From: Paenibacillaceae bacterium
GTDB taxonomy: Bacteria > Bacillota > Clostridia > Lachnospirales > Lachnospiraceae
Direction of reading: 5' to 3'
DNA: 64,000 nucleotides
Assembly (NCBI GenBank): GCA_015057715.1
Contig: SVDS01000006.1
Span: forward strand, 7,140-71,139
Below are positions 1 through 64,000 of this stretch, piece after piece. Under the pieces are notes generated by a model, which was given only the letters and a program-made list of their open reading frames with translations, was not told where the DNA came from and searched no databases. Every line of letters begins with the position of its first letter. Positions within the stretch are counted from its first letter, which is position 1. A program made the position numbers and the translations under genes.

Positions 1-85
1 CCTCTTTTTCCCCTATAATTCTCGCCAGCGCTTCAAATGCCCTGACCGGATCTGCCTGATTGACTGTGGTGATAGTATCTGCCAC
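1..85 (-). CDS. 5' end of an unidentified gene running off the left edge (cargo side of the integrated element)
   Basis: GTG at 85-83 follows AAGGAGG (100-94). The frame stays open for 28 codons (VADTITTVNQADPVRAFEALARIIGEKE...) to the window edge. It is divergent from the recombinase gene. No family recognised. Confidence 0.3.
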   Translation of the reverse strand, partial: MADTITTVNQADPVRAFEALARIIGEKE

Positions 86-213
86 TACTACCACCTCCTT
101 TCTGGTTAATTGTATGTTCCGCTGTTTGTCCTTCTTACCTTATTTAAACCAATCACAGGAAACGGGTTTTAATTTTCTGCCGTAGGGAGTAGATTATACC
201 AGGAGATGATAGA

Positions 214-1611
214 ATGAAACGTGCTGAAAAATCAGAGAAACTGCTGCGGGTAGCCGTCTACATCCGTGTGTCTTCCGATGAACAGGCAGAACGGGGCGAT
301 TCCATAAGAGATCAAAAAGAGCGGGGCATTAAGTACATCGAAGAACATAAAAATATGGTTCTGCAGGATATTTATCTGGACGACGGCGTTTCCGGGCAGA
401 AAATTGACCGGGACGACTTTACCCGTCTAATGAATCAGGTAAAAGAAGGGCTTGTGGATCTGATTATATTTACCAAGCTGGACCGGTGGTTTCGCAGCCT
501 GCGCCACTATCTCAATACCCAGGCAGTCCTGGAAAAATATCATGCAGCATGGACCGCCATCGACCAGCCCTTCTTTGACACTTCCACTCCCTACGGCCGG
601 GCATTTGTGGCTCAATCCATGACCTGGGCAGAACTTGAGGCACAAAATGGCGGTCTTCGTGTGGCTGACGTCTTTCGTACAAAGGTCACCCACGGGGAAG
701 TCATAACAGGCAAAGTCCCACACGGATACCGGATCGAGAATAAGCATCTGGTACTGTCAGAGGAAGCCCCTGCCATTCAGGACACGATATTTTATTTCTT
801 AAAACATCAGTCCATGAATCAGACTGTAAAGTATTTAAAAGAGACACACGGAATCATCATGTCTGTGCAAAACTTTAAACAGTCAATCCTACGCAATGAA
901 AAATTCACCGGACGTTACAGAAGTAATGATACTTACTGTCCCCGTCTGATTTCCGATGAAGCCTTCCATCAGGTTCAGCGCATCCTGGATCATAACAGCA
1001 ATATAAAATCCAGCCAGAAATACCCCTACCTTTTCACCGGTCTTTTAGTGTGCGCCGAATGTGGTCAAAAAATGGGCGGCTGCCACATTAATACAGTTTC
1101 AAAGCGGAAGGACAAAACAGTACTCCGATATACATATCCAGCCTACGAATGTAAACGGCACCAGTCTTTCAGGAAGTGTGACAACGGGGGAGCAGTCAGG
1201 GAAATCCGCATCGAGGAATATCTTCTGAAAAATGTAATAGAACAGTTTGGATCCTATATAGCAGACTTTGAAGCAAAAAGCAAAAAGACAGTTGATAACC
1301 GTCAGAAAAAAAATCAGATTCAAAAGAAAATTAACCGGTTAAAGGATTTGTATCTAAATGAAGCAATTACACTGGAAGAATATAAAAATGACAGGGAAGA
1401 ATTAGAGATTCAGCTGAATAAACTTTCTGATACAAAGCAGCCGGCAGAAAGCCCGGAGGCTTTTATAAACATGATTAATAAAGATTTTGAAAGCATGTAT
1501 CAGCACCTTGATAACCAGCAAAAGCGCCTGTTCTGGCGGTCAGTTATTAAAGAAATACGCCTGAGTAAGCGCTCCCGCTGTCATCGGGAATATACCATTA
1601 TTTTTTTATAA
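214..1611 (+). CDS. Large serine recombinase (resolvase/invertase N-terminal domain + recombinase domain + zinc ribbon + coiled coil)
   Basis: 465-aa ORF. Catalytic-serine motif LRVAVYIRVSSDEQAERGDSIRDQ. Cys-rich zinc-ribbon region CAECGQK...YECKRH...KCDN. C-terminal coiled-coil-like KKINRLKDLYLNEAITLEEYKNDREELEIQLNKL. Confidence 0.9.
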   Translation: MKRAEKSEKLLRVAVYIRVSSDEQAERGDSIRDQKERGIKYIEEHKNMVLQDIYLDDGVSGQKIDRDDFTRLMNQVKEGLVDLIIFTKLDRWFRSLRHYLNTQAVLEKYHAAWTAIDQPFFDTSTPYGRAFVAQSMTWAELEAQNGGLRVADVFRTKVTHGEVITGKVPHGYRIENKHLVLSEEAPAIQDTIFYFLKHQSMNQTVKYLKETHGIIMSVQNFKQSILRNEKFTGRYRSNDTYCPRLISDEAFHQVQRILDHNSNIKSSQKYPYLFTGLLVCAECGQKMGGCHINTVSKRKDKTVLRYTYPAYECKRHQSFRKCDNGGAVREIRIEEYLLKNVIEQFGSYIADFEAKSKKTVDNRQKKNQIQKKINRLKDLYLNEAITLEEYKNDREELEIQLNKLSDTKQPAESPEAFINMINKDFESMYQHLDNQQKRLFWRSVIKEIRLSKRSRCHREYTIIFL

Positions 1612-1622
1612 TAATTTTGCCC

Positions 1623-1775
1623 CTAAATACATGAGCCGGTGTGCTGATTCATACCGGTCAGCTGATTAAATACCGTACTTTTCCCCACATTGGGGTTTCC
1701 GGCCAGCGCTATCACCAGATCATCTGGCTCCTTTTTTTTAATTTCCAGTCCACAGTCTACCGATTTGATTCCCAT
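1623..1775 (-). pseudogene. feoB: feoB 5' fragment (ferrous iron transporter B G-domain start), truncated by the element insertion
   Basis: ATG at 1775, 12 nt after the feoA stop. Translation [47 protein letters not shown] contains the FeoB G1/P-loop GNPNVGKS, then reads SCI-stop (TAG at 1625-1623). The expected continuation (NWPG...) is absent. Intact FeoB proteins are several hundred aa. Confidence 0.8.
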
Positions 1776-1786
1776 GGATTCTCTGC

Positions 1787-2101
1787 TTAGTCCCATATGT
1801 CTTCCTCCGCAGTGACACAGGCAGCCGCAATCCCCTCTCCATAACTGGGTTCAAAGGACTCCTGGTCATGATTCTGTATCAAAACCCTGACGGAATCTTC
1901 ATTTCGCAGGGCTATTACAGCACCTCTGATTAAAAATGCGGTTGGATCCCCAAGAGGACTTTTACCCACACACTCCACTACAGTGCCCTCAATCAGTCCC
2001 ATATCCTGTAATCTGCGTCTCATATCATCACAAACGGTCAGTCTGGAAATAATTCCTTTCTGACCTCTTTTTAAGTCATTTAAGCAAAAGCGTCCCGACA
2101 T
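1787..2101 (-). CDS. feoA: FeoA-family protein
   Basis: FeoA/SH3-like core GQKGIISRL...[48 protein letters not shown]. Start set at the ATG at 2101, preceded by GGAGG. The ORF-track start at 2128 is the alternative. Confidence 0.8.
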
Positions 2102-2257
2102 CTCTTTAACCTCCGAAAAAGTTTCCATATCCTAACATATGCATTTGATAAAAAACAGGTTCCTGTCTCTCTTGTCCCCCCGCTGCCCTGGTAATTCATA
2201 GAATCTGTCGTCTAGGAATAGATATAACTAACAGCCGTATACAAGGAGGAACTGACT

Positions 2258-2677
2258 ATGCCTCAGAACGATAATTTTTATACATTAAAAGGTTACTCTC
2301 TTTTGGAGCATACAAAAATCACATCCTCGATGGAAGATTACCTGGAGATGATATACCGGCTATCTCAGGAGAACCAGCCTGTACGTATTAAGGAACTGGC
2401 TGAGTGTCTTCATGTTAAGCCCTCCTCTGCTTCTAAAATGACTGGGAATTTAAGGAAACAGGGGCTGGTTGGCTTTGAAAAATATGGGACTGTCTCCCTG
2501 ACCTCTGATGGAAAAGAGTTAGGGGAATATCTGTTGTTCCGACACCAGATTCTTACCCGTTTCTTTTGTTATGTCAACCAAAAAACCGATGATCTGGAGC
2601 AGGTGGAAAAAGTTGAGCATTTCATTGATCCGGAAACAGTGTATAATATTCAAAAATGGTTGGATAAATTTGCATAG
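2258..2677 (+). CDS. DtxR/MntR-family metal-dependent transcriptional regulator
   Basis: 139 aa. N-terminal wHTH MEDYLEMIYRLSQENQPVRIKELAECLHVKPSSASKMTGNLRKQGLV and a dimerisation/metal-site helix LFRHQILTRFF. RBS AAGGAGG. Divergent from feoA-feoB'. Confidence 0.85.
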   Translation: MPQNDNFYTLKGYSLLEHTKITSSMEDYLEMIYRLSQENQPVRIKELAECLHVKPSSASKMTGNLRKQGLVGFEKYGTVSLTSDGKELGEYLLFRHQILTRFFCYVNQKTDDLEQVEKVEHFIDPETVYNIQKWLDKFA

Positions 2678-2749
2678 ATATGCTTGTGTGATTTGATATT
2701 TCGTCGTATACTATAGCATAACACGAACATTTCTAAGGAGGAGAAACAC

Positions 2750-3946
2750 ATGGATAAGATTAAGATGACAACCCCCATAGTCGAAATGGATGGCGACGAG
2801 ATGACCCGTATTCTCTGGCAGATGATTAAGGACAACCTTCTGCTGCCCTATATTGACTTAAAGACAGAATATTATGACCTTGGATTGGAATATCGGGATC
2901 AGACAGATGACAAAGTGACCACTGATTCTGCTCTGGCCACAAAGAAATATAAAGTAGCCGTTAAATGCGCCACAATTACGCCTAATGCTGCCCGTGTAAA
3001 AGAATACAACTTAAAAGAGATGTGGAAAAGCCCCAACGGCACCATCCGTGCAATTCTCGACGGAACCGTATTCCGGGCACCTATTGTTGTTAAAGGAATC
3101 GAACCATGTGTTGTAAACTGGAAAAAGCCCATTACCATTGCCAGACATGCTTACGGTGATGTTTATAAAGGATCTGAGATGAAGATCCCGGGTGCCGGCA
3201 AAGTAGAACTTGTTTATACTGCCGCTGATGGAACAGAGGTACGGGAACTGGTTCATAACTTTGAGAGTGCCGGAATTGTCCAGGGTATGCATAATATTAA
3301 CAATTCTATTGAAAGCTTTGCAAGAAGCTGTTTTAATTATGCACTGGATACAAAGCAGGATTTATGGTTTGCAACCAAGGATACCATCTCCAAAAAGTAT
3401 GACCACACCTTTAAGGACATTTTCCAGGATATCTTTGATGCTGAGTATGAGAACCGCTTTAAGGAAGCAGGCATTGAATATTTCTATACCTTAATCGATG
3501 ATGCAGTAGCAAGAGTGATGAAATCAGAAGGCGGTTATATCTGGGCCTGCAAGAATTACGACGGAGACGTTATGAGTGACATGGTTTCCTCTGCATTTGG
3601 ATCTCTTGCCATGATGACATCAGTACTTGTTTCTCCTGACGGTGATTTTGAGTATGAAGCAGCTCACGGAACGGTACAGAGACATTATTATCAGCACTTA
3701 AAAGGTGGAGAAACTTCTACCAACTCCGTTGCTACTATTTTCGCCTGGACAGGCGCTTTAAGAAAGCGTGGAGAACTTGATGGCAATCAGGAACTGGCTG
3801 CATTTGCAGATAAGTTAGAGAAGGCAACTATCGATACCATCGAGTCTGGAGAGATGACAAAAGACCTTGCGCTTATCACAACAATAGAAAACCCAACTGT
3901 TTTAAACAGTGAGAATTTTATAAAAGCGATTGCAACACGACTTTAA
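2750..3946 (+). CDS. icd: NADP-dependent isocitrate dehydrogenase (about 400-aa homodimeric, eukaryote-like subtype)
   Basis: 398 aa. [17 protein letters not shown]..., [16 protein letters not shown] and [19 protein letters not shown] are typical of this IDH subfamily. RBS AAGGAGGAG. Confidence 0.9.
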
Positions 3947-3968
3947 TCATTAGATCGAATAGCCTTAG

Positions 3969-3997
3969 AAGCCGCCAACAGGCGGCTTTTTGCTTTT
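3969..3997 (+). terminator. Rho-independent terminator after icd
   Basis: Stem aagccgcc (3969-3976), loop aaca, stem ggcggctt (3981-3988), followed by tttgctttt. Confidence 0.65.
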
Positions 3998-4196
3998 AGA
4001 TTAAAAAGTAAGATGCTGCAAGCTAACTTAGTTAGTCTTGCAACATCCACTTTAATCCTGATATATAATCAACCATAATTCACCAATTCGCATAATTCAT
4101 ATCGACATTTTTTTCAAAATCTCTGTTCAACCCATTATCAAAATGATATAATGAAAGTTATCATATGAAGCACTGGTAATGGAAGGACCTATAAAC

Positions 4197-5075
4197 ATGA
4201 ATCTACGACATCTAACAATCTTTAAAACAGTATGTGAGGAAGGAAGCATTACAGGAGCGGCGAAAGCGTTGTCCATGACTCAGCCCGCTATCTCTCATGC
4301 CATCAATGAACTGGAAGAATCCGTTGGCTCTCCCCTGTTTGACCGTGTATCCCGAAGAGTAGTAATTAATGAAAATGGTAAATTTTATTTATCCAAAGTG
4401 ATTCCTCTTCTGGAGTTATACCAGGATCTGGAGAACTATTCTGGTTCCCTGCACTTACAGGCACCTTTGCGGGTAGGCTCCTGTGTGACTCTGGCCAGTT
4501 ACTTACTTCCAAACGCTGTTTCCCGTTTCGCTCTGACAAATCCCGACATACAACTGAAGGTTACCGTGGATAATTCCGGGGAAATCATCAGCAAACTGTT
4601 AAAGAATGAGCTGGATCTGGCTTTGGTAGAAGGTGTCGTATCCGACGAGCAGCTGGAGAAAATTCCATTCTCCTCCTATCCTATGGCCGTAATCTGTTCT
4701 CCAAACCATCCTTTTGCAAACCGGACTGCACAGCCGGTATCCCTGGACAGGCTGATTGAAGAACCTCTTTTATTACGAGAGACCGGCTGCACCATCAGAG
4801 ATACCTTTGACTGCGCGCTGGCACTGAATAACCTATCTGCAGAACCGTTGTGGACCAGTACCAATTCTGACGTAATTTTACAGGCAGCCAGAGAAAATAT
4901 CGGGATTGGTGTTGTACCAAGAATTTTTGCCGATGAATCCATTAAAAAGGGTGAGGTTTTTGAGATCGAGGTAAAAGATATGGAGATCAGCTGCATGAAC
5001 CATGTTGTGTTCCATAAAGACAAATTTCAGACAGAATCTTTTCAGGCATTTATTAATCTGGTCTTATTCGACTAA
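4197..5075 (+). CDS. LysR-family transcriptional regulator
   Basis: N-terminal HTH MNLRHLTIFKTVCEEGSITGAAKALSMTQPAISHAINELEESVGSPLFDR plus a periplasmic-binding-like effector domain. Start moved to the ATG at 4197 (canonical LysR N-terminus); the ORF-track start is 4179. Confidence 0.85.
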   Translation: MNLRHLTIFKTVCEEGSITGAAKALSMTQPAISHAINELEESVGSPLFDRVSRRVVINENGKFYLSKVIPLLELYQDLENYSGSLHLQAPLRVGSCVTLASYLLPNAVSRFALTNPDIQLKVTVDNSGEIISKLLKNELDLALVEGVVSDEQLEKIPFSSYPMAVICSPNHPFANRTAQPVSLDRLIEEPLLLRETGCTIRDTFDCALALNNLSAEPLWTSTNSDVILQAARENIGIGVVPRIFADESIKKGEVFEIEVKDMEISCMNHVVFHKDKFQTESFQAFINLVLFD

Positions 5076-5140
5076 TATAGAAACGAAAAATCGCCGCACA
5101 TCATCTCCCATCAGAGGCAGATTTGTGCGGCGATTTCTAT

Positions 5141-6448
5141 TTATGCTTTTTCAGACAGAATGTGATCAATACTTACTATCTTAACACAGAGTGCAAATAA
5201 TTCCATGGCCTGCTTTAAATCCGGCAGCGTCGGATAAGACGGTGCAATACGAATGTTGTTGTCATGAGGATCCTTTCCATATGGATAGGTGGCTCCTGCA
5301 CCAGTCATGACCAGACCTGCTTTTTTGCATTTTGCAACAATGGTTTTAGCACAGCCATCTAATGAATCAAAGGAAATAAAATATCCGCCTTTTGGACAGG
5401 TCCATTCACCTATAGAAAGACCGCCCAGCTCTTTTTCCAGAGTTTCAATCACAGCTTCAAATTTAGGTCTCATGATATCTGCATGCTTTCTCATATGCTC
5501 TACCATTCCATGAATGTCCCCAAAGAACCGTACATGACGAAGCTGGTTCACTTTATCATGGCCAATGGTCTGTATCTTTAGCTGCTTCATGATGTCCGTT
5601 AAGTTGTTCTCGCTAGCTGCAATAGCTGCGATACCGGATCCAGGGAAGCTTACCTTTGAGGTGGAAGCAAATTTATAAACCATATCCGGATTTCCGGCTC
5701 TCTTGCATTCTGCCAGAATCTCAATTAAATGATCCTGTTCGTTATCGTATAAATGATGAATGGTATAAGCATTATCCCAGTAAATACGGAAGTCGCTTGC
5801 TGCCGGTTTTAAACGGGCAAAACGGCGTACGGTTTCATCGGAGTAAGAAATCCCCTGAGGATTGGAGTACTTGGGTACACACCAGATACCCTTGATGGAA
5901 TCATCTGCTGCCACCAGCTGCTCTACCAGATCCATGTCCGGGCCGGTTGGAGTCATTGGAACGTTTATCATCTCAATTCCAAAGTATTCCGTTATGGAGA
6001 AATGTCTGTCATATCCGGGTACAGGACAAAGGAACTTCACTTTATCCAGCTTACACCAGGGAGTGCTACCCATAACACCGTGGGTCATGGAACGGGAAAC
6101 GGTATCATACATTACATTTAAGCTGGAATTGCCATAAATAATAATGTGATCCGGTGCAACCTCCATCATATCGGCAAGAAGTTCCTTTGCCTCCTTGATT
6201 CCATCAAGCACACCATAATTTCTGCAGTCTGTACCGTCATCACAGGTTAAATCATCGCTGCTGCTTAACACATCCATCATTCCCATGGAGATATCCAGCT
6301 GCTCGGCACTTGGCTTTCCTCTGGACATATCAAGCTTTAAGTCTCTGCCCTGAAACTCCTTATACTGTGCAGAAAGTTCCTTTCTAAGCTCCTGTAACTC
6401 TTCCTTTGTCATCTCAACATACGGCTTCATAGATTTCTTCCTCCTCAT
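5141..6448 (-). CDS. PLP-dependent aminotransferase (class I/II fold), last gene of the aspS-gatCAB operon
   Basis: 435-aa ORF 11 nt downstream of gatB. Aminotransferase-like fold regions (YGNSSLNVMYD, STSKVSFPGSGIAA with a candidate PLP lysine). An alternative start at 6430 also has an RBS. A bidirectional hairpin (5088-5135) follows. Confidence 0.75.
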   Translation of the reverse strand: MRRKKSMKPYVEMTKEELQELRKELSAQYKEFQGRDLKLDMSRGKPSAEQLDISMGMMDVLSSSDDLTCDDGTDCRNYGVLDGIKEAKELLADMMEVAPDHIIIYGNSSLNVMYDTVSRSMTHGVMGSTPWCKLDKVKFLCPVPGYDRHFSITEYFGIEMINVPMTPTGPDMDLVEQLVAADDSIKGIWCVPKYSNPQGISYSDETVRRFARLKPAASDFRIYWDNAYTIHHLYDNEQDHLIEILAECKRAGNPDMVYKFASTSKVSFPGSGIAAIAASENNLTDIMKQLKIQTIGHDKVNQLRHVRFFGDIHGMVEHMRKHADIMRPKFEAVIETLEKELGGLSIGEWTCPKGGYFISFDSLDGCAKTIVAKCKKAGLVMTGAGATYPYGKDPHDNNIRIAPSYPTLPDLKQAMELFALCVKIVSIDHILSEKA

Positions 6449-6458
6449 AAAGATTCCT

Positions 6459-7892
6459 CTAACCTAACAGTTCCTTCAGAATTCGGTTGACCGCTCCTGG
6501 ATCAGCCTTTCCTTTCATGGAACGCATGGTCTGACCAACCAGAAAGCCCATGGCTTTCTCTTTTCCGTTCCGGTAATCCTCAACAGACTGGGGATTTGCA
6601 GCAAGAATCGCCTCAATGGCGGACTTAAGGGCACCTTCATCGCTTACGACTTTCAGTCCCTTTTCCTCTACATACCGCTCCGGATCGATATCATTTAAGA
6701 AAATCTGCTCAAACACTTCCTTGGCAACCGTGCGGTTAATGGTTCCATTATCCACTAAAACAATCAGTTTTGCAAGATTTTCCGCAGAAAATGTCATATT
6801 TTCCATTTCCATCTCATGTTCTTTTAACAGTCTCATGCCCTCTACCATCAGCCAGTTTGCTGCTTCTTTCGGCTTCTGACAGATGGCTGTAACCTGTTCA
6901 AATATATCAGCCATGTGCTTGGATCCGGTAATAATATCCGCATCGTATTCAGAAAGACTATATTCCTCCTGATATCTTGCCATCTTCTCGGTCCTCAGTT
7001 CCGGCTGCTTCTCTTTAATGCTCTGAATCCACTCATCACTTATGGAAATAGGCGGCAGATCAGGATCCGGGAAATAACGGTAATCTTTCGCATCCTCTTT
7101 GGAACGCATGGCATGAGAAGACTCCTTGTTGTCATCCCAGCGCCTGGTTTCCTGAACCACTGCTTTCCCGTCTTCAATCAGCTCGATCTGACGTTTTCTC
7201 TCCCCTTCAATGGCACGGGCAATGGCTTTAAAGGAGTTTAAGTTCTTCATCTCTGTTCTTGTTCCGAACTGGGAAGCGCCTGCTTCTCTTACCGATAAGT
7301 TTACATCAGCTCTCATGGAACCTTCCTGCAGTTTGCAGTCAGAGGCGCCTAAGTACTGAATGATTAAACGCAGCTTCTCTAAGTAAGCGATTACCTCATC
7401 TGCACTTCTCATATCCGGCTCGGAAACAATCTCAATTAATGGAACTCCGCTTCGGTTAAAATCAACTAAGGAACAATCTTCCCATTCATCGTGAATCAGT
7501 TTTCCTGCATCCTCTTCCATATGGATCTCATGAATTCCTATCTTTTTCTTTCCTGCAGCTGTATCAATCTCCACATATCCGTCGTGGCAGATGGGAAGAT
7601 AAAGCTGGGAGATCTGATAGTTCTGGGGATTGTCAGGATAAAAATAATTTTTTCGGTCAAATTTACAATTCTGGTTGATCTGGCAGTTAGCTGCAAGGCC
7701 TACTGCAAGGGCGTATTCCACCACCTGTTTGTTAAGAACCGGAAGAGATCCCGGCATTCCGGTGCAGACCGGACAGGTATGAGTATTGGGCGCTCCGCCG
7801 AATTCTGTGGAACAGGAGCAGAAGATTTTTGTTTTTGTAGCAAGTTCAACATGAACTTCCAGACCAATCACTATTTCATACTGTTTGCTCAT
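6459..7892 (-). CDS. gatB: Asp-tRNA(Asn)/Glu-tRNA(Gln) amidotransferase subunit B
   Basis: 477 aa. N-terminus YEIVIGLEVHVELATKTKIFCSC...PVCTGMPGSLPVLN and the C-terminal YqeY-like tail are canonical GatB. Confidence 0.95.
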   Translation of the reverse strand: MSKQYEIVIGLEVHVELATKTKIFCSCSTEFGGAPNTHTCPVCTGMPGSLPVLNKQVVEYALAVGLAANCQINQNCKFDRKNYFYPDNPQNYQISQLYLPICHDGYVEIDTAAGKKKIGIHEIHMEEDAGKLIHDEWEDCSLVDFNRSGVPLIEIVSEPDMRSADEVIAYLEKLRLIIQYLGASDCKLQEGSMRADVNLSVREAGASQFGTRTEMKNLNSFKAIARAIEGERKRQIELIEDGKAVVQETRRWDDNKESSHAMRSKEDAKDYRYFPDPDLPPISISDEWIQSIKEKQPELRTEKMARYQEEYSLSEYDADIITGSKHMADIFEQVTAICQKPKEAANWLMVEGMRLLKEHEMEMENMTFSAENLAKLIVLVDNGTINRTVAKEVFEQIFLNDIDPERYVEEKGLKVVSDEGALKSAIEAILAANPQSVEDYRNGKEKAMGFLVGQTMRSMKGKADPGAVNRILKELLG

Positions 7893-9389
7893 TTACTTCT
7901 CCTCCTTTTCTTTCATGGCCTTTGCTGCCAGAGAAGGCATCTCATAGGTTCTGCTTTGCTCCACTGCAAAACCGGCCCTTAAAATATTCTTTTCCTGGAA
8001 ACAGTCTGCAATCAGCTGTACGCCGATGGGAAGTCCTTTTTCATCTGTTCCGAACGGAACGGAAAGACCGGGAAGTCCGGCTAAGTTTACAGAGATTGTA
8101 TAGATATCTCCCAGGTACATCTTTAAAGGATCGCTTAAGCTTTCGCCCAGTCTTGGGGCTGTGGTCGGTGCCGCTGGTCCTAAAATTACATCATATTTGG
8201 AAAACGCCTCATCAAAGGCTTTCTTAATCAGCGCTTTTGTCTTTAATGCCTTCAAATAATATGCGTCATAATAACCGGAACTGAGTACGAAAGAACCTAA
8301 CATAATACGGCGTTTTACTTCCGGTCCGAAGCCCTCAGAACGGCTCTTTTTATACATGCCGTGAAGTCCTGTATATTCCTTCGCCCGGTATCCGTATTTT
8401 ACACCGTCAAAACGGGACAGATTGGAGCTGGCTTCTGCAGAAGCGATTACATAATATGCCGGAATGGCGTATTCCACCATGCCCAGATCAAAGGTCTCCA
8501 CAACAGCTCCCTTTTCTTCCAGTACCTTAGCAGCCTTTAAAACAGCCTCTTTTACTTCCGGCTCCAGGCCTTCTCCCATATAATCAGCAGGAATTCCCAC
8601 CTTTAAGCCTTTAACCTCACCGGTTAAATACTTGGTAAACTCATAATCCTCCCGCTGTACGGAAGTACTGTCCATACCATCATGGGAAGCCAGAACCTCA
8701 AGAATGGCTGCACAGTCAGTCACATCCTTTGCTACCGGCCCAATCTGATCTAAGGAGGAACCGTAAGCGATAAGGCCATAGCGGGAAATCGTTCCGTAAG
8801 TTGGCTTTAAACCTGTAACTCCACAAAAGGAAGCCGGCTGTCTGATGGAACCGCCCGTATCAGAGCCCAGAGCGAAAAAGCACTCTGCAGCTGCTACTGC
8901 CGCACAGGAACCGCCGGAAGAACCACCGGGAACATGCTCCGGATTCCAGGGGTTTCTGGTAACGCCAAATGCAGAAGTTTCCGTTGTACTTCCCATCGCA
9001 AACTCATCCATGTTGGTTTTTCCGATGATCACAGCTCCAGCCTGTTTTAAATTCTCCACCGCCTTGGCATTGTAGGTAGGAACAAAATCGGATAAGATTT
9101 TAGAACTGCAGGTCGTTTTCAGTCCTTCCATGCAGATGTTATCCTTAACCGCTGCCGGAACACCGGCAAGAGGACCAGTCAGTTCTCCTGATTCAATGCG
9201 CTTTTGGATCTCCTCTGCCTGTTTTAAGGCACCTTCTTCATCAATGGTTACGTAGCTGTTAAGCTCCGGTTCCATGGCCTTAATCTGGCCTAAAACGGCT
9301 TTTACAGCCTCTGGGGAGGTAACCTCTCCCTCTTTTATCTTTTTCCCCAGCTGTACCGCTGTGAGGGACAATATTTCGCTTGCTGTCAT
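7893..9389 (-). CDS. gatA: Asp-tRNA(Asn)/Glu-tRNA(Gln) amidotransferase subunit A
   Basis: 498 aa. Amidase signature GGSSGGSCAAVAA...GSDTGGSIRQPASFCG. Directly abuts gatB. Confidence 0.95.
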   Translation of the reverse strand: MTASEILSLTAVQLGKKIKEGEVTSPEAVKAVLGQIKAMEPELNSYVTIDEEGALKQAEEIQKRIESGELTGPLAGVPAAVKDNICMEGLKTTCSSKILSDFVPTYNAKAVENLKQAGAVIIGKTNMDEFAMGSTTETSAFGVTRNPWNPEHVPGGSSGGSCAAVAAAECFFALGSDTGGSIRQPASFCGVTGLKPTYGTISRYGLIAYGSSLDQIGPVAKDVTDCAAILEVLASHDGMDSTSVQREDYEFTKYLTGEVKGLKVGIPADYMGEGLEPEVKEAVLKAAKVLEEKGAVVETFDLGMVEYAIPAYYVIASAEASSNLSRFDGVKYGYRAKEYTGLHGMYKKSRSEGFGPEVKRRIMLGSFVLSSGYYDAYYLKALKTKALIKKAFDEAFSKYDVILGPAAPTTAPRLGESLSDPLKMYLGDIYTISVNLAGLPGLSVPFGTDEKGLPIGVQLIADCFQEKNILRAGFAVEQSRTYEMPSLAAKAMKEKEEK

Positions 9390-9400
9390 TTTAATTCCCC

Positions 9401-9694
9401 CTATTCCACTGTCTTCGGCACTTTGAACGCTCCATCTTTGCTTTCCGGTGCATTCTTTAGAATCTGGTCTCTGTCGTCTCCGTTAGTCACCACATCTTCC
9501 CGGAAAACATTGTAAACCGGAAATACATGTGACATGGGTTCCACCCCATCTGTATCAAGTTCATTTAATTTATCAATATAATCAAGCATACGGCCCATAT
9601 CCTTTTTAGCCGCTTCCTTTTCTGCATCATCAAGCTCCAGCTTGGCGAGAATGCCTACATACTCGATTGTTTCATCATCAATGATGTGCGCCAT
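9401..9694 (-). CDS. gatC: Asp-tRNA(Asn)/Glu-tRNA(Gln) amidotransferase subunit C
   Basis: 97 aa. GatC-like [33 protein letters not shown]. Positioned between aspS and gatA. Confidence 0.9.
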
Positions 9695-9721
9695 TTCTTT
9701 TCGTCTCCTTTTCGCCTTCTA

Positions 9722-11053
9722 TTACGGTTCCAGCCTTGTTACATCTCTTGGGAACAGTGTGGTCTCTCTCACGTTTGACTCGTCAAGAAGACGCATGGTC
9801 AGACGTTCCAGACCAATTCCCAGTCCGCCGTGAGGAGGCATTCCATACTTAAATATCATTAAATAGGAAGAGATGTCCTCCGGATTCATTCCTCTGGTCT
9901 CCATCTTTTTAATGATAGTATCATAATCATGGATTCTCTGTCCTCCAGTGGTGATCTCAAGACCCTTAAAGAGTAAATCAAAGCTTAAGGTGAATTTAGA
10001 ATCTGCCGGATCATCCATGGCATAGAACGGACGCTTTTTGGAAGGATAATGTGTGACAAATACGAAATCACTGCCATACTCTTCTTTAAAGTAACGGCCG
10101 ATTAAAACTTCCTCCTCCGGTTCTAAATCATAGGGGTTTCTGATCTTTCTGTTATATTTTTCAGATACCAGCTCTTTGGCTTTATCAAAACGGACCTGAG
10201 GAATGTTGGTTACATCAGGAAGGTCGATCTTTAACATAGCTAGTTCCTGTGCATATTCCTCACAAAGAAGCTCGAAGACATACTGTAACATGGCTGTTTC
10301 CATTTCCATGATCTCCTCAAAGCTGTCAATGTATCCCATTTCAAAATCCATGCTGGTATATTCATTTAAATGTCTGGTTGTATTGTGTTTCTCTGCACGG
10401 AAAACGGGAGCAACTTCAAATACCCGGTCATATACGCCAACCATAGTCTGTTTGTAGAACTGCGGGCTCTGACCCAGTTCTGCTTTTTTATTAAAATAAT
10501 CCAGTTTAAATACGTTTGATCCGCCTTCTGCGCCCCGGGCTACAATCTTTGGTGTACGGATTTCAGTAAAATTCTGGGAATGTAGAAAATCCCGGAAGCC
10601 TCTTACAATCCCTTCCTGAATACGGAATTTCGCTCGCTCCATGGGGTTTCGCAAGGTAATGGGACGAAGACCCAGCTTTGTTTCCAAAGAGGTTTTTAAC
10701 TTCCATTTGCTGATGGCGATCGGAAGCACTTCTGCCGGCTGTGACAACACGGTTATTTCCTGAAGCCTGATTTCAAATCCATGAGGTGCCCGCTCCTCGC
10801 CGCTTACCACACCGGTAACACGAATTGCAGACTCTTCTTTTAACTGGTTTAAATCAAAGGCTGTTTTTCCGTCTTCAAACACGCACTGTACCAGACCTTC
10901 GGCTTTTCTCAAAATAATAAAAGCCACATCACCCATGTCACGAATGGTATGGATACTTCCTTCCATTCGGACTGTCTTTCCTGCATAATCACCAGATATA
11001 ATTTCCTGGATTCCCACTGTTTCTTTCTGTTTTACACCACTGATAAATTCCAT
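9722..11053 (-). CDS. aspS: Aspartate--tRNA ligase, short archaeal-type (likely non-discriminating given the gatCAB linkage)
   Basis: 443 aa. N-terminal OB fold and class II motifs (FRAEKHNTTRHLNEYTSMDFEM, GGQRIHDYD, PPHGGLGIGLERL). RBS AAGGAGA. First gene after the T-box leader. Confidence 0.9.
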   Translation of the reverse strand: MEFISGVKQKETVGIQEIISGDYAGKTVRMEGSIHTIRDMGDVAFIILRKAEGLVQCVFEDGKTAFDLNQLKEESAIRVTGVVSGEERAPHGFEIRLQEITVLSQPAEVLPIAISKWKLKTSLETKLGLRPITLRNPMERAKFRIQEGIVRGFRDFLHSQNFTEIRTPKIVARGAEGGSNVFKLDYFNKKAELGQSPQFYKQTMVGVYDRVFEVAPVFRAEKHNTTRHLNEYTSMDFEMGYIDSFEEIMEMETAMLQYVFELLCEEYAQELAMLKIDLPDVTNIPQVRFDKAKELVSEKYNRKIRNPYDLEPEEEVLIGRYFKEEYGSDFVFVTHYPSKKRPFYAMDDPADSKFTLSFDLLFKGLEITTGGQRIHDYDTIIKKMETRGMNPEDISSYLMIFKYGMPPHGGLGIGLERLTMRLLDESNVRETTLFPRDVTRLEP

Positions 11054-11059
11054 GATTGA

Positions 11060-11475
11060 TTTCTCCTTACCTGAATGTAATTGCTTTGATTCCGGAGAAA
11101 TATTTTATGACAATAAAATATCCCGTCCCGGAATACAGTTACATATTCCGGGACGGGATTACTATGCAATAGACTCCCGCGGTACCACCCGCATTGAGAT
11201 AAAGATATCTCCACTCAAACATTTAACGCATGTATACGGACAAACCTACTCATGTCACCGGTACAAATCAGTACCAGCCGCTTCGATCTATCGGCTCCGG
11301 AGTGTTCCCATAGCCAAGTCTCTCGTGAAAGCGCTCTCAGTCGGTGACGCAATCTTCCTGTCCGGATCCATAGGCCAGAGTCTCCTTCTCTGCCTTTTAG
11401 TATTTATTTCATTCTGTAGCTTCATCATGCCCTGTTTTTATTTTTTTTAAACAGTTCAACACTTCACTACAATGA
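11060..11475 (-). promoter_or_regulatory. T-box leader (tRNA-sensing riboswitch) of the aspS-gatCAB operon
   Basis: Minus-strand T-box sequence CAATGCGGGTGGTACCGCGGGAG (11196-11174) sits immediately upstream of a terminator hairpin. K-turn-like GCATGATGAAGC near the 5' end. F-box-like GCGTTA. Candidate promoter TTGCAT-17-TATTAT just after the MFS stop. Candidate specifier GAC-A at 11362-11359 (low confidence). Confidence 0.85.
11112..11158 (-). terminator. T-box-controlled intrinsic terminator
   Basis: 15-bp perfect stem tcccgtcccggaata (11121-11135) / tattccgggacggga (11144-11158), followed on the minus strand by TATTTTATT. Confidence 0.85.
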
Positions 11476-11527
11476 ATTTCACTTATAATATCACAATCTT
11501 TTTCCCGATGCAATGTTTTTTTATAAT

Positions 11528-12955
11528 TTATTTCCCGGCCATGGCTGTGATGTTTTTTCTCTTTAACCTGAAAAATGTTAAAACCGCTCCTATCATACAG
11601 ATGGCAGATGCAGTAATATAAACGATATTCATGCCATATAAAAAGGCATCATTTCTACCCGGGATATAGTCCGTAATCCGGTATCCCAGCCTGCTGCTCA
11701 TCATACCATACAAAAGTGTGGTAGCAAGAGCAATTCCGCATACCATACCCATATTTCTCACAAGAGCATTGATGCTTCCTGCCACTCCAAGCTTATCACG
11801 GGATACGGTGGACATGATAAGGGAATTATTGGGAGACTGAAACAGTCCCATTCCAACAGACATAATTCCAATCATGCTGACCATGGTAATTACGGTTGAA
11901 TTCTCATTTAAAAAGGACATGGAAAACAAACCGATGCTGGTGAAAACAAGTCCGATAAAGGTAAGTATTTCAGAGCCTGTTTTATCGGAAAGATAACCGC
12001 TAACAGGTGCTGCAACCATTAAGATAAGCGGATAAGCCATCATGATAAGACCTGCCTTCTGAGGTGAAAACTCCATAACGTCCTGTAAATAAAAAGGAAG
12101 TATGATATTATTGCAGAACATGGCAACAAAACTGATGAATCCACAGAAGATACTTAAGGAAAACAGACCGTTTTTAAAGATATCCAGCTGGATCATTGGA
12201 TCTTTCCTTTTTCTCTCTACAACAAGAAATACTGAAAAACAGACTGCTGCAAGGAAGAATCCTGTTAAAATAAGGGGATGTCCAAAACCAAGATTCAGTC
12301 CCTCACTCAGTGCACCAAATAAAGAAACAATTGTCACGATAAACAGAAGGGCACCATATAAATCCATCCTGCCACTGGTCTTTGTCTTCGTTTTTGGAAG
12401 CAGACAGAAGGCTCCTATTACTGCAAGGATACCGATGGGAACGTTAATGGTAAAGATATATTCCCAGCTTAATACTCCTACAATCATTCCACCCAGTCCG
12501 GGTCCTACCAGAGAACCCAGTGCAACTGCCGTCCCAAGGAGTCCCAGTGCCTTTCCCCTTTCCTCAACAGGAAAGACTTCCGTTACAATTCCCTGGTTAT
12601 TTGCCATGGTTCCCGCCGCACCGATTGCCTGAATGGCTCTGGCTATGATTAAAAACCAGTAGGAATGGGACAAACCGCACAGGAGTGAGCCAATGGTAAA
12701 AACAATAACGCCAAAGGTAAACATGGTTGTCTTGCCAAACATATCTCCCAGTTTTCCAAAAATAAGAACGGTACCCGATATTACGATGAGATAGCTTGTA
12801 GCAACGAACTGGATGCTGGCTGTGGTAACGCCCAGAGATTCTGCCATACGGGGCAGTGCCACATTAACAATACTGCTGTCTAACGTTGACATGAAAGTCG
12901 ATAATACAACAATGATTAGTACCGACCATTTATTACGTTTCCTTACTTCTTCCAT
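11528..12955 (-). CDS. MFS transporter, DHA2 (EmrB/QacA-like, about 14 TMS) drug:H+ antiporter family
   Basis: 475 aa, highly hydrophobic. MFS motif A-like GKLGDMFGK. Co-directional with, and 15 nt downstream of, a MarR gene. Confidence 0.85.
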   Translation of the reverse strand: MEEVRKRNKWSVLIIVVLSTFMSTLDSSIVNVALPRMAESLGVTTASIQFVATSYLIVISGTVLIFGKLGDMFGKTTMFTFGVIVFTIGSLLCGLSHSYWFLIIARAIQAIGAAGTMANNQGIVTEVFPVEERGKALGLLGTAVALGSLVGPGLGGMIVGVLSWEYIFTINVPIGILAVIGAFCLLPKTKTKTSGRMDLYGALLFIVTIVSLFGALSEGLNLGFGHPLILTGFFLAAVCFSVFLVVERKRKDPMIQLDIFKNGLFSLSIFCGFISFVAMFCNNIILPFYLQDVMEFSPQKAGLIMMAYPLILMVAAPVSGYLSDKTGSEILTFIGLVFTSIGLFSMSFLNENSTVITMVSMIGIMSVGMGLFQSPNNSLIMSTVSRDKLGVAGSINALVRNMGMVCGIALATTLLYGMMSSRLGYRITDYIPGRNDAFLYGMNIVYITASAICMIGAVLTFFRLKRKNITAMAGK

Positions 12956-12969
12956 TTTTAATTCCTTTC

Positions 12970-13404
12970 TTATGTGTTCAATTCAAGCGCTTTATTTAGA
13001 ATTTTAACCAGGGAAGACAACGTGATTTCCTTTTCCTCTTCAGTCAGATTACCAGTAATAAGTTCTATTAATTTACCTATCTCCTCTCTGATCTGGGGAA
13101 GAATGAGCCTTGCTTTATCAGTCAGATATAATTTGTATGCCCTGCTGTCCAATTGATCTTCTATTTTCACTACATAGCCAACCTCTGTCAGCCTGCTGAT
13201 GGTTCTGGCAGACATTGCTTTATCATGTCCAATCAGTTCACTGATCCGGCTCTGACATAATCCTTCATTTTGCTCCATTATAAATAAATAGTAAAACGAT
13301 CCGCTGCTTAAATCATATTGTTTTAGTACTTTGTCTAAATAACTCTGTGTATTTCTGTATATTTTACTGTTTAGCATCATTAAATTCATTGGTTCATTCC
13401 CCAT
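12970..13404 (-). CDS. MarR-family transcriptional regulator
   Basis: wHTH core LCQSRISELIGHDKAMSARTISRLTEVGYVVKIEDQLDSRAYKLYLTDKA. Start set at the ATG at 13404 with AAGGTGG 7 nt upstream. The ORF-track start (13428) is a TTG. Confidence 0.85.
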   Translation of the reverse strand: MGNEPMNLMMLNSKIYRNTQSYLDKVLKQYDLSSGSFYYLFIMEQNEGLCQSRISELIGHDKAMSARTISRLTEVGYVVKIEDQLDSRAYKLYLTDKARLILPQIREEIGKLIELITGNLTEEEKEITLSSLVKILNKALELNT

Positions 13405-13448
13405 TTTATTACCACCTTTTTTATTCAACTTCTTACTCTATCAGGATT

Positions 13449-13466
13449 TAGTTGATTAGTCAACTA
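13449..13466. promoter_or_regulatory. Perfect inverted repeat TAGTTGA-N4-TCAACTA, candidate MarR operator
   Basis: 7-bp arms with a 4-bp spacer, 45 bp upstream of the MarR start in its promoter region. Confidence 0.4.
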
Positions 13467-13470
13467 TTAT

Positions 13471-13505
13471 CAAAAAAAAAAGACTGGTATCCCTGATACG
13501 AGTCT
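13471..13505 (-). terminator. Rho-independent terminator after the 102-aa ORF
   Basis: Minus strand reads AGACTCGTATC-AGG-GATACCAGTCT followed by T10 (plus-strand A-run 13471-13480). Confidence 0.65.
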
Positions 13506-13542
13506 TTTTTCCGGATTCTTTCTATGTATGACAAGAATTATA

Positions 13543-13851
13543 TTAAATCTGGTTTATTAATCCTCTTCGCTCTACTTCTTCTTTGAATAACTGATATTTT
13601 GCTTCATTTAATTTTAAAAATGAGCGGTAAAATACTCCATATGCCAGAAACGCAAGAATCTTATTATTACGATTTCTGTCCGTTATTTTATAAAAATAAA
13701 TCAGCTTCTTGTCTTTCAATTTTCCTTTTGCTATTTTCTTTTTAATATTGTTCTGTTCCACTTTAGCCATGAAATTCATATAAAGCCCGTTGATAAAAAA
13801 CAATACTCCAAGAAAAACAATAAAAATTATAACAGCTATTAAATCATCCAT
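13543..13851 (-). CDS. Small hypothetical membrane-anchored protein
   Basis: 102 aa. N-terminal TM helix LIAVIIFIVFLGVLFFINGLY, then a Lys-rich region. RBS GGGAGGA. AT-rich. No family recognised. Confidence 0.5.
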   Translation of the reverse strand: MDDLIAVIIFIVFLGVLFFINGLYMNFMAKVEQNNIKKKIAKGKLKDKKLIYFYKITDRNRNNKILAFLAYGVFYRSFLKLNEAKYQLFKEEVERRGLINQI

Positions 13852-13954
13852 ACTTTTTTCCTCCCTGGTTTCAAAATCAGAAAGAATATACCATAATTAT
13901 CCACTTTTGTAAAGAGATGATCTGATTTAATCTTGACATAAGTATGCCCATAGG

Positions 13955-14130
13955 ATAGAATGATCAAAGGATGAGGGAGTAGTCAGCATCTGCCCGGGTC
14001 AGGTTAGATGCCTGCAAAGTCAACATACTGACAGTTTTTTCTGTCTGGCTTTGCTAATTTGTTTTCAATACAAAAAGACGAGACTTATCTGTGTGTTCAT
14101 TTCTGTACACACAGATAAGTCTTTTTATTA
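13955..14130 (+). promoter_or_regulatory. yybP-ykoY (Mn2+) riboswitch with terminator expression platform, upstream of mntP
   Basis: Conserved-looking GAGGGAGTAG (about 13974-13983) and GTCAACATACTGAC (about 14020-14033). Followed by the hairpin agacttatctgtgtg / cacacagataagtct (14083-14123) plus a T-run. The genomic context (mntP) is the classic one. Confidence 0.6.
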
Positions 14131-14182
14131 TATTCTCCCTCTGACACATATAATTAGATACCATATACAGGGGGAAAATCAC

Positions 14183-14746
14183 ATGTCATTATTGGAGTTA
14201 TTTATCATTGCATTGGGTCTGTCCATGGATGCATTTGCCGTTTCAATCTGCAAAGGTCTTTGCATGCCTCAGATGAACTGGAAAAATGCGGTTATTGCCG
14301 GTTTATATTTTGGGGGCTTTCAGGCAGGAATGCCGGTCATCGGTTATCTGCTTGGCTCCCAGTTTAAGGAAGCCATTACCTCCTATGACCACTGGATTGC
14401 CTTCATCCTTCTTGGAATTATAGGCATCAATATGATCAAAGAATCCTTTAGTAAAGAAGAGGTGGAATGTGCAGACTGCTCCCTGGATCCCAAAAACATG
14501 TTAATGCTTGCCATAGCCACCAGCATTGACGCATTGGCCGTGGGTGTGACCTTTGCTTTTTTAAAGGTTCAGATCATTCCTGCTGTTTCCTTTATCGGAG
14601 CAACCACCTTTACCCTCTCTATTGCTGGAATAATAGTAGGGAATGTTTTCGGTTCACGCTTTAAATCAAAGGCAGAATTTTCCGGAGGAATCATTCTTAT
14701 CATGATGGGGGCTAAAATTCTGTTCCAGCATCTCTTTGAAATGTAA
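14183..14746 (+). CDS. mntP: Manganese efflux pump MntP
   Basis: [25 protein letters not shown] plus a second SIDALAVG repeat, the duplicated MntP/DUF204 motif. ATG at 14183 after AGGGGGA. The ORF-track extension to 14051 would run through the riboswitch terminator. Confidence 0.85.
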
Positions 14747-14759
14747 ACAGGGGTGGATG

Positions 14760-15569
14760 TTATATCATAATCTGGCTGCCGCCAGGCACTTTCACAATTC
14801 TTTTATCTACACTGATCCAGACATCCATTGCTGATGGATTATATACAAAGTCTGCGTCAATGGTATATTTCAGTGCCGTCGCTGCATTCATATAGTCCAC
14901 AATCTGAATATTCGTAGCATACCAGGTATCCTCCCGCTGCCCGGTCATACGGCAGAACTCTTCCATAAGCTCCCAGTTGTCATCCCGGGGAAATTCATAG
15001 CTGTGTCCCCAGACATACATCAGATAGAGGTATTGGGTTTTATTAAGCTCGATGAACCGTCTTCCATTTTCCAGCAGGTTATGGTTGTGATGGCAGGTGG
15101 CTTTCCATTTCAAAAAATTTTCAGGCATGGAAAAATCATCGGTACTGCCCACCACTCTGCAGTATTCGATTCCAAGACTGGGCAGCATGTTTACAATTTC
15201 TTCCGTATAGGAACCGTTTGGATACGACATTCCACGGACAGGATAACCGGCTGCCCGTTCTAACCCACGTCTGTCCTCCAATACCTGAAGTGCCGTCAAA
15301 GGCAGCGGACATCTTGCTATAGTTGGATGGAGCACGGTATGGCAGGAAATTTCGTGACCTTTGTATACTTCGTTCCACTCTTCCGGTTTCAGCCTTTCCT
15401 CCTGATCTGCAAGTCCTGAGTTTATATGAAATGTACCCTTGATTCCATATTGATTAAACAGCTGGGTCAGCCTTCTGTCTTCCAGTCTCCCATCATCATA
15501 GCTCATGGTAAGTGCCTTATGCTTTCCTTCCGGATAGCAGATATAGATATTTTTCATATTTTCCATCAT
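14760..15569 (-). CDS. Polysaccharide deacetylase family protein (CE4/NodB-like)
   Basis: 269 aa. TMSYDDG (Asp-Asp motif) and CHTVLHP (His-His motif). Start overlaps the GH105 stop. Confidence 0.75.
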   Translation of the reverse strand: MMENMKNIYICYPEGKHKALTMSYDDGRLEDRRLTQLFNQYGIKGTFHINSGLADQEERLKPEEWNEVYKGHEISCHTVLHPTIARCPLPLTALQVLEDRRGLERAAGYPVRGMSYPNGSYTEEIVNMLPSLGIEYCRVVGSTDDFSMPENFLKWKATCHHNHNLLENGRRFIELNKTQYLYLMYVWGHSYEFPRDDNWELMEEFCRMTGQREDTWYATNIQIVDYMNAATALKYTIDADFVYNPSAMDVWISVDKRIVKVPGGSQIMI

Positions 15570-16621
15570 TATAATGCTCCGTCTCCTGCAATCTTATCGT
15601 AATTCAGTACTGCACAAAAGAATGCCAGTGCCATTCCCTGTCCCCAACCCTGAATCCATTTCTTTGATATATTCCGGTAGCCTTCCCGGTCCTTCATCAC
15701 TGCCGTTCCTCCGGATACATCGGTCACTCTTCCGTCTGCTGCCACATGGGAAAGAATTCCTTCTATGGAGCGTTCCACATATTTGATGTGAAGAGGATTT
15801 CTCTTCAATGCCATGGCTGCAGCAATTCCTGCAGAGGCAGATACTTCCTCATAGGATTCTTCATCATTTAAAATGGTTCTCCAAAGCCCATTCTCCGTCT
15901 GCAGTCCCTTTAACGCAGACAGCTGTTCATTTATACTTCCAACGATTTCTAAATACTGGGGATAAAGATAGCATTGAGGAAGAATCAGTCCCACCTTACT
16001 CATAGTGTAGGCTGCCCAGCAGTTTGCTCTTCCCCAGTAAAAGCCAGACATATGATCCTTGGTGATATTGTTGTAACCATGATACCAAAGTCCGGTTTCT
16101 TCATCCTGAAGATACTGAATATGCCAGTAATATTGATTTAAGGCATCCTTTATCATGGCCTCATCGCCCGTCATAACACCCACTCTGAGGAGAAAGAAGG
16201 CAGCCATAAATAAAGTATCCGCCCAGCATTGTTCCGGAAAATCATTGTCTGCAGATACGGTATGCTGAAGGACGTGATCTCCGAACCGAAGTGCTTCTTC
16301 CGATAAATAACGGGTCTTTAACCGAATTACATCCATATATTTCTCTTCTCCGGTGGCTTCGTAAAGGGTAATAAGGCAGTGCCCCATGGCACAGGTATTT
16401 ACTGTCAGCACCGGAATTCCAAGTTCCATCAGTTCATCCACCCGCTCCTTTAAAAAGTTCAGATAAGATTCATTCTTTGTTACCTCATAGGCTTCTGCCA
16501 GACCGTAATATGCCACTCCGCAGGGCCAGTCCCAGGACATATCCATTCTCTTGGTCCGTTCCAGAATAAGGTTCATGGCATTTGTAATTCTTGTCTCATC
16601 ATAGTGTAATTTCCCCATCAC
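15569..16621 (-). CDS. Unsaturated rhamnogalacturonyl hydrolase (GH105, YteR/YesR-like)
   Basis: 350 aa, (alpha/alpha)6-type sequence with WDWPCGVAYYGL and GFYWGRANCWAAY, typical of GH88/GH105. Sits next to a PL11 lyase. Confidence 0.8.
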   Translation of the reverse strand: MMGKLHYDETRITNAMNLILERTKRMDMSWDWPCGVAYYGLAEAYEVTKNESYLNFLKERVDELMELGIPVLTVNTCAMGHCLITLYEATGEEKYMDVIRLKTRYLSEEALRFGDHVLQHTVSADNDFPEQCWADTLFMAAFFLLRVGVMTGDEAMIKDALNQYYWHIQYLQDEETGLWYHGYNNITKDHMSGFYWGRANCWAAYTMSKVGLILPQCYLYPQYLEIVGSINEQLSALKGLQTENGLWRTILNDEESYEEVSASAGIAAAMALKRNPLHIKYVERSIEGILSHVAADGRVTDVSGGTAVMKDREGYRNISKKWIQGWGQGMALAFFCAVLNYDKIAGDGAL

Positions 16622-19600
16622 TTATACCTCCGTTTTTCCATCTATTATAAATCTTTTTCCTTCATTTGCCAACAATTGCCCAAAGATACCGGCACCCATC
16701 TCCGATAAATGAACCAGATCTTCCGTGTAGCATTTCACTGCCGTCTTTTCTCCTGCTTTCCACAGAAACTCCTCACATAAACCATACAAATCCACAAACA
16801 AGACCTTTCTTGTTTCTGCAAATTTTCTCATCTCATCCCTGTAAGCCGGAAGAAGACGGGCAATCTCTTCCTTTTCCCCCTTCCTGTCCGGATCAAAGGG
16901 GCAGAGGCAGACAGGGGAGATAATAACAGGGTAACCACCTTTTTCAAGTGCCGCTTCCACATAGAGTTCCAGATATTCAGAAAGCTGCGAAAGTGGTACA
17001 TACCGGTCTTCTTTTGAAGCAGCGGCATCATTGTGTCCAAATTGGATAAAAAGATAGTCTCCTGGCTTCATTCGACTTTTTATATCTTCCAGTCTTCCTT
17101 CTTCTAAAAATGTTTTTAAAGATCTTCCTGCCATTGCGCAGTTATCCACTACAAGTCTCCTGCTCTCGTATCTTGTTTCCTGGGGAAATGAATCCGCTGT
17201 ACAGCGCCTGATTTGACAGGAGCTGTCATGATCCAGGCAGGAAAGCAGTTTTTCTCCCATTCCGGTCTGCTTTCTCTCTTCATCCCCATAGCTTTGTGTA
17301 ATGGAGTCACCTGCCAGAAAAATAACAGGTTTTTGCTGCATATAAGGAAGTACACGACGAAAATCCATATCAGTTCCATAATAAAATTTAGGATAGCAAG
17401 GCTGGTTATAGCAGTTGTTCTGCCATGCCACTCCACAGCGATACTGAGTATCGTGCATGAGTGTAAACAGTTTATGTCCGGTTATTTCCGTATTGGTATA
17501 AATCCGTATGGCAGAACTGTCCTTTGTTCTAACAAGAATCTCTTCCCTGAAATCTCCAAAAATGTCTGCCACCAGGCATGGGTTTCCCTTGGTTCCATTG
17601 TTTGTTTCTGTATGCTCAGGACAGAGCATTGTGCCATGAACCCAGTCGTTTATCACGCCAGTGGGATGCTGGCTTAAATAATCCGTTCCGTCTGTAATCT
17701 GGGTGGATAAATCTCCTGCCCACCGGATGGACATATTGGTTCCAAGGGTTTCATTTTTCATCAATTCACCATGACAATCATAGGTTCCCTCTCTGTTTAC
17801 CCAGCACTGTAGTCCTCTTACTCCCTCCAGTACATCTCCAATCATACATCTGCCCAGATCTTCTTCGGCATATTTTCCAAAAATGATCTGCCCGTTTTCT
17901 CCATCTCTCAGTGCATATCCGTATGGGGCATTCTCTGCTCCTTCAAATACAGCAAATATCTCAAATCCAGGGCGATCCGGATCAATATCTGCTACATGCA
18001 TGGCATCTCCATGCCCCAGTTTCGCTTCTCTCCCATCTGGGAGAATGCCTGTCAGGCTGTACAAAAGAGTCCCGTCATGATCAATACAGGCAGCTCCGTA
18101 GATGATTTCCATACAGCCGTCCCCATCTACGTCTGCAACAGAGAGGGAATGATTTCCCTGTCCTGCCAGTTTCCCATAAACGGGATCTGTTCCCCATTTC
18201 TCATGTGGATTGTCACAGAATGGATTTTTCATTGGAACAAACCCGCTGTCTGCCACCCATTCTTTAAGAAAGCGGTTCTCAAAAAATGAATAGGCAGCGA
18301 TTGCCGCCCGGGTATAATACCCACGGCAGGCTATGAAATAAGGCCTCTTTCCATCCAGATAGGCCACTCCTGACAAAAATCGGTCCACCCGGTTGCATGG
18401 TTCGATGCGGGGCATGGCATAATCCCCCCAGCGCAGACCATCATCTACCCGTTCAAATGGAAATACAATGGTATCCAGCTCTTTTCCGTCACCGGCAAAC
18501 ATGGTAAGATATTCCGGTCCATGAAAAATAAAGCCCTCCCATTCTCTCAATCTGTTTTTCGGACTCCTTGCAGGCGCATACACATCAAGGAAGTAATCGA
18601 CTGCCTGTTTTTGCTGGACCCCATTTAAGGGATAACTCCAGCGGGGCGGGATATGAAAGCATTCCTCTAACGTATCCGGCCATTGTCCCGCTTTTACCTC
18701 CGGCTGTTCCTGCCACCCGGCAAACAAACGGCAAAGATGGGTTTCATAATCCTCAGATCCTGACACATAGGAATCACTATGGCTGTACCCTCTGTTACAA
18801 TCCTCCTGTGGCATGGTAATATAGAATTCTTCCACAACCTCTCCGCCTGCTCCATATCTGGTCATGCGGGTTCCCGGAGCGGTCTTTACAGCCATTTCCG
18901 CCTTTCCGTCTCCATTAAAATCGTAGCAGATAAACTGGGTGTAATGGGCACCAGCCCGGATATTCGGTCCCATGTCAAGCCGCCATAATAGAGTTCCGTC
19001 TAGCTGATAGCAATCCAGAATACAGTTTCCCGTATATCCGGAAATGGATACGTCATGGGAATTAGACGGATCCCATTTGACTATATATTCGTATTCTCCA
19101 TCTCCGTTAACATCTGCCACAGACATGTCATTGGCAGAATAAGTGAACGTTTCATTTGATGGTGTCACTCCCCCAGCTGGCTTTTTAACCGGAATATCCA
19201 GATAATCGTGCTCCCATACCCGTACTGGCCCGCATGGTTCTGATTCCACCCCATTGATGACCGGTGCCACACAATAGACTGACGCTTCCGTTCCCTGGCT
19301 ATCCAGATAGTTGGTACTGTCTGTCACAACCCCAAGGCTGACTCCATTTCGGAAAATTCTAAAATTCACGCCAGTAAGACCATCTCCTCCGTCTGATACT
19401 CCAGTCACTTCATTCAGAAAAAGGCGCCAGCTTAAGAAAACTCCATTTTTTACCTTAACTGCAATCAGACCTCTTGAAAGTTTCTCCAGCTGTTCCTCCT
19501 GATGAAAATGAACAGGAGAAACAAAAGACTCTTTTTCCAGCACACAGCCATCTTCTGCTATGTGGCAGATAAGAATATAGTGGGGAATGAAAGTAGCCTT

Positions 19601-19768
19601 TTTTAAAGTAAACACCTTCTCATCCGTTTCATGAATCTCTTTCATCAGACGATAGGAGGTTTCACTGGTTTCCCGGTCCGACCAGTAGATACAGGTAGTT
19701 TTGGTCTTATTGACCGGATCCCAGGCAATGGTAAACTCCTGTGGATTAACAGATAACAGCCTTATCAT
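16622..19768 (-). CDS. Rhamnogalacturonan lyase (PL11, YesW/YesX-like beta-propeller) fused to a C-terminal SGNH/GDSL rhamnogalacturonan acetylesterase (CE12, RhgT/YesT-like); no signal peptide
   Basis: 1048 aa. FG-GAP/Ca-binding repeats (VADVNGDGEYEYIV, YDFNGDGKAEM, VADVDGDGCMEII, VADIFGDFREEIL). C-terminal about 240 aa carry IFLAGDSITQSYG (GDS block), GHND and DLVHLS (DxxH block). The N-terminus MIRLLSVNPQEF is not signal-like. Confidence 0.8.
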   Translation of the reverse strand: MIRLLSVNPQEFTIAWDPVNKTKTTCIYWSDRETSETSYRLMKEIHETDEKVFTLKKATFIPHYILICHIAEDGCVLEKESFVSPVHFHQEEQLEKLSRGLIAVKVKNGVFLSWRLFLNEVTGVSDGGDGLTGVNFRIFRNGVSLGVVTDSTNYLDSQGTEASVYCVAPVINGVESEPCGPVRVWEHDYLDIPVKKPAGGVTPSNETFTYSANDMSVADVNGDGEYEYIVKWDPSNSHDVSISGYTGNCILDCYQLDGTLLWRLDMGPNIRAGAHYTQFICYDFNGDGKAEMAVKTAPGTRMTRYGAGGEVVEEFYITMPQEDCNRGYSHSDSYVSGSEDYETHLCRLFAGWQEQPEVKAGQWPDTLEECFHIPPRWSYPLNGVQQKQAVDYFLDVYAPARSPKNRLREWEGFIFHGPEYLTMFAGDGKELDTIVFPFERVDDGLRWGDYAMPRIEPCNRVDRFLSGVAYLDGKRPYFIACRGYYTRAAIAAYSFFENRFLKEWVADSGFVPMKNPFCDNPHEKWGTDPVYGKLAGQGNHSLSVADVDGDGCMEIIYGAACIDHDGTLLYSLTGILPDGREAKLGHGDAMHVADIDPDRPGFEIFAVFEGAENAPYGYALRDGENGQIIFGKYAEEDLGRCMIGDVLEGVRGLQCWVNREGTYDCHGELMKNETLGTNMSIRWAGDLSTQITDGTDYLSQHPTGVINDWVHGTMLCPEHTETNNGTKGNPCLVADIFGDFREEILVRTKDSSAIRIYTNTEITGHKLFTLMHDTQYRCGVAWQNNCYNQPCYPKFYYGTDMDFRRVLPYMQQKPVIFLAGDSITQSYGDEERKQTGMGEKLLSCLDHDSSCQIRRCTADSFPQETRYESRRLVVDNCAMAGRSLKTFLEEGRLEDIKSRMKPGDYLFIQFGHNDAAASKEDRYVPLSQLSEYLELYVEAALEKGGYPVIISPVCLCPFDPDRKGEKEEIARLLPAYRDEMRKFAETRKVLFVDLYGLCEEFLWKAGEKTAVKCYTEDLVHLSEMGAGIFGQLLANEGKRFIIDGKTEV

Positions 19769-19786
19769 AATAATTCCTCCCTCTGT

Positions 19787-22414
19787 CTAGGCTTTCCGAA
19801 AGCTTTCAAACGACATTCCAGATATCAGGGTGTCCGCTTCCTCTAAACTTTTCGGCAGCTGATCTCTGATAAATTCCAGAGTACAAATAACATTTAAGCA
19901 CCACTGGGCTACAAAATTCGTTGAAATCCAGGGAATCTCCTGAAGTTCTTCCTGGTTTGCACAGTTTTTTAAAACAGTGGTTTGGAAACCGCTGTGATTC
20001 TCTTCACAAAGAAGAGCGTGAAGAAGGTGACTCCAGGTAGCTTTTGCAAGCATTTCATCGTTATAATACCAGGCTCCATAAGCTCCCATGGCAGCTGCCA
20101 TAAACGGAAGGGAAAACTCCCGGTCACCAATAATCCCCCCTGATTCCTCCAGCTGCTTTTCTCTAGGAAGATAATAGAATCTGCCGTACTCCGCCAGCAT
20201 CTCCTTCCAGATTGGATCAGAAATTAAATCTGCCATCTCCTGCCAGATCTGTGGCGCTCCCATACAGATCTGCAGGTGTGTCCCGCCTGCTGCCCGCTCT
20301 CCAATGTACCTTAAATGAACGGACTCAGGATCAAATTCAAAGTCTGGTCCTGATACCAGTCGGAGTGGGGCCATTTTTATATCCTCAATTCCCGTCCGGA
20401 TCTTATCCAGGTAACGGTTATCCTCAAACCGCTCCCACTGGGTCAGCCAGTTTGCACAAAGAGAAGACCAGTCAGGTCCGCTTCTGGCATGACTTTTATA
20501 GACCATTTCAGAGGAATTATAAAAATCTGCCAGTGGATCTTTTGCCAGGAACGTTTTTTCATTATCCTTCAGTTCCTCAAAGATATCCTCCAGTCGATGA
20601 TCTCCCGTCATATAGTAATAATACCGGTGATGTGCTGCCATGGCGATCCGTGCTTCCTTGCAGGGACAGCCCCAGTGGCGTACATTATGCCGGGAACCCA
20701 GCCCCTTATATTTTCCCATATGATATACATCAACCTCGGAAGCATGTCTGGTCAGCTTCTCTGCCAGGGAAAATGTTTCTGTTCTTCCGGAACGCAGAAA
20801 GGAAAGCCAGAGCCAGAGTGTGGGAACCAGTTCCGTATTATCCCAGGCGTAACCGCCCATATCATACCTCCATTGGTGGCGCTCCTTATCGTAGGTATGC
20901 ATAAAATCCCCATAATTAAAAAGCCCGTACCAGCCTCTTTGATCCACTTCTTTTTCATAGAAGACAGCGGCCTTCTCCAGCTGGTCTTCCAGCCAGATTT
21001 CCATCTCGCTTTCCCGTTTTGGCAGAGACCAGTACCCAAACGCACGGTGCTCATGATAAAATTCCGGAGTTCCCACGTACTGCGGGGGATGATTCACCTC
21101 GTTTGAAAATTCCAGAAGTTCTTCTTCGCTGGGAATGACTTCATCAAAGAACGCTACAGAATATTGGCTGGTGGACGCAATTCCAAAGGGGTCCGCCCCC
21201 TTATAATCATATCCCTCATAATATACCTGGTTATATCCACGGCTGGCATAATGTCTGAAATCCATTGCCTCGGCTGCGGGACTGTAAAGCCAGACTATGG
21301 CTTTCGCCTCTTCTCCTGTCAGACTGCGAAACGTATATCCGGAAGGATAGGTCTGCCAGAAGTCTCGGATAGCAAATCCCATACTTCCGTTTTCTCCTCC
21401 CAAAGCAGCAGCCCCTCCTGCTCTTCTTCCATGGAGACAGTCTAAGTAACACACACCTTCCTCTTTCATTTTCTTCTTCAGCCGAAAATGACTGGGACTG
21501 TCCTGACAGAAATCATATTCATCCCAAAACGGCATATCTTTCATGACTTTTTCCACAATTTCTCTGTCATTTTCCTGAAGAATCAACTGTTTACCAGCCA
21601 TCTGACTGGTATATACTGCTTCCGGCACCCTTGGTCTCCAGGTTAAAAGCTCTGCCAGTGCCTCATGAACCGTTCCAAAATCGCCTTCAAACCTTACATG
21701 CCGGTTATACATACTTCCTTTTACCGGAATGGTAAATTCTAACCCGATTCCTTTTAAAAAGTCTTTGTTTTCGTCCCCGTCATAAAGAAACGTATGGGTG
21801 AAATGAAGACGTTCACTGTCCAAACCAACATGAAGCCGAATAATAAAGGGAAGCTTTCTGTCCCCGTCTTTTGAAATATGGACCCCTGTGTATTTAATGA
21901 CAGCCTGTAGCGGTCCTTCCTCCTCCAGAGTGACTTCCTCCACAAAACCCTGGTACTGTTTTTGCAGTTGCCCTGTCATTTCATCTTTCGTAAACGGTTC
22001 TTCCAGCAAAAGTACTGGGGAGGCAGATGATACCCGGGTTTCTCCATGGACTGTCAGGCCCTCAAATAAAAAGAAACCTCTATAAGGAACATAAAAAGAC
22101 AAAGCCTCCGTTTTTATTAAAATCCCCTCTGTCTCCTTGCTAATGATCAGGCTACGTGATATCTTCTGCGTATTCCCATCAGCAGCCAGAACCTGGATTT
22201 CATCGCTAAGCTGGTCTGCACATGCAGAATGCGCCGTCCACTTGACTGAGCCGTCAGGCCAGTATGCCGTAATTCTGGACTGCATGTCAGCCTGGGTACC
22301 ATCCTGATTATTCAACACATAGGACTGATTTTTTCCGCACTCTCCCTGCTTCCACATGCAGCCCCAGGTGGTGTACCCCCGTTTCCGCCTGTCTTTTAAA
22401 TTATGCAGTTTCAT
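19787..22414 (-). CDS. Large conserved hypothetical protein, candidate uncharacterised glycan-active enzyme (position and size recall B. subtilis YetA)
   Basis: 875-aa uninterrupted ORF with no signal peptide or TM segment, embedded between the PL11 lyase and the ABC importer. I recognise no catalytic motif; the YetA comparison is from memory of locus architecture only. Confidence 0.55.
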   Translation of the reverse strand: MKLHNLKDRRKRGYTTWGCMWKQGECGKNQSYVLNNQDGTQADMQSRITAYWPDGSVKWTAHSACADQLSDEIQVLAADGNTQKISRSLIISKETEGILIKTEALSFYVPYRGFFLFEGLTVHGETRVSSASPVLLLEEPFTKDEMTGQLQKQYQGFVEEVTLEEEGPLQAVIKYTGVHISKDGDRKLPFIIRLHVGLDSERLHFTHTFLYDGDENKDFLKGIGLEFTIPVKGSMYNRHVRFEGDFGTVHEALAELLTWRPRVPEAVYTSQMAGKQLILQENDREIVEKVMKDMPFWDEYDFCQDSPSHFRLKKKMKEEGVCYLDCLHGRRAGGAAALGGENGSMGFAIRDFWQTYPSGYTFRSLTGEEAKAIVWLYSPAAEAMDFRHYASRGYNQVYYEGYDYKGADPFGIASTSQYSVAFFDEVIPSEEELLEFSNEVNHPPQYVGTPEFYHEHRAFGYWSLPKRESEMEIWLEDQLEKAAVFYEKEVDQRGWYGLFNYGDFMHTYDKERHQWRYDMGGYAWDNTELVPTLWLWLSFLRSGRTETFSLAEKLTRHASEVDVYHMGKYKGLGSRHNVRHWGCPCKEARIAMAAHHRYYYYMTGDHRLEDIFEELKDNEKTFLAKDPLADFYNSSEMVYKSHARSGPDWSSLCANWLTQWERFEDNRYLDKIRTGIEDIKMAPLRLVSGPDFEFDPESVHLRYIGERAAGGTHLQICMGAPQIWQEMADLISDPIWKEMLAEYGRFYYLPREKQLEESGGIIGDREFSLPFMAAAMGAYGAWYYNDEMLAKATWSHLLHALLCEENHSGFQTTVLKNCANQEELQEIPWISTNFVAQWCLNVICTLEFIRDQLPKSLEEADTLISGMSFESFRKA

Positions 22415-22451
22415 ATAATCCTCCGTCTGCGCAAAACTGCGCTTTTTTCAT

Positions 22452-22492
22452 CAAAAGAGGCGGTACGGCTCCTGCAAGGAATCCGCACCGCC
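22452..22492 (-). terminator. Hairpin/terminator after the solute-binding protein gene
   Basis: Minus strand reads GGCGGTGCGG...CCGTACCGCC followed by TCTTTTG. Confidence 0.5.
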
Positions 22493-22502
22493 CAGGCCAA
22501 AC

Positions 22503-24080
22503 CTATTTCCCGGTATCCTGCTGATACAGCTGATTGATTTCTTCGATCAGTCTGTCACCGCCTCTGTCCAGCCACTGTTTTGCAGCCGCGTCAAGACCCG
22601 CTTCATCTATCTGCCCGCAGACATACTGGGTTCTTGCATCATCAATGATCTGTTCGATATCTGTACCTACTTCTGCATTGACACCGGAATTTGCAAGATA
22701 ACCAAGTGCCGGATTAAAGACTGCAACCTTTTTATTTTCTGCATAAGCCTTATCCTGGGCAATGGTTGGTTCTGTCTTTTCCAGAACCGGTTCAGTGGAA
22801 GCAAGGTTTGGAATATAGCAGATGGTCTGATTTAATCCAGTATGAGGAGTCTGCTGAACTTCCAGATCATTTCTCACCACTACTTTGCCATCCTTTAAAT
22901 CATAAGTAACACCTTCAAGACCGTAATCAGCCAGAACAAGCATTTCATTGTCGCACATCTTATCCAGGAAATGGAGGCAGTTTTTCACATCCTCTTCTGT
23001 TTTTGCACCTGCTTTGGTGATCAGATAATAACCGTTAAAGCCGCTGGTAGCCAGTGTTTTTCCGTTAATCGGCCCTACCATGGTCATGGTGGCTGTCTTA
23101 GACGGATCTGTTACTGATTTTATATCATTTTGAATATAGTAGTTCCAGATTCTTTTTGCACTGTCCATAACATCTACGAATGCACCGGCTTCTCCCTTTT
23201 TAAGAGCATCACCAAATGTACCGGAATCCACAGTTGCCCAGTCTTTCCGGATCAGACCGTCATCATATATTTTCTTGACCCAGGTTAAGGCTTCTTTGTA
23301 TTCTTTGGTCTGATGAACAGGAACCAGCTTTCCATCCTGCGCCACCCACTCATTGCCGGTTCCAAACCAGGACTGCATAATATCGATAGGTCCTACATAT
23401 TTGGTCATTTCCAGCCCGTATGTATCATCCTTTCCATTGCCATCGGGATCTTCATAGGTGAATTTATAAAGCATGTTATAGACATCTTCCACTGTTTTCG
23501 GTGCCTGGGTAATGCCAACTGCTTCTGCCCAGTCGGTGCGGTAGGAAAAACCGAATCTGCCGATTTCTCTTGCGCGGTAAAGTCCGATGACTTTTCCGTC
23601 CACTGTCATGGATTTTAATACCTGGGGATCCGCCTTTGATAAATTGGGGTAGCTTGCACTGTCCTTAATAAATTCACTTAAATCCCAGAAAGCACCTTTC
23701 TTAGCCGCATCAACCACGTTCGCGGATAAATCCCCTTTTCCGGTGATAATCATAGGCATATTGTCTTTGTCCATGAGTACCAGACCCAGTTTTTCATTAT
23801 AGGTGTCATTTGCCTCCCAACGGAAATCCACATTGGTATTGGTATAATCTTCAAATTTTTTAATTACTTCATCAGAATGATCATTTTTCAGCTCAGTTCC
23901 ATAAAACTGGGTAACCATCATGGAAATAGATGCTTTTCCCTCTCCCGCTTCCGCCGTTTTTGACTCTTTTGACTCTCCAGCTGTCTGACTGGTTGTTTTG
24001 GAACTGCACCCTGCCATGGACAACACCATTGTACCGGCAAGGGTCACTGCCATTGCCTTTTTCCATACCTGTTTCATCAT
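22503..24080 (-). CDS. ABC sugar-transporter extracellular solute-binding lipoprotein (LplA/YtcQ-type, family 1)
   Basis: 525 aa. Signal peptide with lipobox LSMAGCSS. Large SBP typical of oligosaccharide importers in pectin loci. Confidence 0.85.
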   Translation of the reverse strand: MMKQVWKKAMAVTLAGTMVLSMAGCSSKTTSQTAGESKESKTAEAGEGKASISMMVTQFYGTELKNDHSDEVIKKFEDYTNTNVDFRWEANDTYNEKLGLVLMDKDNMPMIITGKGDLSANVVDAAKKGAFWDLSEFIKDSASYPNLSKADPQVLKSMTVDGKVIGLYRAREIGRFGFSYRTDWAEAVGITQAPKTVEDVYNMLYKFTYEDPDGNGKDDTYGLEMTKYVGPIDIMQSWFGTGNEWVAQDGKLVPVHQTKEYKEALTWVKKIYDDGLIRKDWATVDSGTFGDALKKGEAGAFVDVMDSAKRIWNYYIQNDIKSVTDPSKTATMTMVGPINGKTLATSGFNGYYLITKAGAKTEEDVKNCLHFLDKMCDNEMLVLADYGLEGVTYDLKDGKVVVRNDLEVQQTPHTGLNQTICYIPNLASTEPVLEKTEPTIAQDKAYAENKKVAVFNPALGYLANSGVNAEVGTDIEQIIDDARTQYVCGQIDEAGLDAAAKQWLDRGGDRLIEEINQLYQQDTGK

Positions 24081-24105
24081 AACACTTCTCCTTTTAAACT
24101 TTTAT

Positions 24106-25008
24106 TTATCCTTTTACAGAGCCAACCATAACGCCCTGCGTAAAGTACTTTTGAACAAATGGGTAAATACATAAAATAGGAATGGTGGCAACTACGGTTG
24201 TTGCCATCTTCACCGCTTTCTGAGGCGGCATTCCAAAGGCCCCCCAATCGAAACTGCTTTCATTAGCCACCTTGGAAGTGAGGAATATAATCCTCCTTAA
24301 AACAATCTGAATTACTTCCTTTGAGCTGTCTGAAATATACATCATTGCATTGAAATAAGAATTCCAGTGGGTAACTGCATAAAACAGGGCAACACTGGCA
24401 AGAACCGGTTTGGATAACGGAAGAATGATTTTAATAAATATCTGCCCGTCATTGCAGCCATCCATTCTGGCTGCCTCCTCAAGCTCCGATGGTAATCCCT
24501 GAAAGTAGTTTTTAATAATAAGCATATTAAAGGGATTGATTGCCCCCGGCAGCCACAGCGCCCAAAAAGAATTTTTCAAGTGGAGTACATTTGCCACCAG
24601 CATATAGGAGGGAACCATTCCTCCAGTAAAAAGCATAGTGATGATAACCATGTTGGTAAAGAACGTTCTTCCCTTAAAATAAGGTCTGGATAATGGATAC
24701 GCAAGGGTAGCCGATAACGTCATATTAATGATTACTCCCACGGTTGTTACAAAAACAGAATTTATAATTCCCTTTACTGCATCGCCGGTTTTAAATATAT
24801 ACTGGTAAGCATTTAAAGAAAGGGTGTGAGGGAATACGAAAAATGCCCGTTCTGTCAGTTCCCGTTCTGTAGCAAACGATCCTGCCACAATGTATACGAA
24901 GGGCAGCAGGGTAGCCAGTGCAAATCCCCCTACCAGTATGTAAATAATCACCTGAACCAGCTGGTCTCCCGGTCTTCGTTTTATTTTGATTGTTTTTGTG
25001 TTTGCCAT
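24106..25008 (-). CDS. ABC sugar-transporter permease (LplC/YtcP-type)
   Basis: Binding-protein-dependent transport EAA-like loop LEEAARMDGCNDGQIFIKIILPLSKP. Start moved to MANTKTIKI (25008), which removes the overlap with the upstream permease. Confidence 0.85.
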   Translation of the reverse strand: MANTKTIKIKRRPGDQLVQVIIYILVGGFALATLLPFVYIVAGSFATERELTERAFFVFPHTLSLNAYQYIFKTGDAVKGIINSVFVTTVGVIINMTLSATLAYPLSRPYFKGRTFFTNMVIITMLFTGGMVPSYMLVANVLHLKNSFWALWLPGAINPFNMLIIKNYFQGLPSELEEAARMDGCNDGQIFIKIILPLSKPVLASVALFYAVTHWNSYFNAMMYISDSSKEVIQIVLRRIIFLTSKVANESSFDWGAFGMPPQKAVKMATTVVATIPILCIYPFVQKYFTQGVMVGSVKG

Positions 25009-25024
25009 CTTATGAACCTCCCCA

Positions 25025-25993
25025 TTAATAGAATCCTGATTCCCCAAACAGCTTTGCAAGCTTATTTGCTCCAAGTACCATGATCATACAGACAATGGAT
25101 TTAAACATACCTGCTGCCGTTGCCATGGAATAATTGCCATTTACAACACCTTTTGTGTAGATGTAAGTATCAAACACATCGGATACGGCGCGATTCATGG
25201 AATTCTGCATCAGGAAAATCTGTTCGTAGCCGGTATTTAAAATAGTGCCCACCTTTAAGATCAGCATAATTACAATGGTAGAGCGAATGGCTGGAAGGGT
25301 AATGTGCCACATTTTCTGCCAGCGGTTTGCACCGTCCACTTCAGCCGCTTCATAAAGCTGTACATCAACGCCGGATAAAGCAGCCAGAAATATAATTGTT
25401 CCGTATCCGGTTTCCTTCCACATGTTCTGACCAACAATCATGGGAACAAAAAGTTTGGGATTGGACATGATATCCGGGGCATGACTCTTGCCAAATATTC
25501 CAATGAGCCAGTGATAAACCAGACCGTCGGTTGTGCTGAACAGCTGGGCAGTTAAAGCTGCCACAATCACCATGGAAATAAAATGGGGAATGTAAACCAT
25601 TGTCTGAGCCGCTTTTTTAAATGCCATATTCTTGATTTCATTTAATAATAGCGCAAGAAGAATGGGCGCTGGGAAATAAAAAATCAGGCTGGCTATGGAA
25701 ATAGAAAGTGTATTGGTTAAGATACGAATAAAATCCGGCCCGGTGAAAAATTTTCTGAAGACTGCCAATCCCACAAACGGACTGTGAAAAAATGCACCCA
25801 TCATGGTGTCTCCGTTATAAGGGCTGAAATCCTGGAATGCCATGATAAGTCCACCCATAGGCAGGTAATGAAAAACCAAGAGATAGATTACTCCCGGAAT
25901 GATCATTAGATACAGCCACTTATGAGAGCGGTATGCCTGCTTTAGGGATCCACCCCTTTTTTGCGGAACGAAACGTTCTGCTTTCTGACTCAT
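25025..25993 (-). CDS. ABC sugar-transporter permease (LplB/YteP-type)
   Basis: 322 aa, 6 TMS. EAA loop LYEAAEVDGANRWQKMWHITLPAIR. Confidence 0.85.
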   Translation of the reverse strand: MSQKAERFVPQKRGGSLKQAYRSHKWLYLMIIPGVIYLLVFHYLPMGGLIMAFQDFSPYNGDTMMGAFFHSPFVGLAVFRKFFTGPDFIRILTNTLSISIASLIFYFPAPILLALLLNEIKNMAFKKAAQTMVYIPHFISMVIVAALTAQLFSTTDGLVYHWLIGIFGKSHAPDIMSNPKLFVPMIVGQNMWKETGYGTIIFLAALSGVDVQLYEAAEVDGANRWQKMWHITLPAIRSTIVIMLILKVGTILNTGYEQIFLMQNSMNRAVSDVFDTYIYTKGVVNGNYSMATAAGMFKSIVCMIMVLGANKLAKLFGESGFY

Positions 25994-26113
25994 TGTCTCT
26001 CCTCCTCAATATTACGGGGATTGTCTTATGAAATTTGCTCCCCTGTTGTGAGGCTATCCTACACCAGGTATCTGCTTTTGTAAATAATCAGAATCAAACC
26101 TGATTTTTATCGC

Positions 26114-26159
26114 AAAAAAGCCCTGGATCCCCTTATAATATAAGGAGTTTCCAAGGCTT
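26114..26159 (-). terminator. Terminator after the AraC-type sensor gene
   Basis: Minus strand reads GCCTTGGAAACTCCTTAT-ATT-ATAAGGGGATCCAGGGC followed by TTTTTTG. Confidence 0.6.
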
Positions 26160-26198
26160 GGCCTTTAGAATTATCATTTTGTTTCCATCTGATTTTTC

Positions 26199-28418
26199 CT
26201 ATTCCCGATGCTCTTTACGAAAAGCCAGAGGGGTAATTCCTACCTGAGTTTTAAAAAAGCGAATAAAATTCTGTACATTATTGTAATTTAATCTGGCTGA
26301 AATTTCAGCGATGGGATCCTGGGTGGTTAAAAGCATATATTTTGCTATCTTCAGCTTTTCTTCGTTGACCATGTCCGTAAATGACATCCCCTTTTCCCGT
26401 TTTAACACCCGGCTGATATAATTGGGATGATAGCTTAAGGCGTCGGCACACTCATTCAGGGTAATATTGCCGCTGCTGGTTTTAATCATGGCTGTTACCT
26501 TTTTTGCGATATCGCAGGAATTTAATTGCCGGTAATCGTTAAGGGCCTCCATCACCGGATTCAGTATTTCAGTAAATAAATAGGTGAAAAGTTCCTTTTT
26601 TCCGTAAATTCTTGATGCCTTGGTTAAGACATCGTACTGCTCGCTGTCAAAAATATCGGAAAGGGGCATGGAGACCTTTGCCGGTATATCAAGGATGGCT
26701 GTCAACAGACGGGTGACATAATAGGTTCGTTCCATGCCGGAAGCCCCTTTGATTTCAAGCCTTTCCAGGATCAGATCAAGCAGACGCCTGGCTTCTTCCT
26801 CATTGCAGCTTTCCACAGCATGAATCAACTCATCCTCCACAATTCTGTCATAAACATTCCCAGCCGGATCCATAAGAGAATAATCATCATAAAGAACCAG
26901 GGATGGACCATTTTCATTCCGGTCATGATTTTTGCTGTGTAGTGCTTCCGAGCATTCGTCATAGGCTCTTCTGGCATGGGTCAGTTTATGAAAGGTCCGG
27001 CTGATTCCGAAGGCTGTAGGATATCCGTATGCCTCCATGATATAATCCTTCATCTGCTTATAGACCAGCGCAGTCTTATGATCCTCTTCTATATCATCGT
27101 TTTCTCCAATCATAAATAACAGTGTGTGCTCATAGATTACCGGAGCCACAAAGAATGCTTCCTTCACTTCTAAAGGAAGGCCAAGCAGGATCTTTCTGTT
27201 CAGCTCATCCTGCTCCTCCTGGGTCAGATTCTTTTCTCTTTCATCAAACTTACAGGAAACTCCGATCATGCGGTAGGAATGAAACGCCTCCATGCCATAT
27301 TTCTTCATGGTATCCTGTATCCGGTCCATATTCAGCTCGCCCTTTACAAGGTTTGACACAAACAGCTCCCTGATCTGCACATTCTGATCATCCACAAATC
27401 TCTGGAGCTTCAAAAGAGGTTCCGAAAAAACAGAAGCAGCAAAGCGTAAAAGAACCAGGATTACTCCAAACGCAGCGATAACTGCCACAGAAGCAAACAC
27501 AAATACAATACCGCCCTGTTTCATTTTCTCGGTATCCATTCCAGTTATGTAAACAAGACCGTTGCTGCCGGAACGGCTGACACGATAACGGTATTTTTTC
27601 CCTTTCGGTGATGAAAAAAATCCTCCGTCTGTCTTCTCACTGTTTCCCGATTTTAAAAATGCGGCTGTAAAATCAGGATTGGTTTCCATTAAGACCTTCC
27701 CCTGACTTAACACACTTACATCATAACCCATTTTTTGATATGGCTCAGTCAGAGATCCAAGCTGCTTCATATTCAGCTGAACCGTGAGCAGGTAGACCAG
27801 TCCGGTACTGGCGTACTCTTCCTTTACAATGAGCAGTTCTCCTGACGTATCAATAAATCCGGATTCCTTTGCTCCTTCCTGATAGGGCCCCGATACATCC
27901 GTCCGGTTCAGCCAGTAAAGAGATAAAGGAACTTCTTTCTGATCCTGTAAAAACTGGTCTGTCTCTCTCCTGTTTTTTAAATCGTTATAGTTATACATTC
28001 CAAATTTGCTGAGAACCCATCCTTCTTTTACGTTAATAAAATTGTAAAAACCGATGTATTTGGATAAAAAGTAGTTGCCCTGAAGCATATTCTGGGCCTG
28101 CCTCACTTCTTTGTACTGGGAATAGGGAACATCCTTTTGATTGACCAGCCATTTGATAGAGGTGCTGCTTGTACTGTCCAGATAATATTCCCTGACAGAA
28201 GAAAAAAGGTTCTCATACTCATTCGCCACACTATTGCAGTAAGATTCCAGCGCCTGTCTGCTTTTTTCTGTCTCTCCATTTACATAGATGATGTAAGAAA
28301 CCAGTCCCATAACAATAAGTGGAACTGTTACAAGCAAAAGAAACTGGGTAAACAGGCGTTTTTCATATTTTCCGTCTTTTATGGCAAACAGATTTTTAAT
28401 CTTTATATCAGTTAACAT
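26199..28418 (-). CDS. Membrane-anchored AraC-family transcriptional regulator with extracytoplasmic sensor domain (YesS-like)
   Basis: 739 aa with two TM helices (about aa 25-45 and about aa 305-325) flanking an approximately 260-aa loop. C-terminal double HTH ...ALSYHPNYISRVLKREKGMSFTDMVNEEKLKIAKYML...NVQNFIRFFKTQVGITPLAFR. Confidence 0.8.
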   Translation of the reverse strand: MLTDIKIKNLFAIKDGKYEKRLFTQFLLLVTVPLIVMGLVSYIIYVNGETEKSRQALESYCNSVANEYENLFSSVREYYLDSTSSTSIKWLVNQKDVPYSQYKEVRQAQNMLQGNYFLSKYIGFYNFINVKEGWVLSKFGMYNYNDLKNRRETDQFLQDQKEVPLSLYWLNRTDVSGPYQEGAKESGFIDTSGELLIVKEEYASTGLVYLLTVQLNMKQLGSLTEPYQKMGYDVSVLSQGKVLMETNPDFTAAFLKSGNSEKTDGGFFSSPKGKKYRYRVSRSGSNGLVYITGMDTEKMKQGGIVFVFASVAVIAAFGVILVLLRFAASVFSEPLLKLQRFVDDQNVQIRELFVSNLVKGELNMDRIQDTMKKYGMEAFHSYRMIGVSCKFDEREKNLTQEEQDELNRKILLGLPLEVKEAFFVAPVIYEHTLLFMIGENDDIEEDHKTALVYKQMKDYIMEAYGYPTAFGISRTFHKLTHARRAYDECSEALHSKNHDRNENGPSLVLYDDYSLMDPAGNVYDRIVEDELIHAVESCNEEEARRLLDLILERLEIKGASGMERTYYVTRLLTAILDIPAKVSMPLSDIFDSEQYDVLTKASRIYGKKELFTYLFTEILNPVMEALNDYRQLNSCDIAKKVTAMIKTSSGNITLNECADALSYHPNYISRVLKREKGMSFTDMVNEEKLKIAKYMLLTTQDPIAEISARLNYNNVQNFIRFFKTQVGITPLAFRKEHRE

Positions 28419-29110
28419 AATTCATAAACTTTCAGATTTCTGTAATCAGCAGTCAGCGGAGCCAGTTGACGAAATCCAATTTTTCCGCCTTTTAACGGCT
28501 TTCCAAACAATTCCAGCTCATCATTATATTCAAACACAGTCATATCATTAATGGAAAATCGAATATCTCCATGATATTTACGTATGGATATCCGGTAAAA
28601 ATCCAGTGCATCTGCTGCACCGGGCAACGGGTCCGCCCCTTGTGCAACCAGGTGAAAGCCATGGCTTTTTCTTAAATTGCAGGTATGAAACGCTCTCTCA
28701 TCTGGTTCTTTTCTGCGAAAATAAGATACGTGAAATGCATTGATGTCACCGCTGTGATACTGGGGGTACTCTCCCGTTCGTTCTGCCAGGGAGGAATCAA
28801 ATAAATCTTCCCCGCTGCGCCCTTTTGCAGCAAAAAATAAAATGCAAAGCCCCTGATCTGTAACCGGCTTAAATTCCCATGTAATTTTAACATTTTCCGG
28901 AAATTCTTTCGGACACCACAAAACGTAATTGGCTTTTTGTCCTAACTCCTCATCAAGACTGTTTTTTAAACGCATACTGCCTTCTTCAAAACTTATTGAT
29001 GCCTTTCCTTCTACCACGAAGCCTTCGATATCTTCCGGTCTGGAAAGGGGATTGTCGTAAATTAACCTTTCTTCAATCAGTTGAACGTAACCCGTCGTTT
29101 CTTTCTTCAT
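28412..29110 (-). CDS. DUF1961-family protein (YesU-like, concanavalin-type fold)
   Basis: 232 aa. FFAAKGRSGEDLFD...RTGEYPQYHSGDINAFHVSYFRRK...ERAFHTCNLRKSHGFHLVAQGADPLP matches my recollection of B. subtilis YesU. Its 3' end overlaps the start of the yesS-like gene by 7 nt. Confidence 0.7.
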   Translation of the reverse strand: MKKETTGYVQLIEERLIYDNPLSRPEDIEGFVVEGKASISFEEGSMRLKNSLDEELGQKANYVLWCPKEFPENVKITWEFKPVTDQGLCILFFAAKGRSGEDLFDSSLAERTGEYPQYHSGDINAFHVSYFRRKEPDERAFHTCNLRKSHGFHLVAQGADPLPGAADALDFYRISIRKYHGDIRFSINDMTVFEYNDELELFGKPLKGGKIGFRQLAPLTADYRNLKVYELC

Positions 29111-29303
29111 GCGATTCCCTCCATAAGCACCTTTCTCATGATACTAACCAGTTTATTATACAACCGCTTTCCATTATTCTCAACTCGTTTTCCCCGGCTG
29201 CATCTAAAATTTACACACCAAAGATGTGAATCTCATCTTTCCATATCTGGTCGAATATGGTAAACTGTGATACAGAGTTTTGTACGAAAGGAGAATCGCA
29301 TGC

Positions 29304-30635
29304 ATGCAGGTTCAGTACACCAAAGATATTAATAACGAGAGCATTTTAAACATCATTCGCCGTTTCTGCAATTACATAGATCCACGGCTTACAGAGCATG
29401 GTTCCCATGTGTCTTATATTGTTTTCCAGATGCTTAGAGAAACTGGTCGTTTTACAAAAGAAGAACTGAGAAACATCTGCTTTGTGGCTCAGCTTCATGA
29501 TGTGGGAGCCTACAAGACAGAAGAGATCTCCCGAATGCTTCAGTTTGAAACAAAAGATGTCTGGGACCATTCTTTTTATGGATATCTTTTTATCCGTTAC
29601 TTCTCGCCCTTAAAGGATTTCGCTCCCGCAGTACTCCTGCACCATCTCAACTGGGATTTTTTGGAAAAACAAAGCAGCCTGGATTCTTTAATGAAGGATT
29701 TGGGACAGCTGATCCATATAGCAGACCGAATCGATGTATTAATGTCTCTGCAGAATTGTTCCTGGAAGGAGACACTTTCCTTACTGAAAAAAGACCAGGG
29801 AACCGTTTATGCCACCCATATTATAGAACTGGCGGAAAAACTGGATTTTAAAAATTCCATTGAGGAAGAATGGAAAGCGGATAGTCAGTTTAATCAGTTT
29901 CTTACCGGAATCCCACTGTCAGGAGAGGCGATTACTGATTATTTAAAAATGCTGGTTTTTATTATCGATTTCAGAAGCCACTATACCGTCACCCACACCA
30001 TCACTACCACTAGCATCAGCTACGAACTGGGAAAACTTCTTTCCTATCCGGAAGACCGTTTAAATGTAATTCTCTGCGGCGCTCTCCTTCACGATCTGGG
30101 GAAAATAGCAGTCCCGGTAGAGATACTTGAATACCCCGGTAAACTAAGCCGACAGGCAATGACTATCATGCGGACTCATGTTGGTTACACGAAAGAGATC
30201 TTTGGCGGAAGCATCGACGAAGCAGTGGAACGGATTGCTCTGCGCCACCATGAAAAGTTAAACGGTACCGGCTATCCAGATGGTCTTTTTGCAAAGGATT
30301 TATCAAAAGAAGAACGCCTGGTTGCCATCGCAGATATTATCAGTGCACTTACGGGAACGAGAAGTTATAAGGAATCCTATCCATTGGAAAAAATAACAAC
30401 CATCCTGGAAAGCATGAAAAACGACCAGCTTGTGGATCCGGATATTGTAACGATCGCAGTTACCAATCTGGATTCCATTCTTGAAACAACAGCGGTCCGC
30501 TGCAGGCCCATCCTTCGTATCTATGAAAAGCTGAAAAATGAATACCAGTATCTGTTAGGTCTTACCACTGACGACGATAAACTAAATTTCGCACTTTCTA
30601 TAAAAAAACAGGAAAAGGCTGCGTTGTGGCCATAA
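29304..30635 (+). CDS. HD-GYP domain protein (putative c-di-GMP phosphodiesterase) with an additional degenerate N-terminal HD domain
   Basis: The C-terminal domain has HDLGKIAVP ... HHEKLNGTGYPDG. The N-terminal domain has H..HV...LHDVGAY but no GYP. Start set at the ATG at 29304 after AGGAGA. Confidence 0.8.
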   Translation: MQVQYTKDINNESILNIIRRFCNYIDPRLTEHGSHVSYIVFQMLRETGRFTKEELRNICFVAQLHDVGAYKTEEISRMLQFETKDVWDHSFYGYLFIRYFSPLKDFAPAVLLHHLNWDFLEKQSSLDSLMKDLGQLIHIADRIDVLMSLQNCSWKETLSLLKKDQGTVYATHIIELAEKLDFKNSIEEEWKADSQFNQFLTGIPLSGEAITDYLKMLVFIIDFRSHYTVTHTITTTSISYELGKLLSYPEDRLNVILCGALLHDLGKIAVPVEILEYPGKLSRQAMTIMRTHVGYTKEIFGGSIDEAVERIALRHHEKLNGTGYPDGLFAKDLSKEERLVAIADIISALTGTRSYKESYPLEKITTILESMKNDQLVDPDIVTIAVTNLDSILETTAVRCRPILRIYEKLKNEYQYLLGLTTDDDKLNFALSIKKQEKAALWP

Positions 30636-30677
30636 AAAAGGGCTGTATCCGTTTCATATGGATACAGCCCTTTCTCT
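30636..30677. terminator. Bidirectional terminator between the HD-GYP gene and tyrS
   Basis: Stem gggctgtatcc (30640-30650) / ggatacagccc (30660-30670), flanked by an A-run and a T-run. Confidence 0.75.
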
Positions 30678-30693
30678 CTATACTAATACATGA

Positions 30694-31914
30694 TTATTTA
30701 GCAATCACTTTCACAAACTTCTTCTTACCCCGACGCACAACAGCTCCGTCAGTCAGCTGTTCTCTGGTATAGGAAGCTTTTATGTCATTCACGGTCTCTC
30801 CCTCTACGGTAACTCCGCCCTGTTCCACATTCCGTCTTGCTTCTGAACGGGAGGGTGCCAGTCCTGATTTCTGGAGAATGGTCAAAATATCAACACTGCC
30901 GTCTGTAAAATCAGCTTCATCAAGCTCACATAATGGCATATTTTCTGCATTACCGCCTGTAAACAGCTCTCTTGCGCTCTTTTTCGCCTTCTCTGCCTCT
31001 TCTTCCCCATGTACCAGCTTGGTCAGCTCATAAGCTAGAATTTCTTTTGCCTCGTTTAACTGGCTGCCTTCCCAGCTATCCATCTCATCGATCTGGCTTA
31101 AAGGAAGGAAGGTAAGCATACGCAGACATTTTAATACATCCGCATCGGCAATATTTCTCCAGTACTGGAAGAAATCAAATGGAGAAGTCTTTTCCGGATC
31201 AAGCCACACAGCCCCGGACTGGGTCTTTCCCATCTTCTTGCCTTCTGAGTTTAACAGCAGGGTGATGGTCATTGCGTGGGCATCCTTACCAAGCTTTCTG
31301 CGGATCAGTTCGGTTCCTCCAAGCATGTTGCTCCACTGATCATCTCCGCCGAACTGCATGTTGCAACCATGGCGCTGGAACAGCTCGTAGAAATCGTAGC
31401 TCTGCATGATCATATAGTTAAATTCCAGGAAGCTTAATCCTTTTTCCATACGCTGTTTGTAGCATTCTGCACTGAGCATCCGGTTTACTGAGAAATGTGG
31501 ACCGATTTCCCGCAGGAATTCAACGTAATTTAGATCCAACAGCCAGTCCGCATTGTTTACCATCATTGCTTTTCCTTCAGAAAAGTCAATAAAACGGCTC
31601 ATCTGCTGTTTAAAGCATTCACAGTTATGGGCAATGGTTTCCACTGTCATCATCTGACGCATGTCGCTTCTTCCGGATGGATCGCCAACCATAGCGGTTC
31701 CTCCGCCGATTAAAGCGATTGGTTTATTTCCTGCCTCCTGCAGACGTTTCATTAAACACAGAGCCATAAAATGTCCCACATGGAGACTGTCTGCTGTTGG
31801 GTCAAATCCAATATAAAATACTGCCTTTCCTTCATTGACCATTTTGCTGATCTCTTCTTCGTTGGTCACCTGGGCAATCAGCCCTCTGGCTTTCAGTTCT
31901 TCGTAGATTGTCAT
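30694..31914 (-). CDS. tyrS: Tyrosine--tRNA ligase
   Basis: 406 aa. HIGH-type motif [15 protein letters not shown]-type KMGKT and a C-terminal S4 domain. Confidence 0.95.
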
Positions 31915-31924
31915 TCCAATTCTC

Positions 31925-32225
31925 CTTTACAAAAAAATAAACCCCGTCCTGTTAAAAGGACGAGGTTAAAATCTCGCGTTACCACCTTTTTTCATAAACA
32001 GCTCACGCTGCTTATCTCTTCAAGTACCGTCTGATACTCTAGCACAATAACGGGTGCAGGAATCCGTCGCCGCCTACTGGGCAATCATGCCTTTGGGAGC
32101 GAAGCTCAAAGATGTATTCGCAGTCCGTTTTCCATGCGCCTTTCATCAACCGGCTGCTTTCTGTCTGGTTTTACGTACTGTTACTTGTTCTTATCAATGC
32201 TTTTGTTTATATATGAAGTTAGTTT
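31925..32225 (-). promoter_or_regulatory. T-box leader of tyrS with Tyr (UAC) specifier
   Basis: Minus-strand GGTGGTAACGCGAG (31986-31973). Terminator CCTCGTCCT-TTTAAC-AGGACGGGG plus a T-run (31965-31931). F-box CCGTTA. Specifier-loop GAA-TAC-A (TAC = 32116-32114). Promoter TTGACA (32256-32251)-17-TATACT (32233-32228). Confidence 0.9.
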
Positions 32226-32298
32226 TTAGTATATGAGGTTTCCTTTTATTTGTCAAGATCCTTTTTGTTAAAGCAGTTTCCGCAAAAAAACCAAATAA

Positions 32299-33063
32299 TT
32301 ATGAAATAATATCATGGATCTGACTAAGCATCTTTTTTAAACTGCCCGCATCAATCTGTCCAGGTGCCGATTCTTTTCCAACAGCAGCAAAGGTCAGTGC
32401 AGATCCAAAAAATTCACCAGAAAAACGGCTGATCACACCCTCCTTTGACATAGACATTGTTATGACAGGCCGGTCTGAAATATACCGGGACATCTCATAG
32501 GTTGCTATCAGAAGCACCATAACATCCTCCACGTTTTGAGGCATTACAGCAATTTTAGGAATGTCTGCGCCCAGTTCAATCATCAGCTTCACACGGCGAA
32601 ACAGTTCCTCTTTTTCCGGTGTTTTCTGAAAATCATGATTGGAAGCTATGACACAGACTCCAAGCCTGTGAGCTTCTTCCACAAGAATCTTTGCAGCTTC
32701 TTCATCAAAAAACAATTCTACATCGATAATATCCACATAACCGGAGCGGATCAGAGCAAGATTTAAATCAATATACTGCTTTACATTGATTTTCTTTTCT
32801 CCACCCTCTTTTGCAGTCCGAAAGGTTGCAAGAAGAGGAACTTCCTTCAATGCTTTCCGGATACACCCTGCTGCTTCCACAACTTTACTGATTTCATATG
32901 CCTCATCGAACCAGTCAATCCGCCATTCCGCTATATCAGCTCCGCCTGCTTCCAGGTTTTCGGCAAATGTCACCGCATCTTTTAGTTTTATTTCAACAAT
33001 CGGAACGCATACCTTGGGCATACCTTCACCAATGACCACATCTCTTACTCTGACCGTCTTCAT
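32299..33063 (-). CDS. aroD: Type I 3-dehydroquinate dehydratase
   Basis: 254 aa. PKVCVPI, AEWRIDWF, TFRTAKEGG and the KIAVMP lysine block are typical of AroD. No other aro genes lie nearby. Confidence 0.85.
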   Translation of the reverse strand: MKTVRVRDVVIGEGMPKVCVPIVEIKLKDAVTFAENLEAGGADIAEWRIDWFDEAYEISKVVEAAGCIRKALKEVPLLATFRTAKEGGEKKINVKQYIDLNLALIRSGYVDIIDVELFFDEEAAKILVEEAHRLGVCVIASNHDFQKTPEKEELFRRVKLMIELGADIPKIAVMPQNVEDVMVLLIATYEMSRYISDRPVITMSMSKEGVISRFSGEFFGSALTFAAVGKESAPGQIDAGSLKKMLSQIHDIIS

Positions 33064-33184
33064 CCTGTATTCCTTTCCTTATCCTACAGAGTTCCCCTAA
33101 ATTATTTTTTCTATTATAACGTTGAACTGCAAATAGATCAAATACATTTTCTTCAAAAAAGTAAATTCGGCTGGGAAAAAGCAT

Positions 33185-33214
33185 ATAATAAAAGCGCCGG
33201 AATGTTTCCAGCGC
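33185..33214 (-). terminator. Terminator after the flavoprotein reductase gene
   Basis: Minus strand reads GCGCTGGAA-ACA-TTCCGGCGC followed by TTTTATTAT. Confidence 0.65.
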
Positions 33215-33241
33215 TCTATTTATTACTATTATAGTAAAGAA

Positions 33242-35086
33242 TTATTTTGCTTTTTCAAGAGCCGCTGCAACCGCTTCTTTTATACCTTTGGAAGAGTTTG
33301 TCGCTCCTGATACTCCATCTACAGTAGTACTCTGGGTTTTGATGATGGCAGATGTGACCGTCTTTTCTGCTGCCTCATAGATTCCAGGAGTCTCATGATG
33401 ATCTGTCAATTCTATAGAGGTCACACTTCCGTCTTTTACAACTACTTCAACTGTAATATCACCGTTATTCCCTTTTCCTGCTCCTGTATAGGTTCCGTCC
33501 TTATAATTACCCTTTACTTCTGGCTGTGCTGCCTCCTCTTCACCTGCAGCCTTCATGGTTTTCTCCGTAAACCCGCCATTTTTCATAACATAGTCATACG
33601 CAGCATTTCCTGCCAGTCTTCCGAAAACCACAATATCAGTCACTGCGTTTCCTCCCAGCCGGTTTGCTCCATGAACGCCTCCAACTACCTCTCCGGCTGC
33701 AAAAAGTCCTGGGATTGCATTTCCATCCTCTTTTAGAACCTGGGTAGCTGTATCAATCCTTACTCCGCCCATGGTATGATGAACCGCTGGAGCGCACAGT
33801 CCGGCGTAATAAGGAGGCATGTTTAATGGAACTTCCATGCTTTCTCTTCCAAATTCTGTATCCTTGCCACCTGTCTGATACGCTGCATACTGTTCCAGTG
33901 TGGCTTTCAGCTGATCCTTATCAACACCGATTGCCTCCGCCAGCTCTTCTGGAGTGTCTGCCTGGGTAATGATGCCCTGACCAATATATTTTTCAATAGC
34001 AGATAAGCTTTCTCTTACAGACTGGTCAAATACCATAAAACAGGTTTTTCCTTCCTGATTTAAAATGGCCTCTGAAACCACATCTCTGGTTTCCAGTTCA
34101 TTGACAAAACGCATTCCGGACCGGTTGACTAAAATTGCTCCGTTTCCACGTACGCCTTCTGTGTACATGGTGGTTGTATCCGGATTCACGGTTGGGTGAG
34201 TCTGGATCTGATCAATATCTACAAGTCCTGCCTTCAGCTCTTCCGCCATAACAATTCCGTCACCAGTGGCACCGGATTGATTGGTGGTGCAAAAACCGTC
34301 CAGATCTTTTCTGTATTTTACCACCAGTTCAGAATTGGCTCCAAAACCTCCAGATGCCAAAATTACAGCCTTACAAGAAATAGTATAAGGCTCTCCACCC
34401 TTTGTTGCCGCCTGCACTCCCACCACGGCGCCCTCTTCGTTCAGTAAAATATGTACTGCTTCCGTCTCTAAAAATACAGGTACATCTAATTCCTTCAGCT
34501 TCGCATTAAGAGCATTTACAAGCATGGGACCCACTGCCGATGTATCAGAAGGCCGGTGGATTCTCTTAACACTGGCTCCGCCGAACTGCCCTACTACCGA
34601 TAAATCTCCGCCTATTTCGTTGACCCATGTAACTGCGTCTGCTGATTGCTCTGCCATTACCTGTACAAGCTTTGGATCATTTAAATTTTTGCCGCCCTTC
34701 ATGGTGTCTTCCACAAACAGCTCAATGGAATCTTCAATTCCATCAGCCTTCTGGTACGGTGTTTCAGCTGCATTTAAACCACCCGTGGCACGGACGGTAT
34801 TTCCCCCTGTAATGGGCATTTTTTCTAATACAATCAGATTTGTAGCTCCTTTTTGTGTGGCTTCAACAGCCGCTGTCATACCGGCTCCCCCCGCTCCGAT
34901 TATAACAATATCTGCCTGTTTTTCGTTTTCTTTTGATTCATGTTCCAGCGTGCCTTCAGCTGCCGCTTCCTGAACATTCTTTTTCCCGGATTTGTCCAGA
35001 CTGGTATAAGCCGGACCAGATAATACAATTACAGCTGCTGCCGCTGCTGCCATTGCAGCAACACCCACAAATATTCCTTTTTTCAT
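33242..35086 (-). CDS. Membrane-anchored FAD-dependent reductase (fumarate/urocanate reductase flavoprotein family) with C-terminal FMN_bind domain
   Basis: 614 aa. N-terminal hydrophobic anchor GIFVGVAAMAAAAAAVIVL. Dinucleotide fold DIVIIGAGGAGMTAAVEA. HPTV / HHTMGGVRID active-site-like blocks. C-terminal FMN_bind with VDGVSGATNSS (flavinylation-type motif). Confidence 0.8.
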   Translation of the reverse strand: MKKGIFVGVAAMAAAAAAVIVLSGPAYTSLDKSGKKNVQEAAAEGTLEHESKENEKQADIVIIGAGGAGMTAAVEATQKGATNLIVLEKMPITGGNTVRATGGLNAAETPYQKADGIEDSIELFVEDTMKGGKNLNDPKLVQVMAEQSADAVTWVNEIGGDLSVVGQFGGASVKRIHRPSDTSAVGPMLVNALNAKLKELDVPVFLETEAVHILLNEEGAVVGVQAATKGGEPYTISCKAVILASGGFGANSELVVKYRKDLDGFCTTNQSGATGDGIVMAEELKAGLVDIDQIQTHPTVNPDTTTMYTEGVRGNGAILVNRSGMRFVNELETRDVVSEAILNQEGKTCFMVFDQSVRESLSAIEKYIGQGIITQADTPEELAEAIGVDKDQLKATLEQYAAYQTGGKDTEFGRESMEVPLNMPPYYAGLCAPAVHHTMGGVRIDTATQVLKEDGNAIPGLFAAGEVVGGVHGANRLGGNAVTDIVVFGRLAGNAAYDYVMKNGGFTEKTMKAAGEEEAAQPEVKGNYKDGTYTGAGKGNNGDITVEVVVKDGSVTSIELTDHHETPGIYEAAEKTVTSAIIKTQSTTVDGVSGATNSSKGIKEAVAAALEKAK

Positions 35087-35232
35087 ATCATTCTCCTCAC
35101 TTTTTCGCTGTTAATAACAGTTTTTTAAGTTAATTAATTGCATGAAAACTTTGATAATAATTTATCATACATTGTTCACTTTAAAAAGTTTTGGAATGTA
35201 AAGAAGACCTTTTGTAAGTAAAAAAAGAGAGA

Positions 35233-37011
35233 TTAACCATTAATATCTTTTAATTCTTCATGATACATCTCCCTATAAATGGAGCAGTCTTTCATTAATT
35301 TATCATGGCTACCAACTCCAACTATTTCACCACCTTCTAATACAACTATTTTAGTGGCATTTTTTGCGATTTTAACTCTATGAGTGATATAAATTCCAAT
35401 TTTGTCTTTACTTATATCAAAAAAACTTTTAAATATTTTCATTTCAGCCATTGCATCCAAAGCAGAACTTGGTTCATCAAGTAAAATAACATCTGCTTTT
35501 CTGTAATATGCTCTAGCTAAAGCTATTTTTTGCCATTGTCCTCCTGAAAGCTGACTTCCATTGTCAAACCAATTTCCTAAAGTCTTATTCAAATCATAAT
35601 AACCATTACTTTTCAAGAAATTTACGTTTGCTTTATTTAACGCCACATAAATTTCATCTGGATTTGCTTGCTTCGTAATATCTCCAATTACAATATTCTC
35701 TTCCAATGATCCTTCAAACTTTAAAAAATCTTGAAATAAAACTGATGTTCTTTTTCTATACGATTCAACGTCATATTCATTTATGTCTTGACCATTGACA
35801 AAAAAACAGCCCCTTGTTGATTTATAAAGTCCACAAATGATTTTGAATAATGTACTCTTTCCTGATCCATTTTTCCCGACTATAGCAATTTGTTCTCCTA
35901 TGTTGAGTTTTAAAGTAACATTCCTTAAAACATCGTCAAATTCAGGATAATCGTATCCTACTCCAGATAATTCCAATGAAGAAATTCTTTCTATTTTTAT
36001 TTTTGTTTCATTAACAACTTCTTCACCTTCTAAATTATTTAAAAATTCTTCTAATAATCGAATATACAAATTTGAATTATAAATAGTATAAATTCCTGAT
36101 GCCAAAGCATTTGTAGATCCTTGAACCATATTGATTGCATTTAAAAATGACATAGCTGTTCCAATCATTATAGAACCAATGTAAGCAGCATGAATTGCCA
36201 AAATCATTGTTACCAGACTAAATACATCTTGTATAAGAGCAATTGATATATTTAGGGCCGTTTTAAATTTCTCAATTTGATTTGATTGAGTAATAAAAAT
36301 ATTACTTAATTCTATATATTTATTTATAAAGTGGTTTTTTAGTCCAAAAGACTTTATCTCTTTAAAAGCAGTGTCATGAGTTAAAAGATAAGAATAGTAC
36401 CATGATTCTCTTTCCTTATCACTTCTTTTATATTTAATAATAAATTCTTTATCGCCTATAATTATCTCACCTGCAAACATTGAAAGAGAAATGACAAGGA
36501 GAATAACTTCTATCCAAACATTCCAGGAAATCAATATTATAGAAGCTAATATGGCGGATACTACATTAGAAAAAATACTCATAATTGCCTGTAAAGTCTG
36601 ATATGGCTTTGTAGCTATATCTTGCTCCAGACGTGCTATTGTATCATATGTCTCTGTTCTCTCAAGCGTTTCCAGGGATAATTTTGAACACTTCTCAATA
36701 ATGATTTTATTAATTCCATACTGCAATATGTTATTAAGTTTGTTTAATGTATAACCATTTATATTTTGTAATATTGTCCCTATACCAGATATTGCAAAAT
36801 ATATAATGATTAATTGTAATAAATTATTAAATGGTTTTTTTAGTAGTTGTATTTCATTAATAATTCTTTGACTTAACAAGAGTGTGGCAATAGGAAACCC
36901 TCCATTTATAAGTGATAGTATTAAAGAAAAAATAAACGTTTTTTTATTTATTTTACAAAGCAACCGAATCGTGTATATAAATAATCTTATATTGCTTTTA
37001 AATTTATTCAT
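35233..37011 (-). CDS. ABC exporter, fused TMD-NBD half transporter (peptide/bacteriocin-export type, no C39 peptidase domain)
   Basis: 592 aa. Six N-terminal TM helices begin at residue about 25. Walker A GKNGSGKST, signature LSGGQWQ, Walker B ILLDEPSSALD. Very AT-rich. RBS GAGGA. Confidence 0.85.
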   Translation of the reverse strand: MNKFKSNIRLFIYTIRLLCKINKKTFIFSLILSLINGGFPIATLLLSQRIINEIQLLKKPFNNLLQLIIIYFAISGIGTILQNINGYTLNKLNNILQYGINKIIIEKCSKLSLETLERTETYDTIARLEQDIATKPYQTLQAIMSIFSNVVSAILASIILISWNVWIEVILLVISLSMFAGEIIIGDKEFIIKYKRSDKERESWYYSYLLTHDTAFKEIKSFGLKNHFINKYIELSNIFITQSNQIEKFKTALNISIALIQDVFSLVTMILAIHAAYIGSIMIGTAMSFLNAINMVQGSTNALASGIYTIYNSNLYIRLLEEFLNNLEGEEVVNETKIKIERISSLELSGVGYDYPEFDDVLRNVTLKLNIGEQIAIVGKNGSGKSTLFKIICGLYKSTRGCFFVNGQDINEYDVESYRKRTSVLFQDFLKFEGSLEENIVIGDITKQANPDEIYVALNKANVNFLKSNGYYDLNKTLGNWFDNGSQLSGGQWQKIALARAYYRKADVILLDEPSSALDAMAEMKIFKSFFDISKDKIGIYITHRVKIAKNATKIVVLEGGEIVGVGSHDKLMKDCSIYREMYHEELKDING

Positions 37012-37040
37012 TATAATCCTCAGATATTATTATTTGGTTA

Positions 37041-37086
37041 GAAAGAGGTAGCATCTGAGAAAATTCTCAGATGCTACTGTCTTTCA
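37041..37086 (-). terminator. Stem-loop between the peptide gene and the exporter gene (partial terminator, attenuator or processing site)
   Basis: 12-bp perfect core stem gtagcatctgag (37048-37059) / ctcagatgctac (37066-37077), extendable by gaaaga/tctttc. Begins 13 nt after the peptide stop. No strong T-run follows. Confidence 0.5.
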
Positions 37087-37098
37087 ACGGCAAGTCAA

Positions 37099-37296
37099 TT
37101 ATGATGAGGACCGCACGGTTTTAATAGACTTTACTCTATTTCCTGTGCGATATTCACCACTACCACCACAGCCACAGCCACAATGAACGCAGCCATCATC
37201 ATTGCCTCTGTATCCAGCATATCCGCTAGAACATGTACATGCTTGAGGCTGAATACCACTTCCTGGGTTTCTCCCAATTGGATTGATGAATTTCAT
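37099..37296 (-). CDS. 65-aa Cys/Gly-rich candidate RiPP precursor peptide
   Basis: ATG at 37296 lies 7 nt after AAGGAGA. Sequence: MKFINPIGRNPGSGIQPQACTCSSGYAGYRGNDDGCVHCGCGCGGSGEYRTGNRVKSIKTVRSSS, with Cys at 20, 22, 36, 39, 41 and 43. Located 62 nt downstream of the radical SAM gene and followed by a hairpin and an ABC exporter. Confidence 0.7.
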   Translation of the reverse strand: MKFINPIGRNPGSGIQPQACTCSSGYAGYRGNDDGCVHCGCGCGGSGEYRTGNRVKSIKTVRSSS

Positions 37297-37358
37297 AGTT
37301 AATTCTCCTTTCCATTTCATTCTAAATACATTTATGTAAAACAAACGTATTTGACTAA

Positions 37359-38912
37359 CTAACGAAAATCCTTAGTATTATATTCCATCAGTTCTTCAGG
37401 ATTTTCTTCTAGTTCTGTGTGATAGCGAACCAGATTGTTTTCTAAATACAACCTCTCATTTCTACACGAATTATGTCTATATGAAAAATGTGGACCTTTT
37501 TGATCATAGCAATTCACATAACACATTGTACAAAGATTTACCGCCCAACAGTCTTTGCAATATTCCTTAGCATTATCTATAAAATCATTAACATACAATT
37601 TCTGAATACCCTCAAAATTAAATCCAGTATCAACATTTCCAATATCCGGAATATTTCCGACTTTTTCGCAGAGGAGAAATTTACCATCTACAGTTACATA
37701 TATTCTTCTTTGACCCGGAACACAACAACCGTTCATTCCATACGCTTTAACCGGATACTCGGATAATAGACGCTTATGTATAATTAACATTCCTTTATCC
37801 ATAACGCCATCTGAGAATAACCCCTTTTTCTCATTACCATTTTTCATTTCTCTGCGATGATTCCAATCCCATTCATTTAGCGGATCGTATGAACCATCTG
37901 TAAATTCACGTTCCTGAGAGCTTTGGGGAATAAAATATTCACTATCCTTAGGACCATGATCAACAGATGCAGTCAAAACCATAATATCTTTAGGAATCCA
38001 ATCTTCATGCTCTAAAAATTCCTGTATTTTATTATAGTTTTCTTCATAATTCGGACCTGAAACTACCATATTAAAAGATATTTTTGATTGCTTTCCTAAC
38101 CTGCTTTGTGTGTTTAGTAAAATTTGAGCACCTGCAACAGTTTTATTAAAGCTTCCCGTTCCATCTATGGTTATCCGATTCGCATCATGAATGTCTTTAG
38201 GACCATCTAAGCTTACAATAATATCAAAATCATTTTGTAATAAATAATCTGCAATTTCCTCAGTTACCAAAGCTGCATTGGTTGTCATTGCAAAAGTTAT
38301 TTCTTTAAAATTACTTTTTGCATATCTTACCGCTTGTTTAATTAATTCAAAGTTTAATAAGGGCTCTCCTCCATAAAAACCAATATGAACCTGTTCTGCA
38401 TCTTTAGAATGATTAATTAATAAATCGATTGCCTTTTTAGCTGTTTCCCAAGACATATTTTTGTGCCCAAACTCCCGATACTCTTTATGTGAAGGATTAT
38501 AAATACAGTATTTACATCGTAAGTTACATTTTTCGGTCACTTCCAGTGTGACATTCTCCACTCCACTTTCTAAAGTTTCCTTTAAGTGAGTTACTGCCGA
38601 ACCAGTTAATGTCGTAAGTACTGGAGCTGATAATATATGCTCTGATTTCACTGCATCTCTAATTTCGCTTATTGCACTTTCAATTTCCTCATCATTTAAA
38701 TCAAGATCTTTCAGATCTTCACAGCTATCGCTTTGCATTAAACAGTTCAAAACTTTATATACATTTTTTTTCAAACATGCAACCTTACCTGTTCCAGTAT
38801 CTAGAAAATAATAATTTTTGTCTGTTTTAAAAACTTTCCCCAGTCTACCCGGTCTACCACTGGAACAAAGTTCATTATAAAAATCTTTAATGCTATTATT
38901 AACAGCGACCAT
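37359..38912 (-). CDS. Radical SAM / SPASM-domain peptide maturase with an approximately 120-aa N-terminal extension
   Basis: 517 aa. C129-NLR-C-KY-C (first Cys codon 38528-38526), GGEPLL, and a C-terminal CVPGQRRIYVTVDGKFLLC ... CKDCWAVNLCTMC ... C pattern (auxiliary-cluster SPASM type). RBS AAGGAGA. Confidence 0.9.
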   Translation of the reverse strand: MVAVNNSIKDFYNELCSSGRPGRLGKVFKTDKNYYFLDTGTGKVACLKKNVYKVLNCLMQSDSCEDLKDLDLNDEEIESAISEIRDAVKSEHILSAPVLTTLTGSAVTHLKETLESGVENVTLEVTEKCNLRCKYCIYNPSHKEYREFGHKNMSWETAKKAIDLLINHSKDAEQVHIGFYGGEPLLNFELIKQAVRYAKSNFKEITFAMTTNAALVTEEIADYLLQNDFDIIVSLDGPKDIHDANRITIDGTGSFNKTVAGAQILLNTQSRLGKQSKISFNMVVSGPNYEENYNKIQEFLEHEDWIPKDIMVLTASVDHGPKDSEYFIPQSSQEREFTDGSYDPLNEWDWNHRREMKNGNEKKGLFSDGVMDKGMLIIHKRLLSEYPVKAYGMNGCCVPGQRRIYVTVDGKFLLCEKVGNIPDIGNVDTGFNFEGIQKLYVNDFIDNAKEYCKDCWAVNLCTMCYVNCYDQKGPHFSYRHNSCRNERLYLENNLVRYHTELEENPEELMEYNTKDFR

Positions 38913-39177
38913 ATTAATTCTCCTTCCATTACCAATCTTTTCTTGATAAAAATTTCATAAATAAAAAATCTTTTTTGTCTGGTATTATGATATCAAACAA
39001 AAAAGATTCCTATTTTAAGATTTTATATTAAAATTTAAAAGAATTGATTAAGAAACTTATTAATTATGGTACAAAAGTTATTAGTAATTTAAGTATTTAT
39101 TGTGCTATGTTTATATCTTTTTTAAATAAACTCACACAAACCGTTATATATACTTTTGATAATGTATAATTGATTTA

Positions 39178-40242
39178 CTAGTTTGGTATGGTAATTGTAA
39201 AAGAAATCGTTCCATCTTCACTTTTTGCAACAATGTCACCACAATGCAACTGTACAATTTCTTTCGCTATAGATAAGCCAAGACCTGCGCCATTTGAAAC
39301 AGATGCTCTCGATTTATCTAAACGATTAAATTTTTCAAAAATACGTAATAACTCCATTTCTGATAAGGTTTCACCCTCATTTTTAAAAACGATAATAAGC
39401 TTATCATCACAAATTTTTGCTGATATAAATATCTCCGTGTTTGAATAACTATAACTGATTGCATTCTTCAATAAATTGCTAAATGCTCTGGTCATTTTCT
39501 CAGGATCTATATTGCAATACAAATTTTCATTGATCTCTAATTTTAAAATATTGCCATTTTCTACGAGCATTGGGTAAAATTCATCTGTCAGTTGTACAAA
39601 CAAATAATATAAATCTACTTCTTGTTTATTAATTTCAATTTTTTGTGTATTATATTGAGTGATTTCGAAAAACTCATTTACCATTTGCTCTAGATGCATC
39701 GCCTTAGCAAGTAATATTTCTATATATTCTTGTCTTTTATTAACAGTTAATTCCGGCATATCTTTAATTAAGCTTAAATACCCAATAATAGAGGTTAATG
39801 GTGTTCGGATATCATGCGCTATATATGCAACTAATTCACTTTTTTTACTTTCTGCAACTTTCATTGACTGATCTGCCATTAAGTATGACATCTTAATCTG
39901 ATTCATTTGTGATTCAATTTCTTTTAATGGTTCAGATAATTTAATCACAGAATCATTTTTAAATAAAATCTCTACAGCATTAATTATTTCGTTTAGATAT
40001 TTCCACGGCTTATTCCAATAATACATAAATATATTTATAAAACCTATAATTATATATAGGAACTGAATCAATTCAATACGAAGTGTGAACCATTCCATTA
40101 TCGATGTATGGATCTTGCTCGAATAATAATCAAAAATTATTCTAAGAATCCAACCAATTACCAAATAAAGTAACAGGCTAATTATAAGATGGCACACCAG
40201 CTTTTTACTGCATTTAATATACTTCTCATTTTCCTTATACAA
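39178..40242 (-). CDS. VanS-like sensor histidine kinase, copy 1
   Basis: Two N-terminal TM helices with a short loop. H-box AHDIRTPLTSIIGYLSL, N-box LLKNAISYS, G-box GAGLGLSIA. Start proposed at the TTG at 40242 overlapping the RR1 stop (ATTGTATAA), by length alignment with copy 2. The ORF-track start (40365) would overlap RR1 by 131 nt. Confidence 0.8.
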   Translation of the reverse strand: MYKENEKYIKCSKKLVCHLIISLLLYLVIGWILRIIFDYYSSKIHTSIMEWFTLRIELIQFLYIIIGFINIFMYYWNKPWKYLNEIINAVEILFKNDSVIKLSEPLKEIESQMNQIKMSYLMADQSMKVAESKKSELVAYIAHDIRTPLTSIIGYLSLIKDMPELTVNKRQEYIEILLAKAMHLEQMVNEFFEITQYNTQKIEINKQEVDLYYLFVQLTDEFYPMLVENGNILKLEINENLYCNIDPEKMTRAFSNLLKNAISYSYSNTEIFISAKICDDKLIIVFKNEGETLSEMELLRIFEKFNRLDKSRASVSNGAGLGLSIAKEIVQLHCGDIVAKSEDGTISFTITIPN

Positions 40243-40927
40243 TTTTATAGCCAACCCCCCATACTGTTTTAATAAATTTGGGGTTTCCTGCCTGATCGCC
40301 AAGCTTTTCACGCAAATGACGCACGTGAACAGATATGGTGTTATTTTTTGTATAATAATCATCATGCCAAATTAGTCTAAAAAGTTCATCAGAGCTAACT
40401 ACTTCTCCTTTATGTTCCAACAGCAATCGTAATATATCATATTCACACGGTGTCAAGTTAAGCTGCTTTCCCTTTAAGCTACACTCTCTTGTTTTTACGT
40501 TGAGTTCCAAACCTAAGTATGACAAAACTCCTGAAAAATCTTCTACATCTGTCTGATTATATTTTTTGTATCTTCTTAGCTGCGCTTTCACTCTTGCTAT
40601 CATTTCCAATGGCAAAAAAGGTTTTGTAATATAGTCATCTGCACCTAATGTTAATCCATTAATTTTACTGACTTCATCCGTTTTGGAAGTCAGCATTATA
40701 ATTGGATACCGATATACTTCTCTGATTTTTTTGCATAAAAAGAAGCCATCCTTTCCTGGTAACATAATATCCAAAAGCACAAGATCAAATTCCACTGTAT
40801 CAATAATTTTTAAAGCAGCTTCAGCCGTAAAGCATTTGTAAACCTCAAAATTCTCATTCTCCAAGTATAATTCTATGAATTCAACTATGCTTTTTTCATC
40901 TTCGACAACTAAAATTTTGTTTGACAT
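40235..40927 (-). CDS. OmpR/VanR-family response regulator, copy 1
   Basis: Receiver ILVVEDEK...DLVLLDIMLPGKDG...KP and a winged-helix output ...VHVRHLREKL...IKTVWGVGYKI. Start at the ATG at 40927 after AAGGGGGA. Confidence 0.9.
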   Translation of the reverse strand: MSNKILVVEDEKSIVEFIELYLENENFEVYKCFTAEAALKIIDTVEFDLVLLDIMLPGKDGFFLCKKIREVYRYPIIMLTSKTDEVSKINGLTLGADDYITKPFLPLEMIARVKAQLRRYKKYNQTDVEDFSGVLSYLGLELNVKTRECSLKGKQLNLTPCEYDILRLLLEHKGEVVSSDELFRLIWHDDYYTKNNTISVHVRHLREKLGDQAGNPKFIKTVWGVGYKIV

Positions 40928-40970
40928 AACTAATTTCCCCCTTATTACAAACCACAACAATCTGTCTATT

Positions 40971-40998
40971 ATTATAACATGTAACTTTAATAATGTAA
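40971..40998 (-). promoter_or_regulatory. Candidate sigma-A promoter of the RR1-HK1 unit
   Basis: Minus strand reads TTACAT (40998-40993), 16-nt spacer, TATAAT (40976-40971). Lies in a direct repeat AAGTTACAT-N5-AAGTTACAT, just downstream of a strong terminator. Confidence 0.35.
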
Positions 40999-41069
40999 CT
41001 TAAACTTTTACATTAAATAACGTTATATAACTCTATCCTATTATTTCCTTTCCTCTGTTCTTCGATTTT

Positions 41070-41127
41070 AAACAAAAATAACCCTTATAGTAAGTCACAT
41101 TTTTCTTCTTAGTGACTTACTATAAGG
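41070..41127 (-). terminator. Strong rho-independent terminator after the ABC-2 permease gene
   Basis: 17-bp perfect stem cccttatagtaagtcac (41081-41097) / gtgacttactataaggg (41111-41127), followed on the minus strand by TTATTTTTGTT. Confidence 0.85.
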
Positions 41128-41157
41128 GCATGAAAGTTTCAAATGAATTAAAATTGT

Positions 41158-42402
41158 TCAATCAACCTGATGATTGCAATAAGTGCGTACAGCAAGATAT
41201 AGAAATAGAGGTATTTCAATTAATGTTGTTGCCATTATAATATAAGGTGACCAAATGCTCAAAGAACCAATATGCAGATAATTAAAGTCTGTCAACTGAT
41301 AAAGCAAGCTATTCTGCATACCAATTCCTCCTGAAGGCAAAATAAAACCAAGCCAAGCAAATCCTGCTGTATACGTAAATATCGGAATGAGACACATAGC
41401 AATTGCAATTAAAATAACCGAAGTAGAATCCTTGAATTTTGCTGATAAAAATAATGTAAAGCTAATCATTGCCAGCAGGGAACCAAGTCCTCCTAATGTT
41501 AAAACAGCTTGAAGCTCCCCTAAATTAAGCGCAGGCAGACTAATGACAGAAAATAACATCTGCATAGAAGTTTTCATACATTCTGGTCCAAATGCCAAGT
41601 CGGAGATTAATAAATGTAGTAAAATACAAATGAAAAATGTGATTGAAAAAATGGTCAATGCAGCAAATACCTTCACCATTGCAAGTCTGCTGCGTCCATG
41701 CCTGGTACAGCGCAAAATACTGTCTGATCCCGTTTGATATTCATTGGAAAAAGTAGGCGTAACCGCAGCTGTGCATAGAATGACTAACAGTAAAATATAA
41801 AGCATGATATAATCAAAGGCATCTCTTGAATACCCCGCATAAAACTGAAAAGGTGTTTTTACCTCAGCATATTTTTTTAAAGCCTGCTTCTGTGCAATTG
41901 GATTATCCTTATGCTCCATCTGCATAACATCTTTCAAGTGCTGCTCTACTTGTTCATAATAATTGTTTATCTTATCCGGGTTGATATCCATCAGACTTGC
42001 TGCCTGACCCGTTCTCGAATTAGAAAACGCCTCCGGCAGTCTTCCTAAAAGCGATTCGACCGGGAAAACCTTTTTAATATAAAGATCTTTTGGAAAATCT
42101 CCGCTGTAAAGGCTGTTCTCTCCATATTGTGATACTGTATTCTGATAGATTATTAACGCCTCCTTTAGTTTTTCCGGAGTGACTTCTCCGTTATTGGTGT
42201 GGCGCAACGTTTTTTTATAGGAAATTGCAGACAGGCCATTTAATTCGGCTACTTTGTTACCGTTTTGGTCATATTGATTGATATCTTCAAAAATAACAGG
42301 AAGCCAAGCCATTACCACGGACAATAATAGTGCAACAACTAATATAATAATTACACGGCGTGACTTAAGCACGCGTTTGATTTCCAAACAATAAATACGC
42401 AT
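41158..42402 (-). CDS. ABC-2-type transporter permease with a large first extracellular loop
   Basis: 414 aa. TM1 (VIIILVVALLLSVVMAWLPVIF), an approximately 170-aa soluble loop, then 5 TM helices. Translationally coupled to the upstream ATPase. Confidence 0.8.
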   Translation of the reverse strand: MRIYCLEIKRVLKSRRVIIILVVALLLSVVMAWLPVIFEDINQYDQNGNKVAELNGLSAISYKKTLRHTNNGEVTPEKLKEALIIYQNTVSQYGENSLYSGDFPKDLYIKKVFPVESLLGRLPEAFSNSRTGQAASLMDINPDKINNYYEQVEQHLKDVMQMEHKDNPIAQKQALKKYAEVKTPFQFYAGYSRDAFDYIMLYILLLVILCTAAVTPTFSNEYQTGSDSILRCTRHGRSRLAMVKVFAALTIFSITFFICILLHLLISDLAFGPECMKTSMQMLFSVISLPALNLGELQAVLTLGGLGSLLAMISFTLFLSAKFKDSTSVILIAIAMCLIPIFTYTAGFAWLGFILPSGGIGMQNSLLYQLTDFNYLHIGSLSIWSPYIIMATTLIEIPLFLYLAVRTYCNHQVD

Positions 42403-42405
42403 CGA

Positions 42406-43293
42406 TTACATCCCCCTTTCACTGACTTCTTCTTGCGGAAATAACCATAAATATAAATCTTCCAAACGAGGAGGTGCCAATACCGAGTTACTGGTTTTTC
42501 CTTCATCCGATAAATAACGGATTGATACCTGGTTGCTGCCTTCACTTCGCTGGTTAATGATGCGCAGCTGCATTTCATACATGGTGATCTTCTCGGCAGG
42601 CACAACACAAGTCCAGACCTTTCCCTGTACCTGCTTTACCAATTCGTCTGTTGTACCCACATTTACAATTTTACCTGCCTTCATAATTGCATTCTTTGTA
42701 GAAATATACTCAATATCAGATACGATATGGGTTGAAATTAAAACAATTCTTCCGTGGGAAAATTCGGAAACAAGGTTTCGAAAGCGAACCCTTTCGCCAG
42801 GATCAAGGCCTGCTGTTGGTTCGTCCATAATCAGAATTTTAGGATCATTCAACATCGCCTGTGCAATTCCCACCCGTCGTTTCATTCCACCGGACAACTT
42901 AATAATTTTTTTATTTTTTACATCCGTCAGGGTCAGTGTGTGCAGCAGATTGTCAATTTTTTTTCTTGTTTCCCTTACAGGTACATCCTTTAGGGCAGCC
43001 ACATATTCCAGATAATTCTTTACTGTAAAATCTTGAAAAAATCCAAAATCCTGAGGTAGAAATCCAAATAAATCTCTATATTCTTCCCCCATTGAATGAA
43101 TATCCCTGCCATCATAAAGAATTTTCCCGCTGGTTGGATTCAAAATATCTGCTATCATCCGCATCAGCGTGGTCTTCCCTGCTCCATTTGCTCCAAGCAG
43201 CCCCCATACTCCTGGCGTAAGACTTAAGTTAACATCATCTACTGCCATTTTATCTTTAAAATGCTTACTCAGATTTGATATCGTCAGTTCCAT
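42406..43293 (-). CDS. ABC transporter ATP-binding protein (ABC-2/BcrA-LanF-like subfamily)
   Basis: Walker A GANGAGKTT, signature LSGGMKRR, Walker B ILIMDEPTAGLD. Start at the ATG at 43293 after GAGGAGA. The ORF-track start is a GTG at 43308. Confidence 0.9.
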   Translation of the reverse strand: MELTISNLSKHFKDKMAVDDVNLSLTPGVWGLLGANGAGKTTLMRMIADILNPTSGKILYDGRDIHSMGEEYRDLFGFLPQDFGFFQDFTVKNYLEYVAALKDVPVRETRKKIDNLLHTLTLTDVKNKKIIKLSGGMKRRVGIAQAMLNDPKILIMDEPTAGLDPGERVRFRNLVSEFSHGRIVLISTHIVSDIEYISTKNAIMKAGKIVNVGTTDELVKQVQGKVWTCVVPAEKITMYEMQLRIINQRSEGSNQVSIRYLSDEGKTSNSVLAPPRLEDLYLWLFPQEEVSERGM

Positions 43294-43328
43294 GTCATTT
43301 CTCCTCACTTTTATTTAATAACAATGCA

Positions 43329-43370
43329 AAACGTCCCTGTTCTGTTTTATTTTACTGAACAAGGACGTTT
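43329..43370 (-). other. Strong stem-loop between HK2 and the ABC-2 operon (terminator of the RR2-HK2 unit and/or 5'-UTR structure)
   Basis: Minus strand reads AACGTCCTTGTTC-loop-GAACAGGGACGTT (one G-U pair) followed by TTGCATTGTTATT. Confidence 0.5.
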
Positions 43371-43396
43371 GATACTTTAAGATGAAGAGGATAATT

Positions 43397-43439
43397 TCCT
43401 AAGATTATCCTAACATCCTATTGATATTTTCCTAAAAAT
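43397..43439 (-). promoter_or_regulatory. Helically phased direct repeats (plus-strand TCCTAA at 43397, 43408, 43430), candidate OmpR-family response-regulator site upstream of the ABC-2 operon
   Basis: tcctaagatt / tcctaacatc / tcctaaaaat with 11-bp and 22-bp offsets. The first copy contains the heptamer TAAGATT also found in tandem upstream of RR2. Confidence 0.4.
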
Positions 43440-44487
43440 GACCAGGTAATGACACGGTAAAGGTAACCATATTGTTTTCACTATCTGCGGAAATTTTTCC
43501 GCCATGTAAACGAACAATTTCATCTGCAATGGATAAACCAAGCCCGGCACCACCAGTATCCGATTTACGGGCATCATCCAAACGGTTAAATTTTTCAAAA
43601 ATTGCAGTTAACTGATCAGGCGGAATTGTACTGCCATGATTAGTAAATGTAATAATGACTTTATCCTGTTGCTGTTCTGCTTTAATAATAATTTCCGAAT
43701 CAGGACTGGAATATGCAGCCGCGTTTTTGAGGATATTATTAAACACACGGGCCAATTTTTCAGAATCACCATAAACAGTCAGCATTTCATCTGCCTGAAG
43801 TATAGCAAAATTACCTTTCGCCGATAAGACTGGATAAAATTCGTCAATCAGTTGAACAAGCATATAATATAAATCCACATTTGTTTTCTCCAGCTTAATC
43901 TGGTGGGTATTATACCGTGCAATTTCAAAGAATTCGTTAATGAGTTTTTCCAGACGTATGGCTTTTTTCAATGTAATGCCAACATATTTTGATTTCTGTT
44001 CCATCGGCATGTCAGGCGCTTCGTCAAGCAGGCTTAAATACCCGATTATTGAGGTAAGTGGTGTGCGAATATCATGGGCCAGGTACATAACTAATTCATT
44101 CTTTTTGTTTTCTGCCTCTTTTACAGCCTGTTGACTGAGCAGGACGGCCATTTTAATTTGATTCATCTGCTTTTCCACATCTTTCAGCGGTTCGGATAAT
44201 TCAATGGCGCTGTCATTTAATTGATAGACGGTTTTAGTGGCTTTGACAACTTCCTCAAAATATAACCATGGTTTTTTCCAGTAATAATAGAAAATACAGC
44301 AACAGCCAACTACCAGATACAGAAAATAGAAAATTTCAATTCTAAGTTGGAGCCATAGAAAAAAAGAATTGGTTACTCTGCTGAATGCATAATCTAATAG
44401 TACCGTCAAAATATAGCCAGCCAACGTATACAGGATTAAGGTGACGAAAAGCCTGACACGTAATTTCTTTTCAATATTATTCTTCAT
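43432..44487 (-). CDS. VanS-like sensor histidine kinase, copy 2
   Basis: 351 aa, same architecture as copy 1. Shared strings: LSEPLK, QMNQIKM, AHDIRTPLTSIIGYLSL, NEFFEI, FEKFNRLD, GAGLGLSIA. Confidence 0.85.
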   Translation of the reverse strand: MKNNIEKKLRVRLFVTLILYTLAGYILTVLLDYAFSRVTNSFFLWLQLRIEIFYFLYLVVGCCCIFYYYWKKPWLYFEEVVKATKTVYQLNDSAIELSEPLKDVEKQMNQIKMAVLLSQQAVKEAENKKNELVMYLAHDIRTPLTSIIGYLSLLDEAPDMPMEQKSKYVGITLKKAIRLEKLINEFFEIARYNTHQIKLEKTNVDLYYMLVQLIDEFYPVLSAKGNFAILQADEMLTVYGDSEKLARVFNNILKNAAAYSSPDSEIIIKAEQQQDKVIITFTNHGSTIPPDQLTAIFEKFNRLDDARKSDTGGAGLGLSIADEIVRLHGGKISADSENNMVTFTVSLPGHF

Positions 44488-44507
44488 TACTATACCTCAA
44501 TTGGAAT

Positions 44508-45203
44508 TTATATTTTATACCCTACTCCCCATATCGTTTTAATGTATTTGGGTTCCTCTGCAGTGTCATCCATCTTCTCACGCAAATGCCGTATATGAAC
44601 GGTAATCGTGTTATTGCTTTTGCTGTAATACTCATCATGCCATATCTCATGAAACAGCGTTTCTGCGCTTACAACCGTTCCCTTATTCTGGAGTAAAATA
44701 CAGAGTATAGAAAATTCCGTTGGTGTGAGTGAAATGGGTTTTTCATTTATGAGGCATTCATGTGTTTTTGTATTAATTTCCAGATCTGAATAACACAAAA
44801 TCGGCGTTGTATCCAGTTCCTCCTTACCGGGATTGTACTTTTTGTAACGACGCAGCTGTGCTTTCACTCTGGCAATTAATTCCAGAGGGCGAAATGGTTT
44901 TGTCACATAGTCATCAGCCCCTAATGTTAAGCCCGTTATTTTATCTGTTTCTTCGTCTTTCGCGGTCAGCATAATAACCGGAAAAGTATAATGTTCTCGT
45001 ATTTTCCGGCAAAGCTCAAATCCGTTTATATCCGGCATCATAATATCTAAAATAGCAAGGTCAAGCTTTGTACTTTCTATGCAGGCAAGCGCTTCCTTTG
45101 CTGAATAATACTTACATACGGTATAGTTCTCGTTTTGCAGATAGACTTCTATTAAGTCTGCAATTTCCTGTTCGTCATCTACTACAAGAATGATATCATT
45201 CAT
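44508..45203 (-). CDS. OmpR/VanR-family response regulator, copy 2
   Basis: 231 aa, collinear with copy 1 (LTLGADDY.TKPF.PLE.IARVKAQLRRYKKYN ... HLREK ... GVGYKI). RBS AAAGGAGGAA. Confidence 0.9.
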   Translation of the reverse strand: MNDIILVVDDEQEIADLIEVYLQNENYTVCKYYSAKEALACIESTKLDLAILDIMMPDINGFELCRKIREHYTFPVIMLTAKDEETDKITGLTLGADDYVTKPFRPLELIARVKAQLRRYKKYNPGKEELDTTPILCYSDLEINTKTHECLINEKPISLTPTEFSILCILLQNKGTVVSAETLFHEIWHDEYYSKSNNTITVHIRHLREKMDDTAEEPKYIKTIWGVGYKI

Positions 45204-45288
45204 AACTTCCTCCTTTCAGGCATATTAAGGTATTTTATTATTGTATCAGAAATTGCTTTTCTATTTGTAAATTCTTGCATGAGGAATT

Positions 45289-45310
45289 ACTAAGATTTTC
45301 ATAAGATTAT
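45289..45310 (-). promoter_or_regulatory. Tandem TAAGATT direct repeat (11-bp period) upstream of the RR2-HK2 unit, candidate autoregulatory site
   Basis: taagatt at 45291-45297 and 45302-45308, about 90-105 bp upstream of the RR2 start. An extended -10 TGATACAAT lies downstream on the minus strand. Confidence 0.35.
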
Positions 45311-45543
45311 GACTTTGAGGTTCTGCTTTTTTCATAATCTTCAGCATCTGTCTTGGCGTTGCTGTATTTTTCCGAACCGGGAAATACTCTACGTATTGAC
45401 TTAGCAGAGGCACCGAATCATTATCTGGGATTATGTAGTCGATATTTAGTGGCAGTTTCAGTTACATGACAAAGGAGCTGCGCACTAATTACTTAGTGCG
45501 AAGCCCCTTCTTCTCAACAGGACATAACTGTATCAATCCGTTA

Positions 45544-46407
45544 TTACAGTTCAAACCAATCCCTATAACCTAATTCAATCAGATGATCCCGGCTGATCCT
45601 AAGACTTTCAAAGGGGTCACGGTCATAAGTTTCATCCTGCTCAATTAAAAAATACTCGCTCCCTCCTTCAAATCCGGCTTCCACACACTCTTTTACAGGC
45701 AGACTTCCTTCTCCCAATTCTGCAAACTCAATGGTATCAGTAAATGCCTGCATAAAGGTTGTTTTGTCAAACGCACCCTCTGGAAGCCTCACTTCCCTGA
45801 TCCGATAATCTTTCAGATGAATCAGTCGAATCCTGCCTGCATAATTTTTTATAAATTCTACCGGATTTTCTCCTCCACGCTGAATCCAGTGTATATCCAG
45901 TTCAAACCCCATATACCGGGTATTGTCTTTAATTATATCCAGCAAATACTGTCCATCATATTTTATAAACTCGATATGATGGTTGTGATAATACAGATCT
46001 ATCCCGTGCTCTTTCAGCTTTCCGGCATAGTCATCCGCTCTCTTTACAAAATCCAAAGCTTTATCACGGCTTCCCATACAATTGACAGGCAGCATGCCAA
46101 TACGCAGCAAGTCACAGTTTAATGCCTTGCAGTCTGCCACAATTTTATCAAAATCAGTAGTCAGATATTCTCCCGGCATACCAGGCATCATGGGTTCTAA
46201 TGAAGCGCTGCAGGCAGCCACCTTAATGCCGTATTCCTCACATGCCTTCTTTATATCACTCACATTTTCAGGAGTCATAGGTATCTGGCTGATCTCCACA
46301 CAGTGATACCCCATCTCAGCACAGGCTTTTAATGTCTCATATGCCCCTAATTCATCAACTTTATCCTTGATCGTACTCATTTGAATTCCAATTAACCCTT
46401 TTTTCAT
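45544..46407 (-). CDS. Sugar phosphate isomerase/epimerase-family protein (xylose isomerase-like TIM barrel)
   Basis: 287 aa. Typical blocks GYHCVEIS, YHNHHIEF and FLIEQD. Confidence 0.8.
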   Translation of the reverse strand: MKKGLIGIQMSTIKDKVDELGAYETLKACAEMGYHCVEISQIPMTPENVSDIKKACEEYGIKVAACSASLEPMMPGMPGEYLTTDFDKIVADCKALNCDLLRIGMLPVNCMGSRDKALDFVKRADDYAGKLKEHGIDLYYHNHHIEFIKYDGQYLLDIIKDNTRYMGFELDIHWIQRGGENPVEFIKNYAGRIRLIHLKDYRIREVRLPEGAFDKTTFMQAFTDTIEFAELGEGSLPVKECVEAGFEGGSEYFLIEQDETYDRDPFESLRISRDHLIELGYRDWFEL

Positions 46408-46429
46408 TGCAAATATTTCCTCTCATATT

Positions 46430-47440
46430 TTATTGTTCCTTTAACGAAGCAAACATGCCTGTACGCCCTGACTCCTGTATGGAATCAATCAGACGTATGC
46501 TCATCAGCCCATCTTTGACATGCAGATAATCCTGATTGTCTTTTTCAATGGAATCATAGAATTTATTGATTAGTTTCCCATGGCTGGCTCCGTAATAGAA
46601 TTTAGAGCCAAAAAACTTTGCATCCTCTGCCAGCTGTTCCCTGCTGCCATCTGGATTAATACGATACAGAACATTTTCAATAATGGCAAACTCTGCCTGA
46701 ACCAATTGAACCGAGATCTGTACACTTTCGTTTTTATAATTTGCATTGGTTGCCATAAACAGACCATGGGCACCGTTTTCATAAAAGAGGTTTGCCATAA
46801 CGGTATCTTCCACTTCTATTCCATAGTCCAGAAGCTGACTCACCGATGCTTTCACACCATCCACGGGACCTCCCAGGTAATACAGCAGATCCAGGGTATG
46901 GACGGACTGATTAATCATACAGCCGCCTCCGGCAGTATCCCATTTTCCCCGCCAGGGTTTACTTTCATAGTAATCTCTGGACCGGAACCATGGCACAACC
47001 CCTTTTGCAGCGCAAACTCTGCCATATTTTCCGCTGTCAATGATTGTCTTCAAAGCTTCCACAGATTCATTGAAACGGTTCTGAAGGCAGATTCCCATGT
47101 GAATGTCCGGATGTGCTGCTTCAAAATCAGCAAACACCTGGCCCTGTACCTGATTTAAAGCAACAGGCTTTTCACATAATACATGGACTCCCATCTCAGC
47201 TGAAGCAATAGAAACCGGGACGTGAAGGTAATGAGGCAGGCAGATATGTACCACATCCGGCTTTTCCCTGGAAATCATATCCTGATAGCTGGTATAAAAC
47301 GGCACTCCCTCCGGAGCCTGATCACTTTTATTTTCCTCTATGTCACAGACTGCAGCCAGAGTAATTTCAGGATTGTTTTGAATACACATCATATGAATGG
47401 AAGAGATGTCTCCCAGACCGATGACAGCCGCTCTTTTCAT
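46430..47440 (-). CDS. Gfo/Idh/MocA-family NAD(P)-dependent oxidoreductase
   Basis: 336 aa. N-terminal Rossmann MKRAAVIGLGDISSIH and the EKP motif (VLCEKPVAL). Confidence 0.85.
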   Translation of the reverse strand: MKRAAVIGLGDISSIHMMCIQNNPEITLAAVCDIEENKSDQAPEGVPFYTSYQDMISREKPDVVHICLPHYLHVPVSIASAEMGVHVLCEKPVALNQVQGQVFADFEAAHPDIHMGICLQNRFNESVEALKTIIDSGKYGRVCAAKGVVPWFRSRDYYESKPWRGKWDTAGGGCMINQSVHTLDLLYYLGGPVDGVKASVSQLLDYGIEVEDTVMANLFYENGAHGLFMATNANYKNESVQISVQLVQAEFAIIENVLYRINPDGSREQLAEDAKFFGSKFYYGASHGKLINKFYDSIEKDNQDYLHVKDGLMSIRLIDSIQESGRTGMFASLKEQ

Positions 47441-47461
47441 ATATACTTCTCCTTATTGTGG

Positions 47462-48664
47462 TTATCTGGTTTTAAATTTCCCCTCTGCAGCAATTCTCTT
47501 ATTTAATTCCCGCAGATACAAATCCTCGTCAACAGGGTTTTCCACCTCAGTACCCAGCCAGGAAGAAAGCAGGGCTGCATTTGCCAGATTCACTCCGTTG
47601 ATGCCGTCGGAGCCGGGAGCCAGAAGCGGCACTCCCTCCAGAATGTGAAGTGCAAAATTTTCCATGACGGAAATATGCTGAACTCCCCAGCCATCGGTAT
47701 TTTCAAAAGTTTCTTTCAGTATCATATCTCCTGCACCTGCTGAATTACCGCTTGTCAGCTTATGGACATCCATCATGCTCATGGTCGCATTCATTTCGCT
47801 CTCATCTTTTTTCAGGCGATATACGGTAGCAGTTTTACTGTCATCTACCACAATCTTACCCCCATCTAAATCTATTTCCAGCCGGTCTGTTCCAATGGGA
47901 TCATGGGTGCAGGTAATAAAGCTGCCGGTGGCGCCGTTGCTGTATTCTGTTACAATGGTAACGTCATTTTCCACAATAATATCCCGGTGGCTGCCGTAAA
48001 GACATTTTGCAATTACCTTATCAGGCACTCCGCAGAGCCACTGCCATAAATCCAGCTGGTGAGGGGCCTGATTCACCAAAACGCCTCCGCCTTCTCCACC
48101 CCAGGTTGCGCGCCAGTCACTCTGCTTATAGTAACTGTCCGGACGCCACCAGGAATTGATAATCCAGCTTGAGCGGCGGATTTCCCCCAATTCTCCGGAA
48201 GAAACCAGTTCTTTCACCTTCTGGTACAGTTTATTTGTCCTTTGGTTGAACATAATTCCAAACGCCACATCTTTATGGGCCGCAGCGCATTGGTTCATCT
48301 CACGGACTGCTTTTGCATAAACTCCTGCAGGCTTTTCCACCAGAACGTTCATTCCATGTTCCAGGCAATAAATGGCAATTTCCGTATGAAGATAATGAGG
48401 AACGGTTGTAATTACCGCATCTACATCTCCGGATTTTACCATGTCCTTCCAATCTTTATAAAAAGGAACTTCCGGATATTTTTCCCTGCACATCTCCTCT
48501 TTTGCCGGATCATTATCACATAAGGCTCCCAGAGTACAGTGGGGAGGACACTCCACCGCTGGCATTCCTGCAAATCCTGCCTGTCCGCTTAAGAATCCTG
48601 CATATGCGCTGCCCTGCACACCTGCTCCGATCAGTCCATATCTTATTTTTTTTTCCATTTTCAT
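47462..48664 (-). CDS. Gfo/Idh/MocA-family NAD(P)-dependent oxidoreductase (longer paralogue)
   Basis: 400 aa. IRYGLIGAGVQGSAYAG and VLVEKPAGV, plus a C-terminal alpha/beta dimerisation domain. Confidence 0.85.
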   Translation of the reverse strand: MKMEKKIRYGLIGAGVQGSAYAGFLSGQAGFAGMPAVECPPHCTLGALCDNDPAKEEMCREKYPEVPFYKDWKDMVKSGDVDAVITTVPHYLHTEIAIYCLEHGMNVLVEKPAGVYAKAVREMNQCAAAHKDVAFGIMFNQRTNKLYQKVKELVSSGELGEIRRSSWIINSWWRPDSYYKQSDWRATWGGEGGGVLVNQAPHQLDLWQWLCGVPDKVIAKCLYGSHRDIIVENDVTIVTEYSNGATGSFITCTHDPIGTDRLEIDLDGGKIVVDDSKTATVYRLKKDESEMNATMSMMDVHKLTSGNSAGAGDMILKETFENTDGWGVQHISVMENFALHILEGVPLLAPGSDGINGVNLANAALLSSWLGTEVENPVDEDLYLRELNKRIAAEGKFKTR

Positions 48665-48687
48665 TCTCCTTCCGTCACATTCGTGGG

Positions 48688-49566
48688 TTATATAATGGAT
48701 TTTAAAATTTCCCGCAACGCATGATACTGCATTGCATAACCCTCTGCACCATTTTTTGCTTTATCTTCTTTTATAATTTTCTTTGCATCAACAAGTTCCA
48801 AATCGGACAGAGCGTCAAAGACCACCAGATGAGGCTCCAAAGTCAAAAATCCTTCATAGCCTTCGCTCAGAAGAGCCCGCTCTAAGATCTCTCTGATCCG
48901 CCCCTCACCGGTACCGCACACCACATTTTCTTTATCTGATGCAACTGCATCTTTGATATGGATGTAGGCAACGTAATCCTTTATTAAATCCCAGCAGTCA
49001 ACAGGATCTTCATTGCACTGCACATAGTTGGCAAAATCAAATGCACTGAGAAAACAGGGATCTGATAATGCCTCCATAAGGTTTTTGCACCTGATTCCGG
49101 TATCGCCATAAATATCTTTTTCATTTTCATGGATCAGAATAATTCCATAGCTCTTTGCTATTTTTAAAAATCCTCTCATTCTGTCAATTACTTTATCCCT
49201 GTAATGATCCGGATCTCTTCCTGCTGGAATATAACAGCTGAACACGCGGATATACTTACAATCCAGAATCCTGCATATTTCACAAAGCGTATTCAGTTGG
49301 CGCAGCTGTTTTTCATATCCTTCCTCATCATTTACTCCAACTTTTCCAATGGGCGAGCCCAGAGACGATACTTTTACACCAAACTGGCTGAGTTTGGGCA
49401 GAAGCTGTTCCCTGACTTCCTCAACTGTAAATTCTGCAATGGATTTTCTGTTTGCAGTCCGCAGGGAAATGTACTGCATTCCCAACCCAGCCACAGTTTT
49501 TAACTGCTCTTCAAAATCTTCACATATTTCATCAGCAAAACCAGATATTGTTACTTGTTTCTTCAC
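48688..49566 (-). CDS. Sugar phosphate isomerase/epimerase-family protein (xylose isomerase-like TIM barrel), second copy
   Basis: 292 aa. ISGFADE, IHENEKDIYGD, IHIKD and LTLEPH blocks. Confidence 0.8.
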   Translation of the reverse strand: MKKQVTISGFADEICEDFEEQLKTVAGLGMQYISLRTANRKSIAEFTVEEVREQLLPKLSQFGVKVSSLGSPIGKVGVNDEEGYEKQLRQLNTLCEICRILDCKYIRVFSCYIPAGRDPDHYRDKVIDRMRGFLKIAKSYGIILIHENEKDIYGDTGIRCKNLMEALSDPCFLSAFDFANYVQCNEDPVDCWDLIKDYVAYIHIKDAVASDKENVVCGTGEGRIREILERALLSEGYEGFLTLEPHLVVFDALSDLELVDAKKIIKEDKAKNGAEGYAMQYHALREILKSII

Positions 49567-49588
49567 GGGCTCCTCCTTTGTTGAAAGA

Positions 49589-50992
49589 CTAGTTATGATT
49601 CAATCTTCTCTCTTTTAAAATCTCAGAATTTTCCTCCACCTTCTTTTTATTTAGTGGATATACAAAGAGCAGCATCAGGGCAACACATAAAAACAGGACT
49701 GCAGGAACAATGGTTGAGATTGTATATAATCCGCTCAGTACCTCCGGTGTCTGAATCTTGGCTGCTGATTCATAGCCAATCAGCTGCAAAGCATATCCGC
49801 TTAAGCCGCCAGCCAGTGCCTGACCTACTTTTCTTGCAAAGGAATAAACGGCATAAATCGTACCGTCTTCTCTCTTACCAGTTCTTACCTCCGCATCATC
49901 AATTACATCTGTGATATTAGCCCAGATAATCAGGTTGAAAAAGTTAACCCCCAGAAATCCAATTGCTGCAGAAACCATGTAAACCCATGGGTTCTTAACC
50001 TTTAAGATAAACAACAATACATATACAGCCGCAGTAAATGTGGTAGCTATGATGGCAGCTTCTTTCTTTCCGACCGCTTTTGCAATTTTTCCCACAAATA
50101 TAGCCAGAATTAAGGCAAATGAAACATTAATAAAAGTAAAGCTGGAAAATGCTTTGATATCTCCAAAATAATCCGCATACAGGTATGTATTTAAGCCACT
50201 GATTAATAACTGACTTAACAATAAGAATATTGCAGCACCGATGATTCCAAGAATGGCTCTGCTGGAAAATATGGCTGCGAAGGTCTTGCCTAATGTCATT
50301 TTAGTGGAATTTTCATTCTTTTCAATTTTAACCCGCTCTGTGGTGCATTTATAGCAGATAACGTAGCAGATGACGGCACATATGGAGAATACACCTGCAA
50401 TAACAGGGAAGATATTCCCGCTGTTTCTGATAACCTGCGCACCGCTCTCATCCTTTGTATAGATGATAATGGGACCCAGCACGCCGATAATCAGCTGAGC
50501 CAGATTTGCACCAATACCACGGAAAGTGGATAATCCGGTCCGCTCATCTGGTTTCTCCGTAATCGCAGATGCCATGGATCCATAAGGAATGTTGATACCG
50601 GTGTAGCAGATGCTTCCCCACAGTAAGTAGGTTCCGTACATATAAACAATTTTCATAGTCATGGAAGCACCTGCCATGGAAGACTGGTACATTAAAAAAC
50701 TGGCAAACGCTACAGGACCTGCCATTCGACGGATCCATTGTTTAAAACGGCCATCTTTTCCTGGTTTGCAAGTGTCAACAATGCGCCCCATGGTGATGTC
50801 CGTAAAAGCATCCACAATTCTGGACATCAGAAACAGGGTTCCTACCATGGCTCCCGGAATTCCCAGAACTTTCATATAAAATACCATTAAAAACGAACTG
50901 GCAAATATAAATGTAAAATCATTACCAAAATCACCAAACATATATCCTATCTTATCTCTGAGTCCAAATGGTCTTTCCTGCTTATCATTCAT
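49589..50992 (-). CDS. Glycoside-pentoside-hexuronide (GPH):cation symporter-family MFS transporter
   Basis: About 467 aa, 12 TMS. N-terminal GLRDKIGYMFGDFGNDF and DAFTDITMGRIVD are typical of MelB/GPH. Start at the ATG at 50992 after AAGGAGA; the ORF-track start is 51046. Confidence 0.85.
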   Translation of the reverse strand: MNDKQERPFGLRDKIGYMFGDFGNDFTFIFASSFLMVFYMKVLGIPGAMVGTLFLMSRIVDAFTDITMGRIVDTCKPGKDGRFKQWIRRMAGPVAFASFLMYQSSMAGASMTMKIVYMYGTYLLWGSICYTGINIPYGSMASAITEKPDERTGLSTFRGIGANLAQLIIGVLGPIIIYTKDESGAQVIRNSGNIFPVIAGVFSICAVICYVICYKCTTERVKIEKNENSTKMTLGKTFAAIFSSRAILGIIGAAIFLLLSQLLISGLNTYLYADYFGDIKAFSSFTFINVSFALILAIFVGKIAKAVGKKEAAIIATTFTAAVYVLLFILKVKNPWVYMVSAAIGFLGVNFFNLIIWANITDVIDDAEVRTGKREDGTIYAVYSFARKVGQALAGGLSGYALQLIGYESAAKIQTPEVLSGLYTISTIVPAVLFLCVALMLLFVYPLNKKKVEENSEILKERRLNHN

Positions 50993-51280
50993 TTGTTCAT
51001 CTCCTTTTAGAATCTGGTATTCACTCTTACCCATCATTTTCTCCAATATTGCTTTAAAAGCCTCAGACCAGATAATTCTTTTTCCTTGCGAAATCCTTAT
51101 ATTCCATTCTGCTTCCTCCTGTTCATTTATGATATAGGAAGTCTATCTGAAAAAAACAATGTTAAACAGTGATAAATTTCATTTAAAATAATACGATTTT
51201 ATGGTATACTTGATTTTATATAAATATTTTACGATTTTACTGCTAAATTATATAATTTCTTAAAGAGGTGAGTACCATTC

Positions 51281-52513
51281 ATGAACTTGGATAATCTGGA
51301 TCTTTTTGTTCATATCATGCAGGCGCAGAATGTACCCTGTTACCGGCTGGAGACCGACTTTTCCAACCTTTATCAGGTCGATCTGGCTCTGCGCGGCAGA
51401 CTCTATACGAATTACAATTATCAAAGTCTTCACGATTTTATTATCAGTCACTGCCACGACTCTGAAATACTGCGGATAAAAGATGATTTTAATCTGGTTA
51501 ATTATTTTATCCTTATAGAAGATACTAAATCTGAATCAGATAAACAGAACTTTTACATTTCTGTGGGTCCTGTACTTGAAACACTGCCGACACCTGATCA
51601 GATACACCAGCTGATGAGAAGGAGAACTCTGCCGGAGAAACTCTTACAGGATTTGCAGAATTACTATTGTAATATTACAATACCGCCTGATTTCAATGTG
51701 TTTGAATCCACATTGATTAATATAGCCTGCCATTTATTTTCACGAGATTTTAAGTTCCAGATATATTCGGATTCCAGAGATCCTTCCATCGAATCCGTAA
51801 TTGGGAATTCCCAGTTAAATGAAAACCCTTTTATTGCCATACAAAGCATTGAAGAGCGTTATGAGACAGAAGAAAATCTTCTGGAGGCTATCGCCGCAGG
51901 TGATCATGCAAGAGCTATTCTTTACCACGGAAAATCCAGGAATTTCAAGATCATGCCTCGAAGCGAAAATACTTTGATTAACAGGAAAAATTTAGTTATT
52001 GTACTTAATACCTTATGTCGTAAAGCTGTGCAGAAGGGACATGTCCATCCAATGTACATTGATGAATTGTCTACCCGATTTGCCATACAGATTAACCAGA
52101 TCAGATCATTGAAAGAACTTGATACTTTAGAAAGTGATATGATACACAAATACTGCCTCTTGGTTTACAATCATTCTATGAAGAATTATTCCCAGATCGT
52201 CCAGCAGTGCATCACCTATACCGATTTTCATTATGCTGAACCTTTGACTCTGGCTTTTTTTGCTGAAAGATGCCATGTGACAAAATCCTATCTATCCAGC
52301 CTCTTTAAAAAGGAAACCGGAAGGAATCTGACAGACTATATCCACTCAGTCAGAATAAGCCATTCCCTGTTTTTGCTGAACTCCACACAGATGCCAATTC
52401 ATATTGTGGCTGTGAACTGCGGATATAATGATATCAACTATTTTATCAAACTCTTTAAGCGTTTGAACGGTATCTCTCCAAAACAATACCGGATACAGTT
52501 GCGTAGTAATTAA
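51281..52513 (+). CDS. AraC-family transcriptional regulator
   Basis: 410 aa. C-terminal double HTH ...FFAERCHVTKSYLSSLFKKETGRNLTDYIHSVRISHSLFLL...DINYFIKLFKRLNGISPKQYR. Divergent from the glycoside cluster. Confidence 0.85.
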   Translation: MNLDNLDLFVHIMQAQNVPCYRLETDFSNLYQVDLALRGRLYTNYNYQSLHDFIISHCHDSEILRIKDDFNLVNYFILIEDTKSESDKQNFYISVGPVLETLPTPDQIHQLMRRRTLPEKLLQDLQNYYCNITIPPDFNVFESTLINIACHLFSRDFKFQIYSDSRDPSIESVIGNSQLNENPFIAIQSIEERYETEENLLEAIAAGDHARAILYHGKSRNFKIMPRSENTLINRKNLVIVLNTLCRKAVQKGHVHPMYIDELSTRFAIQINQIRSLKELDTLESDMIHKYCLLVYNHSMKNYSQIVQQCITYTDFHYAEPLTLAFFAERCHVTKSYLSSLFKKETGRNLTDYIHSVRISHSLFLLNSTQMPIHIVAVNCGYNDINYFIKLFKRLNGISPKQYRIQLRSN

Positions 52514-52530
52514 ATATTAGGAACAACCTG

Positions 52531-52566
52531 AAAATAGCGAAGCAGTATAAACCGCTTCGCTATTTT
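52531..52566. terminator. Bidirectional terminator between the AraC and GGDEF genes
   Basis: 13-bp perfect stem aaaatagcgaagc (52531-52543) / gcttcgctatttt (52554-52566). Confidence 0.75.
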
Positions 52567-52568
52567 CT

Positions 52569-53690
52569 CTATCTTTTCTGGGGCATATCAGTCAATTCTG
52601 CAGCTTCCCCATCTCTTAATATCGCTTTATTCCGATACATTATCTCATCCGCAAGGGTAATTGCCTTGTAAATATCATCTCCACGACGGTGAACGGATAT
52701 TCCATAGGAGAAAGAAACCGGCAGTTGAGACATCTTGCCGCAATACTTTTGTGCTGCTTTTAATACTCGGTGCATCTCTTCTTCACAAATCCGGCTGCTG
52801 ACAAGAACAAATTCATCCCCACCATAACGGTATAGTTTCATATGTCTGAATTTATGCTTTAAAATGGCTGCTGTTACGCTGCAGATTGCCGCATCACCTG
52901 ATGAATGTCCATTCCAGTCATTTATTTGCTTTAGATTATTCAGATCAATCATGGCAATGGTACAAGGGTGCTTATAATTCAGCTTTTCCATTTGTTTTTC
53001 ATAGGCAACCCGGCTGTATGTACCTGTCATGGAATCGTATAGTATTTTCTGGGTAGTCAAAAGTAAATAATACAAAACAACACATACAGATGAAACATTC
53101 CATATCATAAAATTCAAATCACAAAATAATTCCAGGCCGACTGCAGAACCAATTCCCAGAAATGCAGCTGTTAGAAATGTCGTCTCTGCCCTTCTGTTGG
53201 GCTTATTCTGCTGTTTGGCAGAAAATACAATCAGTGTCAGCAGATAGAAAAATCCAACCGTTAAAGACGTGGGAAACAGAGGCCCCCTTTTGTACAAATT
53301 ACTGCTGTTCACAGAGAAAATCCAGCCATTCCATAAACTTAATACGCTTAGCGCAGTATTTATCACCTGGGGAAGATAAAACATTTTAGACATCTTTCCT
53401 GTCACACCGGTATCATAAATCAACACCATAATCATGGGAGAACACGGACCAATAACAAAATTCAGACAGGTAGTGATGCTTCTCAGCCTCCAAGCCATTC
53501 CAGAATCACCCAATGCTGCAAAATATTGATCCAGTGATGTGACAGCCATTAAAAGCAGCTGCAGAAAAATTTCCAGCAAAAATAAACGTTTAATTTTCTG
53601 GGAGAAAAGTTTGTCCGCAAAAACCATTACCCCGAAAAACAGTAGGATTAAAAGCGGTGCGTAATAGGACCTCATTGCCTCATGTAACAT
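52569..53690 (-). CDS. Membrane-bound diguanylate cyclase (GGDEF domain)
   Basis: 373 aa. About 6 N-terminal TM helices, then a GGDEF domain with RYGGDEF. Confidence 0.85.
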   Translation of the reverse strand: MLHEAMRSYYAPLLILLFFGVMVFADKLFSQKIKRLFLLEIFLQLLLMAVTSLDQYFAALGDSGMAWRLRSITTCLNFVIGPCSPMIMVLIYDTGVTGKMSKMFYLPQVINTALSVLSLWNGWIFSVNSSNLYKRGPLFPTSLTVGFFYLLTLIVFSAKQQNKPNRRAETTFLTAAFLGIGSAVGLELFCDLNFMIWNVSSVCVVLYYLLLTTQKILYDSMTGTYSRVAYEKQMEKLNYKHPCTIAMIDLNNLKQINDWNGHSSGDAAICSVTAAILKHKFRHMKLYRYGGDEFVLVSSRICEEEMHRVLKAAQKYCGKMSQLPVSFSYGISVHRRGDDIYKAITLADEIMYRNKAILRDGEAAELTDMPQKR

Positions 53691-53822
53691 AAAAACTTCC
53701 TCACAATCTTTAAATGTGAATCATATTTAAGCAGGATAAACAGCAATTTATTATAAAACTATATTATCATCTAACAGGAGATTTCACAATTTCATTTTCT
53801 GCCATTTTCTACAAAATCCGAC

Positions 53823-53868
53823 AAAAAGCGTGCTGCAAAAATCGTATTTTTCTGATCTTGCAGCACGC
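53823..53868 (-). terminator. Terminator after the 1992-aa gene
   Basis: Stem gcgtgctgcaa (53828-53838) / ttgcagcacgc (53858-53868), followed on the minus strand by TTTTTGT. Confidence 0.7.
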
Positions 53869-53912
53869 TCGCATTTTTTTATTTGATTATGTACTTGTAA
53901 CGTCAGGTAAAA

Positions 53913-56900
53913 TTATGATTTCACCCATTCACCCTTTTCATTAACCCGGTATCCATCAGGCGTAACCGTATTTAAGAGGCATTCTCCTGACTGGTTTAAA
54001 TAATACCAGCTGTCATTTACCATAACCCAGCCAGTTGCCATGGAACCGTCCGCATTCATAAAATACCAGTTTTCTCCTGTCCATACCCAGTTTGTCTGCA
54101 TTCCTCCGTCGGTTGCCAGATAGTACCATTTTCCCTCTACCTGCTTCCAGCCGGTAGTCATATATCCGGTCTGCCCGAAGTAATACCAGACACCGTTGAC
54201 CTTTGCCCATTCCTCTTTGGGATAGGTGCCGTCTTTCTTCTTTAAACGCCATCCTTTCTCATCCTGCTTCCAGTCTCCTGTTACCTCTCCTGATCCGGTT
54301 GGCTTTCTGATACCATAATCCCTGTCCGAATCGGAATCACGATCAGAATAGGATGGGTTGGGAGCAGGGTCTGGTGTCGGCTCTGGTTCTGGTTCCGGTT
54401 CTGGTTCCGGCTCATCAATGCCAGGCAGCACTGCACCAGCCTTTGCATTTCGAATCACACTTCCTCTTTTCGGGCGCAGGAAATCTCCAAACATAATCTT
54501 GCCGTCAACCCTGTAGTAGCAGGCTGCCGGATCCAGTGAGAGGAAATTTTCTCCGCCTATGGCGTTTCCGGTTTCGGTATAAAGATAATTATTGCTGATC
54601 TCACTTGCTGCTATTTTATCTCCATAAATCGTTTTCAGCTTTGCACTATATTCATCGGTCCGGTAGGAAACATTATTATTAAATATTCCATCCGCAGTCA
54701 GATTGCCAGCCACATCTTTCTTATAAGGACTTGGGCGTAAAATATAATTAAATCTGACGTTATCAAAAGAAGTATTGTTTTCAACTCTAAGCTCACCTGG
54801 ATTAAAGTTATCTGTAATTCCATCCAGATTATTGTGGTAAGCAACGCTGTTGCGTAAGATATGAGGTACTTCTCTGCCCTCTCCTCCAAGCTTGAACCCA
54901 TTATTTCCGTTGTTATATGCCACACAGTTCTCAATAATGGTTCTTCCGTTTGGTCCGTCTGACAACGTATTATACAGATCCCAGCCGTCATCCGCATTAT
55001 CATGAGATACGCAGTTTACAAACCGGTTGTTTTCTCCGGATCCTGATTTTGAGGCGAAACCATCTGCATTAATCATAGATCCATCTTTGTTTTCATATGA
55101 CTCACAGTTTACAACCACATTATAAGACGGCCATAAGCTTCTGCTGCCTCTTGATTTTGTAATGGTCAGACCTGCATCACTGGATGTATTGTGAATCAGG
55201 GAATCCTTCATCAAATTATAGCTGCCGTGAATCATAACACCTCGGCTGTCTACTACATTACGCCCATCCACATCAAGTCCAATAACATTCCAGTAATCTG
55301 AATCTAAAACAAATATCTTTAAGTTTCCTGTTATCGTAACTTTCCCCACAGCAATCAGGTTCTTTCTGTTATTCTCATTTCCTGACGCAGTCAAAGGAAT
55401 CTGGAATGGCTGATAGATCCCCTCCTTCATGTAAATCGTTCCACCTGGTACAATTTTCTTTACTGCAGCCTCAATGGACATTGGATCAGCGGCTGTTCCC
55501 ACCCCACTTTCTGATCCTTCCGATGAAGCATAAAGATCTTTACCATAATCTTCTCTTTTTACCTGAAATGTCTTTACGATTTCCTTTCCGGAATCCAGCC
55601 CTTCGGATGGTACAAAGGTCAGTTTAAATTCTCCTCCGGACTCATTTAACACGGCTGGTACTTTAAACTGAGTGCCACCGGTTACTTCAGCTTTTGAAAC
55701 AATAACGCTTCCGTCCTGGCTTACTGTCATACTGCCAGACTGATTTGTCAGCGCCTGAACCATATAATCCTGGCTGTTTGAATATTCTCCGGAAGCCACA
55801 TAAAGAGATGCCCCTTCATCATCAGGTGCTACATATGCCGGTGATTCATCCGGTATTACCACATCCGTTAAATCAAGAATAATATTTTTAACCGTTATCC
55901 TGGCATTTCTGGAAGCAAAAAATCCAACACACATCAAATCCTCATCTAAATGGGATACAATATTGGGAGTCACATTTTTATCTTTAAAGGTATATGTATT
56001 GATTACTTTTCCATCCTTATCCAGATAAGTAGTGGTAAATCCTGCATCCGTCCGTTCCAGTTTCAGCTTAAGTTCCGTATTATAACTATTGGTTTTTCCT
56101 CCTGATTTGTCTGCTTTTCCAACAGATTTTGCAAAGGTCTCAGTGGTCTTTACAGACTTTAAGTTTCCTGCCGGGCTGTTTACACCATAACGGGCTGATG
56201 CAAGTAAATTTAAGTCTGCATTAAGAGATTTTCCGGCTGCACCTACCTGCAGCATGACCATATTGGAAGCGGCTGGATACTCTTCGTATCCTTCCTCCAG
56301 AGGATCCTTTCTGGGCGGTCCGTTCACATCCCTGACCATAAGTCCCGCACCTTCCTGCAGATTGGGCTTGGTACCATTCTCCGGTCCCATCTTTTCCACT
56401 GTGACATCTGCAGTAAGAGCAAAGTTTTTGCTGGTCGGCACTTCGGTATAATAAAATGTAATCCCGTCATGTCCTGCCTGAAGCTTTCCTCCCCGGGATT
56501 CAATTACAACATCCTGAGCCGGCTTTCCATCCATTCCCAGCGGAACATCGTTATTCACAGGCCAGGTATAATTAGTTCCAACCTTATCATCTAAGACACC
56601 AGATTTAAAGTTCAAATCTGTAGACTGCCCAAATGCCGAAGACTTCCAAAGAATTTCAGATCCAGTCATCCTGCGCTTTTGAACGAAACCAGACCCATCC
56701 CACATAACCTCAGGCCCGCTGTTTGTCCAGTGGAACGGTCCGCTGCCATCCTTTGCTCTCCACCAGGCATCTGCCGCTTCTACGCGGAATGTATGTGGCA
56801 GGGATAAATCCAGATTATTTACCGTATAAAATCCATCCTTTGTGGTATAGGTTCCATTGACATGATTAAAATAATCCCCCTCCGTCGTGTAGACCGGTTT

Positions 56901-59891
56901 CTCATCCACATAGACCCGGTATGCATAAATTCCCGACTCATCCTCTGGTGCCTTCCATGTCAGGAGCACCTTCTCACCTGTAACAGTCGCTTTAAGGGAA
57001 TCAGATTCCCATACTGGTGCTTTGTAATCGTAGTTCTTCATTGTCTTAACCGTTTTTTCCTTATATTCATAAGTCTGGCCTGAGTCACTGAATGCCTCAA
57101 CGGTTATTTCATTGCTTTCCTCCATCATTCTTCCAATAGTCATACTTATGTTACTGGCTTTCGGATCAGTAAGCTGATATTTATAAACCGTAGCTGCCAG
57201 CTCCCCGTCTGCGTATGCCCGGTATCCCCTGACTCTTGGATCCTTACTGGCTGCAAACTTAGCAGTCGCCCAGGTGTAACCCACTCCGCTGAATGTAACC
57301 TGACTGGATTCCGGTTCTTTTAACTCCGGATCCTCTCCCTCTGATGTGGTTACTTCATACGCCAGCTCTGGTGTCCTGTTTCCTGTCTGATCAACACCAT
57401 AAACCTTAAATAAGTAACAGGTATCCTGTGAAAGTCCCCCGATTTCACAGGATGTCCCGCTTACTGGTTTTGTTTTGTCAATTAATTCATCTTCCAGGTA
57501 TGTTTCCACGATATACCCGGCAATTTCTCCTTTACCTGCCACCTGATCCCCATCCTTGGCTGCAGGCCATTTTAATGTTACTTTTCGCTCAGATCCACTC
57601 TTGGTTGCTTCCGATGCACTGGCAAGCACGGCTGCGTCCTCTGGCCAGACGGGCTTTGACATTGCATCATAGGAATTTACTGACTGTGTAGTTGTACCAA
57701 TAAAATTCAAATCGCTGCAGGCGCTGATATTTGCCCATGCCTGATAGCTTTCTGCTGCTGCATCATCTGACCCTTTTTCGATATTCTTCCAGTTCATCAC
57801 CACATTATTAAAGGTAACATTGGAAGCACCTTGTAAGATTTCAGAGTTCTTTGCAAGCTTTGTGTCAATATTAGTAAATGTTATGTCCTTGAAATAAAGA
57901 TCATGATGGCTATGTACGGGTTTATGAGGCATCTGGTCATCCACATCTGCCACAATATCGATGGTGTTTTTTGTGATAGTATCCGCTGTGATGCGGAATG
58001 CATTAATGTTATAAAACTCTGCCGGTTTATCTGCCGGTTCCACAGTCATGGCCTGGTTCGCATCACTATAAGTCGTATTAAAGGTGAATACCTTTTGGGC
58101 ATCTCCCACCGCACAGTCGCGAATCAGTACATCATAGATTCCGCCCCCGTTTACAGGTGCACTCTTAAAACGGAACGGCATATCACTGTGATTTAAAACA
58201 TTGTCCTCCACAAGCATACTGCCAATGCCTGCTCCCGTATGGCTTCCTGCTGCTATTGCACCGCCATGGCATTCCCTCAGAAAATTGTTAAATGTCCAGA
58301 TTTCGCTTGATGGCTTCTGATCTGTATCCTGCACACCTTTCCCCATTCCGGTTGCAAAATTGATCCCGTCATCCCCGGTATCAAAAAAATTGTTAAAGAC
58401 CATAGCGTTCTGGGTATTGCCAAGCTCGATTCCATCCGCATTGTTTGCATCGTAAGTAATGTATTTTACGTTTTCAGATACCACATTTTCACTGTCAAGA
58501 ACTGCTATTGTATGAAATGCTGGATTTTCTGCTGTGATTCCCTCAATGTAAACGCCATTTACATTTCGAAGCACAATGAGATTAGGTCTGGTGGCATAAG
58601 CTGAGGTATTGCTAAGCCCATTGCTTTTGCCATTGTCAAAGGCACTTTTGGCAAGAATTCCAAGGTTCATGTCATTGTAATTCTTATCTTTTCTTCCCAC
58701 AAAACCTTTTAAGGCATATTGGGAAAATTCCCCGTTTGTCCAGTCCGGATCTCCGCTCTGCCTTGGCTGAATGGCAGGAAGATATCCGTTTCCGTCTGTA
58801 GCAGGAACCGTTCCCGAACCATATTTCCAACCATTTCCATAAATCGTACCCTTCCCCACGATCCGGATATTCTCAAATCCGCCTTCCTCATCTGCACTAT
58901 AGGTGTTGATCAGTGCCCAGGACCTTGTATCTGTGGAATAGGGATAAAGCAGATAATTCTGATCATAATGATCTACATTTGGTGATCCAAACAGCACTGC
59001 CCCTTCAGAAAGCTCAAGAGTCATGTTGCTCTTTAAATATAAGGCTCCAGTCATAAAAATCCCCTCTGGAACTACAACCTTTCCCCCTTCCGAACAGGCA
59101 TCAATGGCATCCTGGATTGCCTTAGTATTGGCTACTGTAAACGCATTCTTCTCCTCATCAATGGAGGTAAACCCTTCTTCTGACCGCTTTGCACCATAAT
59201 CCGTAATGTCAAACAATTCAGGTTTGCTGGTTGTTGACCAGGAGATACCTGCGCGGCTGCCAAGTTCCTCTCCTGCTGCATCCACTGCCACCACAGAAAA
59301 GTTATAATCCGTATCCGGTTTCAGTCCGTCTGCACGAAATGAATGAATATCTACGTTTACCATATCGATGTTTTTTTCCTGGTAATAATCGTAAAATGCT
59401 TTCATGTAAACAGATGCCCAGTCTGCATGACTGGCAAAATTACTTCTTGCATCACCAAGTTTCACATCATTTAAGTATACGTAGTAGTTGGCAACGTCCG
59501 CATAATTCTCCGGCTTGTCCCATACCAGAGTAATTGATGTGTCGTCATAAGCCAGTGTGGGAACTCTTAAGTTGGTCACGTCGCTGCTCCCCTCTGACGC
59601 GCTGTAATGTTTTACATCTGCTAGTGTCAGGCTTGCATTGGATGGGGAAGCGGTTTCAACAGACAGTGAAACTTCGGCATTGGAAGGTGTGGCAGTTAAC
59701 ACTTCCAGATCCTTAGTTTCAAAAAAATCTGATACCGCCGCTTCTGACGGTGTGGCATAATCTCTTTCCTCCATTTCCTTTAAGAGTTCTGCATGTGCCA
59801 GACCGCCGCCCGGCACTCCCCACTGCGGCAGCATGACAACAGCTAAAAGCAAAGCCACACCCCTCCTGCATTGTTTTCCCAAAGCATTCAT
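53913..59891 (-). CDS. Giant secreted multidomain pectinase: signal peptide, Fn3 repeats, GH28-like polygalacturonase beta-helix, lectin-like domain, second PL9-like beta-helix, (EP)n linker and C-terminal cell-wall-binding repeats
   Basis: 1992 aa. Signal-like N-terminus. GH28 blocks NADGIE, GDDGINF, CHGGAIAAGS, FRFKS. Second helix NADGFASKSG...SHDNADDGWDLY...GNNGFKLGGEG. Linker EPEPEPEPEPEPTPDP. Repeats GWKQVEGKWYYL.../GWVMVNDSWYYLN (CW_binding_1 type). Confidence 0.85.
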   Translation of the reverse strand: MNALGKQCRRGVALLLAVVMLPQWGVPGGGLAHAELLKEMEERDYATPSEAAVSDFFETKDLEVLTATPSNAEVSLSVETASPSNASLTLADVKHYSASEGSSDVTNLRVPTLAYDDTSITLVWDKPENYADVANYYVYLNDVKLGDARSNFASHADWASVYMKAFYDYYQEKNIDMVNVDIHSFRADGLKPDTDYNFSVVAVDAAGEELGSRAGISWSTTSKPELFDITDYGAKRSEEGFTSIDEEKNAFTVANTKAIQDAIDACSEGGKVVVPEGIFMTGALYLKSNMTLELSEGAVLFGSPNVDHYDQNYLLYPYSTDTRSWALINTYSADEEGGFENIRIVGKGTIYGNGWKYGSGTVPATDGNGYLPAIQPRQSGDPDWTNGEFSQYALKGFVGRKDKNYNDMNLGILAKSAFDNGKSNGLSNTSAYATRPNLIVLRNVNGVYIEGITAENPAFHTIAVLDSENVVSENVKYITYDANNADGIELGNTQNAMVFNNFFDTGDDGINFATGMGKGVQDTDQKPSSEIWTFNNFLRECHGGAIAAGSHTGAGIGSMLVEDNVLNHSDMPFRFKSAPVNGGGIYDVLIRDCAVGDAQKVFTFNTTYSDANQAMTVEPADKPAEFYNINAFRITADTITKNTIDIVADVDDQMPHKPVHSHHDLYFKDITFTNIDTKLAKNSEILQGASNVTFNNVVMNWKNIEKGSDDAAAESYQAWANISACSDLNFIGTTTQSVNSYDAMSKPVWPEDAAVLASASEATKSGSERKVTLKWPAAKDGDQVAGKGEIAGYIVETYLEDELIDKTKPVSGTSCEIGGLSQDTCYLFKVYGVDQTGNRTPELAYEVTTSEGEDPELKEPESSQVTFSGVGYTWATAKFAASKDPRVRGYRAYADGELAATVYKYQLTDPKASNISMTIGRMMEESNEITVEAFSDSGQTYEYKEKTVKTMKNYDYKAPVWESDSLKATVTGEKVLLTWKAPEDESGIYAYRVYVDEKPVYTTEGDYFNHVNGTYTTKDGFYTVNNLDLSLPHTFRVEAADAWWRAKDGSGPFHWTNSGPEVMWDGSGFVQKRRMTGSEILWKSSAFGQSTDLNFKSGVLDDKVGTNYTWPVNNDVPLGMDGKPAQDVVIESRGGKLQAGHDGITFYYTEVPTSKNFALTADVTVEKMGPENGTKPNLQEGAGLMVRDVNGPPRKDPLEEGYEEYPAASNMVMLQVGAAGKSLNADLNLLASARYGVNSPAGNLKSVKTTETFAKSVGKADKSGGKTNSYNTELKLKLERTDAGFTTTYLDKDGKVINTYTFKDKNVTPNIVSHLDEDLMCVGFFASRNARITVKNIILDLTDVVIPDESPAYVAPDDEGASLYVASGEYSNSQDYMVQALTNQSGSMTVSQDGSVIVSKAEVTGGTQFKVPAVLNESGGEFKLTFVPSEGLDSGKEIVKTFQVKREDYGKDLYASSEGSESGVGTAADPMSIEAAVKKIVPGGTIYMKEGIYQPFQIPLTASGNENNRKNLIAVGKVTITGNLKIFVLDSDYWNVIGLDVDGRNVVDSRGVMIHGSYNLMKDSLIHNTSSDAGLTITKSRGSRSLWPSYNVVVNCESYENKDGSMINADGFASKSGSGENNRFVNCVSHDNADDGWDLYNTLSDGPNGRTIIENCVAYNNGNNGFKLGGEGREVPHILRNSVAYHNNLDGITDNFNPGELRVENNTSFDNVRFNYILRPSPYKKDVAGNLTADGIFNNNVSYRTDEYSAKLKTIYGDKIAASEISNNYLYTETGNAIGGENFLSLDPAACYYRVDGKIMFGDFLRPKRGSVIRNAKAGAVLPGIDEPEPEPEPEPEPTPDPAPNPSYSDRDSDSDRDYGIRKPTGSGEVTGDWKQDEKGWRLKKKDGTYPKEEWAKVNGVWYYFGQTGYMTTGWKQVEGKWYYLATDGGMQTNWVWTGENWYFMNADGSMATGWVMVNDSWYYLNQSGECLLNTVTPDGYRVNEKGEWVKS
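54381..54413 (-). repeat. Hexanucleotide (GGTTCY)n microsatellite encoding the (Glu-Pro)n linker
   Basis: ctctggttctggttccggttctggttccggctc, in-frame inside the giant ORF. Confidence 0.7.
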
Positions 59892-60248
59892 ACTTATTTC
59901 CTCCCATTTTGTAGTGTAAGCGCTTACAGCAGAATTTTACAACTCTCTTACAAATTAATCAAGCTTGCTTATGCACTTTTGGTAAATAATTACAATATTT
60001 TTATGTGTTAACACCAATTTTTTCCAAATAATACTTTTATTATTTGTTATTTTTATACATATTTCCACATGTGTTTTTATTGGTTTTTTTGTTAACTCAA
60101 GTCGGTTAAGCACTTACATTTTTCGACATTTTTCATCTGCAGAACATGTTTGATCTTCCAAGCTAAATAATCTTTAAGGAGAACTATAAGTCCCGTTTAA
60201 GATTAAACCTCTATCATAAACCTGACACCATATAAAAGGAGGCAGATT

Positions 60249-60797
60249 ATGATTGAGGAAATTCTGAAATACAATGACATCTTTGTAAACAGCGGTTTCT
60301 ATAAACGCTTTAATACCAACAAATATCCCCGAAAAAGGCTTGCCATATTAACCTGTATGGATACAAGGCTGGTAGAGCTTCTTCCAGCAGCTCTGGGCAT
60401 TCATAACGGAGACGTGAAATTAATTAAAAACGCCGGCGGAATGATCTTAGACCCTTGTGACAGTACAATCCGGAGCCTGCTGATTGCCATACTGGATTTT
60501 GGTGTGGAAGAGATCATGGTAATTGGCCATACTGACTGCGGGGCCGCATCTGTCAGTTCAGAATCCATTATTACCCGTTTAGTGCAGCGGGGTATTACAA
60601 GAGAAACAATACAAAGTCAAAGAGAAATGGGGTTTGATTTTGAAAACCTGTTTCAGGGATTTGAGGATACAAAAACTTCTGTCAAGCGCTCTGTTTCTCT
60701 GTTAAAAGAGCATCCACTTATGCCTTCGGGTGTTATCATAAAAGGCTTTGTTATGGATATTTCCTGCGGCAGGCTGGATCCTGTCAGCGCCTCATAA
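60249..60797 (+). CDS. Beta-class carbonic anhydrase (YtiB-like)
   Basis: 182 aa. Zn-ligand blocks CMDTRL and GHTDCG. RBS AAAGGAGG. Confidence 0.8.
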   Translation: MIEEILKYNDIFVNSGFYKRFNTNKYPRKRLAILTCMDTRLVELLPAALGIHNGDVKLIKNAGGMILDPCDSTIRSLLIAILDFGVEEIMVIGHTDCGAASVSSESIITRLVQRGITRETIQSQREMGFDFENLFQGFEDTKTSVKRSVSLLKEHPLMPSGVIIKGFVMDISCGRLDPVSAS

Positions 60798-60916
60798 AAT
60801 TAAAAATGCGTTCTGGGAAGCTTAAGTAAATCAGCTTTCCAAAACGCATTTTTTAATGTAGCAATATATAACGGGGCCGCAATTTGCAGCCCCGCTATTC
60901 TTAGGAGATAACTTAA

Positions 60917-62254
60917 TTAAAATGTAATGACGCGAAGCACAATACCGGCAACCAGACATACAAGGCTGACGCCCCAGATCCAAAGGAACGAATTCTTTAT
61001 ATGGTCTTTGATTTCAACACCAGCAAGGCCGACACCAAGGAACGTTGCCGGAACTACCGGGCTGATGAAGGTTGCACAGTTACGGCATACTACCATGGCA
61101 ATTGCCGTATGAACAGGATCTACGCCAAAGCTGTTTCCTACACTGATCAGAACAGGAAGCAGTCCGTAGAAATAAGAATCCGTACAGAACAGCATCGTCA
61201 GCGGTACAGATAAAACGCCGATAATCAGAGGCATAAAATGTCCCATAGACTGTGGAATAAATGAAGCAAGAATATTAGCCATATGGTTCATGATTTCACT
61301 CTGCTCCAGCACACCTAAAAATACACCGGCTGCAAGAATAGTAGAAGCCATCATAAGAGCAGGACCGGAATGAGATTTAATAATCTTATTCTGAAGTTTC
61401 GCTCCTGGATAGTTAACCAGAAGGGCAATTACACAGCCTACCATGAAAGTTAAGTAAGATGGAACCTTTAAAAATACAAGGCAATAGATGACAAGCAGGG
61501 TAAGACCTATGTTAAAGAATAAAAGCTTTGGTCTGGCAAGATCACCCAGTTCACTGGTAGAAGCACTTTCTTCCAGCATATCATAATCTTCCATTTCCAG
61601 AGTGCTGTCAATTCCTGCACCACGTTTTTTCTCCATCATTCCCCAGAAGAAAGCGGTAAATAACGCAATTACAATACCAACTGCCTGCATGGGAAGAATT
61701 CTCATCCAGAGTACATTGGCTTCAATTCCAAGAACAGAAGCAGCACGCATGGTAGGACCGCCCCATGGAAGTAAATTCATAACACCCATAGCTGTTACGC
61801 AGATTAAAAGCAGCGTAGTAGGACGCATTTTCAGCTTTTTATAAATCGGAAGCATTGCCGGTATGGTAATCAGGAATGTGGAAGCCCCACCTCCGTCCAG
61901 ATGACCGATTATGGCAATAATACAGGTCATAAATGCAACTCCAACTACATTGTGCCCCACTTTTTTCATTAACGCATTGATGATGCTGTCAAACATTCCC
62001 GCATCCGTCATAATTCCGAAAAATAATACGGAAAATATGAACAATGCAGCTGTGGAATGCACATCAGCAACCCCCGCCTTAATGAAATCCCCAACTTCTT
62101 TGACTGTAAATGTTCCTGTTAATACCAGTATCAGCGCGCTGACACAGGATACTCCGATGAATGCCAGAGCTGGAACAGTAACATTTCTCAACAGTAAAAC
62201 AATGATCATGATAATGGTTGCAAATCCCAATAATGCAAGCATTGTCTCATTCAT
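60917..62254 (-). CDS. CitMHS-family citrate (metal-citrate):H+ symporter
   Basis: 445 aa. Collinear from memory with B. subtilis CitM (LALLGF..., FGIM.D.G.FD, LDGGGASTF, PWGGPTMRAAS). Confidence 0.75.
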   Translation of the reverse strand: MNETMLALLGFATIIMIIVLLLRNVTVPALAFIGVSCVSALILVLTGTFTVKEVGDFIKAGVADVHSTAALFIFSVLFFGIMTDAGMFDSIINALMKKVGHNVVGVAFMTCIIAIIGHLDGGGASTFLITIPAMLPIYKKLKMRPTTLLLICVTAMGVMNLLPWGGPTMRAASVLGIEANVLWMRILPMQAVGIVIALFTAFFWGMMEKKRGAGIDSTLEMEDYDMLEESASTSELGDLARPKLLFFNIGLTLLVIYCLVFLKVPSYLTFMVGCVIALLVNYPGAKLQNKIIKSHSGPALMMASTILAAGVFLGVLEQSEIMNHMANILASFIPQSMGHFMPLIIGVLSVPLTMLFCTDSYFYGLLPVLISVGNSFGVDPVHTAIAMVVCRNCATFISPVVPATFLGVGLAGVEIKDHIKNSFLWIWGVSLVCLVAGIVLRVITF

Positions 62255-62378
62255 GTTTTTCTTCCTCCTCTATAATTTGTTATAGAGAGAGTATAAAAGT
62301 CCAACCTTACAGCCTCACATCTTCTCCCTTTCATTTCTTTAAGAGAAAAATTAAAAGTTGTTAAGATTGGACTTTCAA

Positions 62379-64000
62379 TTAAAATATATCTTTTAAATTC
62401 ATGACTGCTTTTAAAATTGCAGAGTCTGAGACCGGCTTATCAATGTATTCATCTATCATTCTGCGTTTCTTTGCTTCCACAAGCTCTTTTGTCACACGAT
62501 CGGCCATAACAATGCGAATTACCCCGGGATAGGGACCCTGTAAGGACATACAAAAATCCACCCCGCTTTTCCCTCTCACATACTGTTCCGTTACAACAGC
62601 AGCCACTTCCTGTTCTTTTAATATTTTTCTCGCCTCTTCAAAATCCATACAGGAAGTAAGCGGAACATCCAGCCTGCTAAAGCTTTTTTCTAAAAGACGT
62701 AATACTTTGGGATTATCATCTACAATCAAAATACGCAGAACCGGTCCTCCATCCACAAGTTTAATCTCCTCTTCCCGCTCCTTCTGCTCATTAACCGGAA
62801 GGTACATATGAAAGATGCTTCCTTTACCCAGAGTGCTTTCAGCAAATACATAGCCTTTATGAGAATGAATAATCTGCTCCACCAGGGAAAGACCAAGACC
62901 TGTCCCTTTTCCATTTTTCTTAGTAGTAAAAAACGGATCAAATATTTGCTTCAGCACCTCATCGCTCATTCCCTCCCCATCGTCTTCCACATCAATCCGG
63001 ATATAATGATCCCACCCCTCCGGCAGTGTGGAGAGCTTGTGTTGGGCCAGATCCTCCCGATCCACCGTCTGGCATGATACACAAATGGTCCCTTCTCTGT
63101 GTCCGATGGCATGAATGGCGTTAACACAGATGTTTAATATCACCTGATTCATCTGTGTTTCATTCCCCAGGAAACATTCTTCCTGCATGGTAAATGATTC
63201 TTTAAGATGTATATTGGGAGGGCAGACAGAACTAACCATCTTAATTGCCCGTTTTAACACCTTTTCACCCTGAAGATTTTTAAAAGCTGTCTCCATATTC
63301 TTTCTGCTTAATGATGAGATCTGCTGGATTATTTCCTTTGCTTTTGTGGAAGCCTCATAGATTTCCGTAGCATTGTCATGATTCTCTGACTGTTCGGGCA
63401 GATCCAGCATCAGAAGCTCTGCATAACCCATGATGGGAGTCAGAAGGTTGTTAAATTCATGGGCAATTCCTCCAGTCATGGTTCCCATAATCTGAAGCCT
63501 CTGCTGATGAGCAATGGTTTCCTCACTCTGATGAATCTCTTCCAGTATTTTATTGAGTTCCAAAAGGTATGTAATCTGTTCCGTATCCTTTCGTTTTTGA
63601 ACCCTTAAATCTCCGATATAAATCACCAGACCCAGAACAATTGCCATTGCACAGAAAAACACAAGTCCCAGCTTAAAGAATCCGGCTGCTACAGGGATGT
63701 AGATATCATTGTAATCGATGACCGCACTGATGACCAGAAATCCATCTCCGATCTGTACCGGTGAATAGGCGCTGATCTTCTTTACCTCCGGAACACCCGG
63801 ATCAACCCACCAGTAAGAAAAATACTCCGAAACACCTTCTTCTCCACGGTTCTGTTTGTCGATCATTTGCTTTAAACTGGTTAAATCTACGCCTGGGAAC
63901 ATCTCTTTTCTCCCGGAAATTACATTAATTCCCCACTGCTGCTCCTGGGGGTGGGCCAGTATAATACCAGAAGAATCTTTTATGACAACATATCCATTTG
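62379..64000 (-). CDS. Hybrid sensor histidine kinase (Cache-like sensor, TM, HisKA/HATPase, C-terminal receiver-like domain); 5' end outside the window
   Basis: The frame stays open upstream of the first Met (63902) to the window edge (...NGYVVIKDSSGIILAHPQEQQWG... is dCache-like). H-box GGIAHEFNNLLTPIMGY, G-box GTGLGLSL, receiver ILIVDDN...KP. Confidence 0.85.
   Translation of the reverse strand, partial: NGYVVIKDSSGIILAHPQEQQWGINVISGRKEMFPGVDLTSLKQMIDKQNRGEEGVSEYFSYWWVDPGVPEVKKISAYSPVQIGDGFLVISAVIDYNDIYIPVAAGFFKLGLVFFCAMAIVLGLVIYIGDLRVQKRKDTEQITYLLELNKILEEIHQSEETIAHQQRLQIMGTMTGGIAHEFNNLLTPIMGYAELLMLDLPEQSENHDNATEIYEASTKAKEIIQQISSLSRKNMETAFKNLQGEKVLKRAIKMVSSVCPPNIHLKESFTMQEECFLGNETQMNQVILNICVNAIHAIGHREGTICVSCQTVDREDLAQHKLSTLPEGWDHYIRIDVEDDGEGMSDEVLKQIFDPFFTTKKNGKGTGLGLSLVEQIIHSHKGYVFAESTLGKGSIFHMYLPVNEQKEREEEIKLVDGGPVLRILIVDDNPKVLRLLEKSFSRLDVPLTSCMDFEEARKILKEQEVAAVVTEQYVRGKSGVDFCMSLQGPYPGVIRIVMADRVTKELVEAKKRRMIDEYIDKPVSDSAILKAVMNLKDIF

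Follow-up and report, generated by a model that had tools for sequence, protein, structure and literature searches.

What does the nine-gene block of this window (the whole stretch of 64,000 nucleotides that was analysed) make, and do its genes belong to one system? All nine genes lie co-directionally on the minus strand, each with strong HMM support and an intact reading frame, together with ribosome-binding sites, candidate promoters and conserved hairpins (Table 1). Every part named by the first-pass annotation, terminator and hairpin included, is present, and its reading is supported: a radical SAM (rSAM)/SPASM RiPP locus that comprises an exporter and an ABC-2 pump, together with two-component systems of VanRS-like type. 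The GC content of the block is uneven, with 30.2% at 35231-41123 and 37.5% at 41124-45300 against about 43% in the flanks, and the step near 41.1 kb separates two parts, referred to here as modules A and B.

Table 1. Features of the nine-gene block, in window coordinates.
Feature	Position	Strand	Description
Module A	35231..41123	minus	5.9 kb, 30% GC: terminator arm, RR1, HK1, rSAM, precursor, exporter
Module B	41124..45310	minus	RR2-HK2-ABC ATPase-ABC-2 permease cassette, 37.5% GC
ABC exporter	35233..37011	minus	592 aa; Pfam ABC_membrane + ABC_tran
Precursor-exporter stem-loop	37048..37077	minus	13-bp stem
Precursor peptide	37099..37296	minus	65 aa; TIGR04067
rSAM/SPASM peptide maturase	37359..38912	minus	517 aa; RRE-like domain N-terminal
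Candidate RR1-dependent promoter region	38964..39054	minus	repeat + -10-like element + hairpin
HK1, VanS-like histidine kinase	39178..40242	minus	354 aa; HisKA + HATPase_c
RR1, OmpR/VanR-family response regulator	40235..40927	minus	NF033117 match
Sigma-70-like promoter upstream of RR1	40971..40999	minus	consensus match only
Intrinsic terminator after ABC-2 permease gene	41082..41128	minus	perfect 17-bp stem
ABC-2 permease	41158..42402	minus	414 aa; Pfam ABC2_membrane_3, ABC2_membrane_2
ABC ATPase, partner of ABC-2 permease	42406..43293	minus	295 aa; Pfam ABC_tran
Candidate RR2-dependent promoter + leader hairpin	43329..43413	minus	motif-based
HK2, VanS-like histidine kinase	43432..44487	minus	NF033091 match
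RR2, VanR-family response regulator	44508..45203	minus	NF033117 above cutoff
Degenerate repeat copy upstream of RR2	45288..45304	minus	TTATGAAAATCTTAGTA, 2 mismatches

The precursor, whose ATG is preceded at 7 nt by AAGGAG, is a clear member of TIGR04067 (106 bits, cutoff 45) and of Pfam PF27802, which also matches its cluster relatives, and is 70% identical to Apre_1838. It has six cysteines in the pattern C-x-C...C-xx-C-x-C-x-C; leader and cysteine pattern are kept over 27 relatives in the family alignment, and also in a Paraclostridium locus at 43% identity, with leader Arg9 almost invariant in the family and Arg18 present in many relatives. We could not find any match to the SCIFF profile, nor any significant similarity to a RumC1 query sequence (E about 0.5-1.4). 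The product is a member of a known but uncharacterised peptide family already catalogued in databases, and a cluster of the same type, that of Apre_1838 on the Anaerococcus prevotii DSM 20548 plasmid pAPRE01 (NC_013164), is known from an in silico description (Murphy et al., 2011; PMC3132745), so that precursor and locus type are not novel as the first-pass annotation had suggested. The literature searched gave neither a structure or activity for any member of the family nor a paper on the chemistry of the product; crosslink type, bridge number and antibiotic activity are therefore inferred.

The curated family closest to the rSAM enzyme is NF035951 (RumMC, the sactisynthase of ruminococcin C), matched over profile positions 8-503 of 510 with 451.9 bits (cutoff 720; E = 2.8e-135). 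The enzyme also matches the CcpM family (313 bits, cutoff 500), the ranthipeptide maturase PapB (160 bits) and the SCIFF maturase (151 bits), and it scores below cutoff in every curated maturase family, so that the NCBIfam/TIGRFAM profiles do not assign it to a characterised one. It carries a radical SAM motif CNLRCKYC at residue 129 and a SPASM motif CX13GX4CX36CX2CX5CX2CX18C at residues 396-483, the spacing of which is exactly that reported for RumMC1/2 (PMC6779426). The top structural match of its AlphaFold model (pLDDT 90) is the thioether-forming CteB (5why/5wgg), along the full length and about 500 columns. The RumC/thuricin CD clade of sactisynthases is reported to be nearer in sequence to ranthipeptide synthases than to AlbA and ThnB (PMC10288494), and linkage to the alpha-carbon or to beta/gamma-carbons is not fixed by sequence alone.

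The genes for precursor, RumMC-like enzyme and ABC exporter make up a core of three that is conserved: it occurs in every relative for which enough sequence is available, with the same small Cys-rich ORF consistently following the enzyme gene, and with the exporter downstream of the precursor. In most relatives one VanRS-like two-component system and an ABC ATPase/ABC-2 permease pair come before the core: these four genes lie directly upstream in 16 of the 21 related loci with at least 5.3 kb of upstream flank, and in one such seven-gene cassette (L085) just 23 bp separate the permease gene from that of the rSAM enzyme.

The exporter is a membrane domain fused to an ATPase, with MsbA and HlyB as best NCBIfam matches, all far under cutoff. 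Its first membrane helix spans residues 25-47 in a membrane helix scan and therefore leaves no space for a C39 domain; HMM searches of the nine block proteins found no peptidase, C39, LanB/C/M or YcaO domains, in agreement with the absences listed by the first-pass annotation. The block can hence not be called complete, since a leader peptidase is missing, whereas in Clostridium relatives an S8 subtilase gene adjoins that of the rSAM enzyme. The stem-loop between precursor and exporter (-28.8 kcal/mol, z = -9.1) occurs at the equivalent position in all six homologous loci examined (L083, L085, L002, L001, L089 and L087), and is likely a partial terminator or an mRNA stabiliser.

The window arrangement proved to be a composite of two cassettes, hence its two sensors. 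In a blastn comparison, the contig of a sister strain (L094) aligned with window positions 51018-41124 and 35230-29653 only: it lacks exactly module A, and keeps RR2-HK2-ABC-ABC2 at the same chromosomal site without RiPP genes, the ATPase gene carrying a frameshift in an A8 run that could also be an assembly error. Module A goes back to an L085-like cassette that has lost its own pump genes: RR1 and HK1 are 83% and 67% identical to the L085 pair, and the 83% holds for RR1 against the single regulator of both L085 and L086. Module B represents a four-gene cassette of wide distribution, which is also found by itself: in Anaerocolumna, where it lies on a conjugative element along with VanZ, on a Syntrophomonas-labelled contig and in Paenibacillus. 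RR2, HK2, ATPase and permease share 72-88% identity with these stand-alone cassettes, but the identity of the permease to its cluster-linked counterparts is no higher than 47-53%. A terminator straddles the module junction (perfect 17-bp stem, 41082-41098/41112-41128, with a 13-nt loop, then TTATTTTTGTTT; -28.6 kcal/mol, z = -8.0). Both an equivalent terminator and the same GC step are found in L083, where the nine-gene composite is kept as a unit in other genomic surroundings, its proteins being about 80-90% identical. Rather than one self-contained system, as had been claimed, the block consists of two separable units.

RR2 exceeds the cutoff of the VanR family NF033117 (376.8 bits, cutoff 350), while RR1, 59% identical to it, does not (333 bits). 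Both kinases, 51% identical to each other, are under the cutoff of 400 for the VanS family NF033091, with 370 bits for HK2 and 333 for HK1. The membrane helix scan gave HK1 two helices with a short loop on the outside, and the protein is 354 aa long in public gene calls; an alternative 395-aa ATG ORF overlaps RR1. The ABC ATPase is under cutoff for the GldA, DrrA and lantibiotic-protection families (158 against 310 for the last), and the permease, which has 414 aa and matches ABC2_membrane_3, begins with one helix, continues with a large outside loop of about 150 aa and ends in five helices, features that do not support the LanFEG-like pump originally proposed. In L075, vanW, vanT and a gene for a vanG-like ligase are found with a related RR/HK pair (70% and 54% identical), behind a promoter repeat that is the same as in the window.

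All promoter assignments are candidates resting on motifs. Upstream of the rSAM gene, a putative RR1-dependent promoter combines an 11-bp-phased repeat, TTCTTAATCAA/TTCTTTTAAAT, at 39033-39054, with a -10-like TAAAAT (39012-39017) and a hairpin (38964-39011); L083 has this block of motifs before its rSAM gene, and L085 has it ahead of the gene for the ABC ATPase. Direct repeats with this 11-bp phasing are conserved between genera. RR1 itself is preceded by promoter-like elements (GTTACA, 17 nt, TG-TATAAT). The putative RR2-dependent promoter consists of TTAGGA-N5-TTAGGA at 43397-43413, then TTAAAGT; its TTAGGA repeat is invariant in nine loci of different genera, and the 17-bp leader hairpin at 43329-43370 is conserved, with compensatory changes in eight of its pairs. 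The degenerate repeat copy ahead of RR2, whose two mismatches make it not significant by count alone, also precedes the regulator gene in L083, L002, L091 and L092, and is a possible autoregulation site.

Taken together, we think it probable that the locus is devoted to the biosynthesis of an uncharacterised thioether-crosslinked peptide of the Apre_1838/CLOSPO_01332 family, most likely a sactipeptide bacteriocin, and that it has been joined with a resistance cassette that is mobile on its own. The RRE-like domain of the enzyme would bind the conserved leader MKFINPIGR, and up to six Cys sulfurs would be joined to downstream backbone carbons; by analogy with ruminococcin C (RumC), Cys20/Cys22 may provide two bridges and Cys36/39/41/43 up to four. 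The hairpin that follows the precursor gene would raise the level of the precursor transcript relative to that of the exporter, the peptidase-less exporter would secrete the modified peptide with its leader still attached, and an outside protease would then trim it. RR1/HK1 may drive the production promoter and RR2/HK2 the pump promoter, thus providing self-protection.

Alternatively, the product may be a signalling peptide or one of ranthipeptide type, in which Cys is linked to beta or gamma carbons; the sensors would in that case serve quorum sensing and not antibiotic production and immunity. The PapB and SCIFF maturase matches, the fact that CteB, the best solved structural match, is a SCIFF maturase, the placement of the RumC clade and the dedicated kinase directly upstream of the biosynthetic genes are consistent with this, but the RumMC match is far stronger, end to end and with identical SPASM spacing, the precursor does not match SCIFF, and the near-universal linkage to an efflux-type ABC-2 pump, along with the VanZ of pAPRE01, fits self-protection from a toxic product, which makes this alternative improbable. 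Still more doubtful is that the locus is cryptic or decaying, its active product not being released for want of a leader peptidase: although related loci do decay (the rSAM gene of L075 is fragmented, and L094 is without module A) and the Clostridium subtilase has no counterpart here, nine frames are intact with their signals, most seven-gene cassettes, pAPRE01 included, also lack a protease gene, and the final cleavage of RumC can be carried out by a gut protease (PMC6760926).

Module B might also be unrelated to the peptide: a general resistance cassette of VanRS type, directed at cell-envelope antibiotics, that became a neighbour by chance. We judge this rather unlikely, though less so than the two preceding readings. 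The module stands alone in other genera and is present in L094 without module A, it has a candidate promoter of its own as well as a strong terminator, van genes are controlled by this type of sensor in L075, and RR2 is over the VanR cutoff. However, homologous sensor-pump modules are part of the seven-gene cassettes of this precursor family, some of them immediately next to the rSAM gene, L083 keeps the composite together, and the frameshifted ATPase, if real, is that of the strain without module A. Moreover, module A has no pump of its own, and a producer without module B would therefore have no candidate protection. Even under the preferred bacteriocin reading, the role of module B may be general rather than dedicated immunity, because it is terminator-insulated, widespread without RiPP genes and has vanG-type neighbours in L075.

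Among known systems, pAPRE01 shares with the window the precursor family, a 56% identical rSAM enzyme, the order RR-HK-ABC ATPase-ABC permease-rSAM-precursor-exporter and a likewise uncharacterised product. It differs in having one two-component system, where the window has two split by a terminator, as well as a second permease between precursor and exporter and a VanZ gene; moreover, it is a conjugative plasmid, whereas the window locus is chromosomal, with a pump from a different, stand-alone clade (permease 30% identical). Among curated enzyme families, the closest is that of the RumC regulon of Ruminococcus gnavus E1 (RumC1-5, RumMc1/2), whose radical SAM and SPASM cysteines are spaced as in the window enzyme and whose precursors are short and Cys-containing, with a leader of about 19 residues. 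In this regulon, too, an rSAM core is found together with immunity genes, an ABC exporter and a two-component system (PMC6760926), a precedent for the pairing of rSAM core and sensor, and the leader is finally removed by an external protease, trypsin being needed (PMC6760926; PMC6779426). Unlike it, the window has an enzyme below the RumMC cutoff (452/720), six precursor cysteines instead of four, one precursor and one enzyme instead of five and two, and no M16 peptidase RumPc. The CcpM/CLI_3235 systems (TIGR04068; e.g. SacP23 of Paenibacillus polymyxa, PMC10731318) likewise place the gene for a Cys-rich precursor beside those for an ABC transporter and an rSAM/SPASM maturase, and thioether chemistry is predicted for them as well, but the window enzyme falls short of their cutoff, the precursor family is another one, and the TIGR04066 and TIGR04069 partners and the subtilase are missing. 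To vanG-type systems the locus is linked by its VanR-family RR2 and by the shared promoter repeat of L075, although HK2 is under the VanS cutoff, ligase, racemase and dipeptidase genes are absent from the window, and the regulated genes are those of an ABC-2 pump.

Finally, regulation is split in mersacidin lantibiotic loci between MrsR1 for production and MrsR2/K2 for the immunity pump. A similar division may exist in the window, with RR1/HK1 for biosynthesis and RR2/HK2 for the protective ABC transporter, but the mersacidin system makes a lanthipeptide and uses a LanFEG pump, whereas the regulators here are two VanRS-like pairs paralogous to each other, and their division comes from the joining of two cassettes.

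The nine co-directional minus-strand genes described in the first-pass annotation were all recovered (35233-45203; see table), with minor corrections to the lengths of HK1 (354 aa according to public gene calls) and the ABC ATPase (295 aa). The two structures predicted from the sequence are also there: 3' of the permease gene lies a strong terminator, a perfect 17-bp stem followed by a T-run (-28.6 kcal/mol and z = -8.0 on folding), and 3' of the precursor gene a hairpin with a 13-bp stem (-28.8 kcal/mol, z = -9.1). A stem-loop of differing sequence occurs directly 3' of the precursor gene in 6/6 homologous loci checked. HMM searches of the nine proteins likewise agreed that peptidase, C39, Lan and YcaO domains are missing from them. 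The GC content is 30.2% over 35231-41123 (module A, RR1 to exporter), 37.5% over 41124-45300 (module B, RR2 to permease) and about 43% in the flanks, and no integrase or transposase was seen flanking the block within the window.

Features of the block and its surroundings, with positions in the window
Feature	Position	Strand	Description
Tyrosyl-tRNA synthetase gene	30694-31914		downstream of the T-box leader
T-box leader	31953-32206	-	RF00230, 114 bits
ABC exporter	35233-37011	-	fused ABC_membrane + ABC_tran
Precursor hairpin	37048-37077		3' of precursor gene
Precursor	37099-37296	-	65-aa Cys/Gly-rich peptide
Alternative ORF	37131-37259	-	42 aa, another frame
rSAM/SPASM enzyme	37359-38912	-	Radical_SAM + Fer4_12; 517 aa
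HK1	39178-40242	-	HisKA + HATPase_c, VanS-like
RR1	40235-40927	-	Response_reg + Trans_reg_C, VanR-like
Promoter before RR1	40971-40999		sigma-70-like (motif match)
Permease terminator	41082-41128		3' of permease gene
ABC-2 permease	41158-42402	-	ABC2_membrane_3; single permease, 414 aa
ABC ATPase	42406-43293	-	ABC_tran
Leader hairpin	43329-43370		17 bp
Promoter repeat	43397-43413		TTAGGATAATCTTAGGA, then TTAAAGT
HK2	43432-44487	-	HisKA + HATPase_c, VanS-like
RR2	44508-45203	-	Response_reg + Trans_reg_C, VanR-like
Degenerate repeat copy	45288-45304		before RR2
Large ORF	53913-59891	-	1992 aa; fn3 domains, GH28 polygalacturonase-like region, C-terminal choline-binding repeats

The precursor had been thought novel, a view that does not hold, as it is a member of an already curated family. 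It matches TIGR04067 ('Apre_1838 family putative sactipeptide bacteriocin') along the entire profile (positions 1-59/59) with 106 bits against a cutoff of 45, and is 70% identical to Apre_1838; PF27802 (Bacteriocin_CLOSPO-01332) is assigned to a 100%-identical cluster relative and to genes in neighbouring loci. When 27 relatives are aligned, the leader MKF(I/V)NPxGR-xPGSGxQPxA is seen to be conserved, as are six cysteines in the arrangement C-x-C...C-xx-C-x-C-x-C, after which comes a nearly invariant YRTGNR. The precursor gene lies directly after the rSAM/SPASM gene in every locus for which sequence is available. In Paraclostridium ghonii, the peptide encoded after an enzyme of 43% identity is more divergent but has an unchanged Cys pattern. 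The right length is 65 aa, because AAGGAG lies 7 nt upstream of the ATG at 37296 and the relatives start at MKF. The Logan call gives a 73-aa version from an upstream ATG, and in the ENA and JGI copies of the contig the precursor was missed and the 42-aa ORF called instead, so the precursor may be missing from public annotation of this genome.

Apre_1838-family precursors are common in human-gut and animal-gut metagenomes. Literature searches with precursor motifs, PF27802 and the family names turned up no paper on the product. A simple rSAM cluster of Clostridium sporogenes is given as uncharacterised in a 2022 review (PMC9389541); this may be the Apre_1838 / CLOSPO_01332 family, its sequence being given there only in a figure. 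A PDB sequence search with the precursor gave nothing meaningful, the structure of RumC1 not being among the results. By tblastn, a RumC1 query did not pick out any true RumC locus in the comparison set, and its alignment with the Apre_1838 precursor family was insignificant and counts as a lead only.

The enzyme falls below the cutoffs of the characterised maturase families. Its best curated match is NF035951, the RumMC sactipeptide maturases (451.9 bits against a cutoff of 720, E = 2.8e-135, positions 8-503/510), and the next best is CcpM (TIGR04068; 313 bits, cutoff 500). Seven homologues, from the Clostridium botulinum group, C. difficile, Enterococcus faecalis, Paenibacillus, Paraclostridium and two metagenome clusters, obtain 393-488 bits for RumMC and 283-340 bits for CcpM. 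They score alike and below the cutoffs, so that the clade as a whole lacks a curated equivalog. It carries the radical SAM motif CNLRCKYC at residue 129 (129-136; CX3CX2C) and a SPASM motif CX13GX4CX36CX2CX5CX2CX18C at residues 396-483, whose spacing is exactly that given for RumMC1/2 (PMC6779426).

In the AlphaFold model of the enzyme (pLDDT 90, pTM 0.87), residues 25-91 form an N-terminal domain of winged-helix type, built of three strands and three helices. The model also has a radical SAM barrel and, at the C-terminus, a SPASM region. The best solved fold match by Foldseek is CteB, a thioether-forming SCIFF maturase, aligned along its full length (~500 columns, E = 1e-20). As modelled, the enzyme has the architecture of RRE-dependent rSAM/SPASM RiPP maturases, with a putative leader-binding function. 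The RumMC match favours an alpha-carbon linkage, which is not certain; the RumC-type enzyme clade is reported to be close in sequence to ranthipeptide synthases (PMC10288494).

The type cluster of the family, on plasmid pAPRE01 of Anaerococcus prevotii, was described in silico as thuricin-CD-like by Murphy et al. 2011 (PMC3132745). It runs RR, HK, ABC ATPase, ABC permease, rSAM (56% identical to the window enzyme), Apre_1838, permease, ABC exporter and VanZ. We surveyed loci from species genomes, from public assemblies and from scanning metagenomes with the precursor as seed, and counted the 21 that have an enzyme at least 40% identical and at least 5.3 kb upstream of it. In 16/21, among them Dorea amylophila, Coprococcus intestinihominis and many human-gut contigs, RR-HK-ATPase-permease stands directly upstream of the enzyme gene, so that the suspected association of enzyme homologues with a peptide/rSAM/ABC/TCS set is real. 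An S8 subtilase gene precedes the enzyme gene in two loci of the C. botulinum group (L087, L088), the upstream regions of Paraclostridium ghonii (L004) and Eubacterium plexicaudatum (L049) are without sensor or pump, and L083 has a nine-gene form like that of the window. An automatic count of the kinase slot was unreliable and was left out. The sensor/pump-rSAM-precursor layout is already the normal form of the Apre_1838 family, and the nine-gene composite is a minor architectural variant.

The presence of two sensors goes back to the joining of two cassettes. Protein comparisons separate two kinds of seven-gene cassette: in L085 and L086 the RR/HK pair resembles RR1/HK1 (83% / 67% identity) and the permease is 47% identical to that of the window, and in the Dorea locus L002 the pair resembles RR2/HK2 (70% / 60%) and the permease is 53% identical. 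The window permease is 74-78% identical to those of four-gene cassettes without a nearby rSAM or precursor gene. Such stand-alone cassettes occur in Anaerocolumna cellulosilytica, on a conjugative element and with VanZ between the regulator and kinase genes, in Paenibacillus antibioticophila, and on a contig whose permease bears a Syntrophomonas wolfei label. The intergenic block before the window rSAM gene, with repeats TTCTTAATCAA/TTCTTTTAAAT, then AATCTTAAAA and then a hairpin, matches the block before the rSAM gene in L083 and that before the ATPase gene in L085. These sequence comparisons are most simply explained if module A is an L085-type cassette that lost its pump genes and now has a stand-alone-type cassette upstream of it.

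A sister-strain contig (L094), with flanks 95-98% identical to those of the window, has RR2-HK2-ATPase-permease in the same site with a flavoprotein gene immediately after, and 35231-41123 of the window (5,893 bp) is absent from it. The block is of composite origin. L083 holds the nine-gene composite with proteins about 74-94% identical one by one and the same GC step, and since it carries these genes in an unrelated genomic setting, the composite is older than the window strain. A search for two flanking genes by exact protein match gave no empty chromosomal site: the hits were of the nine-gene or the module-B-only form, or lay on contigs too short for the site.

Several observations concern the cassettes themselves. 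In L094 (ERZ27247045 k141_136659, 13100-14010) an A8-to-A7 frameshift splits the ATPase gene into ORFs of 119 and 155 aa, which may reflect decay, phase variation or an assembly error. The seven-gene cassette of L085 (1-5500; rSAM 80% identical to that of the window) lies directly downstream of a relaxase gene (PF03432) and a NikA-like gene, and its carrier is probably a mobilisable element. Genes of the VanZ family are found with both the type cluster on pAPRE01 (L089, 12965-13486) and the stand-alone Anaerocolumna cassette (L090, 4372-4887), a hint that the sensed pressure acts on the cell envelope. In L075 (MAG Bacillota CTOTU1092, DAISVU010000001.1, 1801-11970), the gene order is a VanR/VanZ/VanS-like set, VanW, a VanG-like D-Ala-D-Ser ligase, a VanT catalytic subunit, the same ABC ATPase / ABC-2 permease pair and a fragmented RumMC-like rSAM gene.

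Regulatory assignments in the block are motif-level. The repeat between HK2 and the ATPase gene is invariant across nine aligned loci of different genera (window, L083, L090, L091, L092, L002, L127, L130 and L075), in which the leader hairpin shows 8 pairs with compensatory changes on both sides. This hairpin has a U-run and sits between a VanR-type promoter repeat and the first regulated gene; attenuator and terminator of the sensor operon are its candidate roles. The degenerate copy before RR2 has counterparts before the regulator gene in L083, L002, L091 and L092, and in L075 the repeat precedes vanW and a variant form the ATPase gene. With up to 2 mismatches allowed, TTAGGA-N5-TTAGGA has 2 matches in the window where 7.7 are expected, so there is no enrichment, and the weight of the motif comes from conservation across loci, not from its count. 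In both modules the 5' arm of a hairpin comes right after a -10-like element, a position from which the hairpin may block read-through from the sensor genes, with an inducible transcript starting inside it.

The genes around the block concern the use of pectin and rhamnogalacturonan. The flanking tyrosyl-tRNA synthetase, whose gene has a T-box leader upstream, is identical to MBE5991238.1 ('MAG: Paenibacillaceae bacterium'), and a neighbouring protein has close relatives under the labels Lacrimispora and Hungatella. Upstream of the neighbourhood, L094 encodes a different protein, one with RHS repeats, and the region of the 1992-aa protein therefore varies between strains.

From these data a working scheme can be proposed. 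The enzyme would recognise the leader and form thioether bridges from the six Cys, the hairpin 3' of the precursor gene would tune transcript ratios, and the exporter would release the peptide with its leader attached, to be trimmed by an outside protease. Arg9 is nearly invariant in the alignment, and Arg18 stands just before the first Cys in many relatives; in RumC, trypsin is needed for leader trimming (PMC6779426, PMC6760926). RR1/HK1 may control production and RR2/HK2 the pump. In the mersacidin locus, production and immunity each have a regulator of their own.

A wider scenario strikes us as unlikely. It would make the product a six-bridge thioether peptide of new topology that attacks the cell envelope (e.g. 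the lipid II cycle), with VanS-type kinases as its sensors. The VanRS-like + ABC-2 cassette that stands alone, which is distributed across Firmicutes on conjugative elements and in some cases fused to vanG-type genes or VanZ, would serve the community as a dedicated resistance determinant against this peptide class, and the window would be a producer that swapped its own pump for that cassette, splitting production from protection sensing. 

The sensor-plus-pump cassette circulates alone and alongside glycopeptide-resistance genes. Should it protect against the peptide class, it would merit tracking as a mobile bacteriocin-resistance element. The locus does not overturn current understanding; its clearest new point is the architecture, and it offers a clean, intact example of the family for heterologous expression.

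Among known systems, the closest characterised relative is ruminococcin C, a potent anti-clostridial peptide. The CX3CX2C motif and SPASM spacing give the enzyme a RumMC likeness, but membership of that family is opposed by its score (451.9 vs 720 bits), by six Cys vs four in RumC-type precursors, and by the lack of an M16 peptidase. A CcpM system fits no better (313 vs 500 bits), its partners TIGR04066 and TIGR04069 being absent among the nine proteins. The pump, first described as LanFEG-like, loses that label: the ATPase reaches 158 bits vs a TIGR03740 cutoff of 309.75, and there is a single ABC2_membrane_3 permease. The exporter is not of C39 type (TIGR01193, 157.8 vs 523.85 bits), as the match starts only at profile position 157 and the first membrane helix begins at about residue 25. 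Nor is the block a genuine van operon: RR2 passes the VanR cutoff of 350 (376.8) and RR1 is below it (333), both kinases are below the VanS cutoff of 400 (HK1 333, HK2 370), and no van genes are present in the block. With its product uncharacterised, the locus belongs to a known kind, the Apre_1838 / CLOSPO_01332 predicted sactipeptide clusters.

What the first reader, a model, noticed from the sequence alone, without database searches (positions are those of the whole stretch)
37099..37296. Unannotated-size precursor: 65-aa peptide with a CxC ... CxxCxCxC core and a long basic/hydroxyl tail
The ORF track gives an 81-aa frame. The ATG at 37296 has a near-perfect AAGGAGA RBS at 7-nt spacing, which gives this peptide:

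MKFINPIGRNPGSGIQPQA-CTCSSGYAGYRGNDDGCVHCGCGCGG-SGEYRTGNRVKSIKTVRSSS

- All six Cys (positions 20, 22, 36, 39, 41, 43) sit in a 24-residue Gly/Tyr/Asp-rich middle segment.
- The N-terminal 19 residues have no double-Gly or other cleavage motif that I recognise.
- The C-terminal 19 residues are a Cys-free, positively charged, Ser/Thr-rich follower.
- This three-part layout (short leader, central core, long follower) is atypical for sacti/ranthipeptides, where Cys donors and acceptors usually fill the C-terminal core.
- The CVHCGCGC run could alternatively be a metal-binding (Cu/Zn, metallophore-like) element rather than a set of thioether donors.
- The gene is noticeably more GC-rich than its AT-rich neighbours because of its Gly/Cys codons.
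Basis: partly seen in the sequence, partly recalled or inferred. Interest (0 to 1): 0.8.

Follow-up and report, generated by a model that had tools for sequence, protein, structure and literature searches.

The report
Known-family sactipeptide-type bacteriocin precursor gene
This is a real 65-residue precursor of a secreted, cross-linked antimicrobial-type peptide; it sits next to the enzyme that modifies it, but the family is already catalogued and named in public databases, so it is a good uncharacterised target and not a discovery.

Summary
Window 37099-37296 (-) encodes a 65-aa, six-Cys peptide with an AAGGAGA ribosome-binding site 7 nt before the ATG, followed by a very stable hairpin.

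It is a genuine coding gene. Third-codon positions carry most of the variation, and it is the only frame open in all 12 distinct orthologues compared.

It is not new. It scores 106 bits (cutoff 45) on NCBIfam TIGR04067, 'Apre_1838 family putative sactipeptide bacteriocin', and its homologues carry Pfam PF27802. The exact sequence is in GenBank, and the type gene was flagged in silico in 2011.

The adjacent 517-aa radical SAM enzyme is a sister of the proven ruminococcin C sactisynthases RumMC1/2: 36% identity and an identical seven-Cys SPASM signature. The order rSAM, peptide, ABC exporter is conserved in 13 of 16 loci with enough sequence to judge. A two-component system and an immunity-type ABC pair are also present, in an order that varies.

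The 'atypical follower' reading fails. In ruminococcin C1 the Cys-free basic tail carries the thioether acceptors. Here the tail stays constrained across about 100 sequence clusters.

Most likely this is the precursor of a double-hairpin thioether bacteriocin with up to six bridges. The chemistry is untested.

The parts
37099..37296 (-). 65-aa precursor peptide gene of the TIGR04067 / PF27802 family, with six Cys at positions 20, 22, 36, 39, 41 and 43
   Evidence: sequence; 106 bits against a cutoff of 45; conservation; coding signature; identical GenBank protein.
37304..37310 (-). Shine-Dalgarno AAGGAGA, 7 nt upstream of the ATG
   Evidence: An equivalent AGGAGG/AAGGAG lies at the same distance in all 17 related loci.
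37321..37352 (-). Conserved intergenic motif AAATACGTTTGTTTTACATAAATGTATTTAGA (palindrome TACAT-AA-ATGTA) between the rSAM stop and the peptide RBS. It may be a regulator box or an internal promoter; this is inferred.
   Evidence: conserved in the Lacrimispora, Coprococcus and Dorea-type loci, degenerate in Peptoniphilaceae. (unique in the window). Similar GTTACAT repeats lie before the response-regulator gene.
37048..37077 (-). 13-bp stem-loop immediately after the peptide stop codon. It is likely a terminator, attenuator or mRNA stabiliser placed ahead of the exporter gene.
   Evidence: (-28.8 kcal/mol, z = -9.4, none of 200 shuffles folds as well). A hairpin of different sequence lies at the same place in every lineage I read by eye.
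37359..38912 (-). 517-aa RRE / radical SAM / SPASM peptide maturase, a sister of the RumMC sactisynthases
   Evidence: RumMC model 452 bits, E = 2.8e-135, below the 720 cutoff. (36% identity over 484 aa to a true RumMC). (CNLRCKYC, GGEP, and the exact signature CX13GX4CX36CX2CX5CX2CX18C). (closest solved structure is CteB, 5WGG).
35233..37011 (-). 592-aa ABC exporter (fused permease and ATPase) without a C39 peptidase domain
   Evidence: it matches HlyB-type models only from about model position 130 onward. (28% identity along the full length to the exporter of the RumC locus). (conserved downstream of the peptide).
39178..40365 (-). VanS-like sensor histidine kinase. The true start is uncertain, because the ORF as listed overlaps the response-regulator gene.
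   Evidence: VanS model 333 bits, below its cutoff of 400; (syntenic).
40235..40927 (-). VanR/OmpR-type response regulator. The ATG at 40927 follows a GGGGG-rich RBS and a TG-extended TATAAT.
41158..42402 (-). ABC-2 family permease, a candidate self-immunity transporter. It is followed by a strong terminator-like hairpin at about 41075-41130.
   Evidence: PF12698; syntenic in nearly all loci.
42406..43293 (-). ABC ATPase partner of the ABC-2 permease. The probable start is the ATG at 43293, 7 nt after GAGGAG.
43432..45203 (-). Second two-component pair: histidine kinase 43432-44487 and response regulator 44508-45203, upstream of the immunity-type transporter
   Evidence: Its orthologues flank the cluster in the Dorea-type and E. 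plexicaudatum loci.

Best explanation
The ORF is the structural gene of a ribosomally synthesised, post-translationally modified peptide (RiPP) of the sactipeptide type.

Shown:
- It is a conserved coding gene of the curated Apre_1838/CLOSPO_01332 family.
- It always lies directly after a RumMC-like RRE / radical SAM / SPASM enzyme and usually just before an ABC exporter.
- It sits in a low-GC island that has moved between genera.

Inferred mechanism:
1. The conserved N-terminal MKxxNPxGR segment docks on the maturase's N-terminal recognition domain.
2. The enzyme cleaves SAM and abstracts a C-alpha hydrogen from acceptor residues that lie C-terminal to each group of Cys. It then joins each Cys sulfur to that carbon.
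3. By analogy with ruminococcin C1, this gives two hairpin domains. C20 and C22 are bridged into the 23-35 loop. C36, C39, C41 and C43 are bridged into the Cys-free basic tail (residues 44-65). That makes up to six bridges.
4. The modified peptide is exported by the downstream ABC transporter.
5. The leader is removed by a protease not encoded in the cluster.
6. The ABC ATPase and ABC-2 permease pair, under VanRS-like two-component control, protects the producer.
7. The hairpin after the gene raises the level of precursor transcript relative to exporter transcript.
For: - Family membership: TIGR04067 at 106 bits against a cutoff of 45, over the full length of the model. All 26 close homologues carry PF27802, named Bacteriocin_CLOSPO-01332.
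- Coding selection.
- Conserved neighbourhood: the order rSAM, peptide, ABC exporter holds in 13 of the 16 genome loci with enough sequence on both sides, across Lachnospiraceae and Peptoniphilaceae. A two-component system and an ABC ATPase plus ABC-2 permease pair are also present, in variable order. The same is true on plasmid pAPRE01, which adds a VanZ gene. A 42%-identical member also lies directly after a 525-aa rSAM gene.
- Maturase: the best model hit is RumMC at E = 2.8e-135. It is 36% identical over 484 aa to an enzyme that passes the RumMC cutoff with 869 bits. The window's enzyme and seven relatives all carry the exact RumMC SPASM signature CX13GX4CX36CX2CX5CX2CX18C reported in PMC8188230. 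RumMC1/2 are experimentally shown to install four S-C-alpha bridges (PMC6760926 and PMC8188230).
- Exporter: homologous to the RumC-locus exporter. The RumC locus shares the backbone of regulator, kinase, rSAM, peptide and exporter.
- Layout parallel with RumC1: RumC1 has C3-N16, C5-A12, C22-K42 and C26-R34 (sequence verified against PDB 6T33). An ungapped alignment puts C20/C22 on RumC C3/C5 and C39/C43 on C22/C26.
- Conservation: five Cys are invariant and C41 is 99% conserved in 69 diverged members, and several tail positions are constrained.
- Related family: the weakly related precursor CA_C0660 and the nearby Fe-S gene CA_C0658 both have measured transcripts that fall together in C. acetobutylicum adhE mutants (PMC4845359).
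Against: - No chemistry has been done on any member. I found no experimental paper.
- Peptide-level homology to RumC is not significant: BLASTP E = 0.085 and hhalign probability 3.8%. The peptide does not hit the RumC model, so the bridge map is only an analogy.
- The maturase falls below the curated cutoffs of both RumMC (452 < 720) and CcpM (313 < 500).
- The closest solved structure is CteB, which acts on SCIFF peptides. From my own knowledge, several predicted 'sactipeptides' proved to carry beta- or gamma-carbon thioethers (ranthipeptides).
- No leader protease is encoded nearby. The RumC locus has an M16 peptidase; this window has none.
- AlphaFold gave no usable model (pLDDT 35.6).
- Expression in this organism is untested.
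Confidence: 0.72

Rival explanations
1. Ranthipeptide rather than sactipeptide. The same precursor, enzyme and exporter logic applies, but the rSAM links Cys sulfur to beta or gamma carbons (for example of Asp, Asn or Thr). The product might act as a signal and not as an antibiotic.
For: - Conserved Asp34 (78%), Asn53 (88%) and Thr60 (65%) could serve as non-alpha acceptors.
- The maturase also matches the PapB (160 bits) and SCIFF (151 bits) maturase models.
- The closest solved structure is CteB.
- A distant member sits beside an Agr/LytTR quorum-sensing module.
- From my own knowledge, many in-silico 'sactipeptides' were later reassigned as ranthipeptides.
Against: - The enzyme's nearest characterised relatives by a wide margin are RumMC1/2: 452 bits against 160 or less for the others, with an identical SPASM spacing. 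Those enzymes abstract the C-alpha hydrogen (PMC8188230).
- The immunity-type ABC transporter, VanRS-like sensing and VanZ in the type locus fit an envelope-active antibiotic.
Confidence: 0.15
2. Metal-binding peptide (metallophore-like or metallothionein-like). The CxC ... CxHCGCxC cluster would chelate Cu, Zn or Fe, and would not donate sulfur to thioethers.
For: Six clustered, essentially invariant Cys and a frequent His38.
Against: - His38 is replaced by R/K/N/Y/T/W/F/V/Q in 34% of 104 members.
- C41 is replaced only by Tyr, Phe or Trp, which are not metal ligands.
- An rSAM/SPASM peptide maturase precedes the full-length gene in 16 of the 17 genome loci that hold it, on pAPRE01 and in L024.
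- No metal-uptake or metal-efflux family was found among the eight cluster proteins I scanned. The second two-component pair was not scanned.
- The constrained Cys-free tail has no role in this model.
Confidence: 0.03
3. It is not a peptide gene. The conserved element would be an RNA, or a chance ORF created by local composition.
For: The ORF is short and is followed by a very stable hairpin.
Against: - Variation by codon position is 29/16/56. Pairwise codon differences are 1443 synonymous against 905 nonsynonymous in this frame, compared with 117-1098 synonymous against 1283-2325 nonsynonymous in the other five frames. It is the only frame free of stops in all 12 sequences, and the conserved Arg residues switch between AGA and CGT codons.
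- A conserved RBS precedes the start.
- No Rfam family matches in the cluster.
- The hairpin lies outside the ORF, and its sequence is not conserved between lineages.
Confidence: 0.01

Closest known systems
Apre_1838 / CLOSPO_01332 family putative sactipeptide bacteriocin (NCBIfam TIGR04067; Pfam PF27802). The type gene is on Anaerococcus prevotii plasmid pAPRE01.
   Same: - The match covers the full model, above the curated cutoff.
- The window peptide is 70% identical to Apre_1838.
- The gene order is the same: regulator, kinase, ABC ATPase, permease, rSAM, peptide, exporter.
- The rSAM carries the same CNLRCKYC motif noted by Murphy et al. 2011.
   Different: Nothing essential. The Peptoniphilaceae loci carry an extra ABC-2 permease gene between the peptide and the exporter, and pAPRE01 also carries VanZ. 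The window instead has a second two-component pair.
Ruminococcin C (RumC1-5) with the sactisynthases RumMC1/2 of Mediterraneibacter (Ruminococcus) gnavus E1; NCBIfam NF035950 and NF035951; PDB 6T33
   Same: - The maturase is 36% identical and has the same RRE / rSAM / SPASM layout with an identical seven-Cys SPASM spacing.
- The exporter is homologous.
- The operon backbone is the same.
- The precursors are about 63-65 aa, with about 19-21 residues before a CxC pair, a loop, a second Cys group, and then a Cys-free basic tail. In RumC1 that tail carries the acceptors R34 and K42.
   Different: - The peptide sequences are not demonstrably homologous. The window peptide does not hit the RumC model, and the rSAM is below the RumMC cutoff.
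- This family has six Cys (CxC ... CxxCxCxC) where RumC has four (CxC ... CxxxC).
- The leader motif differs: MKxxNPxGR here against MRKIVAGKLQTGADFEGSK in RumC1.
- There is a single precursor gene here, against several in the RumC locus.
- The window has no M16 leader peptidase.
CcpM system (TIGR04068 'Cys-rich peptide radical SAM maturase' with TIGR04066 and TIGR04069 accessory proteins and a subtilase)
   Same: It is the second-best model for the maturase (313 bits). It also acts on Cys-rich clostridial peptides.
   Different: The score is below the cutoff of 500. The accessory proteins described for that system (PMC4573289) were not found among the eight cluster proteins scanned.
CA_C0660 family putative sactipeptide bacteriocin (NF035954, Clostridium acetobutylicum)
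   Same: Both the window peptide (E = 1.2e-4) and RumC1 (E = 0.0088) weakly hit this model, so it may bridge the two families. CA_C0660 and the nearby Fe-S gene CA_C0658 are transcribed and change together.
   Different: The score of 22 bits is far below the cutoff of 60. This is a separate family.

Membership tests
TIGR04067 / PF27802 (Apre_1838 / CLOSPO_01332 putative sactipeptide bacteriocin) | Score above the curated HMM cutoff over the full length of the model | tested here: met
   106 bits against a cutoff of 45; peptide residues 1-58 match model positions 1-59 of 59. Homologues carry PF27802.
TIGR04067 / PF27802 (Apre_1838 / CLOSPO_01332 putative sactipeptide bacteriocin) | Six-Cys signature AC.C ... 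C..CGC.C with the N-terminal MKxxNPxGR motif | tested here: met
   C20, C22, C36, C39 and C43 are invariant and C41 is 99% conserved in 69 members. P6, G8 and A19 are at 94% or more. The window has all of them.
TIGR04067 / PF27802 (Apre_1838 / CLOSPO_01332 putative sactipeptide bacteriocin) | Encoded directly downstream of a RumMC-like rSAM/SPASM maturase | tested here: met
   Window: the rSAM gene ends 62 nt upstream of the peptide ATG. An rSAM gene precedes the full-length peptide gene in 16 of the 17 genome loci that hold it (15 intact, one IS-disrupted), on pAPRE01 and in L024.
Sactipeptides (RiPP class) | Cys sulfur to alpha-carbon thioether bridges in the mature product | not testable with these tools
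   This needs MS/MS and NMR of the modified peptide. No experimental report on this family was found.
Sactipeptides (RiPP class) | Radical SAM maturase with CX3CX2C and a SPASM domain holding auxiliary Fe-S clusters, plus an N-terminal RRE | tested here: met
   CNLRCKYC at residue 129, and CX13GX4CX36CX2CX5CX2CX18C at residues 396-483. The N-terminal residues 24-98 align with the RumMC region that PMC8188230 assigns as the RRE. The RRE fold itself is inferred.
Sactipeptides (RiPP class) | Cys donors lie N-terminal to their acceptor residues, allowing hairpin topology | tested here: inconclusive
   The layout allows it: there are 13 residues between C22 and C36 and 22 residues after C43. Family medians are 15 and 21. 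The acceptors are not known.
RumC family sactipeptide (NF035950) with the RumMC maturase (NF035951) | Peptide scores above the RumC HMM cutoff of 40 bits | tested here: not met
   There is no hit at E <= 0.01, whereas RumC1 scores 114 bits. The profile-profile comparison gives a probability of 3.8%.
RumC family sactipeptide (NF035950) with the RumMC maturase (NF035951) | Maturase scores above the RumMC cutoff of 720 bits | tested here: not met
   452 bits for the window enzyme, and 458 and 472 bits for two orthologues, against 869 bits for a true RumMC.
RumC family sactipeptide (NF035950) with the RumMC maturase (NF035951) | M16 metallopeptidase (RumPc) in the cluster for leader cleavage | tested here: not met
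   It is present in the RumC locus L020. Among the cluster proteins I scanned, which are all those of 200 aa or more between 33242 and 43308, none matches a peptidase family.
CcpM system (TIGR04068) | Maturase above the cutoff of 500 bits, with TIGR04066 and TIGR04069 accessory genes | tested here: not met
   313 bits. No such accessory proteins were found among the scanned cluster proteins.
Ranthipeptides (PapB / SCIFF type) | Maturase above the PapB (340) or SCIFF (425) cutoff; thioether to beta or gamma carbon | tested here: not met
   160 and 151 bits. The linkage chemistry cannot be tested here.

The most novel reading that the evidence does not exclude
All six conserved Cys act as donors. 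That would give a hexa-thioether double hairpin: two bridges in the N-terminal domain and four nested bridges into the basic tail. From my own knowledge, no characterised sactipeptide has more than four bridges. Alternatively, position 41, where Cys is replaced only by Tyr, Phe or Trp, takes part in a second kind of cross-link made by the same RumMC-like enzyme.
Probability: 0.25. Interest if true: 0.55.

Novelty: already known. Interest (0 to 1): 0.3.

Why it matters
The family is catalogued but chemically uncharacterised. It is a sister to ruminococcin C, a gut-microbiome sactipeptide studied as an antibiotic lead against Clostridium and multidrug-resistant Gram-positive bacteria (PMC6760926).

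A six-Cys relative is spread across about 100 sequence clusters of gut and skin anaerobes. It is carried on a conjugative plasmid and on islands that are 99-100% identical between genera. That makes it a sensible target for heterologous co-expression with its single maturase, and it could extend the known range of thioether topologies.

For genome annotation the finding adds nothing new, because current pipelines already name the gene.

Tried and rejected
- AlphaFold2 on the peptide with a 12-sequence alignment gave a mean pLDDT of 35.6 and no secondary structure. It says nothing about hairpins.
- A PDB sequence search with the peptide returned only spurious low-complexity matches. RumC1 (6T33) was not retrieved.
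- Direct and profile-profile comparisons with RumC showed a consistent ungapped register but no significance. I therefore do not claim peptide homology.
- My first literature search was swamped by unrelated 'CCPM' acronyms. Searches for the peptide's sequence motifs found no relevant paper.
- Gnavucin D (2026) turned out to be thurincin H-like and unrelated.
- The generic promoter scan gave no enrichment over shuffles (52 sites against 51.2 expected), so I assign no promoter from it.
- I considered a CcpM-type system and rejected it: the score is below the cutoff and the accessory genes are absent.
- I considered that the SPASM Cys spacing was aberrant, because the canonical CX2CX5CX3C regex failed. 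It is the exact spacing published for RumMC.
- A search for a second precursor copy in the window found none.
Full report
OBSERVATION

The minus strand of window 37099-37344 holds an 81-aa ORF that starts at a TTG. The ATG at 37296 gives the 65-aa peptide MKFINPIGRNPGSGIQPQACTCSSGYAGYRGNDDGCVHCGCGCGGSGEYRTGNRVKSIKTVRSSS. AAGGAGA lies at 37310-37304, exactly 7 nt before the ATG.

The six Cys are at positions 20, 22, 36, 39, 41 and 43. The tail after C43 is 22 residues long, Cys-free, and carries five Arg/Lys and one Glu.

The gene is 44.5% GC against about 22-35% in its neighbours. By codon position its GC is 0.44/0.61/0.29, while the neighbours have GC2 of 0.26-0.35. One nuance is that 43-45% is the normal GC of the window. 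It is the cluster from about 35.2 to 42 kb that forms a 29-33% GC island.

IS IT A REAL GENE?

Yes. The evidence is as follows.
- Seventeen related genome loci carry the same frame with a Shine-Dalgarno 6-8 nt before an ATG or GTG.
- Across 12 distinct gene sequences, the variable columns by codon position are 29/16/56 of 63.
- Pairwise codon differences are 1443 synonymous against 905 nonsynonymous in this frame. The other five frames show 117-1098 synonymous against 1283-2325 nonsynonymous.
- It is the only frame without stops in all 12 sequences, and the conserved arginines switch between AGA and CGT codons.
- No Rfam family reaches its gathering threshold in the cluster. The window's only Rfam hit is a T-box at 31953-32206.

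Expression itself cannot be tested here.

WHAT IS IT?

The peptide matches NCBIfam TIGR04067, 'Apre_1838 family putative sactipeptide bacteriocin', at 106 bits against a cutoff of 45, over the whole model. All 26 close homologues carry Pfam PF27802, which is named Bacteriocin_CLOSPO-01332.

The exact 65-aa sequence is GenBank MBE5991242.1, 'putative bacteriocin precursor'. Members of its 90%-identity cluster are RefSeq WP_084326305.1, 'Apre_1838 family putative sactipeptide bacteriocin [Lacrimispora]'.

The type gene lies on the conjugative plasmid pAPRE01 of Anaerococcus prevotii and is annotated by that name. Murphy et al. 2011 (PMC3132745) had already singled out Apre_1838 (65 aa) next to the rSAM Apre_1837, which has the same CNLRCKYC motif. 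Letzel et al. 2014 list that cluster too.

I found no experimental characterisation of any member.

FAMILY ANATOMY

An exhaustive profile search finds 97 clusters at 50% identity, nearly all of 60-75 aa. In 69 full-length members that are 33-80% identical:
- M1, C20, C22, C36, C39 and C43 are invariant.
- P6, G8, A19, G40 and C41 are conserved at 94% or more.
- The consensus is MKxINPxGR, then a linker of variable length, then PRAC.C, F/Y.., R/K-G..D.C.HCGC.C, and finally GN...A..T.R.S.
- His38 is present in only 59% of these 69 members, and in 66% of a wider set of 104.
- C41 is replaced in 6 of 104 members, and always by Tyr, Phe or Trp.
- The Cys-free tail is not drifting: N53 is 88%, position 57 is always Ala or Ser, T60 is 65%, R62 is 72% and S64 is 93%.

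NEIGHBOURHOOD

- Directly upstream (37359-38912) is a 517-aa radical SAM enzyme with CNLRCKYC, GGEP and eight C-terminal Cys.
- Directly downstream (35233-37011) is a 592-aa ABC exporter that lacks a C39 peptidase domain.
- Further upstream are a VanS/VanR-like two-component pair, an ABC-2 permease with its ATPase, and a second two-component pair.
- The order rSAM, peptide, ABC exporter holds in 13 of the 16 genome loci with enough sequence on both sides, in Lacrimispora, Coprococcus, Dorea, Maccoyibacter, Anaerococcus, Ezakiella and Aedoeadaptatus. The two-component and immunity-type ABC genes are also present, in an order that varies.
- A member only 42% identical also follows a 525-aa rSAM gene, there with AgrB and LytTR quorum-sensing genes.
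- A stem-loop of -28.8 kcal/mol (z = -9.4) follows the stop codon. Every lineage I read by eye has a hairpin at that place, with a different sequence. This suggests a conserved role, such as attenuation before the exporter gene or stabilisation of the precursor mRNA. That role is inferred.

THE ENZYME AND THE CLOSEST CHARACTERISED SYSTEM

The maturase's best model is RumMC (452 bits, E = 2.8e-135). It is followed by CcpM (313), the lachnocin maturase (205), QhpD (173), PapB (160) and the SCIFF maturase (151). All of these are below their curated cutoffs.

I fetched a genuine RumC locus from M. gnavus. Its rSAM scores 869 bits on the RumMC model and is 36% identical to the window enzyme over 484 aa, with E = 8e-107. 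The exporters are 28% identical along their full length.

Balty et al. (PMC8188230) define the RumMC SPASM signature as CX13GX4CX36CX2CX5CX2CX18C. They show three [4Fe-4S] clusters and C-alpha hydrogen abstraction. The window enzyme and seven relatives, including Apre_1837 and the distant L024 enzyme, carry exactly that spacing. The enzyme is therefore a sister clade of proven sactisynthases, although it is not a RumMC equivalog.

THE 'ATYPICAL FOLLOWER'

RumC1's sequence was verified against PDB 6T33. Its four bridges are C3-N16, C5-A12, C22-K42 and C26-R34. They form two hairpin domains, and the acceptors of the second domain lie in a Cys-free basic tail (PMC6760926).

The window peptide has the same plan: about 19 residues, then CxC, a 13-residue loop, a second Cys group, and a 22-residue basic tail. 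An ungapped alignment puts C20/C22 on RumC C3/C5 and C39/C43 on C22/C26. That alignment is not statistically significant: BLASTP gives E = 0.085, and hhalign gives a probability of 3.8% with E = 0.011. I therefore claim a shared architecture and not peptide homology.

Both peptides weakly hit the CA_C0660 family model.

Given the constrained tail, the simplest reading is that the tail is the acceptor half of the core and not a follower.

MECHANISM

My best explanation has a confidence of about 0.72.
1. The leader motif is recognised by the maturase's N-terminal domain.
2. Radical S-C-alpha thioether formation gives a double hairpin with up to six bridges.
3. The peptide is exported by the ABC transporter.
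4. The leader is removed by a protease encoded elsewhere. None lies in the cluster, whereas the RumC locus has an M16 peptidase.
5. The ABC ATPase and ABC-2 permease provide self-protection under two-component control.

Only the genetic associations and homologies are shown. Every chemical step is inferred.

RIVALS

- A ranthipeptide, with linkage to a beta or gamma carbon (0.15). Only NMR can settle this.
- A metal-binding peptide (0.03). This is weakened by the variable His38, the aromatic replacements of C41, the near-obligate rSAM partner and the constrained tail.
- Not a gene at all (0.01 or less). This is refuted.

ORIGIN AND MOBILITY

The window's cluster is 86% identical in DNA to those of [Clostridium] aerotolerans and Lacrimispora algidixylanolytica. 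The homology runs from 43316 down to 35238 and stops at the end of the exporter gene. The window is therefore probably from a Lacrimispora-like organism, and 35238 marks one edge of the island.

The 12.2-kb loci are 100% identical between Dorea amylophila and D. acetigenes, and 99.3% identical in Maccoyibacter. They are 100% identical between Aedoeadaptatus ivorii and Ezakiella coagulans. Together with the plasmid-borne type locus and the low GC of the cluster, this indicates recent horizontal spread.

VERDICT

The claims of an atypical layout, of being unannotated, and of a possible metal site do not hold.

The feature is an already catalogued but chemically uncharacterised member of a RumC-sister family. 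Interest is modest (0.3). It would rise if the six Cys prove to make a new thioether topology.

Noticed in passing
L014, L016, L017, L013, L015; L009, L011, L010, L012: Whole 12.2-kb clusters are 100% identical between Dorea amylophila and D. acetigenes, and 99.3% identical in Maccoyibacter intestinihominis. They are 100% identical between Aedoeadaptatus ivorii and Ezakiella coagulans, and 97.6% identical in Anaerococcus tetradius. This indicates very recent transfer between genera, or possibly cross-contaminated assemblies. The type locus is on a conjugative MOBQ plasmid.
   Followed up: partly
L015:3430-4921: In Gallintestinimicrobium propionicum the rSAM maturase gene is split by a 1.5-kb insertion that encodes a 420-aa ORF. 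From my own knowledge it looks like an IS256-type transposase; I did not scan it. The peptide and exporter genes remain intact.
   Followed up: partly
L018:985-5770, and protein P0121: A decayed cluster in a Clostridioides MAG keeps the immunity-type ABC pair and the two-component system. It has no rSAM, only residues 31-64 of the peptide, and a truncated exporter. This looks like retention of orphan immunity genes. P0121 appears to be a fusion of an rSAM N-terminus to the peptide's C-terminus.
   Followed up: no
window 37321-37352 (-) and about 40970-41010 (-): A conserved palindrome-containing motif (TTTACATAAATGTA) lies between the rSAM stop and the peptide RBS. GTTACAT repeats lie next to a TG-extended TATAAT in front of the response-regulator gene. 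These may be binding sites for the VanR-like regulator, and the first may mark an internal promoter for the precursor.
   Followed up: partly
family alignment, position 41 of the peptide: When Cys41 is absent (6 of 104 members) it is replaced only by Tyr (3), Phe (2) or Trp (1). It is never replaced by Ser, Arg or Gly, which are equally reachable by a single nucleotide change. The events may not be independent.
   Followed up: partly
window 35200-42000: The cluster forms a 29-33% GC island in a window that averages about 43-45% GC. Homology to the Lacrimispora clusters ends exactly at the exporter stop codon, about 35238.
   Followed up: partly
window 31953-32206 (-): A T-box leader (Rfam RF00230, 114 bits) lies upstream of the tyrosyl-tRNA synthetase-like gene at 30694-31914. 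This is ordinary.
   Followed up: no
window 43309-43431 (-): The intergenic region before the immunity-type ABC ATPase contains repeated TTAGGA/TAGGA motifs (tTTAGGAAaatatcaaTAGGAtgTTAGGAtaatcTTAGGAAatt). They may be a response-regulator binding array for the second two-component system.
   Followed up: no
window 39178-40365 (-): The listed ORF of the VanS-like kinase overlaps the 3' end of the response-regulator gene by about 130 nt, and it has no internal ATG nearby. The real start is probably a non-ATG codon near 40240.
   Followed up: no
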